A stretch of 64,000 nt of DNA, from the NCBI RefSeq assembly GCF_000143415.4, contig NW_003314326.1, forward strand, positions 687,827 to 751,826, written 5' to 3'. The position numbers and the translations under genes are program-made. Origin of the DNA: Selaginella moellendorffii (taxonomy: Eukaryota; Plantae; Lycopodiophyta). Shown in pieces: positions 1 to 64,000 of this stretch. How positions within the stretch are numbered: position 1 is the stretch's first letter; each line of letters starts with the position of its first letter. Below the pieces are notes generated by a model that searched no databases, was not told the origin of the DNA, and worked only from the letters and a program-made list of their open reading frames with translations.

Positions 1-440
1 ACAATGCATATAACAGGTTTTAGGCAATGTGATCTTAGTGGTCCAGAAAGACCTTTCCAAGATGCTTACCAGGAGGATCTTTTCAACAAGAGGGCCGGGT
101 GCATCACAAATGCTTGTGCCTACAGTTCATTCTTGAAGGACAGCGGGATGTTTTTCACAGCATGGAATGTGAGCAGTGCACAAGTTGGATTTTTGTCAAC
201 TGGAAATGGCCTAATTATAATTGATGCTCCCAGAATCAACAAACTGTTGGTGGTGCAAGCAAGTGCAACATCTTTGGCGCCGGCAATATCTAAAATATAT
301 GGAAGCTGCGCTTGAGAAGTCTGCCTGTGAAGATGAAGGAAAATGAAAATGATGGGATGTTAATGTCGTTAAGGACCAGTAAGAAACAACTTCATAAGTT
401 AGTGGTCTCAGTTTTTACTATATCATACGGAATATTCTGG

Positions 441-466
441 TTTAGGGTTTAGGGTTTAGGGTTTAG
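441..466 (+). repeat. Short interstitial plant telomere-type repeat (TTTAGGG)x3 plus a partial unit
   Basis: tttagggtttagggtttagggtttag read directly. Confidence 0.8.
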
Positions 467-566
467 TTTTCCCAGAACTTTAGAAAATTAAGAGAGAGTA
501 TGCTACAAATGTATTTTCCAAATAGGCTCATGTCCACTGCTTTCTTCAGCAACAATGTCACCATCC

Positions 567-1008
567 TCATGCAAACCCCCTTTTTCTCTCTTCCATTATC
601 TGAGTTATCTTGTGTAGCTCGTTGTTGAGCTTTTGATCCTTGTTTTGCTGCCATGTCTTTCTTCCATCTTGCATCTTAACACCAAATTGATAAGCGGCTT
701 TTGGAGTGGCTTCTTTCTGGTCGTTGTATTTAGACCATTCTTCTTCTGTCTCAAAGTCCCAGCGATGCAATCTTCCTTTAGCCTGGAGAATGAAGAACAC
801 AGTTAAAAGTAAACAAGATAAAGAAATCCTCCATTGCCACCGACGTCCATTTTCGTGAGATCCACGTCTTCATCACTGTCAACTATCTCTCTGTTGTACT
901 CCTGGTATCCTGGGTAACACTCCGAGTAGCTCTCTGACACGAAGTTTGGATCTTTCTCGCGAGAATCAAGCTCCCTTCGCTGACGGAGCCTTTGATCGTC
1001 CTTCCAGA
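567..1008 (-). pseudogene. SMU2: 3' exons of a RED/IK/SMU2-family splicing factor (RED_C domain), inverted relative to the 5' part
   Basis: Translations KDDQRLRQRRELDSREKDPNFVSESYSECYPGYQEY and KGRLHRWDFETEEEWSKYNDQKEATPKAAYQFGVKMQDGRK are RED C-terminal motifs; a short intron near 783-830 has a degenerate donor. Confidence 0.9.
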
Positions 1009-1283
1009 TGACATTTAATGCTGAACCAATAAAAAACTGCCACATGGACATTGTATTGTGAGTGAAATCTGCCACAGTAACACTCACCCTTTTACGAATT
1101 GCACGCCATAAAAAAATCTTTAAGCTTTTTGAAAGAGTCGCGATGGTTCCAATGCGTGGCAGGATTTCCATAAGATTTTTGAATGAATTTTGTTTGTACA
1201 CCTTTCCAGAAGTTATTTTTTTGCACAAGTGTGCAGCTGGAGATTGGCCTTTATTTCTTTCTGGGTGGCTTTCTCTATTCAGC

Positions 1284-3329
1284 ATGTGGGATTGGCCGGC
1301 AAGGACTTCAGCAGAAGCAATCTCTCGCGCCCAATCTCTCGCTGCCCCCCCCCTCCTCCGCGGCGCAGGAGCGATGGCGGATCGTCTGCGCGCCAGGAGA
1401 ATCTGTCCAATGCGGACTTCCGACGGATGGTCATGGAGACGCCACGGCGAGCTCCACCGGATGAGAGCTCTAAGGAGCAGCGCCCTAAAAAGTAAGTGTT
1501 AAGCTGCATTCCACAGGAGAACAGTCTTAAATGGATTTTCGATCCAGGAAGAATGCCGATGAGAGTGCAAAGCGTCCTCCTCGAAAGTTTCGGGCCGCCC
1601 AAGCCCAAAGACAATGAGTAAGCATTTTTCTCGCTTTCCGTTTGCTTACGCGACTTCATTGATATAGAGAGGAAAAAAAGCCGACGACGATCGAAGACAT
1701 TAATTTGCCGAAGTATCGTGACCGTGCTAAAGAGCGACGCGAGGATCAAAATCCAGACTACGAACTTATGGCTGCCGCATCAGGAATTAGCAGCTTACAC
1801 GCCGTAGCTCCTCCGGGAGCTGTCGATTTACAGTCAAGTAATCTGTTCTTACGTAGAATTTTCTTTTTCATGGTGGTGTGTTGTTATCCCGCAGGGCAGC
1901 TGAAAGAAGATATCCATAGCCAATAGCAAGTATCTTGGAGGTGAGTTTCACAGTTCCTTAAAATACTGCTTTTATGAACTGGTTTTGGTACAGGTGATGT
2001 CGAGCACACGCATCTGGTGAAGGGGCTGGACTACGCTCTCCTAAACAAAGTCCGGAGTGAGATTGATAAGAAACCAGAAGAATTTGAGCAGCAGGCTGAG
2101 GAAGAAATAAGGTGCAAAACTTCAATTTTGGTTTGCGTTTTCTCAGAGTACGTTTTTATTCAGGGTCCCAATAAAGTTCAATTCTCCAGCTGCGAGGGTA
2201 AAATCCTAGTTCGCTGTGAAGTTGTTCTAACCTTGAAAGAGTTCTCGCATTTTCTCAGGTGGTATACAAATGGTTGGTCAAGCCTCCAACTTCGAGCAAA
2301 ACAAACGACATGTTTCTTCCGGGTATGGCCTTTGCATTTGACATGGTAAGCCTTAAATTTATTTGGTGGATATCTAAAGTTTTCCGGAAATTCCAGGAAG
2401 AAATGACACACCATATTCCTACCATTGTGTACCGAAGCAAGGATGACTGTCCTACACCCGAGGTAAGCAAGAAGATAAGTGAGAGTTGTATTTACAGTGT
2501 TTTCCTTTCGATTTCACGCAGGAATTTGTGACTGTGGGAGTGGACATGGTTGTCTTAGATAGAATATCCAAAATCATGGCTTATTTGAAGCTGGGAGCTT
2601 CCAGTAAGGTGAGAGAGCTCGTTTGTTTTTTGTCTTAGCTAAAATCTCTAAGAGTTTCTTTATTTCCCAGGCCTCAAAGAAAAAGAGAAGAGACAAATCC
2701 AACTCGTAAAGTACGTTTTTTTTCATTCACTCTAAGAAGTTTCGGCCGACACTTGTTTGGCTTTCTCCAGGCACTGTAAAAGAAGAAGCGGCGGCACCAC
2801 CGGTTGACGTCAAACAACCAGCGATGAGTGATGGTGATGAAGCAAAGGATATCGACACTAGCACCGTCGAAGAGGAAGCACCAAAGGCTCGAGTCGTTGA
2901 AGACGACATATTTGCAGACGCTGGTACAGAGTACGTAGTAACCATGAACGGCAGTCCTTGATCCGAGGATATGGAGGAGTCTCCACGACGGGATGGAAAT
3001 GGTGGCGATTCACACTTTCAGGAGCAAAGATCACATGAAGACTGGGAACAGGCAAGCATTCTAGCTATCAGTTCTGGAAGACACCTGACTGGTTTTTCTT
3101 TACCTTCCAGGCTCCAGCGCAAGGTCCTGCGATGCCTCAGTGCGGTAGTGAGTGGCAATATTATCTTCCTTCTACTCCCGACGATCCTTCCTACGAATAC
3201 TACGCCAATCAGCTTAGCGTGGAAGGAAATGCAAGCGTTCCAGCAGCAGCCATTGCTCCTGCTCCTGCAAAGGATCCTCGCTTCATGACGCAGGAAGAGA
3301 AGGACAGAGGCATGAGTTCGGTTTTCTGG
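1284..3329 (+). pseudogene. SMU2: 5' multi-exon part of a RED/IK/SMU2-family splicing factor (RED_N domain), disrupted
   Basis: Exons encode LSNADFRRMVMETPR, PKYRDRAKERREDQNPDYE, SKYLGGDVEHTHLVKGLDYALLNKVRSEI, NDMFLPGMAFAFD, IPTIVYRSKDDCP and KDPRFMTQEEKDRGMSSVF. Introns are ~50-60 nt GT-AG. There is an apparent frameshift in the poly-C at ~1345-1353, an in-frame TAA at ~2707, and truncation at 3329. Confidence 0.88.
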
Positions 3330-5971
3330 CATCTATGTATAGCCCATTGTTCATATTATAATCGACCCATTGGGCCAGCATCCATGGGGTATCCATGAGG
3401 CACATATCGGTTTAAGAGACGCTTCCTTGCCTTACTGCCCTGCTTTAGTGCTCTGTTGTTCTATGCTCTGTAGAATCTGTTCTTGGCTATGGTGTAAGGG
3501 ATATTTCGGGTGGTATGGAGAGCTGCGGAGCTGCTAGGGATTGATAGCAATGGCCGCAATCACAGCTTCGGATTCCAGTGTTCTGGAGCAATTCCATCAC
3601 TTGTCATTGCCTTCTCCCCTGCGTTGCCATCCAGCTCGTCCCCGGCAGCTCCAGCTTGGCGACCTCCATCCTCAAGAATCGCAGTGCAAGATGGAGGAAG
3701 CAAGAGGATTCAACAATTGCCTAGACGCCGCGGCGGGTAACAATGGGAGCATCGATGGTTGCGAGCAGCACAGCGGCAGTTGGCAATGTGGGGAGGACAC
3801 GGCGATGGCCGTCGATGACAATCAAGGCTGCCACACTCCCAAATTCTAGATGGAGTTAGATGGAGTTCACTTACGCTTGCTATGACACTGAGGTGTGCCA
3901 GAAAAGGATAATTCTTCTTCTTTTGCCATGAGCGCCAAGAGCAAGATGTGAGAACATAGTGCTCTAGATAAAGTAGTATGGTATGCAATTTAGTCGATTG
4001 TCCATTTGGTTTGCAACATTAACAACTGCTGGAATGCATGGGATGAATGGGTCTATGGCCCATGAATGGCTCCATTCCATACATAGCATGGGTCATTGCT
4101 ATGGGCATGATGCCCCATCCAGGGCATAAGGATTGGATATTCGTAAAATATTCTATGCTTGTGTTTTTCTCACACTCATAATACACGTGGACCAATAACA
4201 GGCATACACGTGGTGTGAGTGAAATCCACCATTGTAAAATCCACCCTTTTACGAATTGCACGCTATATTTTTCCTTCCAATAATAAGTTTGGCCAAATGT
4301 ACTGGAAAGGTATTTTCTTCATGTAAATGATAACCGTGCACTAACTAAACTGAGGGTGATTTCACAGTGCTGTCCAACTGCATCGAAGAGCCTGAGTCTT
4401 AATGCCAATGACCATTCTAACTTGCTTATTTTACCACCGTTAATATGCCGGCCGAGTGTTAGCACTAGGTTTCTATTGGAAGCCTACCAACAAAGCACCA
4501 CATATAAAATGTAATAATATGCTGCTCCTTAATTAATCTGTCAAATATGTCACTTCAATTGTAAACAAAAATTAATCTAATTAGAATATACTAGATTATA
4601 AGTTATAAATATGTTTGGGGAAATTATAAAATTGACATATATCTAAATCATATAAAATTTTATATTTAGAAGTATCCAAGTATATCCTAGATATATCCAC
4701 TCTACTCCATTATAAAATATAAGTAAAAATTGAATGCATAAAAAGATCATTCTCAATAAAATTGTAGATATAGGAACATTTTATGATAAAATAATTTTAT
4801 TTTATTTCTTTTAGTCAGCAACGCTTACATTGCTTGGTTATTTATTATAATCTTGGATGGATGGAGCCACAAAGTTGCTTTGCTTGATCATGCTCATTCT
4901 TTGAAAACACTCAAAATTCCTTTGCCCACAGCAATCAAGGCAATTGATTATGATCATTAATGTAGAAACCTATCTTATTGAAGGCATTGTACAACTTCTC
5001 CCCACTGACTGTGCTCCCAACAAAAGGCATACACCCCAGTGTATTGGTAGGGATAAGTAGAAATACACTTGTTAATAATTGGGCTAATAGATGTTGGATT
5101 ATTCTGGAATTTGAATTGATAAGCAACTAAATTTTGTAGAGTAAATTTATTTTAAGATGGATCACACATGAGCAAGATAGATACACTGTGAAAATTAACA
5201 TTTGTTGCTCGAGAAATTTTTGGGACTTTTATATAAGAGATGTCCTAGACATTTAGCCTCTAGAGGAAAACCATCTCCATTTTGAAATTGATCAGAAAGT
5301 TAAGTGCTTACTCCTAAAAGTGATTGATAGGCCAATTTATAAAGGGAATATATTGCATACTAAAACCTTGTACCACTCACTCCACAAACGAGGCATAATA
5401 ACTAGGCTTGCCATAATAGCAACACCAACTGACCTTGAAATAAGTAGGCATAGACTAACAATTGATTTTACCTATAAATCTTTAGAGAGCATAGTTCTTA
5501 TGCATAAAACTATCACTATTTATACCAAACAAGGTGATAGATATACAATATTTCCCTTCACAATCTAATGAATAAAAAGCAATCTAAAAAAAAGTATTCA
5601 CAAGATCTAGAACGAGTTTATAGAGCACTTGCTCATGATATCCATGATCTTAACCTCCTTTCAAAATGGATTAAATTGCTCAATCAAGCTAGAGAAAAGT
5701 TTAAAAAAGAGTGAGCTGAAAACATATTAGGTACACTTTAATGAAAAGGAAATCATGACTTTGATGGTCATCCAGAATACGGGAATCCATATGCTACTCG
5801 GCAGTATTGGCACATAGAAAACACCTCTACTTCAGCTGAGAGTAATGAAACACAAAACAACTAGAGTGATTCCCCACAAAAGGAAGAAGAGCTAAATTTA
5901 CAACTGTAGTACACATGGTTTTTACCCTTTATCTTATGGTGATTTATCATAAGATAATCACAAAGCGGAAC

Positions 5972-7120
5972 TGTAAGTGATTAAATTTGCCATTCTACTT
6001 TAATCACTTAACCACACTTCCAACCACTTAAAGAAGTCTCACTCACAACCTCCATAAGTCATATTTTGGACTTAGGGCTTGCTAGCCCCAAACATGCATC
6101 CATGCCACTCAACCTTTACATTTGGTCCAAATGCTTCACAAATCCAATCCCATGACCATCACCCAAAGGTACCATCGACATATCAGCCCGTTATGCTAAT
6201 GCCATACCCATTCACTTTTGTCACATGGTGATCCAACACTACCTACATCACAATCCAGTTTTTCAAATACTAGACCATTCATCCATAAGTGATCATTTTA
6301 GATTCACTCCTTAGCATCCTTAGGATGCCCATAGACATAGGGAACAACCTTCTCTAATATCCCTTTTTTGGTCCTCACTAAGTCCCTTTCTGTCTATGGC
6401 CCTATTTGCCAATACTGCCACTGGGTCAAGGCTCACAGGCTTGACCATTAAGTCCCACTATCCTTTGGGACTTTTTCACTATGTGATTGCATCCTTGGTC
6501 ACTACATTAAAGGATTGCTCTTCTTCCTCTCCACAATTTAGGATTTTAGGATAACATTTTGGAACACCATAGCCCTATACGAGCCTCATAGGTATTCTCC
6601 TTACCTTTTGCATTTGGGTGCTATAGCCATGGGGCTAGAGTGAAGTTCTGTTAAGCCATGCCAAGTATCCAAGTAGGTAGTGCCACCCCCACTTGGACTA
6701 GGAGCATCAACCATTCGATCTCTTAGGGGAACTAGAGTCGGCTCTTGAACTCTTCATCAAGTTACCCCACTTGTCAGTTCGTATTCACTCTAACTTTGAA
6801 CTCCTCTGTCTCAATGGATATATCATCACCCAACACATAGGTTGGTCACATTTTTGGAACCCCTTGCAGCCCCCCCCCCCCCCCTTCCTTGGGGGGGCGA
6901 TTGCTTTGGGCTTTCACCCAATAGCATATATTAGTATTCGAACTCGAACTCGGTCTCAGTCTTGGTTCTATCTCAAACTCTATTTCGGACTCCATTTTAA
7001 GTCCATCTTGGACTCTATCTCAGGTCCATCTCGGACTCCATCTTAAGTCCATTTCGGACTCCATCCCGGGTCCATCTCGGACTCCATCTTAGACTCTATT
7101 TCGGGTCCATCTCAGACCCA
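5972..7120 (-). mobile_element. Truncated, degenerate LTR of the LARD-like family D
   Basis: Reverse complement of the LTR at 23480-25289; begins tgtaagtgatt and includes the poly-C/G block and hexamer array. Confidence 0.8.
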
Positions 7121-8354
7121 GATTGCTCTAAGTTTAAGCTTGTTTAAGTTTTCTAGTTTAGCAACTCTTTGCTTAAGACCTTTTTTTCGTCTAGGCCATT
7201 TTTAATTGTGATATGCAAAAAGGGAATTATAAATTCCATAAGCGGTAAAGCTTCCTGGCCATAAGTAAGACAAAATAGTGTCATGCCTGTGATTACTTTA
7301 TATGCAATCCTATAAACCCACAAAGCATCTAGGATTTACTTGTCTTAATCTTTTTTATTGTCGTTTACAATCTTTTTTAAGATATTCTTAAGCACTTTGT
7401 TAATAGATCCAACCTGGCCATTCCCTTACGGGTAATATAACATGGACTTTTTGTGCTTGAGGATAAATTCTTGTATAAAAATTTCTATTGTTTCATTGAT
7501 GAAATGGGTGCCTTTATCTATGATGATTTCTTTGGGCAAACCAAATCTTACAATGATGTTTTCATAAAAGAATTTGGTAGTGTTAGCAGCTGTGGCCTAT
7601 TTCATAAGCATAGTTTCTATTCATTTTGTCAAGACCCCCAACAAAATCAAGATTGGAAAATGTAGAAGACAAAGAGAAAAGCTAGTGGAAACGAAGGAGA
7701 CACTTTAGACTGGCATTGATTTAGATTGTGGAGAAATGGAACAAGGTTAACCTATATATACTATAGGTTGATGATGCTCCACCACTCTTGGATCGAGGAC
7801 GGCCTAGATATAGCTGAGGTCGACGAGGCACCACGTCATCATCAGGAATGTGGTTCGAGACTTAGGAATCATATGGGAAATCAGAGAGTCAAGAATAGGG
7901 AAGTGTCTTGAGAGTTAGGAATGTGGTCTACAGGTCAGGAATCTGGCAAGAGTCAGGAATGTGGCAAGAATTGGGGGATTCCTGACAACACCCCCTCCTC
8001 AAGAACAAGTGGAATGAGGATGTGAATGAGAACAAAGAGGAGGATGAGATGGGCGGGGAGGGACGGGAGATGGAGAATGAAAAGAATGAGGACTGGGATG
8101 AGAAGGATAGCAGCGGTGGAAGTCCTGAATAAGGTCAGGAGAATGAATTAGGTTGTCCGCAGGTTCCCAAGTGCGTTCCTCAGCTCCGTAACCCTTCTAG
8201 TCTACAAGATAGTAAAGTTTAGACCGTGAGATCTTGGAATCAAGGATGTCCTGAACCTCATACTCAGACCCATCCTCGAGCTACACTAGTGGAGGCAGAG
8301 GAATGACCGAATTTGGAATAGAACTAGGAATATAAGGTGTAAGCTCCTGAGTTT

Positions 8355-8412
8355 GGACTTTCCGGGAGGTCACCCAGCCTAGTACTATTCAAACCCAAGG
8401 ATGCTTAACTCC
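8355..8412 (-). promoter_or_regulatory. 5S rRNA-like internal Pol III promoter segment (box A/IE/box C region) in a Cassandra LTR; also present in the other Cassandra LTRs
   Basis: Minus strand gttaagcatccttgggtttgaatagtactaggctgggtgacctcccggaaagtcc matches plant 5S GTTAAGCGTGCTTGGGCGAGAGTAGTACTAGGATGGGTGACCTCCTGGGAAGTCC. Confidence 0.88.
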
Positions 8413-8887
8413 ACTATCCCAAGACCCTTAACCTTTGGAAAAGGGGGTGCACTCTTGTTCATGGGCCCTTTCCCTCTATATTTGAACCCCTATGGATCGT
8501 CTCTTAAGTTGTTCTCTTTGGTTGCTTACAATCCACCACGCTTCCCTGCAAGTTCAAGCCCTCGTGAACGGAAGCTGAGAGCCCCAGCTCTCCCGAGAGC
8601 CCTGCTCTCTTGACACCCTACCCCTTGGGTCGAGCCCAGCAGGAGCAAACTGGACCAGCCAGATGTCAATCAACATGTGGTGTGATTCCCCTAGCCAACC
8701 AACAGAGTCGGACACGAGACTGCTCCGATACCAAATGTAAGCTCCTGAGTTTGGACTTCCCGGGAGGTCACCTAGCCCAGTACTATTCAAACCCAAGGAC
8801 GCTTAACTCCACTATCCCAAGACCCTTAACCAATTGGAAAAGGGGGTGCACTTTTGTTCATGGGCCCTTTCCCTCTATATTTGAACC

Positions 8888-11800
8888 TGTAAGCCACAAA
8901 TTTTTCCTTTCCAATTTGCTAGCTTACCTCGTCTATCCGTCCAACACTGCCTTGGCTTTTGCTAAGTTCCCTTGCCAAGGTTCTCGCCTATGGTACCAGC
9001 TCCTACTTGGTTTCAGCTACTCACTACACGAGCAACGGAGTGTTAGCCATCCTTCCACGGATTCCCAAATCACTCCCAATCCCCCTCCCCGGGTTAGACT
9101 GGACTTAAGGTTCGGCTACACTCCCCGCAAGCACAAGCAGCCAAGCACACCAAGCTTCCAGGTTCCTAACATCCCTTGGTACCACAAGACTTGATCATGG
9201 GACCCTCTAAATCCCAAGTCTTGAGTGCAACACTTGCTTCGGGACGTCGGGGCGAAACACCGTGGCCTAGCGGCCCGGTATGGGTACCTCTCGCCCCCCA
9301 CTTCCATCCCGAAGGAAGGCCCAAGCCCCTAGGAAGGGCGAGGACCAATGAGCCGCATAGTACTCAAGTGGGGCACCACTCCACATGAGCCGGGAGCACC
9401 GCAATCGGTTTCCCTTTCGGGAGTGGGAGCTACTCTTGAGCACTTCCTTGGATGGCCCCTCCGGCACCAGCCAAGTCCATGCTCACTCCCACCCAAGGCC
9501 CCTTGGTCCCAGTCTCAACCTCAAGTCGGTTTAGGAGCTCCACTGGAGAGTCCCTTCAAAACTGGTTCCTGGACCTCACTATCCCTACTATACTTTTGGA
9601 ACCCCCTGCAGCCCCCCCCCCCCTGGGAGACACATGCTTTGGGCTTTCACCCCTTGACCCGTATTAGTACTGGGACTTAGTCTCTGGCTCGATCTCGGAT
9701 CCGATTTCGGATCCGACTTCGGATTCGGTCTCGGATTCGATCTCGGACTCGATCTCGGACCCGACCTCGGACTCGACCTCGGACTCGGTCTCGGACCCGA
9801 TTTCAGATCTCGGACTCCGTCTCGAACTCGGTCTCGAACTCGGACTCGAACTCGGTCCCCGAGTCGGTCTTGGACTCGATTCCGGACTCTATCTCGAACT
9901 CGGTCCTAGAGTCGGTCTTGGACTCGATCTTTGACTTGGTCCCATCCGATGAACTCTTTGTCATTTTGGTCATGCTTTCGGGGTTCCTTTAGCCTACGAC
10001 ACCTCGGCGAGTTGGTTCCTTACAACTCCACCACCCATAGAAGAAGTTCGATGCCCACATCGAACGTCTCTTTTTTATCCTACGACTTGTTGACCATGTC
10101 TCCGGGGGCATCCCCCCACTTAGCGGTGTGCCTAAGTCAGCCTCCCCGGCCAAGAGCCCATGACAACGGAATATAGGTGTCCCTATACTCCTCACCTCAC
10201 CACGCCCTAGTATGGGGTCGGGACTTGAACCCAGCCTTGCTTTACTAGGGGGTTGGGACTCGAACCCAACCTCTGTAGAATACGTCTACGGATTCGACAT
10301 CCCCGCAAGGAGTTAGGCGTAGCTCCCTACGCCTGGTTGACCTAGCTAACCCATGCTAATTAGCTTACCTTCGGCGCGCCTTCGGGTCCCAACATATGCC
10401 ATTGCTCAACTTCTCAAATTGATACTTTTAATTGAACTTTGCATAAGTACATAGAGTTCTACCATGCAGAAATTCCTCCACAAGATCTCGCGCGTTTGCT
10501 AGGTTCTCCTCCGGTTCCCATGTTGCTTCGCAGTGTGGAAATCCTTTCCACTTCACATGGAACTCTCTCACCTCGCGTCCTTGTCGCTTGCTCTTGCGCG
10601 CATTGAGGATGGCCTCGACTTCGTATTCCTCCTCCCCTTGGATAACCTCAGGTAAAGGTCTTACTTGGTCCTTGCGAAGCGGATCCTCAAAATACGGCTT
10701 GAGTAAGTTCACATGGAACACGGGATGCATCTTCCCCATCTCTCGAGGAAGTCGGAGACGGTAAGCCACTTTACCGATTCGAGCCTCAATCTCGTAAGGC
10801 CCCGCGAACCTGCTTAAGGAACTCAAGATCAATTCATTTACAGGAATACATGCATTTTTACCTTTGGGTCAACTTTCGGCTAATCCCACTTGGTAGCCTG
10901 AGGTTCTTGGTGTTCAGCCACACCTTCTCCCCAGCTTGGAACTCCACATCCCGTGTTCAACCACACCTTTTCCCTAGGTTGGAACTTTACATCTTGGCAC
11001 TTTTGGTTCGCGTACTTAGTTTGTCTTTGTTGAGCCCGTTCCAAGGAATCCCTCACTAGATTCCAAATGTTGAGTCTTTTCGCCGTGAATGCCTCCACTG
11101 CGGGTAACTCTCCATGATACTCGGCCATGCCGAGTTCCACAGGACCTTCAATAGCTCGCCCATTGATGACTTCCCATGGACTCACCCCGATGCTCGAATG
11201 TGGTGAGTTGTTATAACACATTTCCGCAAGTCCCAAATGACTTACCCAGTCGGTCTGGTCTCCCGAGACATAGCATCGCAAATAATCCTCCAGCTGCCTA
11301 TTCACCCTTTCCATTTGTCCGTCTGTCAAGAAGTGTTAGTGCCATCAATCTTGACTTAATACCCATTACCTGTCTGTGGGTGATAGGCTGTGCTGAATTT
11401 CAACTTGGTGCGATACTGTTCTAGGAGTGTCCTCCAGAACCTACTGGTGAAGATCTTATCTCGATCTGAGATAATCTCTTCCGGCCTTCCCCGCACTCGA
11501 ACCACTTGTTCGAAGAACAGCTTCGCCACACCTTCCGTTGCGCCACACCTTCTCTCGAGTTGTTCCCTTTGGTTGCTTACAATCCACCACGCTTCCCTAC
11601 AAGTTCACGCCCTCGTGAACAAAAGCTGAGAGCCGCAGCTCTCCCGAGAGCCTCGCTCTCTTGACACCCTACCCCTCGGGTCGAGCCCAGCTCTCTTGAC
11701 ACCCTACCCCTCGGGTCGAGCCCAGCGGGAGCAAATTGGACCAGCCAGATGTCAATCAACATGTGGTGTGATTCCCCTAGCCAACCAACAGAGTCGGACC

Positions 11801-12015
11801 CGAGACCCCTCTGATACCAAATGTAAGCTCCTAAATTTGGACTTCCCGGGAGGTCACCCAGCCCAGTACTATTCAAACCCAAAGACGCTTAACTCCAACT
11901 ATCCCAAGACCCTTGACCGATTGGAAAAGGGGGTGCACTCTTGTTCATGGGCCCTTTCCCTCTATATTTGAACCCCATGGACCATCTCTCGAGTCGTTCC
12001 CTTTGGTTGCTTACA
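8888..12015 (-). mobile_element. Hybrid retroelement: Cassandra 5' LTR, PBS and internal region (12015-11551) fused to family-A integrase, chromodomain, PPT and 3' LTR (11550-8888)
   Basis: A single TSD GAACC (8883-8887 and 12016-12020) flanks two different LTR ends; A-type LTR 8888-10024; chromodomain EEEYEVEAIL...FHVKWKGF...ATWEPEENL. Confidence 0.85.
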
Positions 12016-13072
12016 GAACCCCTATGGATCGTCTCTCAAGTCGTTCTTTTTGGTTGCTTACATAAGGCTTAAGAAGAGAGGAGTGAAAAAGGGGTGAATT
12101 TGATATAAGGAGGGAAGTGCAAGGTGATAGGTGATAGGATTAATGATAGCAGTGATAGGGAAGGACCGAGGTGCTTAAAATCAAGTTTGGGACATGGCCT
12201 GGTGGTGGAGATAGCTAGACTTTATCCCCTTTATTGTAAGGGGGACAATCCTGACGATGGACATTGGCAAATGTTTTGTGAGATTCCTGAGCACGATGGA
12301 GGTGGAAGGAGATGGAGTTGTGGATTTCTTGGAGGTTGGAGACAAATACCTCAAAGTGGGGATTTGAACGAGAGGATTTGGATGGAGAAGGAAGTGAGAG
12401 ATTGAATCAGGGATTTCGGCCAGAATTTGCAAAGAAGGGGGAAACTCAAAGGGAGGAGTGAACAGAGTTGTTACAGGAGAACTCAGCAAGGGGAAGGATA
12501 TCAAACCAGTCATTCTAATGATAGTTGATGAAGCACCTCAGGAATTGTTCCAACATCTGAATCGTTCGCTCGGACTGTCCATCAGTTTGAGGATGATACA
12601 CTGAAGCGAGGTTAGCCTTCACTCCAAGCAACTGATAAAACCGTTGCTAGAAATGAGAGATGAACTGAGGTCCCCAATCCAAAACCACATTTACAAGAAT
12701 TCCATGAAGTCGGAAAATTTCCCTAAATACCAATTTTGCCATGTCTTCGCCCGAAAACTCCTTGGTACACAGCAGGAAGTGCGCCATCTTTGTGAAGTGA
12801 TCCACCACAACTAAAATGCTGTTGAAGCCTCCAGAACTCAGAAGATCACTCAAGAAATCCATAGAGATGGATTCCGAGGAACCTGAAGGGACAGGGAGGG
12901 AATGAAACAAATCTGAAGGAAGGTGGTGAGGGACCTTATTCTAGGCGCAAGTGTCACAGGAGGTAACAAAAGCTTTGATGTAGTCGTCTATGTGAGGCCA
13001 CCAAAAGTCTTGTGCAACCAGCTCATAGGTTTTTGCAATGCCAAAGTGACCAGCAGTCGGGCTATCATGGCA

Positions 13073-13478
13073 CGCCCATATGAAGGCTGATATCGGCCAA
13101 TGCATAGAAGGAATAGGCCTAAAAATTATCAGCTCGTCAAGAGGCAACCCGAATGAAATGGAGCATACGCACTGCGCAAAGAGGCAAAGACGCGATGCCA
13201 GTGTGAGGACCACCCAGGGAGACCATATTGGTAACCTGAAGTAGCATATGAGTTAGTTAGATTACATCTAGGGTACCATAGCGGACTTACAGGAGGTCCA
13301 TCACACCATTCAATCAATCCTCTTCCTATCAAGTTTCCCTGTGGAAAACATGAACACGGTAATGATAGAGATGTGGTTTCGTCGTTCAGGCTCTACCTGG
13401 GAAAGACCACTCGACGGGTGCTCCTTCTCCTTCCTTTGGTTTCTCTTCAATTTTCTTTCGTGGATTGTTGTTTGTCAA
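13073..13478. other. ~400-bp unidentified insertion splitting the family C integrase zinc finger (VLKY|CHD)
   Basis: The pol reading frame stops at ~13479 and resumes at ~13072; no clear TSD. Confidence 0.5.
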
Positions 13479-16400
13479 GTACTTCAGGACCAACCTTTGA
13501 GCATCACCTTCAGAAACGTAAAGCTGCTACCCACGGTACAATAAGCCATCTAAGAACTCGAACTCGTCAAATCGCCGGTAGTCAGGAGTCACTGGGTGTC
13601 CAGCTTGAAGATGGAGGAAAATGTCACTGGCGAGGTCGTCAGATTGAAGATCGTTTCTGATTGCATCCATCAAGGAGGAGTCCTGAGGGGCCAAAGAAAT
13701 TGCCATAACTTGAAGCCGATCAGGACCGAGGATAACCTAATCCTGTTGATCGGAGGTAGGATTACAAGGCCTGAGACTGAGATAGGAGCGCCTTGAAAGA
13801 GCATCAGGAAGGCCATGAAGCTTTCTAGGTCTGTACTTGATAACAAAGTCAAACCGACTTAGAAATTGTGCCCACCTTGCTTGACGACGGCTCAAAACTC
13901 GGGAAGTGGCAAAGTACTCAAGATTTTTATGATCAGTCTAGACCATTGTTTGATGGCTCGCCCCCTCCAAGAAACGACGCCACTCTCCAAAGGAATCCAC
14001 GATGGCAAGGAGCTCCTTGTCGTGGATTTCGTAATTGATCTCTACAAGCTAGAATTTCCGAGAATGGAAAGTGACCAGATGAAATTCTTGATCTGCTCTG
14101 AGTTGAGACAGTACAGCACCAAAGGCAAAGTTGGAGGCATCTGCCTCGATGAAGAAAGGTTGTGAGGGATCAGCGTGGATCAAGACGGGAGCAAAACTGA
14201 AGGCCACCTTGAGTGTGTCGAAGGCCTGCTGGGTAGCAGTAGACCAAGAGAAGGAAACATCCTTGCAAGTGAGATGCATGAGAGGAAGGACAATGTCGAA
14301 GTAGTGATCAATGAATTTGCAGTAGAAGTTGGTGAAGCCAAGGAAAACGTGAACATCTGACATTAATTGTGGAGGCTCCCATTCGAGAATAGTCTTGACT
14401 TTGGCATGATCCATCGTGATACCCTCAGGAGTGATAATGTACCCAAGGAACTCCACAGACTCCTAATCGAATGAACATTTCTCAAGCTTCGCGTTTAAGC
14501 CGTGTTCTCGTAGCTTCGCCAGCACCTTGCGCACATGCTCGTTGTGCTCCTCTTGAGTTTTTTAGTAAATGAGGATGTCGTCGAGGTAGACAATCACCAT
14601 CTGATCAAGAAACTCCCAAAAGACATTGTTTGCCATGTGTTGGAAAACTGCTGGAGCATTTGTCAAGCCAAACGGCATGACAGTGTACTCGAAGTGGCTA
14701 TAGCGGGTTCGGAACGCAATCTTCCATTCATCACCAAGCCAAATCCGGATCAGGTTGTATGCTCCACAGAGGTTGATCTTAGTGAAGAAGCAGGCACCGC
14801 CAAGGTGTTCCAATAGGTCCGAGATTAGGGGCAGCAGATAACAGTTCTGAATAGTCACCTGGTTCAAACCTCAGTAGTCGATGACTAATTGCAAACTCCC
14901 ATCCTTCTTCTTGACAAAGAAGTCAGGCGCTCCATCCAGGGATTGCGAATGTTGAATGTACCCCAAGGCAAGGTTCTCATCCACTTACTCTTTGAGGGCC
15001 TTAAGCTCGGACAGGGATAACCCATAGATATGCCCCCATGGAGGTGATGCTCCTTCCTATAAATCAATGGGACAGTCGTAAGGCTGAGGAATAGGCAGTA
15101 CACTAGCTTTTTTCTTGTCAAACACATCCCCAAAATCATGATACTTCTCAGGAAGACTGATAGGAGAAACATGCAAAGAAAAAAGGAAAACAGATTCTTC
15201 ATGAAAGAGTTCTTACATAGTGATTGTGGAGATAGGAGGAGGTGTATGATTGAATGGAATGATGAGACGAGGATACTATTCAGTGTAAGATGGAAGAGAG
15301 GGAAAAGAAGAGGGTGAAAATTTCGTAGAGTCAGGAACAAAACCCCGATTTGAGTTTAGGGAACTTTTCCTAATTTGGACTCGATGAATAGCAGGGGAAG
15401 ATGTGGGAGATGGTGACGTGGGAGAGACAAGCTGTAATTCCTTCCTACAAATATGAGGCTGGTGCAGTTGGAACCAAGGAAGGCCGAGCACCACAAAGGA
15501 GGACTTACTGTTGATGATGTTGAAGGTGATATCGATGATGTGGACCTGATGTGTACTTGAACGGGCAACGTTTCCTTAAGTCCAGAAGATGGAGACACAA
15601 AATGCTCGCCAATGCCTTCAACCCTCAGATCCCATATGGTAGGAAAAAGAGGAATGTGATGTCGTGCAGCAAAGTCCGTGTCCATGAAGCAGGAAGTTGC
15701 ACCCGAGTCTAGTAGTGCCAGAGCCTTGAGTTTTGATTGTCCGGTGAAAGAAAGGAGACATGGAATGCGGAAGTTGCGGGAATTGGTGGTGGCTTTGATG
15801 AAAGTTGGTGAGGAACTTGATAAAGAAGAAAAGTGATTTTTATTCAGGGAGTCCAAACAGATAGCTCCTACTCTATTTGGACAGGGTTATTTCCCAACTG
15901 CAATAGAGGTGGACCTTGAGGTAGAGTGAACTCGAGCAGTCGAGGAGGCTTCTTGGGACACACAGCTGCTTTGTGATTAGGATCAGCATAGTAGAGGCAA
16001 AGATTATGAGATACTCAATGTTGCTTCTCAACAGCACTCAACTTCCCTCTGATGAGTCAGGGAGTACCAGAAATATCCATTGGGACCGGAGCAATAGGTT
16101 CAGGAGTAACCCGAAGACTCAAGTTGGGAATTTTGAGTCTGGGACGGGAAAACGACGACATGGCGACTTTCCTAATGTCGTTCAAAGAGATGATTGTTGC
16201 ATCAAACAGCTTTGTTGATGGCATCTGACAAGTCTGTGGGATCCTCCATGGTGAGCAACAAATCCTTGACACCGTTGTTGAGGCTAAAACGAAATTGATC
16301 AATCAGGGCCTGCTTATCCCACTGAGTGTCCAAGGCAAGGAGTTGGAACTCCGCAGCATAGATCAAGGTAGGACAAGACCCCTAAGAGAGATGTCTCATC

Positions 16401-18304
16401 TTTGTGGTGGCAGCCCAAACCTGATCTGTCTCACCAAAACATGCTTCGAGCTTCTTTTTGAACAACCGAAGATCCATCAGCTCTGGAACCACGACCCCTT
16501 TCATGCTCTTCTCCATGAGAGGAGAAAACCATGACAAAGCTGCACCTTCAAGCAACATCCCAATCGCGCCAATTTGAGACTTAGAAGTGGGGTACTGCCG
16601 ATGTTGAAGTGCGAAGATTAGCTCCATCTGGTTCAGGAATCTGTGAAGCTCCGAATGTTTGCCTAAGAACTTCGCCGGGAAACTCACCTTCGGCTCAAGA
16701 ACTCTACTTGATCCTTGAGCTGAAAGTGAAGCAAGCACCTATTGCATGTGAAGAAGGGTTGCCTTCAGCTCGGTATTCTTAGACTAGATTTTTGCAAAGA
16801 CTTCAGCAAAAAAATCAGGATGGCTTGGAGACTCCATCGGCAAAGAAGAAAGAAAAAGGGGGAAAAAGGGGGAAAAAGGCAAAGGCAGTCAAACAATCAA
16901 AACAAGCTAAAGCAAAAGCAAAAAACACAACCTGAATCAAACTGTCAGGACCTCTAACAAGATCAGGACTGGAAAATGCAGAAGACAAAGAGAAAAGCTT
17001 GTGGAAACGAATAAAAAGCCTTAAACTGGCATTGATTCAGATTGTGGAGAAATGGAACAAGGCTAACCTATATATACTATAGGTTGATGGATCAAGGACG
17101 GCCTAAATATAGTTGAGGTCAAGGAGGCGCCACATCATCATGAGGAATGTGGTTTGAAACTCAGGAATCATACAAGAAATTAGAGAGTCAGGAATAGGGA
17201 AGTGTCTCGAGAGTCAGGAATGTGGTCTGTGGGTCAAGAATCCGGTGAAAGTCAAGAATGTGGCAAGAATTAGGGGATTCCTAACACATTTAGTCACATA
17301 ATTAGTGGTGACTAAAATGTATTTGTTCCTCTTATTGCTTGTTATTATAAATTCTACAAAATCCAATCCCCATTTATGAAATGCTTCATATGGATAGGTA
17401 GGATTTAGTTCGTGGATTTGTTTTTTAGACTGCAATTTATTCATTTAGCAAATATCATAATTTTTGCAAAAAATTGTTGTGTCTTTCTAAAGTGTAGGCC
17501 ACTACAACCCTACTTATAAAACTTTACTTGCAGTGATTTCATCTACAAAATGGCCTCCTAATGGGTTAAATGAGCTTCTTTTAGGATTTCACTCCTTCTT
17601 GCTTATTAACATATCTCCTTAGTGTTCTATTGATGCCTAATTTATATAGATGCTTCCCCACGACAGAGTAAGGTTGTGTCCTTAAAATAAATTTCTCTGG
17701 TGAGTTATAGTGAGCTGGAATAGTGCTTGTAAAAAGATAGATTTATATATCTTCCAACCAAGTGGTAGGCACAGTGATTGCAAATAAGTGAACATCTAGG
17801 AGTTCGTCCGGTTTAGGGTTTAGAGCATCTGTAACAATATCAAAAGTATCCACTAGTAGGTGAAACTCTTTTGTCCAATTTGGCTTAACAAGTATAAGTG
17901 TCTTTTTAAGGCATTGTTTAAGTCTTAAAAATTCTTTTATATAAATGAAATATCTTTCTTTAAAAGATCAGTAAATGGCTTGGCAATTTTTGTGTTAGCT
18001 TTTATAAAACGCTTATAATACCCAATATTGCTTTGAAAGCAACATAGACTTTTCAAATTATGTGGTAGATAAATTATTTTAATTACTTGAGTTTTGCTTT
18101 TGTCTACAAGGATGCCTTTGTGAGACACAAATCCCTAAGCCCCAATTTGGAGCCGAAAGGGCACCACATGGTGGTGGCTGAAGTGAAAGCCAAACGAGCG
18201 TAACACGTTTGGATTGAAAGCTAGGTCAAGAGCGGGAGTGAAACTCTCAACGAAGTGCTCAAGGAACAAGCACGAAGTGAGCGATAAGTGAGTCTCTAGA
18301 AAAA

Positions 18305-18622
18305 GGACCCGAGATGGAGTTTGAGATGGTGTCCGAGATGGAGTCCGAGCTGGACCCGAGATGGACCTGAGATGGAGTCCGAGATGGAGTCCGAGATGGA
18401 CCTAAGATAGACCCAAGATGGAATCTGAGATGGAGACCGAGATGGACCAGAGATGGACTTGAGATGGAGTCCGAGATGGAGTCCGAGATGGACCTGAGAT
18501 GGAGTCTAAGATGGAACCGGGACCGAGACCAAGACCGAGTCCAAGTTCGAGGGCGAGACCGAGGCCGACACCGAGACCGAGTCCGAGTCCAGGTCCGAGT
18601 CCGAGTTCGAGTCCAAGTCCGA
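18305..18622 (+). repeat. Hexamer-based tandem array (GAGATG/GAGTCC/GACCGA) in the family D LTR; longer copy at ~23675-24260 and related arrays in family A LTRs
   Basis: Visible 6/12-bp periodicity; source of many spurious low-complexity ORFs. Confidence 0.9.
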
Positions 18623-21063
18623 ATACTAATACAGGCAGTTGGGTGAAAGCCCAAAGCGATTGTCCCCCAGGGGGGACGGGGGGGGGGGCTGCGGGGGGTT
18701 CCAAAAGTATAGTAGGGAGAGTGTGGGGGTTGGATCCCAGTGGAGCTAGTTTAGCCAGGAAAGGCTAGTTTGGCCCAGGAAGGCTATGCCCAGGTGCTGG
18801 GTGACGGGATAACCACTGGGAAGTCCAAGGCTAGAGTGAATACGAATTGACAAGTGGGGTAGCTTGGTAAAGTGTTCAAGAGCTGGCTCATACCCCCCTG
18901 GGAGATCGACTAGCCGATGCTCCCAATCCAAGTGTGGGTGGCACTACCTACTTGGATACCTGGTGTGGCTCAATAGAACTCGCTCTAAGCCCATGGCTAA
19001 AGCACCCAAAGGCGAAAGGCAGGGAGAGTACCCATGAAGCCCACATAGGGCCACAGTGTTTCGAAATGTTGTCCTAAAGTCCTAGATTGTGGAAAGGAAG
19101 AGGAATAGTCCTCTAGTGTGGTGACCAAGGATACAGTCATACGGTGAGGAAGTCCTAGAGGATAGTGGGACTTAGTGGTCGGGCTTGTGGGCCTTGATCC
19201 AGTGGTAGTGTTGGCAAACATGGCCATGGACAGAAAGGGACTTAGTGGGGACCAGAAAAAAGATATTTAGGAAGGCTATTCCCCATGTTTGCGGGCATCC
19301 AAAGGATGCTAAGGAGTGGATCTGGGATAATCACTCATGGACAGATGGCCCAGTCTTTGAGAGACGGGATTGCAATGCAGGTGGTGTTGGACCACCGGTG
19401 TGACCAAGGTGAATGGGCATAGCTATAGTGTAACGGGCTGATATGTCGGTGGTACCTTAGGGTGTCGGTCATGGGATCGGACACGTGGAGCACTTGGACC
19501 AAGTGCAAAGGTTGAGTGGTATGGATGCCATTCTCGGGGATAGCAAGCCCCAAGTCTGGAATAGGACTTATGGAGGTTGTGAGTGAGACTCCTCCAAGTA
19601 GTCAGAGGTGTAGTTAAGTGACTAAAGTAGAATGGAGAAATTAATCACGTACAACTTGGTATTGGAATTGTTCTTTAGTCCGACTTTTATTGGTGCTCAA
19701 GTATATCACCGCTAGTGTTGGCAGTGGAAGGTCCTAGGAGTGGGCCTATCCTTGAGGAGTAGCAGGTCAGGAAAACATGGCTCTCCACTACAATTCATGT
19801 GTGAACTTGTAGGTGAAGCGGTGGATAGAAAAGGGCCAATAACGGAACAACTTCAGGATCTTGGGAACAGTATAAGGTTTTCCTCAGAAAGTTGAGGATG
19901 TGATCTAGATGAGCTTTTGACTTAGCAAACTAGTTAATGTAGTTGTGGTAAACAACTATAGTTGGGATCACGAGAAAGATAGAAACTCCAAAATAATAAA
20001 GGAGTCACAAGATTATCCTCACATAGTTGAGGCTGGTGCTCATGAATTTGAGACTGGAATTGACGACCGTGAAAGGTCAAGTACGGATGAGGACACAAAT
20101 TCTTGGGGCTACCTTTTATAAATGCTAGAACAAACCCAAGGAGTTGGGGTTGTGCTCAAAGGATGAGTCAATATTCTCATCATATGGACGGATAGTCCTA
20201 AGGGGCAAAGATAGCCCATAGATAACAGAAAATAATAAAGTCTTGGAGTAACACTTGCAAAGATGGTCCTTATGAGTAAGACATGAATACACGAAGTTGT
20301 ATTTTAGTGAGCTGGCACCTCAAAATAAGACCTTGCGGGTCAATGGGTTAGCAAAGTCCAAAAATGCTGGATGACTCGAGTAGAATCAAGAAATGGTCTA
20401 AGGGATTGGTAAAAAGCATTTGGACTAAGGTGTGTTGTGCCCTACGAAGGTTGGGGAGGATCATAAGATTCAAGTATGAGAACAGTGAGTATCTCATCGA
20501 TGGCAGAATGTGCCATACTAAAGTTGTGGGAAAGGTGTTCCCATAAGAAAACAACTTTGATACAAAGTTGTGCATAAACTCTATTGTGCAGTGCAAATGG
20601 ATAGTTGGCATGAAAAAGAACTGTATTGGACTTGGTAAGGACCTAGACACAAGTAAAAAGTGTCATAAAAGTAGGCTCATGGAGCCGATGATGTGGAGAC
20701 ACCAAATGTGCTAAGGCGTGATGCATTAAGGTGAAATTGGCAAGTTCACGAGAACCCTTTCCCAAAGGAATCCTAATGGAAATGGGAATAGCATAGCCTA
20801 AGCTGAAAGGCATGCCGTTAGAGGGTGGTGACCGAAATAATGATGGAGGTGTGGAAGCACCAGTAATGAATTGTAGGACTTGACAACTATGAGGTAACTA
20901 AGCAAAATGTGCAAAATAATTGGTTAAACTGGTAGAAGGTAATTACCTAAGGCTTCTTATTAGGATAAAGAAGTTAAATATACCCTTATAGGGGATAAAT
21001 TGTTTATGTTGTGATATAGTAAGTAAATGTCATAAAGGGAATGCTCATTGTCAAAAGAGGCCA

Positions 21064-21207
21064 NNNNNNNNNNNNNNNNNNNNNNNNNNNNNNNNNNNNN
21101 NNNNNNNNNNNNNNNNNNNNNNNNNNNNNNNNNNNNNNNNNNNNNNNNNNNNNNNNNNNNNNNNNNNNNNNNNNNNNNNNNNNNNNNNNNNNNNNNNNNN
21201 NNNNNNN
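21064..21207. other. Assembly gap (N run)
   Basis: 144 Ns. Confidence 1.
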
Positions 21208-24200
21208 GACTTTGTGTCACGCTCCCCCTCTCAACCGCAGGTCGCAGTGAAGCCAAAAGCAAGTACTAAAGGGATAGAACCGAACCATGGGAATCAACGG
21301 GCATAACCAAGGGTGGTTATGCAAGTTGAGAGTGGAGAATCAAGCGGGTGCTTGAGCATGTTGTTACTAGCGACCGGGATGCCATGGAGAGTCTAAAACA
21401 GAGGATTGTTCATGTTAGACTATATGGCAATTGGAAAGCTTGCGAAAGAAAAGGCTTTAACAAGCTAAGGAACAGAGTTCCTTGAAGGTTCCCCTAGGTA
21501 GATAAGTACCTTGAAATCCAAGTGTAAATGGTTCATAGGGCGCGCGAAATCAAAGTGGCACAGTAGAAGCGTGGTCTTGAAGCTTGCTAAGAGGCGAGGC
21601 TATCAAGGTTAGGGAAGTAGTTGTCGAGTGTTCAAAGAGAGGGCTTTGAACGAAAGTCGATGGTTGAGGACTTTCACGCTTATACATGAACCATGTTACA
21701 GTTGTCGGATGACTTGTTAAGTGAGATTGGCAAGTCAGGGGAACAAATACCCTAGTTGAAGGAGCCAACTTCAAAGGGGTGGCCCATGGGGCCAAGCATG
21801 GAGGAGTCCATGCATGATCATAAACTTATCAAGTGAGAGGATTTGGTAGTGTGGAGGAACTAGGTTCCTAAGCTGTGATCTGTAGTGCATTTTAAGTATA
21901 AGTTGGTGTACTGGCATGGGAAGTCACACCAGGCATTCAGTGTGATGCCGTCCATAAATGCATATACGAAGGTTGGGTTTGAGTCCCGACCCTCTAGTGC
22001 TTGGGTTCAAGTCCCAACTCACTAGGGTGCAGTGATGGTTTGGAATATGAGGACACTCATTTTTTGATGGTCATGGACTCTTAGTAAGGAGACTAGCTTA
22101 GGCACACTGCCAAGCGAGGGATACCCCGAAGTCATAATACACAGTTAGATTGCTTAGTGTGGCTCGGCATATTTAACTTGAACACTTTGGTGCAAGTAGC
22201 ACCAAGGGTGTGGTGAATGAGATGGGGACACCCAATCTCAGTTGCTATGGACCCTTGGCAGGAAGGGCTGGCTTGGGTGCACCGCCAAGTGTGAGGGATG
22301 CCCCCAGGGTCATGGTCAACAATTTAAAGGTTTGGAAGACTTAGTATCTATTGGCAAACTTAATAAGGTGTCGAGGCTAAATCACTAGGTGACCTCACGA
22401 CTAAATAAGGATAAGGTCTTTGTGAGGTTAAGGAATAAAGTTCCTAATTCAAAGTGTCAACTTAAACTATTGATAATGGTGTGGCTTAGTCAAAATGACC
22501 AAATGGGAAGGACACCAAAAGGGAAATCAGTTGTGCCAATATGATGGTATAGCGAGTCCAAGAAAGTGGCCTCTAGGAAAGACCTATGGGAGGGTCACAA
22601 AGTTGGGCTATTGATGGAGCTTAATGCTAAAGAGACCTCCTAGGGGTGAGCACCCTCTGGACTTGGCAAAATAGAGCCTTTACCATGGAACCAAAATGAT
22701 ACTTCGAGAATGGAGGTAGTGATCCTATATTGCTTGGTGCAACAATCAACGAATAGGAGCAAAAGAATAGTGGCTAAGAAAAAAGCCATGGGAATCATGG
22801 AAAAGAATCCAGATGGCAAAGTTAGGCCAAAACACTAAAGTGTTGGGTGCTAACAGATTGTGGGAAAAGCAATGTGTTTCCAAGGATGGATTCCCAATTG
22901 CTTCAATTTGGCGAAAGCGGAAGCTTTAGAGGAAGGAGCGGTAAGGTAGCCAAATGATATAGCCATAGACAACCTTAGCACAAATTATGATAACTGGAAC
23001 TTAGTGCCAAAGGTGGCACGAAATCAAAGAGAGGATGATGGTGCCCTCAAGTAGAGAACTTCTTAAGATGGGGAAGTGGAGTTGCACCATATGTGTAATG
23101 CAAGGTGTCGGAGACACTTAGGAAGTTGACTCTGAGAAGTTAAAATTAAAAGTTCCAAAGTGCAAAGGTTATATCGATAGAAACTGAGACTACTCGAGAA
23201 TAAGTAATAGGATTGATATAGAGAAGGTGTCTCTAACAAGTTTAGTGAGAACTAAACTAATAAAAAGAGAGAACCACCACAAGTGGTCGAATAAGCCTCT
23301 AAGTTGGAGAGACTATGCTCCTTAGAAGATAAGCAAGGCATGATGAGCCTTTAGTATCAAACCATTGACGAATATGGGCAAAAGGCCAAGGATGGAAAAG
23401 GTAATACAAGTTGGTATTACTTTATAAAATAGTTTATCGTTCGATGAGGACATCGAACTTCGTCTATGGGTGGTGGAGTTGTGAGACACAAATCCCTAAG
23501 CCCCAAAGTGGAGCCAAAAGGGCACCACGTGGTGGTGGCAGAAGTAAAAGCCAAATGAGCGTAACATGTTTGGATTGAAAGCTCTAACTTGAAAGGTCAA
23601 GAGCGGGAGTGGAACTCTTAACGAAGTGCTCAAGGAACAAGCACGAAGTGAGCGATAAGTGAGTCTCTAGAAAAGGGACCCGAGATGGAGTCTGAGATGG
23701 TGTTCGAGATGGAATCCAAGCTGGACCCGAGATGGACCTGAGATGGAGTCTGAGATGGAGTCCGAGATGGTGTTCGAGATGGAATCCAAGCTGGACCCGA
23801 GATGGACCTGAGATGGAGTCCGAGATGGAGTCCAAGATGGACCCGAGATGGAGCTGAGATGGAATCCGAGATAGACCCGAGATGGACCCGAGATGGAGTC
23901 CGAGATGGAGTTCGAGATGGACCTGAGATGGACCTGAGATGGAGTCCAAGATGGACCCGAGATGGACTCGAGATGGAGTCCGGGATGGAGTCCGAGATGG
24001 AGTCTGAGATGGAGTCCAAGATGGACCCAAGATGGAGTCCGAGATGGAGTCTGAGATGGAGTCTGAGATGGACCCGAGACGGAGTCCGAGATGGACCCGA
24101 GACAGAGTCCGAGATAGAGTCCGAGATGAACCCGAGATGGAGACCGAGATGGAATTGGGACCGAGACTGAGACCGAGACCGAGACTGAGACCGAGTCCGA

Positions 24201-27200
24201 GGCCGAGACCGAGACCAAGTCCGAGTCCAGGTCTGAGTCTGAGTTCGAGTCCAAGTCCGAATACTAATACAGGCGGTTGGGTGAAAGCCCAAGGCGATTG
24301 TCCCCCAGGGGGGATGGGGGGGGGCTGCGGGGGGTTCCAAAAGTATAGTAGGGAGAGTGTGGGGGTTGGATCCTAGTGGAGCTAGTTTGGCTAGGAAAGG
24401 CTAATTTGGCCCAGGAAGGCTATGCCTAGGTGCTGGGTGACGGGATAACCACTGGGAAGTCAAAGACTACAGTGAATACGGACTAATAAGCTGGGTAGCT
24501 TAGTGAAGTGTTCAACAGTTAGCTCTAGTTCCCCCGGGAGATCGAATAGTCGATGCTCCCAATCCAAGTGTGGGTGGCACTACCTACTTGGATACCTAGT
24601 GTGGCTCAATGGAACTCGCTCTAAGCCCATGGCTAAAGCACCCAAAGGCGAAAGGCAGGGAGAGTACCCATGAAGCCCACGTAGGGCCACGGTGTTTCGA
24701 AATGTTATCCCAAAGTCCCAGACTGTGGAAATGAAGAAGAGTAGTCCTCTAGTGTGGTGACCAAGGATACAGTCACACGGTGAGAAAGTCCCAAAAGACA
24801 ATGGGACTTAGTGGTCAAGCCTGTGGGCCTTAATCCAGTGGTAGTGTTGGCAAACACGGCCATGGACAGAAAGAGACTTAGTGGGGACCGGAAAAAAGAT
24901 ATTAAGGAAGGCTATTCCCCATATTTGCGGGCATCCAAAGGATGCTAAGGGGTGGATCTAGGATAATCACTCATGGACGGATGGCCTAGTCTTTGAGAGA
25001 CGGGATTGCAATGTAGGTGGTGTTGGACCACCGATGTGACCAAGGTGAATGGGCATGGCCATAGCGTAACAAGCCGATATGTCGGTGGTACCTTGGGGTA
25101 TCGGTCATGGGATCGGACACGTGGAGCACTTGGACCAAATGCAAAGGTTGAGTGGTATGGATGCCATTCTCGGGGATAGCAAGCCTGAAGTCTGGAATAG
25201 GACTTATGGAGGTTGTGAGTGAGACTCCTCCAAGTGGTCAGAGGTGTGGTTAAGTGACTAAAGTAGAATGAAAAAATTAGTCACTTACAACTTTCCTTGT
25301 AGACAATATGGCTTAGAAGTATATCAAAATTTACAAAGAATGTACACTTCTTTGGATTAAGAGAAATGTTGTGTTCTTAACATTTTTTAAAACATTTTTG
25401 CAAGAAAATTAAATGTTCCATTTTGGAGCTAAAGATACTAAAATCATCCATGAAAACTCTCATAAAATCAGTGAGATATTCTTTAAAAATGTTTGTAACA
25501 ACTCTTTGGAATATAAAAAGAGCATTGCATAGGCTAGAAGGCATTTTGCAATAGACATAAGCTCCCTATGAGCTTATAAAAGTTGTTTTATGTTAATATT
25601 CAAATGCTACTTCCATTTGGTTATAGCTAGAGAATCCATTTAAAAATGAATATATTTCATAACTTGCTACCGAATCTAGAACTTTATTTGTGAAAGGGAT
25701 AGGAAATATATATTTTTTCATTGCATTATTTAGCTTTTTATAGTTCACATAAACTCGTAACTTGCCAATTTTCTTAAACACAATTATAAGTGGTGAAAGT
25801 TATTGTGCATTTTGAATTGGATAAATGAATCTTACTTGGAGAAGTTGATCGATTTCTTCCCTAATTTTACTATGATAATTGGGATTCATTTTGTAGGGCA
25901 TTTGCCTCTTAAGTAGATTTCCCAAAAGTATCTCGATGTGATATGCACAAAGTTCTAGTGGGATGCCTTCTAAATATATGTAAAACTAGGCAAAAATGTT
26001 TTTGTAGTCTTTTAGTGGATTTATGGCCTGATTCTAAAATTTTCTTTGCAATCCTTGAGCAATTGTGATAATATGTAGATTATTTTCATCTGCCAAATTG
26101 ATTTGCTCAAGTGGTTGATCACAAGAAATATATATAACATAGTTTTGCTATTGATCAATTTTATCCATAGGATCCTCTTTTAGGGAGAAATCCCTTATTG
26201 CCGTATCAATCTTTGGTCTAAGTGCTTATTTACTAGATATCTATTTAAGTATTAAATAGAGATCCACTTCTAAAATTGATTCAATTTTAGGGAAAGCTTT
26301 TAAGATTTGTTGTTCTTGGAAATCATCTAACCCTTCCTTTCAATCATACAATTGAGTTTTGAGGGGTTAATCTTTTCTTTCCAACTGTATAGTGGAGATG
26401 AGCAGAGATCATTTCTAGCTACTTTGCTCTATATGCATGAAATCATTTTTCTAGTCTTGGTTTGTGCAAGCAATTTTTAGCTATGGTTTGCCTAGTAGAG
26501 TTGTGTAGGTAGCATCTTGTTATATCATTTTAAGTACAACATAATTGATTTTATACTTTAAGCCAGCCACATTGGTCAAGACATTTTTTATGATTCCAAT
26601 GGGCTTGATGCTTCGGTTATCTGCCATTCATATATTAAATGGGGTTGGTCAAATTGGGCTTAAGCCTAATTCTTTGCAAATACTCTCTTCTAGAACATGT
26701 ACACCTAACCCATAATTGATAAGAATTCCAAATAATATATTTTTACCAATCTTTATATCAATTTTACCAATTTTCAGCAAGTATATTTTTGCCTATAGGT
26801 ATCTAAGCTTTATTAAGGTTTCTACAATAGCTTCTTTGTCTAGGATTGCATCAAATTCTAGTAATTGTCTCGTAGACAGAATTTTATAAATTCTTTGTAA
26901 GTTGTAATACTCAGGATTTACATCTAGCTTGGATAGGTAGACTATCTCTCTGTCTAGGAAAAATCCTGGTACTATTTTCTTTTTGTATAGGTAACTCTAT
27001 AGGTATAAGTCTCGCTTATACTATGTACCCACAAAGTAATCTAAGTGTATTAACACACCTTCTTTAACAATAGTAAAGGTACTAGAAGTTAAACTTCTGT
27101 ATATCTTGAGCAAAATTCAGCACAAGGTCTTTGGCGTATAATAGTCAATTCCGGAATAACTTGCTTACTTCAAATTGGATCTTACCCTTTGGCTTATACC

Positions 27201-27879
27201 CAACTTTGCCTTTACAACTGTGGAATTAGAAAAAGTGGCCTATTGCATTTGGCAAATTTTTGCTGAACCTCTTTTGAATGGATCAACACTAGGGACTAAT
27301 TTGAACAGGGCGTGAAGATCAATTGCCCTATGGAATCAATACAAAGGTCAAATTGTCTAACATATGATAATCTATTCTAGATCAATTTGTTTGTGGAAAG
27401 ATGTTAAGTAGTTTTTCAAACTTGTGATAGCTAATTTAAGCTCTATTTCGTTAAAGTGGGAATTTTTATTATCCCACTTGTAAAATAAGGTTTCCAAACC
27501 TTTATATAGTATATAAATATAACAAAATTCAACTGCATTGAGGCACATGCCATTTTATTTTAAACAAGGAAATGTCTACTCAATCACTTCTCCTCCCCCT
27601 GCCACTGCTTTACCTCTCTCTTCTCCTTGTCATCGTCGTTCAATTTCTTTCCATCCTTTTAATATTGGCTCAGTTGCTCTGAGTCTAGGTGGAGCCCAAG
27701 TCCCCATTCAATCTTTACTTTCCCCTTATTAAGAAAACAACTTCGTAGACTTCCAATAACATGCTGTAACACTTCTAGTATAATGCAAATCCTCTCAAAG
27801 AATTGTCTTTTAATATTAATACAATGGCATGGAACCCCATGCCATAATAAGTTACATTTTTAAATAAATACATACCATC

Positions 27880-29195
27880 TCAGACTGTTATTTTTTGCCT
27901 CCAACGCCTATACAATAATCTTGGAATTTCATCACTCTCCACACTATCAGGATCTAAACCCAATAGTAATGCCATCTCTTTTCTAATACGTCCACGCTCA
28001 TGTTCAGTGGTCGAAGAACCCATCCAGTTGAGTAGATTATGGAGATGCGGATAGTGCTTGGCTAGAGCTTCCGTGTTCGTGCCAATGTCTCGTGCAGACC
28101 CGATTTGTAGCACGTTTCTTGCTTGATATTCTGCGCGTGGGAGATGTATATGATAGATCGGAGGGGCGAGTTGCCTTTTATCAGACGGACAACTCTTGTC
28201 TTGAAGACTTTCTTCACCTCCTCGCCCACCATAATATCCACAACTATCTCTTGCATCGCCAAGCTAGAATGCTGCCTGGAGACGGCATAGAACCGGATGT
28301 TCTGATCGTCCAACACCTTCCTATTGATCAAGTCTGGAAACCTTGTCTCGCCCTTCATTGTTCGGTAGTAGGGGATCACGTCTGCGATGTCGGGTGTTAC
28401 TGGACTTGCCAGCATCTTCTGCTTCAGTTTCTCCACCCACTCATCAGATACTAGCCTGTGGTTGTATTTGCTTTGGATGTCGATACGGCTCACGTCGATT
28501 GTATATACTTTGTTGGAATAGTAACAAGTACTATTATCTGCGACGATTTTTGCTGCCTCTTCTTGCTCTTTGTGCTCTTTGCGGCTCTTCTTTTTGGTGG
28601 GTGTAGTGTTCGAACCCGAGGCAATGGCATCACCGAGTAGCTTCTTTTTTGGAGTAGGAGAGTCGGACGTCGGCTTGAGCTTGACCACCCTTTTCTGCTT
28701 CGGGGTAGTTTCCAGATCGACCCCCTTTCCCTTCGCTTCGCGAACTGGAGGCACTCTCAACGGCTCAATGTTGGAATATAGTTTTTGAACATCGCCGTAG
28801 GTGAGGTCCGTGGATTCCATGTGATCTTCATAGACCCGCAACGTCTTTGAAATTGTGGGCCTCCTGGACAACCTCTCCCTAGCTCCCTCTAGGAATTCCT
28901 CATAGCCGCTGCCCCCCTCCGGGAAGCCGCTAGGATGTGCAAGGTGGATCTTGAAGGCGGACGCTGTCTCTACCACAAGTGCCAGTCCATATTCTTGCAT
29001 GGAACTGCATGGAGTGTCTGTCACTTGGATGAGGATCCCCATGCATTCTTTTCTCCCACCATCTGTGTTGTACAGCCTCAGATCCTCGCCTTCCATCCCG
29101 AAAGTCCAACTGGTGAGCTCCTCCCCCTTCTCTGCATCCACATTGACAGTGGCTGGAAGAACGCAATTCCTCGCCTGTTCAGAAATGCACAACAA
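27880..29195 (-). CDS. Transposon accessory protein with a putative ParB/Srx-like domain; 3' end broken or frameshifted
   Basis: 377-aa ORF inside the TIRs, divergent from the transposase; YTIDVSRIDI..NHRLVSDEWVEKLKQKM...RFYAVS(R<G)QHSSLAMQEI resembles a ParB/Srx core; basic K-rich linker. Confidence 0.55.
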
Positions 29196-29619
29196 TTAGA
29201 GCTGACAGATGAAAAGCTAGCAGCTGGAAATAACGTGAGGCCACATGCCATTCACCACTGCATCAGATGTCTTGAGGCTGCATCCTAAGATGGCGTGAGG
29301 CTACACGCCATCTGTAACCGGACTGCACTCGAGAGCCCAATCGGTGCATGCCAATGTTGCTACTGAATGGCATGTGGCCTCATGCCATTTTCTACTTGGC
29401 CTAAAAGACTTACCATTTGAAGCCGAATGGAGGCGTGACAATCGAGGCCGGACTCGCTGGCGAATGTGCACTGTGTGTGCAATGGATCGTAGCAGCAAGG
29501 CTACTCTGCCACTTACAGTTGGAGAGTGGCGCTGAAATCTCCCGGGACGCCAAGTGGGCTGCGTGTGGGTGGCGGAGTGGGCGGCGGAGTTGGCGGCGAA
29601 GTTACAAACTGGGTGTGTC

Positions 29620-29862
29620 TTGAAGTGGACGCCGATGCACACGAGCGCGATGCGAGCACGATGCGAGCACGAGTGTGATGCAAGCGCGAGTGGACGCCGA
29701 TGCACACGAGAAACCTGTAGAGAAGGTAGATGAGCGCGAATGTGAGTGTGATCGCGAGTGGGAACGCGATGCAAGCGCGAGTGTGCGAGCGCGATGCGAG
29801 CACGAGTGTGCGAGCGCGAGTGTGCGAGCGCGATGCGAGCGCGAGTGTGCCAGCGCGAGTAC
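29620..29862. repeat. CpG-rich low-complexity tandem repeat (GCGAGTGT/GCGAGCGCGAT) in the divergent promoter region of the Sola1 element
   Basis: Directly visible; related gcgagcggc units at ~30320-30425. Confidence 0.85.
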
Positions 29863-30615
29863 GAAGCAAAATGCAAAACCTAACCTCACACGCGCGAAAT
29901 GTCACGACGGTTGGTAATCCCGCAACGTCATCATTCCTCGGACTTGGGCGCCACCATTAATTTCTAGATCACCGCGCGCATGCCGAACAGTTACACGGCG
30001 AATAATCTTGGCGCAAATTGCTGACATGGCATGGCAAAGTTCGAATCACTGACATGGCACAGCTGGATCGAGGCAAGGACATGATGTGACAAAGTTCAAC
30101 CTCCGACAGCAAAGTCTAGAAGCTACTCAGTTTGAAATTTGTCAGAGGAATCATAAGATCTGGTTTGTCAGAGGATTTGATGTGACGTTCAAGCGTGTGT
30201 TATTTTTGAATTCTCGAACTCATTCCTAGGTCTATCATTTTTGTGCGCCGTGTTCTTGGTTCCGCTGAGCGTAGTGAGCGCTGCTTGTGTAAGCGGCGTT
30301 GTGAGCTGTGGTTTATGCGTCTACGAGCGGTTGCGGCATTGTGAGCGCCATTGCGAGCGGCAGTTTATGCGAGTGGCAGTTTGTGCGAGCGGCACTACGA
30401 GCAGTTGCGGTGTTGCGAGCGGCACTATCTTTGGTGTGGCTACCGCTTCCTCTTGATATTTGGCACTTGTTCTTCTTGGTATGTTCACCATGGAATGGCT
30501 TAGTACCACATTTAGAAATGGCATGAGGCCACATGCCATCTTGGGCCCTTGCAATTTCATGGCTAGCGTATTGTCATGTATGTTTTTACTTGCCTGCAGC
30601 TGTGTGTATATCAAG

Positions 30616-30807
30616 ATGGCATGAGGCCTCATGCCATCTTTGGCCCTTGCTAGCCTATTGCCATATTCCTTTTGCCTTGCTGCAACTGTATATATTTTTG
30701 TATGGGTGACTAGTCACGCACACAAAAATATATACAGTTGCAGCAAAGCAAAAAGAATATAGCAACAGGCTAGCAGGGGCCAAAGATAGTGTGAGGCCTC
30801 ATGCCAT
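30616..30807. repeat. 192-bp loop-less fold-back (96-bp arms) upstream of the transposase
   Basis: Arms 30616-30711 and 30712-30807 are near-perfect reverse complements centred on gtgactagtcac. Confidence 0.9.
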
Positions 30808-30995
30808 TAGTGGTACCACTAATGGCATGAGGGCTTATGCCAATTTTGTGAATGCGAAATTTCACGTGGGTGTCAATAGCATGTTTGAATAATGGCATGT
30901 AGCCTCATGCTATTGAGGTTGTTTGGTATGTTATGATTTAGGCCATTCTCTAATCATTTTTTGTATGGTCTTAACTTCTTTTCTGCACTTTTAGA

Positions 30996-33891
30996 ATGGC
31001 CTCCGCAAGTGCGACGCATGTTCCCTCCGTGGATCTTAAGAACCGTGCTACATGGATTCAGGCAAAGGTGTTTCTAAACAACCTCGAGGGGGAGGTGGTA
31101 GCTGAGGGCTTAGCCACAGTTGTCGATCCAAGAGATGTAGTTGCTAATCAAGAATTGGGCTGGGATGATATTGGAGTTGCAATTTTAGAGGTTGTTGACA
31201 CAAAAGAAAACAGTCTGACTATTGGAAGCATTGTGCGGTGGAAATTGAGGCACTTAGTGTTTGAGAATGTGAAGGATTCACAATCAAACACCACTACAAC
31301 TGATGACAGAACATCTCTTCATGGGAAAAGAAAGTACACCTTCCTAAAGTGTAGCCAAAGGGATCTGAGCAACGAACCGAAAAGGCAGAAAATGGTGATG
31401 GAGGTTCGAATGGTCTCGACAGTTGCTTGTTGCAAAAGGAAGTGCTGTCAACATGCTGATTGGGATGCTATTGAAGAGGAGAGAGCAAGATACAAGACAT
31501 TGTCCTGGAAGGCAGCTTGCAATTTTGTGTATGAGGCATTACGGTCATCTGTTGATGCTTCAGAACATCAGGTGGGGGGCATGGTCTTCCAGAGGGGTTT
31601 GGTTTGCATGAAGGCATGGAGAATCATTTATGGAGTCCCTCGAACCACATTCTACAGAATCAAAACTGAGTTCAAGGAACAAAGGGTTCAACAGGCAGTC
31701 CATGGGAACAACGATACGCACAAAACTAGGGGTCATGTTATATATGGAGAGGCAATCTTCAAGAGGTGTGTCGAGACGTGTAGCGAGCAGCAACCACATA
31801 AAACCCGCCTCTTGGAAGATGGAACACGAGACACCCAATGAGTTCTCCCTTCCATGTATACCAAGGGGGCCATATTGGAAGATGTGAATCGGGAACTCTA
31901 GAGTAATGGCTACAGGAAGCTGAGCCAATCTAGATTTAGTAGATTGTGGAGCAACAGGTTCAGGGATGTGAGTATAGGAAAGTACTCCAGCTTTTCAAAG
32001 TGTGACGAGTGCACTGCTATCAAAATGGCTTTGTCGAAGAATTCTTGCATCGCTCAAGAGCGAGAGACGTTGGTTAGAAGGCGGCTCGACCACAACATCG
32101 AGCAGAGAAGCTGCAGAACTGCATATTATCATAACAAGATTCTCTCCATGGAGAGACCTGACTCTTACCTCTGCATCATCCACGACAAAATGGACCAGAA
32201 AAAGACGTGCTTACCTCGACTCAATCCTGCCCCCAAGGCAATCTCTTCATCCATGCAGCTACCTGTGTCTCTGTTTGGCATAATCGCTCATGGGCATGGT
32301 GCCCAGAACTATGGGAACTTTTTTGTACCTCTATGGGGTGGCAGGGGTGCAAACATGATGATTGCGTCCCTAGCAAAACACTTAAGGTCTCTGCAAAGTG
32401 CGCAGACTGAGCTAAACGGCCAACCTTTGCATAAGGTCCTTGTCGATCGAACCCCATACAGGGTTCAGCTGGAGGAGGAGCAAAGGCTTGCAGTATTGTG
32501 TGGGGCCCCATACCATCCCAGTGAATATGTTGGCCGTCAGATTGTAGGGTTATCACGTGAGGCCTCATGCCATTCCGACGAGGCTGGTCGCCCGGTGAAT
32601 GCACAGCCTCATCCAAACGAAGCAGAATCTCAAGGAAGTTCTTGCGGCCGATGTGGCCTTCCACCCCATCTTCTGCTCCAAACAGACAATGCTGGCAGTG
32701 AGAACAAAAACATGTACGTCTTCGCGTACTTGGCGATGCTTGTTGCCAAAGGCATATTTGAAACGGTTACACTTGGCTTTCTCATGGTTGGGCACACTCA
32801 TGAAGACGTCGATGCCATGTTCAGTCACCTGGCAGAGTCCCTCCGGCGATCCAATGTCCTCACCCTCCCACAACTCTACGATGAATTCCAAAATTGCATC
32901 AAAGGCACTGTTGAAGCTGCACTTATGACAAAGGTTCCAGACTTTAAGGGGTTTGTAAGAGGCTACATCAGGGACGGATCCGAAATGCTGATTGGCCACT
33001 CCAAGCCTCTTCAGCTTCATTTCAGCATGCGTGACGGTGCTCCAGTGATGAGGTACAAGATGAGAGAATGGGACACAGTGTGGCTGCCAGTGGACGGCAT
33101 TGAACTCTTCAAGAGAAATCCCATAACTGGGGAACCTATGATTCCTCAGGGTTCCCCACGGCCGATGCACCCGGATGGACTCAAAGACCAGGAAAGTATA
33201 GTGGCCGGGATTAGACAGCATATTGCCTTCTGGAAGAGGGGGTTGGTGTTTGGTGGAGAATCCTATTTTCAGAGGTGCAAGCCTTTGCTCGAATACTGGG
33301 AGAAGATTATATCTGCTATCCAAAATGGGCCGGTTGTATATGAAGAATTGGAAGAGTCCTTTTGGCCAGAACCCAGAGCACCAGATAGTAGCGGAACAAT
33401 GTCCTCTGGAAATGCAGTGACAGATAACGATGTTGAGGATCACTATTGTGGGCCGAGGAACAAGAAGCCGGATTCAGCATTCAATCCAGTACAGGTCTGC
33501 AAAGGAATGGTCGTGCTTGTCAGACCCAGTAATAAAAAACAAATGATATGGGTGGGGCGCTGCATCACTGATGCAGAGGAGGACGCAGAAACTAACTCCT
33601 TCAATGTAACTGTGGAATGGTTCAAGCCAAGTTCCGGATATACGAAGGATTGCCTAGAAAAGAGATGGGTGCTGAATCCAAGGGATCCCAGCATGAGCAT
33701 ATCGGTGGATAATGTTGTGCATGGTTGGATGCGGAAGCAGAGTGCCACCATCACCTTGCCAGACCATGCAAGAGATGCAGCAAGAGCATTCATAACCCGG
33801 GTTCAAGGTGAGATTCATTAATATTCCTTTACTAAGTTTCTAATGTATTTTATTTCAAGGTGAACAATCCGAATCTGAATCAGAGGCGTGA
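30996..33891 (+). pseudogene. Sola1-like transposase (~940 codons) with two premature stops
   Basis: ORFs 30996-31841 and 31944-33821 are in the same frame, broken only by a TGA and a TAG (consistent with CGA/CAG C>T). Motifs FSKCDEC..H, IIHDKMDQ, LQTDNAGSENKN and FLMVGHTHEDVDAMFS. A probable terminal 52-nt intron at 33808-33859 gives ...QGEQSESESEA*. Confidence 0.88.
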
Positions 33892-34419
33892 TGGCATGTG
33901 GCCTTACGGTGAGATGATACAAATAACAAGTATAAATTCTTAGTTGTTCTAGCAAATCTTACTTAAAGTTCAAGGTGAACAAGCTGAATATGAATTCATC
34001 GGATTGTTATAACAAATTGTGAGGTGATGGCATGAGGCGATACGCCATTTGAGAGTGGTAGCCATTCCTATATGAGGTGAGTGAAATATTTATTAGAAAT
34101 ACTTCATTCAATTGTGCACTTCTAAGTCTTGGTCCACTCAGTACTGTTTGCATGTTTCTATTTTAATTCTTTCTCTAAAATGTTATTTAGCATGTGGCTT
34201 CATGCCATTGCTCCCCACAATCATGCATTGAATTTTTCTATCCTTGCATAATACTTCTCCATATATATAGCATGTGCGCACATGTGATATGGTTCATTAG
34301 GCCTGATATAGTGTGTGAGGTAAAATAAAGATGATGTGACATATGCATTTACCAATCATACGTGCATAAATCTAATAATATGGCGTGTGGCCCATATTAA
34401 TGGCACATAAACCCATATT

Positions 34420-34779
34420 GTGGGCTTACGTGCTTTATGTACCATCATTCCCTTGCAGCGTGTGTGTTGGTTTCCTTTTATAACACAACGAACTCCATAT
34501 TTTAGGGTGAAGAGCGTTCTCATGGCAAGCACAAAATCTGTAAGTGAGGCAGAAAAGGAGACGGAGAAGGAGATAGGTGAAGATGTAAAATATATAAGTC
34601 TTCCAAACTCCCCGTACTATACTCCAGGTGATCATTTTTCTGAACAAACGGCAACATTAACAACTATTGAGAACGCCCCAGTAACGTCAGAGACAACAAT
34701 CCAAAGCAAAACAACTGACCCGGAGAAGGATGATAGTACCGCTGAGAGTACCAAAAAGGAGGTGTCCACTAGCGCTTAG
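34420..34779 (+). other. Short acidic/Thr-rich ORF inside the Sola1 element, possibly an exon of a third gene
   Basis: 119-aa ORF with a coding-like 3' half (ASTKSVSEAEKETEKEIGE...); no recognisable domain. Confidence 0.3.
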
Positions 34780-37242
34780 GCTTATAATGGTGTGTGCCCT
34801 CATGCCATTTACTTGATCACCAAATACTTTTTTCCCTTTGCACTAGTATATCTTAATACCGGTCTGAGAAATAGAATGGCATGTGCCCTCAGGCCTTTTA
34901 CTAAATCACCTTTGAAAGAAATGCAAGCCTCTATGTCGTAAAAAAAAGGTACTAGAGAAATTCCTTAATAATATGAATGTTATTTAGTTTCATGAAAATA
35001 CACTAAGGGTCAAATGAGTTAAATGACTTCTCCAGACTAGCAATGCCTCTTGCTACACCTTCACAATTAGATTCGTTAAAAAAAGATAACATTGAATAAT
35101 ATCTAAATGTTCTCACCATTAAGTTATATGTCTGGCTAATAGGAATGACGTTCATCTTGGAAAGCTCACCACACGCTCAATGAACAAACAAATAGTGTGT
35201 GCGTGCATGCCATCGCTCTTCTTTAGCTTCAAATTCAGCTTGTTCACCTTGACAATGAGATTTATTATACAACCAGATGGACTCAGTCTGGACACAAACT
35301 CACCGCACTAGTCACCATGCCCCAGATATGTCTAGCCCCTGGACAAAAAACATATAATTTCACGTCATTTTCAAATACTTGAAAATTTGTACCTAGTCCC
35401 ATTTTACTGAATAAATCCCACTTTAACGAAATAGAGCTTATTTGTGGAAGACTTTATTTTAAATCTAGACAAGAATTGTTTTTTCAAGGCAAATTTCTCT
35501 TTAGCCTCTTTGCCAACTGGTAATAATAGTCAATATAAGTCTTTGCTCAAACTTGTATGATAGATTATTAAGCTTTGCAATGTATTTCAGAATTTCTAGG
35601 AGTGTCTAAAGCTATTTCACCTTTTTAGATATCACTCTTTTTCTTAATATTTCTAAAGAAGTAACAAATAGTGTCTTTGCTTTTTCTAGTTCTTTAGAGA
35701 TTAAAGTGACAGTACCAGTGTTTTTAAGACTATCACTTATGCCTAGCAGCAAGCTTTACAGCTCTTTATTCAGCGTTTACAGCGTGAAGCCTCTCAACTG
35801 CTTCATCTGGCAAATACTTGATTAGCACATGAGATGCTCTATGTGTTCCAAACATAAATATAAATTGAGTTACAACTCTTACTAAAGTAGTTATATAATT
35901 TTACTTACGTGGAAAACATTTACTAGGTGAAAATTCTCTCATGTAAGGAGGTACGTACACCTTGTGGATCACATATCACAAAGGGTGGTTCACACCTTGC
36001 AAAGGGTGGTTCATGCTTAGAGTGGTGAGTATTTCCTTTGCCAGCAATTGAGCATCACTGGTCTAAAGAGCAGACTTTCATGCCTATTCACTTGTATATT
36101 TATTCTTTATTTATGCCTCACTTTAGGGGATATGAGGCGCATTTCACATGATTGCCCTTGATTCCTCCCTATGGGGCTAGATGTGATGTGAATACTCTGA
36201 AAATTTATAAGAGAGTGAAAACTTTCACACTAAGCAATGCTTGTAATCTTAGATATTTGACTAATCTCTTTGACAAGAAATGAGCATTGACTAATTCATC
36301 TAGGTGTACTAAGTGAAAAACGGTTTGAATGGTTAGAGCAGTTCGTGATAACTGTTTCTGAATTTTTGACTTATGAGTCTTGCTTAAGTCTCATAGGCTT
36401 TTGCAATATGTGTAGGAGACTTAAAATCAGGACAAGTCTACTTTCAAACCATGTCTGAGTATTTGTCTAAGCTAAAAGACCTTGGATTAAAGCCTTAAGA
36501 CATCACAATGTTTTAATTGTGATTTTGCCTCTATCAAAGCTTCATAATATTTAGGTGATTAATTCCCTAATTTGTTTTTTGCTAAGGCGGACTCTAGCTC
36601 TCTTTAACCTGGAGACGAAAGTGCCTAATTTTCCTACTTGTGTATGCCTAAAAAAATTGTGACATGCTGCTAAAAAATGTATTCTCTAAAATCCCAAATG
36701 AGAACTTGCTCAAAAGGAAAGCATTCTAAAATAGTCAATTGTGTTTTCCACATCAAATAAACACCATTCCTTCTTCTTTTGGATTTTTTTCAAGAAATTG
36801 CTGGCAAAACAATTTAAATTTGAGTTTCTTGGCAATGTATGCCAAACTAGACAGCTTTCAAAGGAAAACAAAGCTTAACACACAATGCCAACCCAAGCTA
36901 TGTCTTTCCAAGCTCTAACTTGTGCCAATTTTAAATTCGTCTTATGCTCTATGACTTAGGTGACGGTTGAAAGATTGTCTTTCTTGTGTTGTCTGGGCAC
37001 TGAGCCATTGCAATTGGAAAAAGAAAGAGCTCATTTATTCAGTGTTGTCTAAGATCAAAGCCTCTGCAATCACTGACAAAATCTACTTGTAATTTTTAGT
37101 GTTAAGAACATTTAGAACATATAAATGATTTTCTTTTGGCTGTTTTTCAAGCCAAAGAGTGATGGCTTATCCCACTGTAGTCCCCAAAAGTGAGTAAGGG
37201 CTTTTTCTACCTGTACTCGTGTTCTTGCCCCTGCCTACAATG

Positions 37243-37492
37243 ACTTCGGACTCAACCTCGGACTCGGTCTTGGACCCGATCTCGGATCTCAGACTCTGTC
37301 TCGAACTCGGTCTTGAACTCGGTCTCCGAATCGGCCTGGGGCTCGATTCCAGACTCTATCTCGAACTCAGTCTCAGAGTCGGTCTTGGACTCAATCTCAG
37401 ACTCGGTCTTATCCGATGAACTCTTTGTCATTTCGGTCATGCTTTTCGGGGATCCTTTAGCCTGCGACACCTTGGGGAGTTGGTTCCTTACA
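37243..37492 (-). mobile_element. 5' fragment of a family A LTR
   Basis: Matches 9770-10024 and ends ggttccttaca. Confidence 0.8.
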
Positions 37493-40400
37493 CTATTCAA
37501 CTCAATTGTCTTAACCTTAAAAAGTCAGCATCCCTTTTAAGTTGCATCATACAAATTAGATGTTTTAGCTTCTACTTAGAAAGTAGATCTACCAATTGTG
37601 GAATATACTAGAATATGTGATGATTAGAAATTTTTAGTTTATGCCAAGAAATTAAAATTACCGAGGATATATTTTTTGTATAATAGTCCTATATTTAGGC
37701 ATTTGGAATATCAAAAAGTGACAAAGTGCTGGAAAAATTTCAACACCAATTGTATTAGTATCAGTTGTGCCAAGATATCTTGGAGTATTGATGAAGAGGT
37801 AAATGTTTCATCATACGTATTCTCTCAGGCGAAGCAAAAAGAAGGAAGCTTAGATGGAATGGAGTTACGCTTAAGCTAAGGCATCACTCGACCTAAGCAA
37901 CACTCGACATAGGTAAATGTGAAGCAGTTAGAAATGATTACAAAAATCATATAGTACATAAGTAACACTTAGACGTGCTAGAAAATAACCCCCATTCACT
38001 GTTATATGCATTTGTATTGAATTACCCATTTTTTCTCCCGCCTATTACTATTTGTGTAAAGTAGAGTTGAGAAAGTGGCACATACTTATCATTACTCACG
38101 CATTTGGGGTTTAAGGTTAAATTCTTCTATTCTATTATCTTCTCTTCTTTTTCTTCTCCACTCGATGTTTTTGTCTCTCTTTGTTTGTCACCAAACAATT
38201 GTTAATATTGAGTAATCGTGTAAATTATATTGTGTAAATTATATTATGTTTTACAACTCATGTTTATATAAAACCATCTTATGTGTAGAAGTGCAATATT
38301 TTTATCAACTAAATGGTTGTGTTCCTTGTTCTACTCTAATAGTTGTAGGAGTAAAATTTTTCTGCTGCTTAAGAAAGCCAACACAACTCCAAAAATACTA
38401 GACAAGCATTGGATAACACTTCAAATCTAACATTGTCTATAAAGGTGATTATGTTTAGGAACCTTGTAGAAATAAATAAATAATTTGATTTGTATTATTG
38501 ATTTTCTAGCTCTAAAGCTTCGTTTTTTGTAAGTGTTGAATTTGCTAATAACATCTTCCATTACAATTAGAGAGTGATTTGCCAAAATATCTCAAATTAT
38601 TGACAAAGAGAACATCGTTATCTTATGGATGGTATTTCCAAGGCTCATGGTAAATATACTATTGTGGTTGAATGGTCTTTTCAGAAAAATTTCCAAGACT
38701 ACCTTAATTAACTAATTTACAATTGGTCCAATCTTATCTATAGTGTAGGAGGATGAAAACTTCTCTTAAAATTAGTTGGGTTAGGAGGATGCTTGTGTAA
38801 TCAAAAGGCATCTGATGTGGTGCTAAGATTTTGCATCTTGTGTCAATTTCAGGGGTGATTTAGGATTTCTATAATAGTATACAAGCAATATACAAACCAA
38901 CACTTAAACAATGTTATGTTCAAGTTGAAAACAACTTATCAATACAATTTTCTTGAGAAAAATATTTGAATTTATTATTGGATTTGCCCTAAGAATATTT
39001 TTGTGATACCAACAAAACAAACTTCACCTAATAGGAAAAGTTAGATGAAAATAGTTATTTTCGTGGTCTGGATTGAAAACAGCAAAATATTGATTGGTGC
39101 CTAAAAGGAGAAAAATGTAACACTTATTGAACGTAGAATTGTATATGCTCTAGCTTGAGGAGATTTCAGTTCTATAGCTACTACATAGATATACTCTGTA
39201 TATCTATGTAGTTGTATTTAAAACTGGTTCAAAAGTCACTTTCTTGTAATTTCTGTGTCTACCTTCTTGAAATCTATTCTTCCATTTTCACTGTGCTTGA
39301 AAAAACAATCTCATAGTAGTGATCTTCATATTTTTTTGGAGTTAGTGTTTCAATATAGTTGGTTATAGTTTTTTTTGTTTCCCTCATATCATTTGGTATG
39401 ATCTTTATATTCCCTTTGTGTATAATTGTAAATGGTTTCTTGTAGTCACGTGTAACCATTACTTTATCTTATTGCAAATTGTCTCTTGCAGCCCATGTTT
39501 ATTTACATATGATGTATTACTATGAAACTCCTTTATAAAAGTGCTCCAAGGATAAATGTTCAATCAAAGCTACAAGTGCTTGCTTACAATGTAACTTACT
39601 TTAATTACATCTTTTATGCATTTTTGCTTGGTTAAAGGACTTTAGAATGTCATGCAACCAGTTTTTTCTAATAAGTATAGATATTCCCACTGAGTAGACT
39701 TGTAAGTATGCACAAATTTCATTCATTTTATAGAATATTCAATAGAATGTTTCTTGTGAGAAAAAATTATAATTCTCATTTTGCTGGGCTATTCCTATTT
39801 TATTCAATATTGACTTAACTAAGTGGCAAATGAGAGAAATCTTCAATGACACCAAAAGAATCTTGTTAAAAAGGACCACTTAGGAATAATTAAAAATTCT
39901 TATTAAAGTCACAATACATCAACAACTTATAGCCAATTGATACCTAAAATGATATCATACATGGAATAAAAAAGTGCCCCACTTGTTAAAGATACACATG
40001 CCATATATAATATCTATAGTGTCAACTTTTAATTAGTAAAAACCACTTGCAAAAGTTGAATATAAAAGTTGTAATGCTAGATTTTGAATAACAAAATGCT
40101 GAATAGAGCAGATTATTAAGCCTCAATCCACTAAGTTTTTACTTTTGTGTTATTAACAACACTATAGAAAATGAATATACTTATACTCCATCAACTCCAT
40201 GTTATATCTTGTGAAAGAAAATAAATGAAAGAAAACATGAGGACTCTTGATATCTATGAACTTTAAAAAGAGAAACATAAGAATATTCTTTAGTTTCATA
40301 ATAGTATACTTTGGGATTGTGTAGGTGATTGGTAGAAGTCACAACACTATATCCCCATCTATGATATTCTTGACATTATGGACAATGATTGCCACACTTT

Positions 40401-43400
40401 ATTACAATGTACCCTTAATTTTGAAAATCAAAATATCAAAATCCCCTACCATGCCCTCAATTTTTTTATTTATATCCCCAAACACAAACTTGTTTAGTAT
40501 GTAACCAGTCACTTTTTTCTAAAACACTCATTGCAAATTCATAGTGTTTATAGGTCATTAACATACATAAGAATGATATTTGGTTTTTGTTCTAAACTAT
40601 GAAACTTATCTACTTTTTTTAAAGATAAATTATTTTATTTTTAATTATTAATAATTATTATTGAATAAATATATTTTTAAAATATTATTTTAAAATTTCA
40701 CGTTAAAGTTATCAAATTATATGATAAATATTTAATTACCACTTTAATATATAAACTAAACCACACAATAACTACTTTAGAAAACCAGTTTTCAATAGTG
40801 ATTTCTCCATATTCATAACCCCTTGGTGTTTTATGTAGTTTTTCCAGAAAAACCTCATTTTCATAATAATATAAACCACTTAATAACTAATAAATCTGCA
40901 ATAGTTTTCACCTAATAAAATATCTTATAAAATAGTAGCATATAAAACCATATAAAAATCAGTTTAGTAATAAATCCATAAATTTAGCTATATTAAATAC
41001 CACTTTATTTTACTAGACTACATATCAACCCATATCAGATTTTGAAAACCACTTTTTGAGCTATAAACTACTATTCAAACCACATAAAATGGTAAACTAC
41101 ATCTTTTCAGTTCTTGTGTCTGATGCCACAAATTCTACATGAAATAGATATAGTTAAACCTAACCATATGAAATTAATTTCATCTTCTTTACTGTCAAAA
41201 AATCTGGTTTAGAGATTTAAAATTCAAGCCATTCAAATAAAAACATTGGTACAACTTTAGGAAATTAGCTAGAGATATTTGCTTTCTATAAGTAAACTTT
41301 AGTGATTCAGGTTATTTTGGTTCAAGAAGCTTCAATATGGCTCTTAGACGTTACTAAAAGGAGTTAACTTATGATCCCCAAATACAAAAATGCTGGAGAA
41401 AGTTTTGGAATGTCAAGTTTAGAGCAGATGTGGGGGATAGGATGAAAGGCTAGGTATTTGCAAGAGATGGACTGACCGTCCAGCCCTGGCCCGAGCCTGG
41501 GCTGGCCTCCCCTTGCTGATAACCATGTCTTTTATTGGGTCATATGATGAGAAGCTCCTCACCAAAATGCACTCAAACATTTTGGAAGTAGGGATCAACT
41601 TCAGTGTCTACCTTCTCATTAAGAATTGTTAAATTTTACTGAGATCTCCTCATCCCACAAAATTAGCATTTCCACATCCAGCAATTCCACCAAAATTAGG
41701 ATCACCATAGCTTCCAAAATTTACACCCCATCATCCAATCATTCTTTAACGGCCATCACTTCCATATCTTAGTAAAAATCCAAAAAGTTTCCTCTGATTA
41801 GATGATGGGGAATGTATGTAACCCTTTGTTCAGCAGTCTAGAGATTATTCTGATATATTTTTTAAAAACTTTAGGATATACCTAGAATTATCTATATTAG
41901 TGTTTAGAATATGGGAAAAGAATACAGAAAATGTGCATATCAATTAGCCCAAAAACCCTAGTTTATATAATAGTCTGGATTGAAACCAATCTAACGGCTA
42001 CCAAAATCCCACTACGCTAATATTAGTATACGGCATTGTAACTGTACACTTAGCCCTCACAATACTATATTAATAATAAAATAATAATATTGCATTGGAT
42101 ATATTTAAGATAATTCCACCTATTAGACATTTTGATTCAAAACATATTTTGGCATCACATATTCAGATTTACTTATGGAAGATGCTTTGGATCAAACGGC
42201 CTAAATCCGTGGTGTTGTTTAGAAAATGGGAAGCCTTAGATTCTGAATTTTCCAGGAATGCCTGGATGTGTTCGGATGCATAGAGCACTCGCCATGATCT
42301 TGGAGGAATAAGTCTGTTCGGGCATGGAAAACAAATCAATGTCACTTTCTCACAGTTATTTGTGTCAGAGCGAGGCACTGTGTTGATCGAGTTTGCAAAA
42401 TTCCAGGATAGTTTTATAACACCGAGAGTTCCTCTTTTAGGGTCGGCATGTGGTCTTCTATGTGGGTATCAACTCCATGCATTTTATGCCAAGCTACGTC
42501 TCCTCTCCTCAAGCACAAAACAAAAATGTAGGATTCTTACCTCTGATGGACAATAACTTTAGATCCTCGGCCAGTTCTTATCTTGTTTTTATGTTATTTC
42601 GGAAGAACAAAAGGAATTTGTGAAAGAAACCAAGTTGCAGTGGGGCAAGATTAGAATTCAGAAATATTCCAGCGAGCGAAGGCGCAGTACCATGATGAAC
42701 AAGGAGAACTGGAGACAAATGTGGGATTCCTTTCAGCAAATCTCATTGTAAATCCAACTTGCAGTGTAGATTTCGCGCATGCTTCAGCTACTTGATAAGA
42801 AATTGTGCCTATGCTGTGCCCCATGTCTCCAGATTCCTTTCCTGGGCAAATGCCAAAACCAAGACGTTTCACACTATTGCATTTTTTCAGGGGCATCTTG
42901 CTGGAAAACTGAGCTTCCAAAACTCCTTGGATCAGCTGCTGCTCCGTATGGGCCAATTAAAGAACCAAAACTGGAGAAAAGAAAACACTTCCAGCCACCA
43001 GGGTCCATAGCTTTGCAAAAGTTGTCACGGATGCAAAACCGGTTGCCAAATCCATCTGAAACACAACCATTGTCTCAAGATGCCACCGCAGGTGGTTTGT
43101 CGAGGCAGGGCCAGTTGCTAGTGTGATATTCTGTCCAGGCCCCTGGTCATTAGCCGCAAGGATTAGAGCACATCCATGGTTAAAGAAAAAGAAACAACTT
43201 GATAGCAAACCGTCTAAGCATCCATAAGCTAGGAGTCGCTCTGGATGTTGGGGCGTTTCTATGGCCTCACCAGCCCCCGAGGAACGTGTTCTCTCCTCCA
43301 GGAGATGAACTTGGATGGATCCAGCCGACCCGACAGCTTCGTCTTCCCTCGTCCCTGCGCTGCCTTGCAAGATCGAGCTCCCCACGACCGGAGGACTGCT

Positions 43401-44599
43401 CCAGTGGGACACACTGGCCTCGCCGATGCGAGAGAGTGTTGGGTGTTGCCTCTTTGTGCTCAAGCAGCGCCTCAAAACGTTTGTTCCCAGTTTTTGCATA
43501 AGCTAAGGTCCTCGGTGGCTGGGAGCTTTTTTTTTTTTTCTTTTTTGTAATTTTTTTTTTTGTTTCTTTGATTTGAACTTTGCACCTTTCCATTATGGGG
43601 GCAGGCTCTTCACCACTCAAGGCCTTAGCTTGACATGACCCCACCAAAATATGATCAAACCAGCCATGCCTCCCACAACCGTTAACCTGGGCTGATTTCT
43701 CTTGGTCGGTCAAACATGTGTTTCTTGTGCTTTTCTTTCGCAGACTCTCTCGATTTCCATGCTGATGAGTCTTAATGTCGCCAATTTTGCCATTCTCCGC
43801 GTCAATCGTTCCAGGCAGCCCATAGATGCCCCGATTAAGCTGTGCTGCTTTTCCTTCACTTTGGGCCTGGTCATTTTTTCTTATTCAAGAGCTCAGTGGT
43901 TTATAGTCTTGTGTAGTTTTGGAGAGTCGACTGCTCGCTTGCTTGAGCCGAGCAACGACTTCCATAGACGTTTCTGGATTTGAAAGAAAGGTAGAGAGTG
44001 TGGAGTGAGTGAGTAAGTAAGATCACAGCATTCCACCTGAAGCTACCCCACTCTGGGATCCATTCCAGCAACGAGTGCGGATTTCACGCTTTTCTTACCC
44101 GCTTAAAGAGCATCATGCCCGTGCTGTGGCATTTTCTGAAATGAATGCCTGCTTTCCTCTCCTCAGCAAATGCTGCAGTCTCTCACCCATCTCGGGATTA
44201 TGGACGAAGCCAAGAGCTACTTCTCAATCTCTGGCATTGTTAGCATTTCATTCCAGATCCACGTTCCATGAGAAACTTCCTTCTTTGCAAAGTTCGCCCC
44301 ACATCCAGCTCACATTGCAGTTGTGAAATGAACACTGGCACTACTCTAGATTCCCTCCCCGGGCTGTGGGGCATCTACCTTGACGGTTCAAGTGCCAGAT
44401 AGGTCCTTCATTTGGATGGTTTCATGTTCCAGGAAAAGTTGTCCTGCAAGAATAGGGTCCTTGTTCCTATAGTTGGCAAGGAATCTAGGAGGTGATGAAA
44501 AGGTCACCAACAAAGAAAGTACCTCCTAAAAATATAAGGAGACTAAGTCTGTTATTGGAGTGTCATCAGTGGAAGAGGTGGTCATCAAAAGAAAACAAA

Positions 44600-45040
44600 A
44601 GCAAACTAAATACATAAACCAAAAGTGTTGGGATATAAAGTTTTAACCTGGGGATAAGGTGTGGCTAAATACTGGATCAACCAAAAATTGACCCAAAGGT
44701 AAAATGCATATATTTTTAGAAATGAACTAATTTTGAGTTCTTTAAGCAGGTTCGCGAGGCCTTATGAGATTAAGGCTCGAATTAATAAGATGGCTTACCA
44801 CCTCCAACTTCCTTGGGAGATGGGGAAGATGCACTTTGTGTTCCACGTGAACTTAGTCAAGCCGTATTTTAAGGATCTCCTTCGCAAGAACCAAGTAAAA
44901 CCTTTAGCTGAGGTTATCCAAAAGGAAGAGGAATACGAAGTCGAAGCTATCTTCAATGCATGCAAGAGCAAGTGATAAGGACGCAAGGTGAAGGAGTTCC
45001 ATATGAAGTGGAAAGGATTTCCACACTGTAAAGCAACATG
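44600..45040 (+). mobile_element. Decayed family A integrase C-terminus and chromodomain fragment
   Basis: RPYEIKARINKMAYHLQLP...EEEYEVEAI; retains the GPY-motif intron at 44699-44749. Confidence 0.85.
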
Positions 45041-45049
45041 AGGTTTGTT

Positions 45050-46580
45050 TCAAACAAGAAAGAGGGGTTTTGGCGAGCTCGAGGACGATGACGATCTTTT
45101 TCCCTCAAAGAAGGTACTACATTTTCTTTCTCTCTCCTCTGGTTTAGAAACTTGCAAATGTGAAGGAAAAGCTCACAAAAGGAATCGTGTATCTTGCGTG
45201 TAGATTTATGGATCAGCAGTGGCCGCGGGAAGTGATCACGCGACTACTACCATACTCAATCTTCGCGGCAGGTAATCTTTCTATCACGTATAGCTTCCAA
45301 ACTTGCGCTTCTTTCTCATGTAGTTTAGAAGAGCGTGATGGGACCATTGCATCACTAAAGGTATATTGCAAAGCAGCACAAGCTCTTTGATACAGTTCAT
45401 CGCTTAGCTTCCTTTGGCTTTTGGCAGGCTGACCTTGCCACTGCCAATGGAGAGCTAGACAAATGGAGGAATTTGTTTCAAAGTGGAGAGTCAGTTCTAC
45501 CAGAAAACTCAACTTCAGGTCTATCAACTTACCTTGTGTTTGCTTACTGTTCTGATATGTATGTTGTTGTTAGATCCTCGGCTGATCTTGGATCATATAA
45601 AATCTCTCCAAGCATCCCAAGCTCGTGTGAAAGACCAGGTTCACAAGTTTGGCGTTGCGAGTTGTGCATTTTCCTTGTTCTTTTTGTTTCTGATCGAGTC
45701 TTCTTTGTCGTTTCACAGCTCGCATCATCCAGGCGCAAGGAAACTGCCATGCTGATCCATTTGTCAAACAAGGAACAAGAAATTGCAGAGATGAAGGCAA
45801 GTCTTTCTTCAATGTTTCTTTTTTTTTTTATGTTTTTTATTTTGTTATAAACGCAATGGCACTTTAGACTGTCGTTCACGATTTGAAGCTTTCGTTGAGG
45901 CCTCCAACGCTTCAGGTACTCGTGTATTTTCCAGGCTAGCTAGTGATCTTACAACTTTGTTTGGTCGCAGTCTCGTCGTCTTTTGCTGGATCCTGCTATA
46001 CATGTAGAATTTACACGTATGAAGGTTAGTCTTTTCCAGACAATGGTAACACTGTCTGAGGTTGTGACTTCAAAGTCTAGAAGGAGCTGGAAATTGCGAA
46101 AAAGAAGGCCAAAGAGCTGACTGACGATCTCGCCGCTGTCCAGTTCACTCCGCACAGTAAAAACGGCAAAATGCTCATGGCAAAGTGTCGTACGCTGCAA
46201 GAGGAAAACGAAGAAATAGGGAGGGAGGCTTCGGAGGGCAAGGTTCGTGTCTTTCCGGTATCTTGGACTTGTTTCAAGCAGAACGTTACAGATACATGAT
46301 CTGGAAACAAGGCTGGCTGTTCAAAAGTCGTTGAGCTCTGAATTGAAACGTGGTTATCAAGGTTTGTAATCGCACAACGAATCTCCTGAGCGTTCTAAAG
46401 GTTTAAAATGTTGCGCCAGAGCTGTTTCGGTACGTCCGTGATCTCAATGAAGAGACGGAGAGGATGCAGCAAATGGTACAAGCTGGGAGGTTTATTTTCA
46501 AAGCTTTGACATGTTTGTATTGGACACAGGTGCGTATACTCCAGAATCAAGTGGAGCAAAAGGACTGGCAAACGGTTTAG
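45050..46580 (+). pseudogene. FIP37: FIP37/WTAP (m6A writer complex subunit) homolog; intron-containing, 5'-truncated and decayed
   Basis: Exons RKRGFGELEDDDDLF, DPRLILDHIKSLQ, SRRLLLDPAIHVEFTRMK, LAAVQFTPHSKNGKMLMAKCRTLQEENEEIGREASEGK and IHDLETRLAVQKS; no in-frame ATG before the retroelement fragment; early frameshift. Confidence 0.88.
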
Positions 46581-47160
46581 GTTCCGAGCGAGCTCGCCAC
46601 CTCGGTTTGATATCCGAAACGATACAACTCCCACAAATGATGCACTTTGAAACTTCCACTTTCCCTCACTGTCCGTAGAAACCACGTCCTTTAGTAGGTT
46701 GTAAGAATTCCATAGTCCAACTTCATTGTCGAGCATGTAGTTCTCAATTTGCTCCACAGAATTCTTGACGGAGTAGAGATTCACCAGATGTGCACTTTCT
46801 TTACTTGTCTGCTGGGCTGCCTCCGGGTCGGTGTTCCCTGGTTCGAATCAGGTTCTAGATGAACATTGGTTTTCGCATCTATACAACAAAATCTCGAAAT
46901 ATGCTGTGCCATGAACGCATTGTAATTAATTATTCGGGAAGGAAATATCCATCCATATTTGGCATAGGAGGTGTATCTACAATCACATTTCTTCCAGATA
47001 GCAGCAGCTGCGAAGCGCATCGACCTGCGAAAATTGATCAAACGAGCCAGGAGATTGAAGCACCTCTAGAAGGCACCACTTCAAAGACAATGAAAACTCT
47101 TGCTTTCTTCGACATTGCAAATCACCTCTTAGGTGAGCTAGTAACGACGAGAGCAAGAGA
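46580..47160 (-). other. Unidentified coding-like gene fragment abutting the FIP37 3' end
   Basis: Open frame FEPGNTDPEAAQQTSKESAHLVNLYSVKNSVEQIENYMLDNEVGLWNSYNLLKDVV...; family not recognised. Confidence 0.35.
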
Positions 47161-47182
47161 ATGAGACGATTGTCTTGCTCTT

Positions 47183-48134
47183 TTCATGATCATCTTCTTT
47201 GATGACATCTCAGTTCACAGCAAAGACACCAAGGAACAATTATTGCACCTGGAACAAGTCTCAACTGCCTTAAAGAATTCTCACTAGTGGCCAAGCTGTC
47301 AAAGTGGGTATTCATGCAAATAGAGGTGGAGTATTTAAGTTTCCACATTTCAATGGGCCTCCTTCATCTTGATCTTGCAAAGCTAAGTGTGGTGGAGAAT
47401 TGGCCAACACTAACCTCCTTAAAGTAGCTACATGCATTCCTTGGCCTTTGCAACTACTTGCAGAAGTTTATTGAGCACTATGCTGCCATTGCTGCTCCAT
47501 TAACAAATATCTTACACACGTCATCATTCATTGGGAAGAGGTTATCAACAAATGTTCTCTACTAAACAAAATGATCCTGGTGGCTCCAATTCTTCAACTC
47601 CCAGACTTCTCAAAGACATTCATCATTGAAACTAATGCTTCAGATGTTGGGACAACGGCTGTACTCAAACAAGAGCAAAGAATCATCACCTTCAAGAGCT
47701 ATCATTTCAGTCCCCATGAGGTAAGTCTCCCTGCTTACAAATAGAAAATGCTGGTGGTGATGCATGTTGTGGAGGCAGAATTACTTGCTACTTTTGTGAT
47801 TCATGCTCTAGAGAGATCACTATAGCATCAAGTTCCTGCTGGAACAACCACAGCTGAATAAGAAGTAGAGAGGGTGGATAGAGAAACTTCAAGTGCTTGA
47901 CTTCACTATTGAATTCAAGCCGGGGAAGACAAATACCTTGCCAGATGCATTATCCAGGATGTTTGAGAAGCCGGCATCACAAGTCTCAATGGGAGTATCT
48001 AGACGGACACCAAACTTCCTAGCCAGAGTGGCAAAGGGATACAGAAATGACATGGTGCTTCACTTAGCTCTTATAGTCCACTATTTAGTCATATCTTGAG
48101 TTTCTATTCAAGGATGGCCTTCTTTGAAGGAAAG
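47183..48134 (+). mobile_element. Decayed Gypsy RT/RNase H fragment ('family G')
   Basis: IIFFDDI, LGLCNY, PDFSKTFIIETNASDVG and LDFTIEFKPGKTNTLPDALSR motifs. Confidence 0.85.
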
Positions 48135-48490
48135 TGTGAGACATAAATCCCAAAGCCCCAAAAGTGGAGCAAAAAGGGTTCCATGTGGTAGTGGCCAAAG
48201 CGAAAGCCAAACGAGAGTAATGCGTTTGGATTAAAACCTCTGACTTGAAAATTCGAGAACTTTCAACAAAGGAGACTAGGACCGAGACCGGGACCAAGAC
48301 TGAGACTGAGACCGGGACTGAAACTGGGACCGAGACTAAGTCTGAGTCCGAGTCTGAGTCCAAGTTTGAGTCCGAGTCTAAGTCCAAGTCTGAGTCTGAA
48401 TATTAATACAGTGAAAGCCCAAAGTGATTGTCCCCTAGAGGGGGGGTTATAGGGGGTTCCAAAAGTATAATAGGGAGAGTGTGGGGGTTG
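48135..48490 (+). mobile_element. 5' part of a family D LTR, interrupted by the family A insertion
   Basis: tgtgagacataaatccc start and hexamer array; breaks at gtgggggttg|tgtaagg. Confidence 0.75.
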
Positions 48491-51400
48491 TGTAAGGAAC
48501 CAACTCCCTGAGGTGTTGTAGGCTAAGGGATCCCTGAAAGCATGACCGAAATGACAAAGAGTTCATCGGATGGGACCGAGTCTGAGATCGAGTCCAAGAC
48601 CGACTCTGAGACCGAGTTCGAGATAGAGTCCGAAATCGAGCCCGAGGCCGATTCGGAGACCGAGTTTAAGACTGAGTTCAAGACTGAGTTTGAGACAGAG
48701 TCCGAGATCCGAGATCGGGTCCGAGGTTGAGTCTGAAGTTGAGTCCAAGATCGGGTCCGAGATCGCATCCGAGATCGAGTCCGAAATCAAATCCGAAGTC
48801 GGGTCCGAGACCGAGTCCGAGTACTAATACAGGTCAAGGGGTGAAAGCCCAAAGCGTGCATCTCCCGGGGGGGGCAGGGGGGGGGGGGGGGGGGCTGTAG
48901 GGGGTTCCAAAAGTATAGTAGGGATAGGGAGGTCCAAGAACCAGTCTTGAAAGAACTCTCTAGTGGTGCTTCTAAACTGACTTGAGGTTGAGACTGGGGC
49001 CAAGGGGCCTTGGGTGGGAGTGAGCATGGACTCGGGTGGTGCCGGAGGGGCCACCCAAGGAAGTGCTCAAGAGCAGCTCCCACTCCCGAAAGGGAAACCG
49101 ACTGCAGTGCTCCCGGTTCATGTGGAGTGGTGCCCCACTTGAGTACCTTGTGGCTCATTGGTCCTCGCCCTTCCTAGGGGCACTTAGCTAAAGCCAAGGC
49201 AGTGTTAGTCAGATAGACGAGGTAAGCTGGAAAATTGGAAAGGAAAAATTGGTGGCTTACAATTTGGTATCAGAGCCTTTTCCTCAGTTCTAGCGAAGGA
49301 TAAAGGCGGATTGCTGAGAGATGGCAAAGGCAGGGTGTAAACGAACCAAGGCGGAGACAGAGCTGGAGCCTCTAGTCGAACAAGAGGCTATGGATAAGGA
49401 ATCCTTGCATGAGGAGGACTCTAGCGAGAAAACTTCCAAACAGGAGTCCGGTGGCGAGGTTCGGTCATCCAAGACTCGATTGGACATTCTAGAAGGATAA
49501 TTGGCACAGACCAATGCCCTGCTGGAGACTCTCATACGCAAGCTAAAGCGTGATGAGAAGCGGAAGAAAAAGAGAAAGACTGCGGATGCTGGCAGCGCAA
49601 AAGTTGCAGACCCTTCGGTAGGAACGGAGGCAGAACCAAACAAGGTCGAACAGACCGAAGTGGAATCAGTCCCTCAGGAAGTTCCCAAGTACAAACCAAA
49701 GCCCCCACCGGTCTTCAAAGGAGTGAACGACTATAAGGTGGTGGAGGATTGGTTTTATAATATGGAGGACTACTTTCGAGCGTTGCGGTTACCGAGCTCA
49801 GAGAAAGTCCCATATGCAAAACCATACTTGGCAGATAATGCCAAGTCTTGGTGGAGAATGACAGAGGCCAACGAAGGACCGGTGGCCACTTGAGAAATGA
49901 TGAAGGTGAAGATCCACACGACTTACGTTCCTCTGAATGCTACTCTGCATCTAAGATATGAGCTGAGTAGGCTGAAGCAGACCGGAACCATTTAAGAGTA
50001 TGTGAATGGGTTTATGGCAAAGAGGATACTTGTCACGGACATGGGGGATATGGATGTGTTCCATGCCTTTATATCAGGCTTGCAAACCTGGGCTCGCGGT
50101 GAGGTGATGCGTTGGAACCCGACCAACTACAAGGAAGTGTTGGATGCGGCCATCAAGGTGTATTTCAACGATCACCTACGAAAGGGGAACACGATGGGGT
50201 CGGGGTCCATGTTTAGCAAAGGGGCCAACCAAAGGGGAATGTATAGCAAAGGGAAATTCAAAAAGAGTTTCTCTAAGAATGAGTCCTTGGGGTTCCGGTA
50301 AGGCAAATCCGGTGGCCAGCGAGCAAATATGTGGGGAAGTCAAGCAAAAAGAGACAAACCCACGGATAAGAAGGTCAAGTTAGGTAGTAACGTGGAAAAC
50401 AACGTATGCTACAACTGCAGTGAAGCATGACACTTTTCAAGGGAATGTTCCTACCCGAAGAAGGCCAAAGCCAATATGGCCATTTAGTCGGGTGAAATCC
50501 AAAATGAGGTATGTGATCCAGTCCCTAGCTCAAAGTTACTCATTACACGAGCAACTTTGGTAGAGAGTTGTTCGCGACATCTACTAGCCCTCCGAGGGAA
50601 ACTCGGAGGTAGCTTTGTTAAGATCTTTATTGACATCGGTGCTTTGGATAATATTGTGGCTGCAAACATAGTCTGGCAAGCCGGACTAACGGTGCAGCGG
50701 CTGGATGAATCAAGGACTATAGAGTTTGTTCAAGGTAGCCAAAACATCAATGTACTTCGACAAGCGAGAGTCGAAGTAGGGACATGGAAAGTATACATGG
50801 ATTTCACCGTATTGGACATGGCGGGATTTGACGTGATCTTCGGGATGAATTGGTTCAATCGGTTCATGGTAGCCCTGCATGGACAAGGTAGGAACCTTGT
50901 GGTACTAGCGAATGCCCAAGGAAGAAAATCCAGGGTGGAGGCCCAAGATCTAAAGATAGGGCAATGCAAGGCCAAAGATTCCTGTTTAAACTTGGTGTCC
51001 ACGAGAGGACAACTCACTAAAGGAATCAAGGTTGCATTTTTGTGCTTACTCTCGGCGAAGAGTGATAAAAAGACGGGAACGGAAGAAGTACCTTTAGTGA
51101 TCTAGTGGGTGTTGGACCAATTCTAGGATACCATACTAGAGGAGCTATTGGCAGGGTTGTCCCCCGCACGACCGATAAAACATAAGATTGAGCTGGTCGA
51201 GGGTGCTGAGGCGGTGGTTCGTCCCCTCTATCGTTTGGATGAAAAAGAACTCGAGGAGCTCAAGTGCCAACTAGAAGAGTTGGTGGACAAAGGGTATGTT
51301 AAGTTGAGCAAATCGCCGTATGGGGTGCCAGTGTTATTTGTGAAAAAGAAAGATGGATCTATACGCATGTGCATAGACTACCGGCTGCTCAACAAATATA

Positions 51401-54400
51401 CAAAGAAGAACAAGTACCTTTTGCCAAGGATTGAGGACCTGTTCGATAGGTTGGGAAAAGAAAAATACTTCTCGAGGATTGACCTAAGGTCAGGATACTA
51501 CCAGATCAGGGTAGCAGAGGAAGATGTCGAGAAAACAACCTGTCGAACAAGGTATGGGAGATTTGAGTTTCTGGTGATGCCCTTTGGGCTATGCAATGTG
51601 CCGACAACGTTTCAGGCGTTGATGAACCACATCTTTGTACCCTATCTGGATCACTTTGTGGTCGTCTATATTGACGACATCCTGATCTATAGCAAAACGC
51701 TAGAGGAGCATGCTGAACACTTGACAAAGGTGTTTGAGAAACTAAGGGAACACCAGCTATATGCTAAAGAGAGCAAATGTGACTTTGCTTAACAAGAGGT
51801 AAAGTTTCTCGGGCATGTGGTGGGCAAGGACGGGCTCAAGGTGGACCCTGAGAAGGTCCAAGCGATCCAGGATTGGGAGCGACCATCGAATGTACACGAG
51901 TTAAGGGCATTCTTGGGGCTATGCAACTACTACCGAAAGTTTATCAAACACTATTCGAGAGTAGCCCTGCCCTTAACAGACCAAACGGGAAAAGGGAAGA
52001 TGGTATGGACAGCAGAATGCAAGGCGGCATTTGTCCACCTCAAGGGGAAGTTGAGGAAGGCTCTCGTGTTGGCATTACCAGACTTTGGTAAAGACTTTGA
52101 GGTAGAAACGGATGTTTCAGACTTTGCGTTGGGCATAGTTTTGAAGCAAGACAACCATCCAGTAGTGTTCTTCTCGAAGAAGTTGGACAAGGCTCAACTG
52201 AAATGGCCTGCCCACGAGAAGGAATTATTTGCGGTGGTCAAGGCGCTCAAAGAGTGGTGACACTACCTTGGGAGACACTTCAAGGTTTACACGGACAATG
52301 TGGCAATGAAACACTTCTTGTCATAGCCTGACCTGAGAGGGAAACAGGGTCGGTGGGACGATGCTTTGGCCGAGTTTAATTGCAAGATTCTGTACAAGCC
52401 TGGGAAGAGCAACATCGTGGCAGATGCACTAAGTCGAAAAGCAAGCTTGAAGTTGGCAATATCCAGCGTGACAGCAACCTTTTGGGATGATGTGCGAATA
52501 GCATATGAGAATGATGGTCTAGCACAAGAAGTGTTACTGAGAAATCTAGAGGCACAGGAAGCTCACCAGAGAGGTGAGCTGCCAACGGAAGAGAAAACGG
52601 GCTATGCAGAACGCAACGGACTCATCTATTACAAGCAAATAAGGGTGTATGTTCCAGAAGGGGAACTAAGGAAGGTAGCCTTAGAAGAGTGTCATGACGG
52701 ACCTCTTGCGGGACACGGCAGTGCTTACTCAAGAGGAAGTACCACTGGCCAAATATGGCTAAGGACGTCCAAAACTATGTAAAGACATGTCCAACATGTC
52801 AGCAGGTCAAAGCCGTGACTAAGGCTAGTGGGGTCTTGTTACAAAGCATCCCAATTCTAGATCATCTGTGGAAATGTCTTATGATGGACTTCATCACGGG
52901 ACTCCCCCCAAGTGAGGGGTTTGATGCGATATTCATGGTGGTGGACCGATTTTCGAAGATGGCACATTTCATACCCACCACAACGGAAGTGGATGTGGAA
53001 GGTGTGGTAAAGCTGCTCTTCGAACAAGTGGTTCGAGTGCGGGGAAGGCCAGAGGAGATCATCTCAGATCGAGATAAGATCTTCACTAGCAAGTTCTGGA
53101 TGTAGCGCACCTTATCTCTCTCCCCTTAAGCCAATTGGAAAAGGGGCAATTGCTTGATGAGAGAGCCCTTAGTGGCTAATTTATCCCCATTTATCCTCCA
53201 AGGTTCCAAGGATCCACGGTGACAGTATATCTAAATCTCATCGCATGATCACATGCGCTACACTCACCCCCCCTTCAGAGATGTCAATGTCCTCATTGAC
53301 TATTGACTAACAACCCCTACTGAGCCAAGGGGAACCAGCACCTCCATTTCTGCACTAGATCTACCAATCCTCTACACTCACCCCCCCACGGTGACAGTAT
53401 ATCCAAATCTCATCGCATGATCACATGCGCTACACTCACCCCCCTTCAGAGATGTCAATGTCCTCATTGACTATTGACTAACAACCCCTACTGAGCCAAG
53501 GGGAACCAGCACCTCCATTTCTGCACTAGATCTACCAATCCTTTACACTCACCCCCCCTTCAGAGATGTCAATGTCCTCATTGACTATTGACTAACAACC
53601 CCTACTGAGCTAAGGGGAACCAGCACCTCCATTTCTGCACTAGATCTACCAATCCTTCTATTGTGTAGATCAGCTATTCCATGTGAGGCAACTAGTCATC
53701 CACCCGTACCGCAGTCCCATGGTGGATACTCCACACAAGAGGAATGACGTACGCATGGATGCCCAATATGTACAATTTCAAATTTAGGGGTAGGAATATA
53801 CCTTGCTCAAGGGTATATTATACTTTTAAGTAGCCACTAATCAATGGGAATCGAACCCGTGCTATTTGCTCCGATACCAACTGTAGCGCATCTTATCTCT
53901 CTCCCCTTAAGCCAATTGGAAAAGGGGCAATTGCTTGATGAGGGAGCCCTTAGTGGCTATTTTATCCCCATTTATCCTCCAAGGTTCCAAGGATCCACGG
54001 TGACAGTATATCCAAATCTCATCCCATGATCACATGCGCTACACTGGAGAACTCTCCTGGAACAGTATCGCACCAAGGTGAAATTCAGCACAGCCTATCA
54101 CCCACAGACAGGTAATGGGGTATTAAGTCAAGTTGGATGGCACTAACATTTCTTGACAAATGGACAAACAGAAAGGGTGAATAGGCAGCTGGAGGATTAT
54201 TTGCAATGTTATATCTTCGGAGACCAGACTGATTGGGTAAGTCATTTGGGACTTGCGGAAATGTGCTATAACAACTAACCACACTCAAGTATCGGGGTGA
54301 GTCCATGGGAAGTCATCAATGGGCGAGCTATTGAAGGTCCTGTGGAACTTGGCGTGGCTGAGTACCATGGAGAGTTACCTGCAGTGGAGGCATTCACGGC

Positions 54401-55215
54401 GGAAAGACTCAACATTTGGAATCTAGTGAGGGATTCCTTGGAATGGGCTCAACAAAGGCAAACCAAGTATGCGAACCAAAAGTGTCAGGACGTAGAGTTC
54501 CAACCTGGGGAGAAGGTGTGGCTAAACACCAAGAACCTAAGGCTACCAAGTGGGATCAGCCAGAAGTTGACCCAAAGGTAAGATGCATGTATTTCTGGAA
54601 ATGAATTGATCTTGAGTTCCTTAAACAGGTTTGCAGGGCCTTACAAGATTGAGGCATGAATCGGTAAAGTGGCTTACCGCCTCCGACTTCCTCGAGAGAT
54701 GGGGAAGATGCACCCAATATTCCATGTGAACTTACTCAAGTCGTACTTTGAGGATCCACTTCGCAAGGACCAAGTGAGACCTTTACCTGAGGTTATCCAA
54801 GGGGAAGAGGAATACGAAGTGGAGGCCATCCTCAATGCGTGCAAGAGCAAGTGACAAGGACACGAGGTGAGAGAGTTCCATGTGAAGTGGAAAGGATTTC
54901 CACACTGCAAAGCAACATGGGAACCGGAGGAGAACCTAACGAACGCGCGAGATCTAGTGGAGGAATTTCTACAAGGCAAAACTCTATGTACTTATGCAAA
55001 GTTCAATTAAAAGCATCCATTTGTGAAGTTGAGCAATGGCATATGTTGGGACCCGAAAGCGTGCCGAAGGTAAGCTAATTAGCATGGGTTAGCTAGGTCG
55101 ACCAAGCGTAGAGAACTACGCCCGACTCCCCACGGGGATGTCGAATCCGTAGACATATTCTACGGAGGTTGGGTTCGAGTCCCAACCCCCTAGTAAAGCA
55201 AGGTTGGGTTTAACC
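48491..55215 (+). mobile_element. Ty3/Gypsy chromovirus 'family A', 3'-truncated, with an intron-containing integrase
   Basis: 5' LTR 48491-49261 (TGTAAG..CTTACA); PBS-iMet tggtatcagagc 49265-49276; single-frame gag-pol from 49321 with point stops. Contains zinc knuckle CYNC..H....C, protease FIDIGA, RT YIDD, RNase H, integrase and chromodomain. Ends at a (GA)n run near 55216. Confidence 0.93.
53101..54043 (-). mobile_element. Second TRIM family ('F') inserted in the family A integrase
   Basis: 162-bp LTRs 53101-53262 and 53882-54043 (TGTAGCGC..GCGCTACA); TSD CTGGA; PBS-iMet 53868-53879; PPT gaagggggggtgag. Confidence 0.92.
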
Positions 55216-55819
55216 GAGAGAGAGAGAGAGAGAATGTGCCTAGAAATGCGAAGATCAAACCTGCTTTGATGCCGACATCACCGACTACATCTCCACTTAC
55301 ATTCTAAATGACTGCTCACTTGCACTCTAATGCCTCTCTCCACTTTTCTGCGTATAATGTAGGCTGGAAGGCGTGAGAGTTGTCCAGCTCTTTCTCGTTT
55401 ATGACACAGTTCCTTTGCCTTCTTTCTGTTCTTCCTCGGAAAATTACTCACTCAAAGTTTAGTTTCACTTCGAACTGGATTCACTTCACAAATTGATTAT
55501 GTTACCCTTTTTAGATCAATGGAGCATTCCGAATTTGGAATGTTTCTTTCCTGCACTGATTGAATACAGCTGCTTGTACTCTGACAATGTTCTCGCCTTA
55601 CGTTCTTTGTAAAAGCGTCAACCTTCTCGATCAATCCCGACCACAATGGCAACTCCACGAGCGTCATCTTCTTTGTGCAGCCGCCCCCCATTCGTTCTCC
55701 CTAGAGGTTTCAAACCAATTCCGACCATAAAATAAAACCATAGTGGATGTTTAATCTAAACTCCCTTTACACACTCAAGCCCATTTCCTCCTTTAAGCTT
55801 GTAAAATAAGGAAATATTT

Positions 55820-56180
55820 TAGGTTTTCACTATTTCACCAGAGACCCAGTTCTGTAGCGATTTGCCACAAGCCTCTGCTGGTGTTCTCCGATAACAAAAG
55901 AGCCTCCCACTTCTGAAATCCACGCCAGCCATCATGAGATGAAGAGATCTGAGTGGTGGAAGGAGAGTGAAATCTCTAACAGGCTCTTCCTCAATGCAAT
56001 CGATAACATGTGTTGGTGTGTGATTGGCTTCTTGGATAAGATTCACAACGTGGTCGATGGATCTGCTTAACAGTGGAGGAAGCGATTGCAGTAAAGACTG
56101 CATTGCCAAGAAATCCATTGGCAAGTGGAGGATTGACATCCACGATGAACCTTAAGGGTGAGCACAAAAACAAGAACATT
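55820..56180 (-). pseudogene. BAHD/HXXXD acyltransferase C-terminal fragment
   Basis: PPLANGFLGNAVFTA and a degenerate DFGWG (VDFRSG), in different frames. Confidence 0.55.
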
Positions 56181-57144
56181 ACTCTCAGAAGTGATTTGCA
56201 TTGCTATGTTTTTGAGAGGCAATTGCACATTGCATTGCATGAAGATACTCTTGAAAAGTTGTATTTCTGGATGTTTTTTAACATCTTCTTGCTTTCTAAC
56301 CTTTCATGTTATGCATAGACCTCAAGAGTCATATCTATTAGCATGTTGGGCCAAAGAAGAGGAATAAGGATAGAGTTGCTGACACATATAGGATTTGGTG
56401 AAAAGATTGATTAAGACTTTCCAAGGGAAAATTTAGGGAAGTTGATTGGAGTAGGCCATGCATGATCATTAGACATGTGCTCAAGAACACTCTTACTTTT
56501 TAAAACTGTGCCAAATACAATCTAAAATGAGATTTAATCAAGCTATATCAATAATGGAGAACCAAATGATTGCAAAACCAGTGTACTGGATTCTTATTGC
56601 ATGGTGCCACCTTCTATTAAAAAATATTATTCATCCTCAACTCTTCCAAGTTAGTAGTTTCACTCTAGTTCTCAAGAACCTGCTCACAATAGTGACCAAC
56701 TGCAGGGCAAAGCATGATTAATTGGGCATTTACTTGCTTTCTTTTGCATATGCTTAAGAGTTTTTGGCCTTGGTTTTCATATATACACAACTTACAATTT
56801 GCCATATCGAGACTTGCATCTATATATATATAACTTTGATGATCCCTAATTGAAGTATTAAAAGGCACCCTAAGAAGCATATGTCAAAGATATTGGGTTC
56901 ACACATTTGGGATATAGACTATACATACTAGCATATTCTATAGTATATATAGAAGTATATTTCTAGGGTTTCTCATAGTTGAAGGGTATATACTAGCATA
57001 TCTTATAGTATATATAGAAGTATATTTCTAGGGTTTCTCGTGGAGAGAGTTCACATCATATTCTATGCAAAATCAAATACTCTCATTAGGCTTCATTAGA
57101 ATATGAGGTTAACATATCTAGTATAAGTTTTTAAATTTAAATTT

Positions 57145-57870
57145 CCCAAAAAGTCACCCAACCCAAATAGTACTCTAACCCAAAGACACTTAACCCAAAG
57201 TGTCTTAAAAGGTCATCCAACTCAGTAATCCAATATTATTTAAACCCAAAGACACTTAACCTTAAGTATTTTAGGACTCATAACCAATTGAAAAAAGGGT
57301 GCACTCTTATTCATTGGCCCTTTTCTTCTATATTTGAATTTTTATGGATTATTTTTCGAGTTGTTTCTTTTAATTGCTTACAATTCATAACACTTCTTTA
57401 CAAGTTTATACCTTCGTGAATAGAAACTAAAAGCCGCAGCCCTTCTAAAAGCCCTACTCTCTTGACATTCTACCCCTTAAGTTGAGTCCAGCTAGAGGCA
57501 AATTTAATCTATCAGATGTTAATCTCAATATGTGGTGTGATTCTATAGTTAGTCAATAGAGTCGGACTTAACACTTTACCTATCGAGTTGAACCTAACTA
57601 AAGGCAAATTAAATTTACCAAATATCAATTTTAATATATAGTGTAATTCCCTTAGCTAACCAACAAAATCAAACTTGAGATCACTCTGATACCAAATGTA
57701 AACTCTTGAATTTGGACTTCTTAGGAAACTCAGTATTTAAGAATGTTTAATTCGAAATATCCCAAAACCCTTAACCAATTAAAAAAGTGCCTGCACTTTT
57801 ATTCATAGGCCCTTTTTCTTTATATTTAAACCCTTGTAAATCATTTCTTAAGTCATTCTATTTGATTATT
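57145..57870 (-). mobile_element. Old, AT-eroded Cassandra copy
   Basis: Degenerate match to 8338-8887, including the PBS ctctgatacca at ~57685. Confidence 0.75.
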
Positions 57871-59213
57871 GATTTTGAAACTTTTAGATAACACTCTTCT
57901 CCAATATCTCTTTTTTGCCTATTTTGATCTTGATCTCCTTTGGTGACTAACATTGAGCAAGAATCTTGATTAGACATATATATTAACATACTTCTTAAGT
58001 CAGTCAATTATCATAATACAAAGATTGTTTGAGGGATTTATATAAGTAAGAAAGAAATATATAGGAAGTAGTAGAAAGATAAAAGTGATAGAAACAGAGA
58101 TAAAAGTTGAGGGATGAAGTAAAACAAAAATGAGATTGATATTATTGCTGCCCGTGTTTAAAAGTAAGGGCAAGGATGTGGTTATGGCCATGATATTTGA
58201 TATTGGGTGTATTATAAGATTGGTCACACATATTAGTGTTGTTGGTGTTTCCTAGATTGACATCTTTCATTTCTTAAATCAACAATATCAAGTTAGTGTT
58301 GCTGTAGTGGAAAATCTTGATACAAAGATTTTTCTAAAAAATGAAGAGATATGTGAATAGTGGAAAGTCCTTACATGAATAAATTAACAACTTTTCCATC
58401 CTTATTTTAGGAGTACCATCAAGAGGTTCACTCAACATTAGTTTATTCAATTTTTACTTTCCAAACTCATTTTTTGAATAATAAATGTTCCATGTTATCC
58501 TCTTTATCTTGGTTAATATAGATTCAAATTTATCATCTACTACTCAGCATATTGCAATATATTTTGTTTATATTTGCATTGTTCGCTAATGGCAATGATT
58601 ATACAAATGTGTGTGCACGAGATGAGGTAAACTTAACTATATGTGTGCTTGATCTCAAGCTGAACCTTTAATTATTGTGGGTCTCTTAGGCTATCTTAAC
58701 TTATGGAAGCATCCCAAGCTTCAAACTAAAGGAAAGCAAGTATTTTATAATTGAAAATAATAATGATTATAATTATAATATACTATTGAATCAATTTTAC
58801 TTTACTTTGGTATCAACTCATTTATGTTATTATTGGGTAATTAGTATTTCAGTTTAACAATTGATATAAATTTTTCATTATTTATTTTACAAGGATTAGT
58901 AAATGAACTAAATAGAGAAGATTTGAAATTTTCTTTCTAAATAATAAGAGTTTAATATAAGTAATGTATTGTAATATACAGTAGTATAATCTAGATTTAA
59001 AAATTCTTAGTTGTATTTTTTATTTCCTAAATATTTAAAATTTACAAATTTTGAAAAAAATAAAAATAAAATATTTATATAAAATAATATTTTATAATTT
59101 TTATCAAATAAAGTTGATATAATTGGAAAATATCAACTAAATTTTTTATTATATGCCCTGTTAGCTAAAGCCCATTCTGTTTTCTTATGTTTATGAGTTT
59201 CAAAAATTGCATA

Positions 59214-59555
59214 TCAAAATATATAATATTCTATTATTTGAGCTTCCTCATAATCATTATTACTATTTTGAACATAAGCAGAACATTCTCTTGATTTTCC
59301 TATAAATAGTCCATCTTTAAATGTAAATTGGCACCAAAATTGAGTTCTTGGAAAGGGCCACCAATTTGTTTCAAATGAAAATGAAAACTTTTGTCTATTT
59401 TGCAAAGTAATTAGACCTATTTTATGTTTTGATTCACAACTTCCATCAATAGAAAAGCCTGTTCTATTAATAATAAAAATTTCAATAGATAAACAATATA
59501 AAATTAATGAAAATAAAGTTATATAAATAACATTTAACTGAAATATTAAATACAT
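59214..59555 (-). CDS. Small secreted S-protein homolog (SPH / self-incompatibility S1 family)-like protein
   Basis: Hydrophobic N-terminal signal followed by IFIINRTGFSIDGSCESK..IGLITLQNRQKFSFSFETNW...TQFWCQF, matching the SPH pattern VxIxN...C.S...LG...L.....F.F......T.FxCxF. Confidence 0.6.
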   Translation of the reverse strand: MYLIFQLNVIYITLFSLILYCLSIEIFIINRTGFSIDGSCESKHKIGLITLQNRQKFSFSFETNWWPFPRTQFWCQFTFKDGLFIGKSRECSAYVQNSNNDYEEAQIIEYYIF

Positions 59556-61559
59556 CCTAAAAAAAGTTTATCAAAATATAAGGAAAATTTATCACTTATG
59601 CCTCTCTAGAAAACATTAATGTTGTCTGTAATTTATAAGAATATATTTTCTTGTTATATGTAAATAGTAATATATAGCTATTTTTTTTAAAAAAGAGTAT
59701 GGTTAAATATAAACTCTGTTTTATATGTTTTATTGTTGCTTTGAAATATATTACTTTACTTTCCTAATTTTTAAAAACATTTTAGCACTCTAGAGAGTAC
59801 ACTTTTGTTCTGATGATTGAGCTAATTTAAGAGTCTTAATAAAATAACATAAATCAATAGTATTCCTATTTCAGTCTATGTGGCAATGATGTGGGACCAA
59901 TTACATGGTATTTGTATCTTTCCACTTCCATCAGATTATGTTTCTTATGGGTGTCCTCCAAGTAACATACAGTGGTGGGGTTTTGCCCATATTTGATGAA
60001 GAGTAGCTTCTTAGATTGAGATAATTTTTCTCAATCGAAACTAAAGGAGTAGATTTCTCAAGGTTTATGCATGACCACAAAGTAGGGTGGAGGAGGAGTT
60101 GGGATTCAACAAGGTGTACACAGCTGTGGCTTTTGCTGCTTCAGAAGATGGGCTAGCCAAGAAAGCCAATAGACATAAACAAGATTGCTTTCTAAATTGA
60201 ATGTGGTGCTCGAAGAGAATTCTCACCTACACCCTATAAAACTGTTTAGAAACCTTTCGATCCTCTTCCAGTTTGAAACAATTGAGAGTTGCAAGAAAAG
60301 GGTTTAATAAGGAATCTTCTTCAACTATCATCTGAATGGATGCATTAGTGTTGCACTGTCTCCACCAAGAAAAAGAACAAGAAAGAATGGGAGTTTGCCA
60401 GTCAAACAAGTGCTAGTTAAAAAAATGAGAAAGATCATAGTCGAATGAACGCTGATGGGACTAGAAAGATACAAATGCCATGTAAGTGTTGCCATGTCAT
60501 TGCCACATAGGTGGAGAGAGAATGAAATAGGATGGAATTGTTTTAGAGGCTTATCTATATAATGCATTAGGAAATATATTATAATATATAAGTGCACATA
60601 GAGAGAGAGAGAGTAATAGACTTTGTAATTGGACATTCATTTAAACCCTACTAATTTATTGTCATTTTTCTTATACTTACATAAAGGTACACTTAGAGAG
60701 ATGAGACTTTTTAATTGGACTTGTTCTCCTATACAAGACATCAGAATAATCAAGCCTAACTCCAAGCTATATATACTTGTTTTTGCATTAGTCTAATATC
60801 TCTTGAGCATTCATTTACACCCTACTCATTTATTGTTGTTGCTCTAATATTTACATAAAGGCAAACATATTCAATAGTCAGCATTGCAACACCTTCACTT
60901 AACTATCATTTATTGACCTGCTCACAATCCCCTTTATAGTAGCATGAGAATCCACTTCTTTGCCCTTATCATTGTATTCTTCTTGGGTTTTTTTTTGTTT
61001 TGTACACCTTTTCTTTTTCCACTAGGCTTTTAACTTTTTATGGTTTCTTAAATCATCCTTATATATTTGGGCTTAATTTAGAATGGGACGTGCTTAAAAT
61101 ACTTTGTTGTGTGTTGTGTTGTTATGCAGCAATACTTGGTTTTCTTAACTATATAATATATAGTTTGTTATGATTTGTCCAATATGTCTTTTATCCATGA
61201 TCTATAAATGTTGGGCCTTTTATTATTTGTTTATAACCTTTTATTTATAAGGTCTCTAGTATATGTTAACATTAGGCTAATCTCAGTGGCCACATCAGCA
61301 TGGATCTCAATCTCTATCATGAATAAACAAGACAAATAAGGAGGAAGAGCTCCTTAAATTAGAAGGAATAATTAGACAAGTAAGCAGGGAATGAAATGAG
61401 AGGGATGGAGAGAGGAGGAGGAAAGAGTATAGAGAAAATAAGAACCTACCATAAACTTGTGTTGTCCCTATTTATAACCAACTTTGCTAGTTTGTCCTTT
61501 CGGTCTATCCATCTGTTTGGGGATGACATGTAGTGTAACTAAGTTTTGTTCCTAGCGAC

Positions 61560-63057
61560 TAGAACAAGGATCTTCAAAAATGACTCATGATCCCATAGTA
61601 CCAAACAATTCCCAGCTAAAACAGCTCAACCACCTTCTTTACATCTGCTGTGGTTGCCAAAGGAATAAAGTGGCTGATCTTTGTCAAGTGGTCTACTACC
61701 ACCATGACAGCATCCAATCCAGCCACCTTAGGCAAGCCTATCCCATTGATACTGATGCAAAAGATGCTTGAGCTACTGACAACAGCTTCAGCATAGAGAA
61801 GGAACCATCTCAGTCTTGATTTGCTAGCATGTCAAACACTCCCTCACCCAGCACTTGACCTCCCGCTACATTCCCTTCTAGTAAAAGTGAGACATGATGG
61901 CAGCTAGAGTTCTCCATGCCTAGATGGCCCACCAGCATATCTGAGTGACACTCCACAAAAATCTCCTCCCTAAGATTTGCATTGCTACTTATCACTAGTT
62001 TACCTTTCCTCTAAAGAAGGCCATCCTTGAATAGAAATTCAGGATATGACTGATCAGTGGACTATGAGAGCTGAGTGAAGATTGGCCCAAGAACCATGTC
62101 ATTTTTGTATCCCTTTGCCACTTTGGCTAGGAAGTTTGGTGTCCATCTGGATACTCCCATTGAGACTTGTGATGCCGGCTTCTTAAACATCCTGGATAAT
62201 GCATTTGGCAAGGTATTCTTCTTCCCTGGCTTGAATTCAATAGTGAAGTCAAGCACTTGAAGTTTCTCTATCCACCCTCTCTGCTTCTTATTCAGTTGTG
62301 GTTGCTCTAGCAGGAGCTTGATGCTATAGTGATCTCTCTAGAGCATGAATCACAAAGGTAGCAAGTAATGCCGCCTCCACAGTATGCATCACCACCAGCA
62401 TTTTCTGTTTGTAAGTAGGGAGACTTGCCTCATGGGGATTGAAATGATGGCTCTTGAAGGTGATGATTCTTTGCTCTTGTTTGAGTACATCCCCTATCCC
62501 AACATCTGAAACATTAGTTTTAACAATGAACGTCTTCGAGAAGTCTAGGAGTTGAAGAATTGCAGCAACCAGGATCATTTTATTTAGCAAGGAAAACATT
62601 TGTTAATAACCTCTTCCTACATGAATGATGACATGTGTAAGATATTTGTTAATGGAGCAGCAATGGCAGCATAGTGCCACAAGTAGTTGCAAAGGTCAAG
62701 GAATGCATGTAGCTGCTTCAAGGAGGTTAGTGTTGGCCAATTCTCCACCACATTTAGCTTTGCAGAATCAAGATGAAGGAGGCCCATTGAAATGTGGAAA
62801 CCTAAATACTCCACCTCTACTTGCATGAATACCCACTTTGACAACTTGGCCACTAGTGAGAATTCCTTAAGGCAGTTGAAGACTTGTTGCAATAATTGTT
62901 CCTTGGTGTCCTTGTTATGAATTGAGATGTCATTAAAGAAGATGATCATGAACCTATAAAGGAACTCCTTGTTCATCATTTCTAATGTCACAGCAAATGG
63001 TAAAAATTTGACTTGATAGAGTCCCTAATGTGTTCTGAAGGCGGTTTTTGGCATATC
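61560..63057 (-). mobile_element. Decayed Gypsy RT/RNase H/integrase ('family G'); inverted near-duplicate of 47183-48134
   Basis: Same peptides (LDFTIEFKPGKKNTLPNALSR) and the same disablements. Confidence 0.85.
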
Positions 63058-63290
63058 TGTAAGCAACGAAAGGGAACGACTTGAGAGACGGTCCATGGGG
63101 TTCAAATATAAAGGGAAAGGGCCCATGAATAAGAGTGCACCCCCTTTTCTAATTGGTTAAGGGTCTTGGGATATTTGGGGTTAAATGTCCTTGGGTTTGA
63201 ATAGTACTAGGCTGGGTGACCTCCTGGGAAGTCCAAACTCAGGAGCTTACATTTGGTATCAGAGAGGTCTCGAGTCCAACTCTGTTGGTT
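63058..63290 (+). mobile_element. Cassandra 5' LTR, PBS and start of the internal region (interrupted)
   Basis: LTR 63058-63251 with the 5S-like segment, followed by tttggtatcagag. Confidence 0.88.
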
Positions 63291-64000
63291 GTGCAAGGGT
63301 TCTCAGTCGCGGAGAGAGCCTCGGCATGGCTTCCCTGGCACCCGCTCCAGCGTGCGTTCGGCAGAGTCGTGCTGTGTGGTCCATGGGCATGGCCTTGGGG
63401 CCACATCCGTACGCCTGTCGGGCGAGGGGGAGGGAGGCAGTAGTTGTGAGACACATGGGCATGGCCTTGGGGCCACATCCGTACGCCTGCCGGGTGAGGG
63501 GGAGGGAGGCAGCAGTTGTGAGACACAAAATCCCTAGGCCCCAAAGTGGAGCCAGAAGGGCGCCACGTGGTAGTGGCCGAAGCGAGAGCCAAACGAGCGT
63601 AACACGTTTGGACCAAAAGCTCAGACCAAGGCCACATCCGTACGCCTACCGGGTGAGGGGGAGGGAGGCAGTAGTTGTGAGACACAAAATCCCTAGGCCC
63701 CAAAGTGGAGCCAGAAGGGCGCCACGTGGTAGTGGCCGAAGCGAGAGCCAAACGAGCGTAACACGTTTGGACCAAAAGCTCCGACTTGAAAAGTCAAGAG
63801 CGGGAGTGGAACTCCCAACGAAGTGCTCGAGGAATGATGGAGTTCGAGATGGAGTCCGAGATGGAACCGAGATCGAGACCGAGTCCGAATCCGAAACCGG
63901 GACTAAGACCGAGTCCGAGTCCGAGTTCGAGTCCGAGTCCAAGTCCGAATACTAATACAGGCAGTTGGGTGAAAGCCCAAAGCGATCGTCCCCGGGGGGG
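63290..64000 (+). mobile_element. Family D-related element end with tandemly reiterated PPT/LTR-start units; runs off the window
   Basis: gggagggaggcag(t/c)agt|tgtgagacac occurs three times (~63445, 63517, 63676), followed by the D-type LTR and hexamer array. Confidence 0.75.

Follow-up and report, generated by a model that had tools for sequence, protein, structure and literature searches.

Cassandra TRIMs are short, non-coding LTR elements characterized by a 5S promoter region, a Met PBS, a PPT and a 5-bp TSD (PMC4079214, PMC7215508, 10.1101/2023.07.14.548913, PMC10886601, PMC10946416). In the passages of this literature drawn on here, their length ranges from about 560 to 970 bp, their hosts are listed as ferns and angiosperms, and 81 of them are covered in one study (10.1101/2023.07.14.548913). 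Their partners are called unknown (PMC7215508), and PMC10886601 states that nothing indicates which family is responsible. The sources returned by our literature search, in the parts available, name no Cassandra helper and no lycophyte Cassandra. The element of the spikemoss Selaginella moellendorffii described here is of the same type by these features and, at ~593 bp with 194-bp LTRs, resembles the fern size class, whereas its host is a lycophyte. The tips of the pear Cassandra, as given in PMC4079214, agree with the spikemoss tips in the first five bases only, and thus the helper of Cassandra need not be of the same lineage elsewhere.

For other TRIMs, too, sequence in common with an autonomous element has served to infer the helper (Gao et al. 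2016, PMC4717578). The 11 pairs described in that account share whole LTRs (79-98%), whereas Cassandra and the candidate helper discussed below, family A, share cis-signals only, together with a physical chimera. Eight Selaginella TRIM subfamilies are reported there, two of them common to other plant families; the Selaginella pair, with LTRs of 104 bp, is distinct from the element described here. Family A itself appears to be like SM1-Galahad, a chromovirus of the Galadriel clade from the same host (Novikov et al. 2012, PMC3350952), a match made by described features and not by sequence: an LTR of >1 kb with a poly-G tract, a Met PBS, many deleted copies, and a chromodomain encoded by a short ORF of its own that follows the core integrase. 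The pertinent sections of that paper mention neither an intron nor a link to a TRIM, whereas family A has likely introns.

Two precedents exist for LTR elements of mixed parentage. In the complexes of Sabot and Schulman (2007, PMC1950507), two LTR elements are fused in sense inside one 5-bp TSD, as at the present locus, and co-packaged RNAs are the explanation offered. Those complexes have same-family partners, near-identical outer LTRs and a switch at R, whereas the unit described here has LTRs of families unrelated in length, a middle LTR reduced to a 29-nt stub, and one internal domain that is cut; it is not a member of these template-switch complexes. In the intermolecular second-strand transfer modelled for HIV-1 (PMC5651808), the 5' LTR and leader would derive from one RNA and the 3' part and LTR from the other, an arrangement that the present unit matches. 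That model, as its text presents it, was inferred from recombinant strains of one virus and not from a fixed insertion, whereas the partners here are a TRIM and a chromovirus sharing only tips, PBS and PPT.

Anatomy of a mixed-LTR unit

The window (the whole stretch of 64,000 nucleotides of the S. moellendorffii assembly that was analysed) contains a 3.1-kb unit with a Cassandra front half and a family A back half, lying inside one 5-bp TSD that interrupts the 5' LTR of an older Cassandra. The older copy is designated C1 and the Cassandra portion of the unit C2.

8333..8337, no strand: C1 outer TSD TAAGG, left copy
8338..8530, minus: C1 3' LTR with 5S-like core
8531..8735, minus: C1 internal domain; PBS near 8733, PPT 8531-8541
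8736..8887, minus: C1 5' LTR, larger piece, cut at GAACC
8883..8887, no strand: inner TSD GAACC, left copy
8888..10024, minus: family A 3' LTR, 1137 bp, with poly-G tract and 12-bp tandem repeats
10025..10039, minus: family A PPT
10428..10868, minus: integrase C-terminal SH3-like domain and chromodomain (Pfam PF24626, PF00385)
10810..10861, minus: 52-nt GT..AG insert in integrase, likely intron (predicted)
10910..10993, no strand: 43-bp tandem duplication, missing from both other A pieces in the window
11323..11369, minus: 47-nt GT..AG insert in integrase, likely intron (predicted)
11371..11537, minus: family A integrase core piece, up to the break
11524..11552, no strand: A-to-Cassandra joint with 12-nt repeat, A-templated spacer and 2 to 4 nt of microhomology to Cassandra
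11553..11581, minus: first 29 nt of the second (3') LTR of C2; 1/29 mismatches against the C2 5' LTR, 3 to 4/29 against three other LTRs
11582..11821, minus: C2 internal domain; PBS near 11819, 35-bp duplication 11648-11726, PPT 11582-11592
11822..12015, minus: C2 5' LTR, complete (194 bp), with 5S-like core
12016..12020, no strand: inner TSD GAACC, right copy
12021..12062, minus: C1 5' LTR, remaining 42 nt; 3/47 mismatches and no gap against the C1 3' LTR, 5/46 and a gap against C2
12063..12067, no strand: C1 outer TSD TAAGG, right copy

The unit reads, in order, Cassandra 5' LTR, PBS, internal domain, 29 nt of a second LTR, a templated joint, the 3' half of the integrase, the chromodomain and the 1137-bp A LTR. 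The earlier note had described GAACC as directly flanking a unit that ends in Cassandra at 12015 and in family A at 8888, and the sequence bears this out: the repeat, at 8883-8887 and 12016-12020, abuts TG at 8888 and CA at 12015, so that the unit begins and ends exactly at LTR tips and the TSD enclosing the whole of it is perfect. The duplication is 5 bp with no extension to 6 bp, and the chance of such a match is 7.8e-4. The outer LTRs, 194 bp and 1137 bp, are unequal and come from different parents, each of them pure. The Cassandra end, which had been described as an LTR, does include one and is more than that, comprising LTR, PBS, internal domain, PPT and 29 nt of the second LTR. Family A, in turn, lacks ~3.7 kb of its internal domain.

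C1 consists of 8338-8887 and 12021-12062, ~593 bp without the insert, with 194-bp LTRs and its own 5-bp TSD, TAAGG. By mismatch counts the 47-nt stub groups with C1 and the 29-nt stub with C2, and the unit is therefore neither a local copy nor part of a tandem array. C2 as a local copy of C1 was also rejected on 4.7-7.3% divergence and private indels, as was the idea that A entered tandemly arrayed Cassandras and that a 47-bp duplication arose by chance, given how the stubs sort. The Cassandra internal domains are short (205-240 nt) and non-coding, with Met PBS and PPT present. Rfam RF00001 matches all three Cassandra LTR copies scanned, with E values of 0.00056-0.016 and scores of 26.8-32.3 bits that fall short of the gathering score of 38; the right-end 194-bp LTR gives 32.3 bits (E 5.6e-4), and a scan at the gathering threshold gave no match. 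In sequence run X22, 122 reads match Cassandra at 88% likeness and none at 99%; many continue into 5S rDNA and a few lie on the internal domain. The 150 nt behind a further Cassandra copy, C3, have no homologue within the window.

At the internal joint, the 12-mer CGCCACACCTTC occurs at 11524 and 11541 only. A duplicated sequence around a filler, cgttg, of the end-joining type had been proposed here; the duplication is present, whereas a random filler was rejected, the 5-nt spacer being a copy of family A sequence 12 nt away. An insert copied from the flank plus short microhomology is the TMEJ signature, which has been described in plants in these terms (PMC10923293, in the passage concerned); a slip of the reverse transcriptase is a possible alternative.

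Signals common to Cassandra and the family A clan

Comparison with family A draws on two further stretches of the window.

19656..19826, plus: diverged homologue of the Cassandra internal domain, from PBS to PPT, behind the family B 5' LTR (z 8.0, 0/300 shuffles)
48491..55213, plus: degenerate family A copy used for comparison, with LTR, Met PBS, gag, PR, RT, RH, IN and chromodomain

The gag-pol copy at 48491 has its PBS at 49265 and another TRIM nested at 53101-54044; its 5' LTR is matched by the LTR at 8888-10024. The order PR, RT, RH, IN, Chromo is that of Ty3/gypsy, the chromodomain lying in a separate short ORF and carrying, as judged by eye, aromatic residues of the group I type. The best 120 of 7864 matches to the family A RT were without lineage labels and mostly from Asteraceae, at ~60% likeness. 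All A pieces in the window are truncated. Family B is a non-coding relative of A, with A's PPT and pieces of its 3' UTR in common and no pol shown.

Near-identical tips, a common iMet PBS and similar PPTs in Cassandra and A had been proposed, and the window sequence agrees as quoted. The LTR tips are identical at 12 of 13 nt, and the 3' tips share the 7-nt GCTTACA. A family matching the Cassandra termini better was sought and none was found among three other window families, which score 9, 8 and 5 of 13; the comparison covered these three, leaving out SM2-Galahad, SM-Tcn1, SM-Fogey, SM-Diluvium, SM-Cranky and all copia elements. The chance figure of 1.1e-5 for the tip likeness overstates the case because real LTR tips are not random, the unrelated family D scoring 8/13 against Cassandra. 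The PPT core followed by TGT occurs at only four places in the window, namely C1, C2, A and B. For an LTR motif, which was chosen after being seen, the five best non-Cassandra matches are all A or B LTRs, and four of these exceed the top score of all 10 shuffled windows. In contrast, the Met PBS, which the earlier note had counted as a link, has no discriminating power: one is also present in a further TRIM of the window, and Met PBSs are reported for all five Selaginella families described in PMC3350952, in the sections drawn on. When C2 is compared with 4.5 kb from the 5' part of A, no exact match is longer than the 14 nt at the PBS; the spacer between LTR and PBS is 2 nt in Cassandra vs 3 nt in the sole A copy.

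The best non-Cassandra match in the window to the Cassandra internal domain is the family B leader. A's own leader has no likeness to this domain beyond the PBS (z 0.0), and no remnant of a Cassandra LTR is demonstrable behind the PPT-like end of the B leader (97/1000 shuffles; z 1.3). The tips, PPT, LTR motif and B leader constitute, as judged from sequence, a link between Cassandra and the A clan that stands apart from the hybrid. The claim that family A mobilises Cassandra holds to this extent: these four signals support A as the best helper candidate, and the helper role itself is only likely.

Origin of the unit

We propose, tentatively, that the unit was one cDNA from a family A particle, formed by PBS plus-strand transfer between molecules, integrated once and later shortened by ~3.9 kb. 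Cassandra RNA would have been packaged together with A RNA, and Cassandra plus-strand strong-stop DNA would have annealed via the shared Met PBS to the A minus strand rather than to its own, giving the product Cassandra LTR-internal-LTR-PBS-A internal-A LTR. The A integrase would then have taken the Cassandra U3 tip, so similar to its own, together with its own U5 tip, making one TSD. Finally, a single deletion of ~3.9 kb, sealed by polymerase-theta-type end joining, would have taken out 165 nt of that middle LTR together with the PBS and everything from gag to the middle of the integrase. In a variant, the joint might have been made in the same reverse transcription by a non-homologous jump from A RNA to the Cassandra U3; this would require the same particle and the same transfer, and A would be the helper of this Cassandra in both versions.

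Normal reverse transcription of one chimeric RNA was rejected, as it would yield equal LTRs where the unit has two pure different ones; PMC6894440, in the portion concerned, likewise holds that such a pair cannot come from a recombinant RNA in a single normal cycle. The recombined co-packaged cDNAs invoked earlier are thus a possible route that requires plus-strand transfer between molecules. In a model of PBS-mediated transfer of this kind, the resulting provirus has two LTRs that differ in origin (PMC5651808), and reverse-transcription products with three LTRs inside a single TSD occur in plants (PMC1950507). A precursor of three LTRs that later lost DNA once is no more complicated a history than two half-site integrations. 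Counting against the proposal, the second transfer of HIV is described as generally intramolecular (PMC5651808), and non-autonomous elements are argued to use any available machinery (PMC13570524), each as stated in the passages at hand. The PBS joint is unseen at the locus because the proposed deletion would have removed exactly that joint. The proposal rests on one locus.

Repair after insertion, with no shared particle and either of two orders of nesting or capture, is an unlikely source of the unit that nonetheless draws on several features of the window. In one version C2 inserted normally at GAACC, and A DNA afterwards took the place of its 3' LTR via the shared GCTTACA 3' tips. This DNA would have come either from a nested A that two deletions had trimmed or from a fragment of A cDNA captured at a break; the exact use of the A tip would be explained by a natural cDNA end. 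In the other, A came first, Cassandra nested within it, and two deletions followed, one of them between the 5' tips. Nesting and deletion are widespread in the window, where all A pieces are cut and other elements often contain Cassandra or interrupt it (C1, C3). The joint resembles chromosomal end joining, and in run X1 two contigs connect A integrase with a Cassandra end (20-nt side). Only five exact 7-mers exist between the lost 164 nt of a Cassandra LTR and the last 300 nt of the A LTR, and the 3' tip pair is among them; the 5' tip pair lies on one of six diagonals holding a 13-mer at ≤1 mismatch. Against repair, two or three extra events are required, one exactly tip to tip; in the 5' case 551 exact matches of at least 6 nt compete, and the best (14 nt, PBS) went unused. 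Furthermore, repair leaves the shared PPT, LTR motif and B leader unexplained, though these can hold without the hybrid. Under this alternative the hybrid is silent on the helper beyond the tip likeness.

Integration with donor ends from two molecules is familiar from in vitro work. A corresponding event here, in which a Cassandra cDNA and a full or stalled A cDNA each supplied one end for concerted integration by A integrase and the inner ends were trimmed and end-joined, is doubtful, and more so than repair. It would give the exact outer tips, the one TSD and the repair-type inner joint in one episode with no PBS transfer, and a stalled A cDNA would explain the missing A 5' part. It needs, on the other side, loss of 165 nt from one molecule and ~4.9 kb (1137 + 3735) from the other, and no plant case was found in the literature, in a search not aimed at this route alone. 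Taken over the two routes that need it, one-step insertion of this unit by A integrase is probable. The earlier claim that this enzyme inserted both ends together is likely to the same degree, although the tip likeness also offers microhomology for post-insertion repair and nesting is common.

Mis-assembly is very improbable: the window is repeat-rich, with a 144-nt N gap at 21064-21207, and no contig bridges a joint among the matches listed, but an error would hardly make an in-register 5-bp duplication splitting C1, separate C1- and C2-type stubs and a flank-templated joint.

Twenty-four public sequence runs were considered, three of them with half or more of the words. Among the matches listed, no bridging piece was found at the joints other than the left one at 8888, either at 88% likeness (X1, X4, X6 and X22) or at 99% (X1, X2, X3 and X6, with 2839, 2489, 1000 and 91 pieces, 32 of them listed). 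In the comparison at 88%, no splicing of the two likely integrase introns was seen. All four 99% runs have zero depth at the plain host flank 12064-12085, and the blank at the joints is therefore evidence neither way. The A half differs at 18/1174 nt from X4 contigs in five of the eight X4 rows, a figure that leaves out a second variant of one stretch, one Cassandra row (16/152) and one host row.

Implications for Cassandra mobility

Returning to the single-cDNA proposal, it may be, though we stop short of calling it probable, that the intron-bearing Galahad chromovirus clan is the spikemoss Cassandra helper, packaging its RNA, recombining with it via the shared primer site and integrating the chimeras. 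The locus would then preserve the trace of one such particle, family B would be a chimera of Cassandra and Galahad that is older and went on to multiply as a separate family, and the unit at 63058 might be a third.

Cassandra is among the most widespread plant TRIMs, with an autonomous partner stated to be unknown in the passages concerned (PMC7215508, PMC10886601), and a Cassandra-type element in a lycophyte would fall outside the host range given in that literature. With a helper candidate now named in a small genome, and its predicted joints countable in any long-read assembly, the question becomes directly testable. If the proposal is true, the clan would become, in the literature searched, the first helper to be named for a Cassandra, and the locus would document in a genome that plus-strand transfer can take place between families that are unrelated. 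If the particle route is true, LTR finders that require two like LTRs would miss mixed-LTR units, and mixed-LTR insertions in one TSD would become a general means of matching non-autonomous elements to helpers with which they have no LTR sequence in common.

Structure of the hybrid locus

DNA comparisons were made inside the 64-kb window and against public sequencing runs. The unit described in the earlier note, in which a Cassandra LTR and an LTR of the chromovirus family A lie inside a single GAACC TSD, is present in the assembly, and its two GAACC copies (8883-8887 and 12016-12020; a 5-bp match expected by chance at 7.8e-4) interrupt the 5' LTR of an older Cassandra copy, C1. The host site of C1 is another gypsy element; its TSD is TAAGG, and its LTR pair shows 9 differences in 193 nt and one gap. 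All elements of the locus read on the minus strand, and the hybrid, whose Cassandra part is termed C2, is arranged as follows.

Components of the hybrid unit
12015-11822, minus strand: full Cassandra LTR (C2 5' LTR)
between 11822 and 11581, minus strand: C2 PBS, then internal domain, then PPT
11581-11553, minus strand: 29 nt of a second Cassandra LTR
11552-11524, minus strand: Cassandra-to-A joint
between the joint and 10024, minus strand: chromovirus integrase, 3' half, including domain matches to SH3-like and chromo domains, then 3' UTR and PPT
10024-8888, minus strand: family A LTR, 1137 bp

A 5S-like core was found in all three short-LTR copies scanned, with a best score (32.3 bits) below the Rfam cut-off. 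The 29-nt stub has one mismatch to the C2 5' LTR and three to four to three other LTRs, and the right-hand 47-nt piece groups with C1. Since these same-locus stubs sort to C2 and C1, respectively, C2 did not arise as a local copy of C1 and does not belong to a tandem Cassandra array, and the GAACC TSD is real in this assembly.

Of the inner joint, previously read as a duplication around a 5-nt filler, the duplication and its repair-like signature stand, but the filler is not foreign: against the window's intact A copy, it is A's own sequence from 12 nt further on. This spacer is reached via CTTCC-type microhomology, 12 nt are then copied again, and Cassandra is met at 2 to 4 common bases. A slip of reverse transcriptase may also yield such a joint. 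Flank-templated inserts and short microhomology mark polymerase-theta end joining in Arabidopsis, where kilobase-size deletions are reached (PMC10923293). The joint does not separate the routes to the hybrid.

Routes to unequal LTRs in one TSD

One normal reverse-transcription cycle on a chimeric RNA gives equal LTRs (PMC6894440), and plant three-LTR complexes likewise end with equal LTRs (PMC1950507); the hybrid, with unequal outer LTRs, is not a member of that class. Pure, unequal LTRs in one TSD need another route, and the weights we attach to the candidates are judgements rather than computed values. The leading candidate, which we put a little short of an even chance, is PBS-guided plus-strand transfer between molecules, so that the hybrid would work like a template-switch or strand-transfer chimera. 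A Cassandra-Cassandra-A precursor would have formed and afterwards lost about 3.9 kb (165 + 3735) in a single deletion. In favor of this route, only one later event is required, and no exact stretch common to C2 and 4.5 kb of A is longer than the 14-nt PBS. Such transfer has been modelled for HIV, although the usual plus-strand transfer there stays within one molecule (PMC5651808).

A later exchange at the LTR tips is possible but less probable. Nesting is common in the window, and the tips offer substrates, the 3' tips being one of five exact 7-mers within reach and the 5' tips one of six near-exact 13-mer diagonals; the 5' tips, however, compete with 551 matches of at least 6 nt, and two or three events, or cDNA-end capture at a break, would be required. 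The entry of two cDNAs in one integration seems unlikely; under this route, as under plus-strand transfer, A's integrase would act on a Cassandra end. Mis-assembly we consider very improbable; no contig among the matches listed at 88% or 99% likeness spans the inner or right joint, but in all four runs at 99% depth is likewise zero over ordinary host flank (12064-12085), so the lack of a spanning contig counts neither for nor against the joints.

Signals shared by Cassandra with families A and B

Family A was compared as a helper with three other families of the window: B, D (an unrelated LTR family) and a second TRIM. The Cassandra 5' tip is matched at 12 of 13 nt by A, 9 by B, 8 by D and 5 by the other TRIM; all three A 5' tips are alike, and four of six Cassandra 5' tips score 12, the remaining two 11 and 10. 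At the 3' tip the matches are 7 nt (A), 4 to 6 (B), 3 (D) and 4 (other TRIM). Four sites in the window, in C1, C2, A and B, have the PPT core with TGT directly behind it. The five best outside matches of a 31-nt Cassandra LTR piece are all A or B LTRs (scores 36, 35, 32, 32 and 28), where the best score per shuffled window was 26-31 (n=10) and the motif was picked post hoc.

Several observations count against A as Cassandra's special partner. A's own leader shows no likeness to the Cassandra internal domain past the PBS, LTR and PBS are separated by 2 nt in Cassandra but by 3 nt in A, and all five families of PMC3350952 have a Met PBS. In beet chromoviruses, PMC3605345 notes PBS spacers of at most 3 nt. 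The proposal that A's integrase inserted both ends together, making A the Cassandra mobiliser, is partly supported: the common tips, PPT and LTR motif favor A as helper candidate, and tip exchange after insertion is a minority rival.

Family A agrees with SM1-Galahad as described in PMC3350952, a comparison by description only. Its integrase contains two GT..AG inserts, 10810-10861 (52 nt) and 11323-11369 (47 nt), which occur in degenerate form in the A copy at 54044-55213 and are likely introns; no spliced joints were seen among the public-run contigs aligned.

Family B
18119-25289: LTRs of 1.5-1.8 kb, 89% alike; 3.8-kb internal part including 144 N

Family B carries A's PPT and pieces of its 3' UTR, six A protein pieces gave no tblastn match to pol in its internal part (144 N inside), and it may be flanked by an old TSD in which two transitions have occurred; this non-coding relative of A resembles a LARD belonging to the A clan. 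Behind its PBS, at 19656-19826, the Cassandra internal domain is present over its whole length as a diverged, colinear copy with a Cassandra-type PPT at its end (z 8.0, 0 of 300 shuffles; z 6.5 without the PBS). This Cassandra-like leader is new in this analysis.

Other features of the window and the Cassandra helper

The stretch 63058-64000, whose left flank is ATATC inside an RT gene, opens with a further Cassandra copy, C3, present as a 5' LTR, a PBS and some 40 nt of its internal domain. Next come 150 nt that have no homologue in the window and close with a G-rich tract; a B-type LTR starts at 63445 and runs past the window end. The arrangement may represent another mixed-LTR unit, or simply two nested insertions. 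C4 (57123-57880) is an old, A+T-shifted Cassandra copy with internal duplications. The other TRIM (53101-54044), nested in an A integrase, has a Met PBS, by eye a tRNA B-box-like motif directly behind it, and a PPT closer to family D's than to A's; its sizes disagree with those given for Helenus-1_SMo in PMC10886601. A 96-bp inverted repeat (30616-30807; arms perfectly abutting, 90% complementary) lies beside a DUF7869 ORF (31902-33821). Host sequences include a RED/SMU2 exon at 803-1498 (98% identity to S. moellendorffii proteins over the aligned stretch, next taxa at most 83%) and a multi-exon gene at 45200-46600, which by eye we take to resemble FIP37/WTAP.

Cassandra's partners are called unknown in PMC7215508, and PMC10886601 states that nothing indicates which family is responsible. 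PMC4717578 reports partners for 11 of 289 TRIM subfamilies via whole-LTR likeness, its Selaginella pair having 104-bp LTRs, and PMC13570524 argues for generalist mobilisation. Ferns and angiosperms are the hosts named in the relevant parts of PMC10946416 and 10.1101/2023.07.14.548913, and pear Cassandra tips (as given in PMC4079214) are unlike those of the window past the first five bases. Our search, which covered few subscription papers, found no named Cassandra helper or mixed-LTR Cassandra unit. In this plant, one ambiguous locus and several shared signals yield countable predictions for the question of Cassandra's helper.
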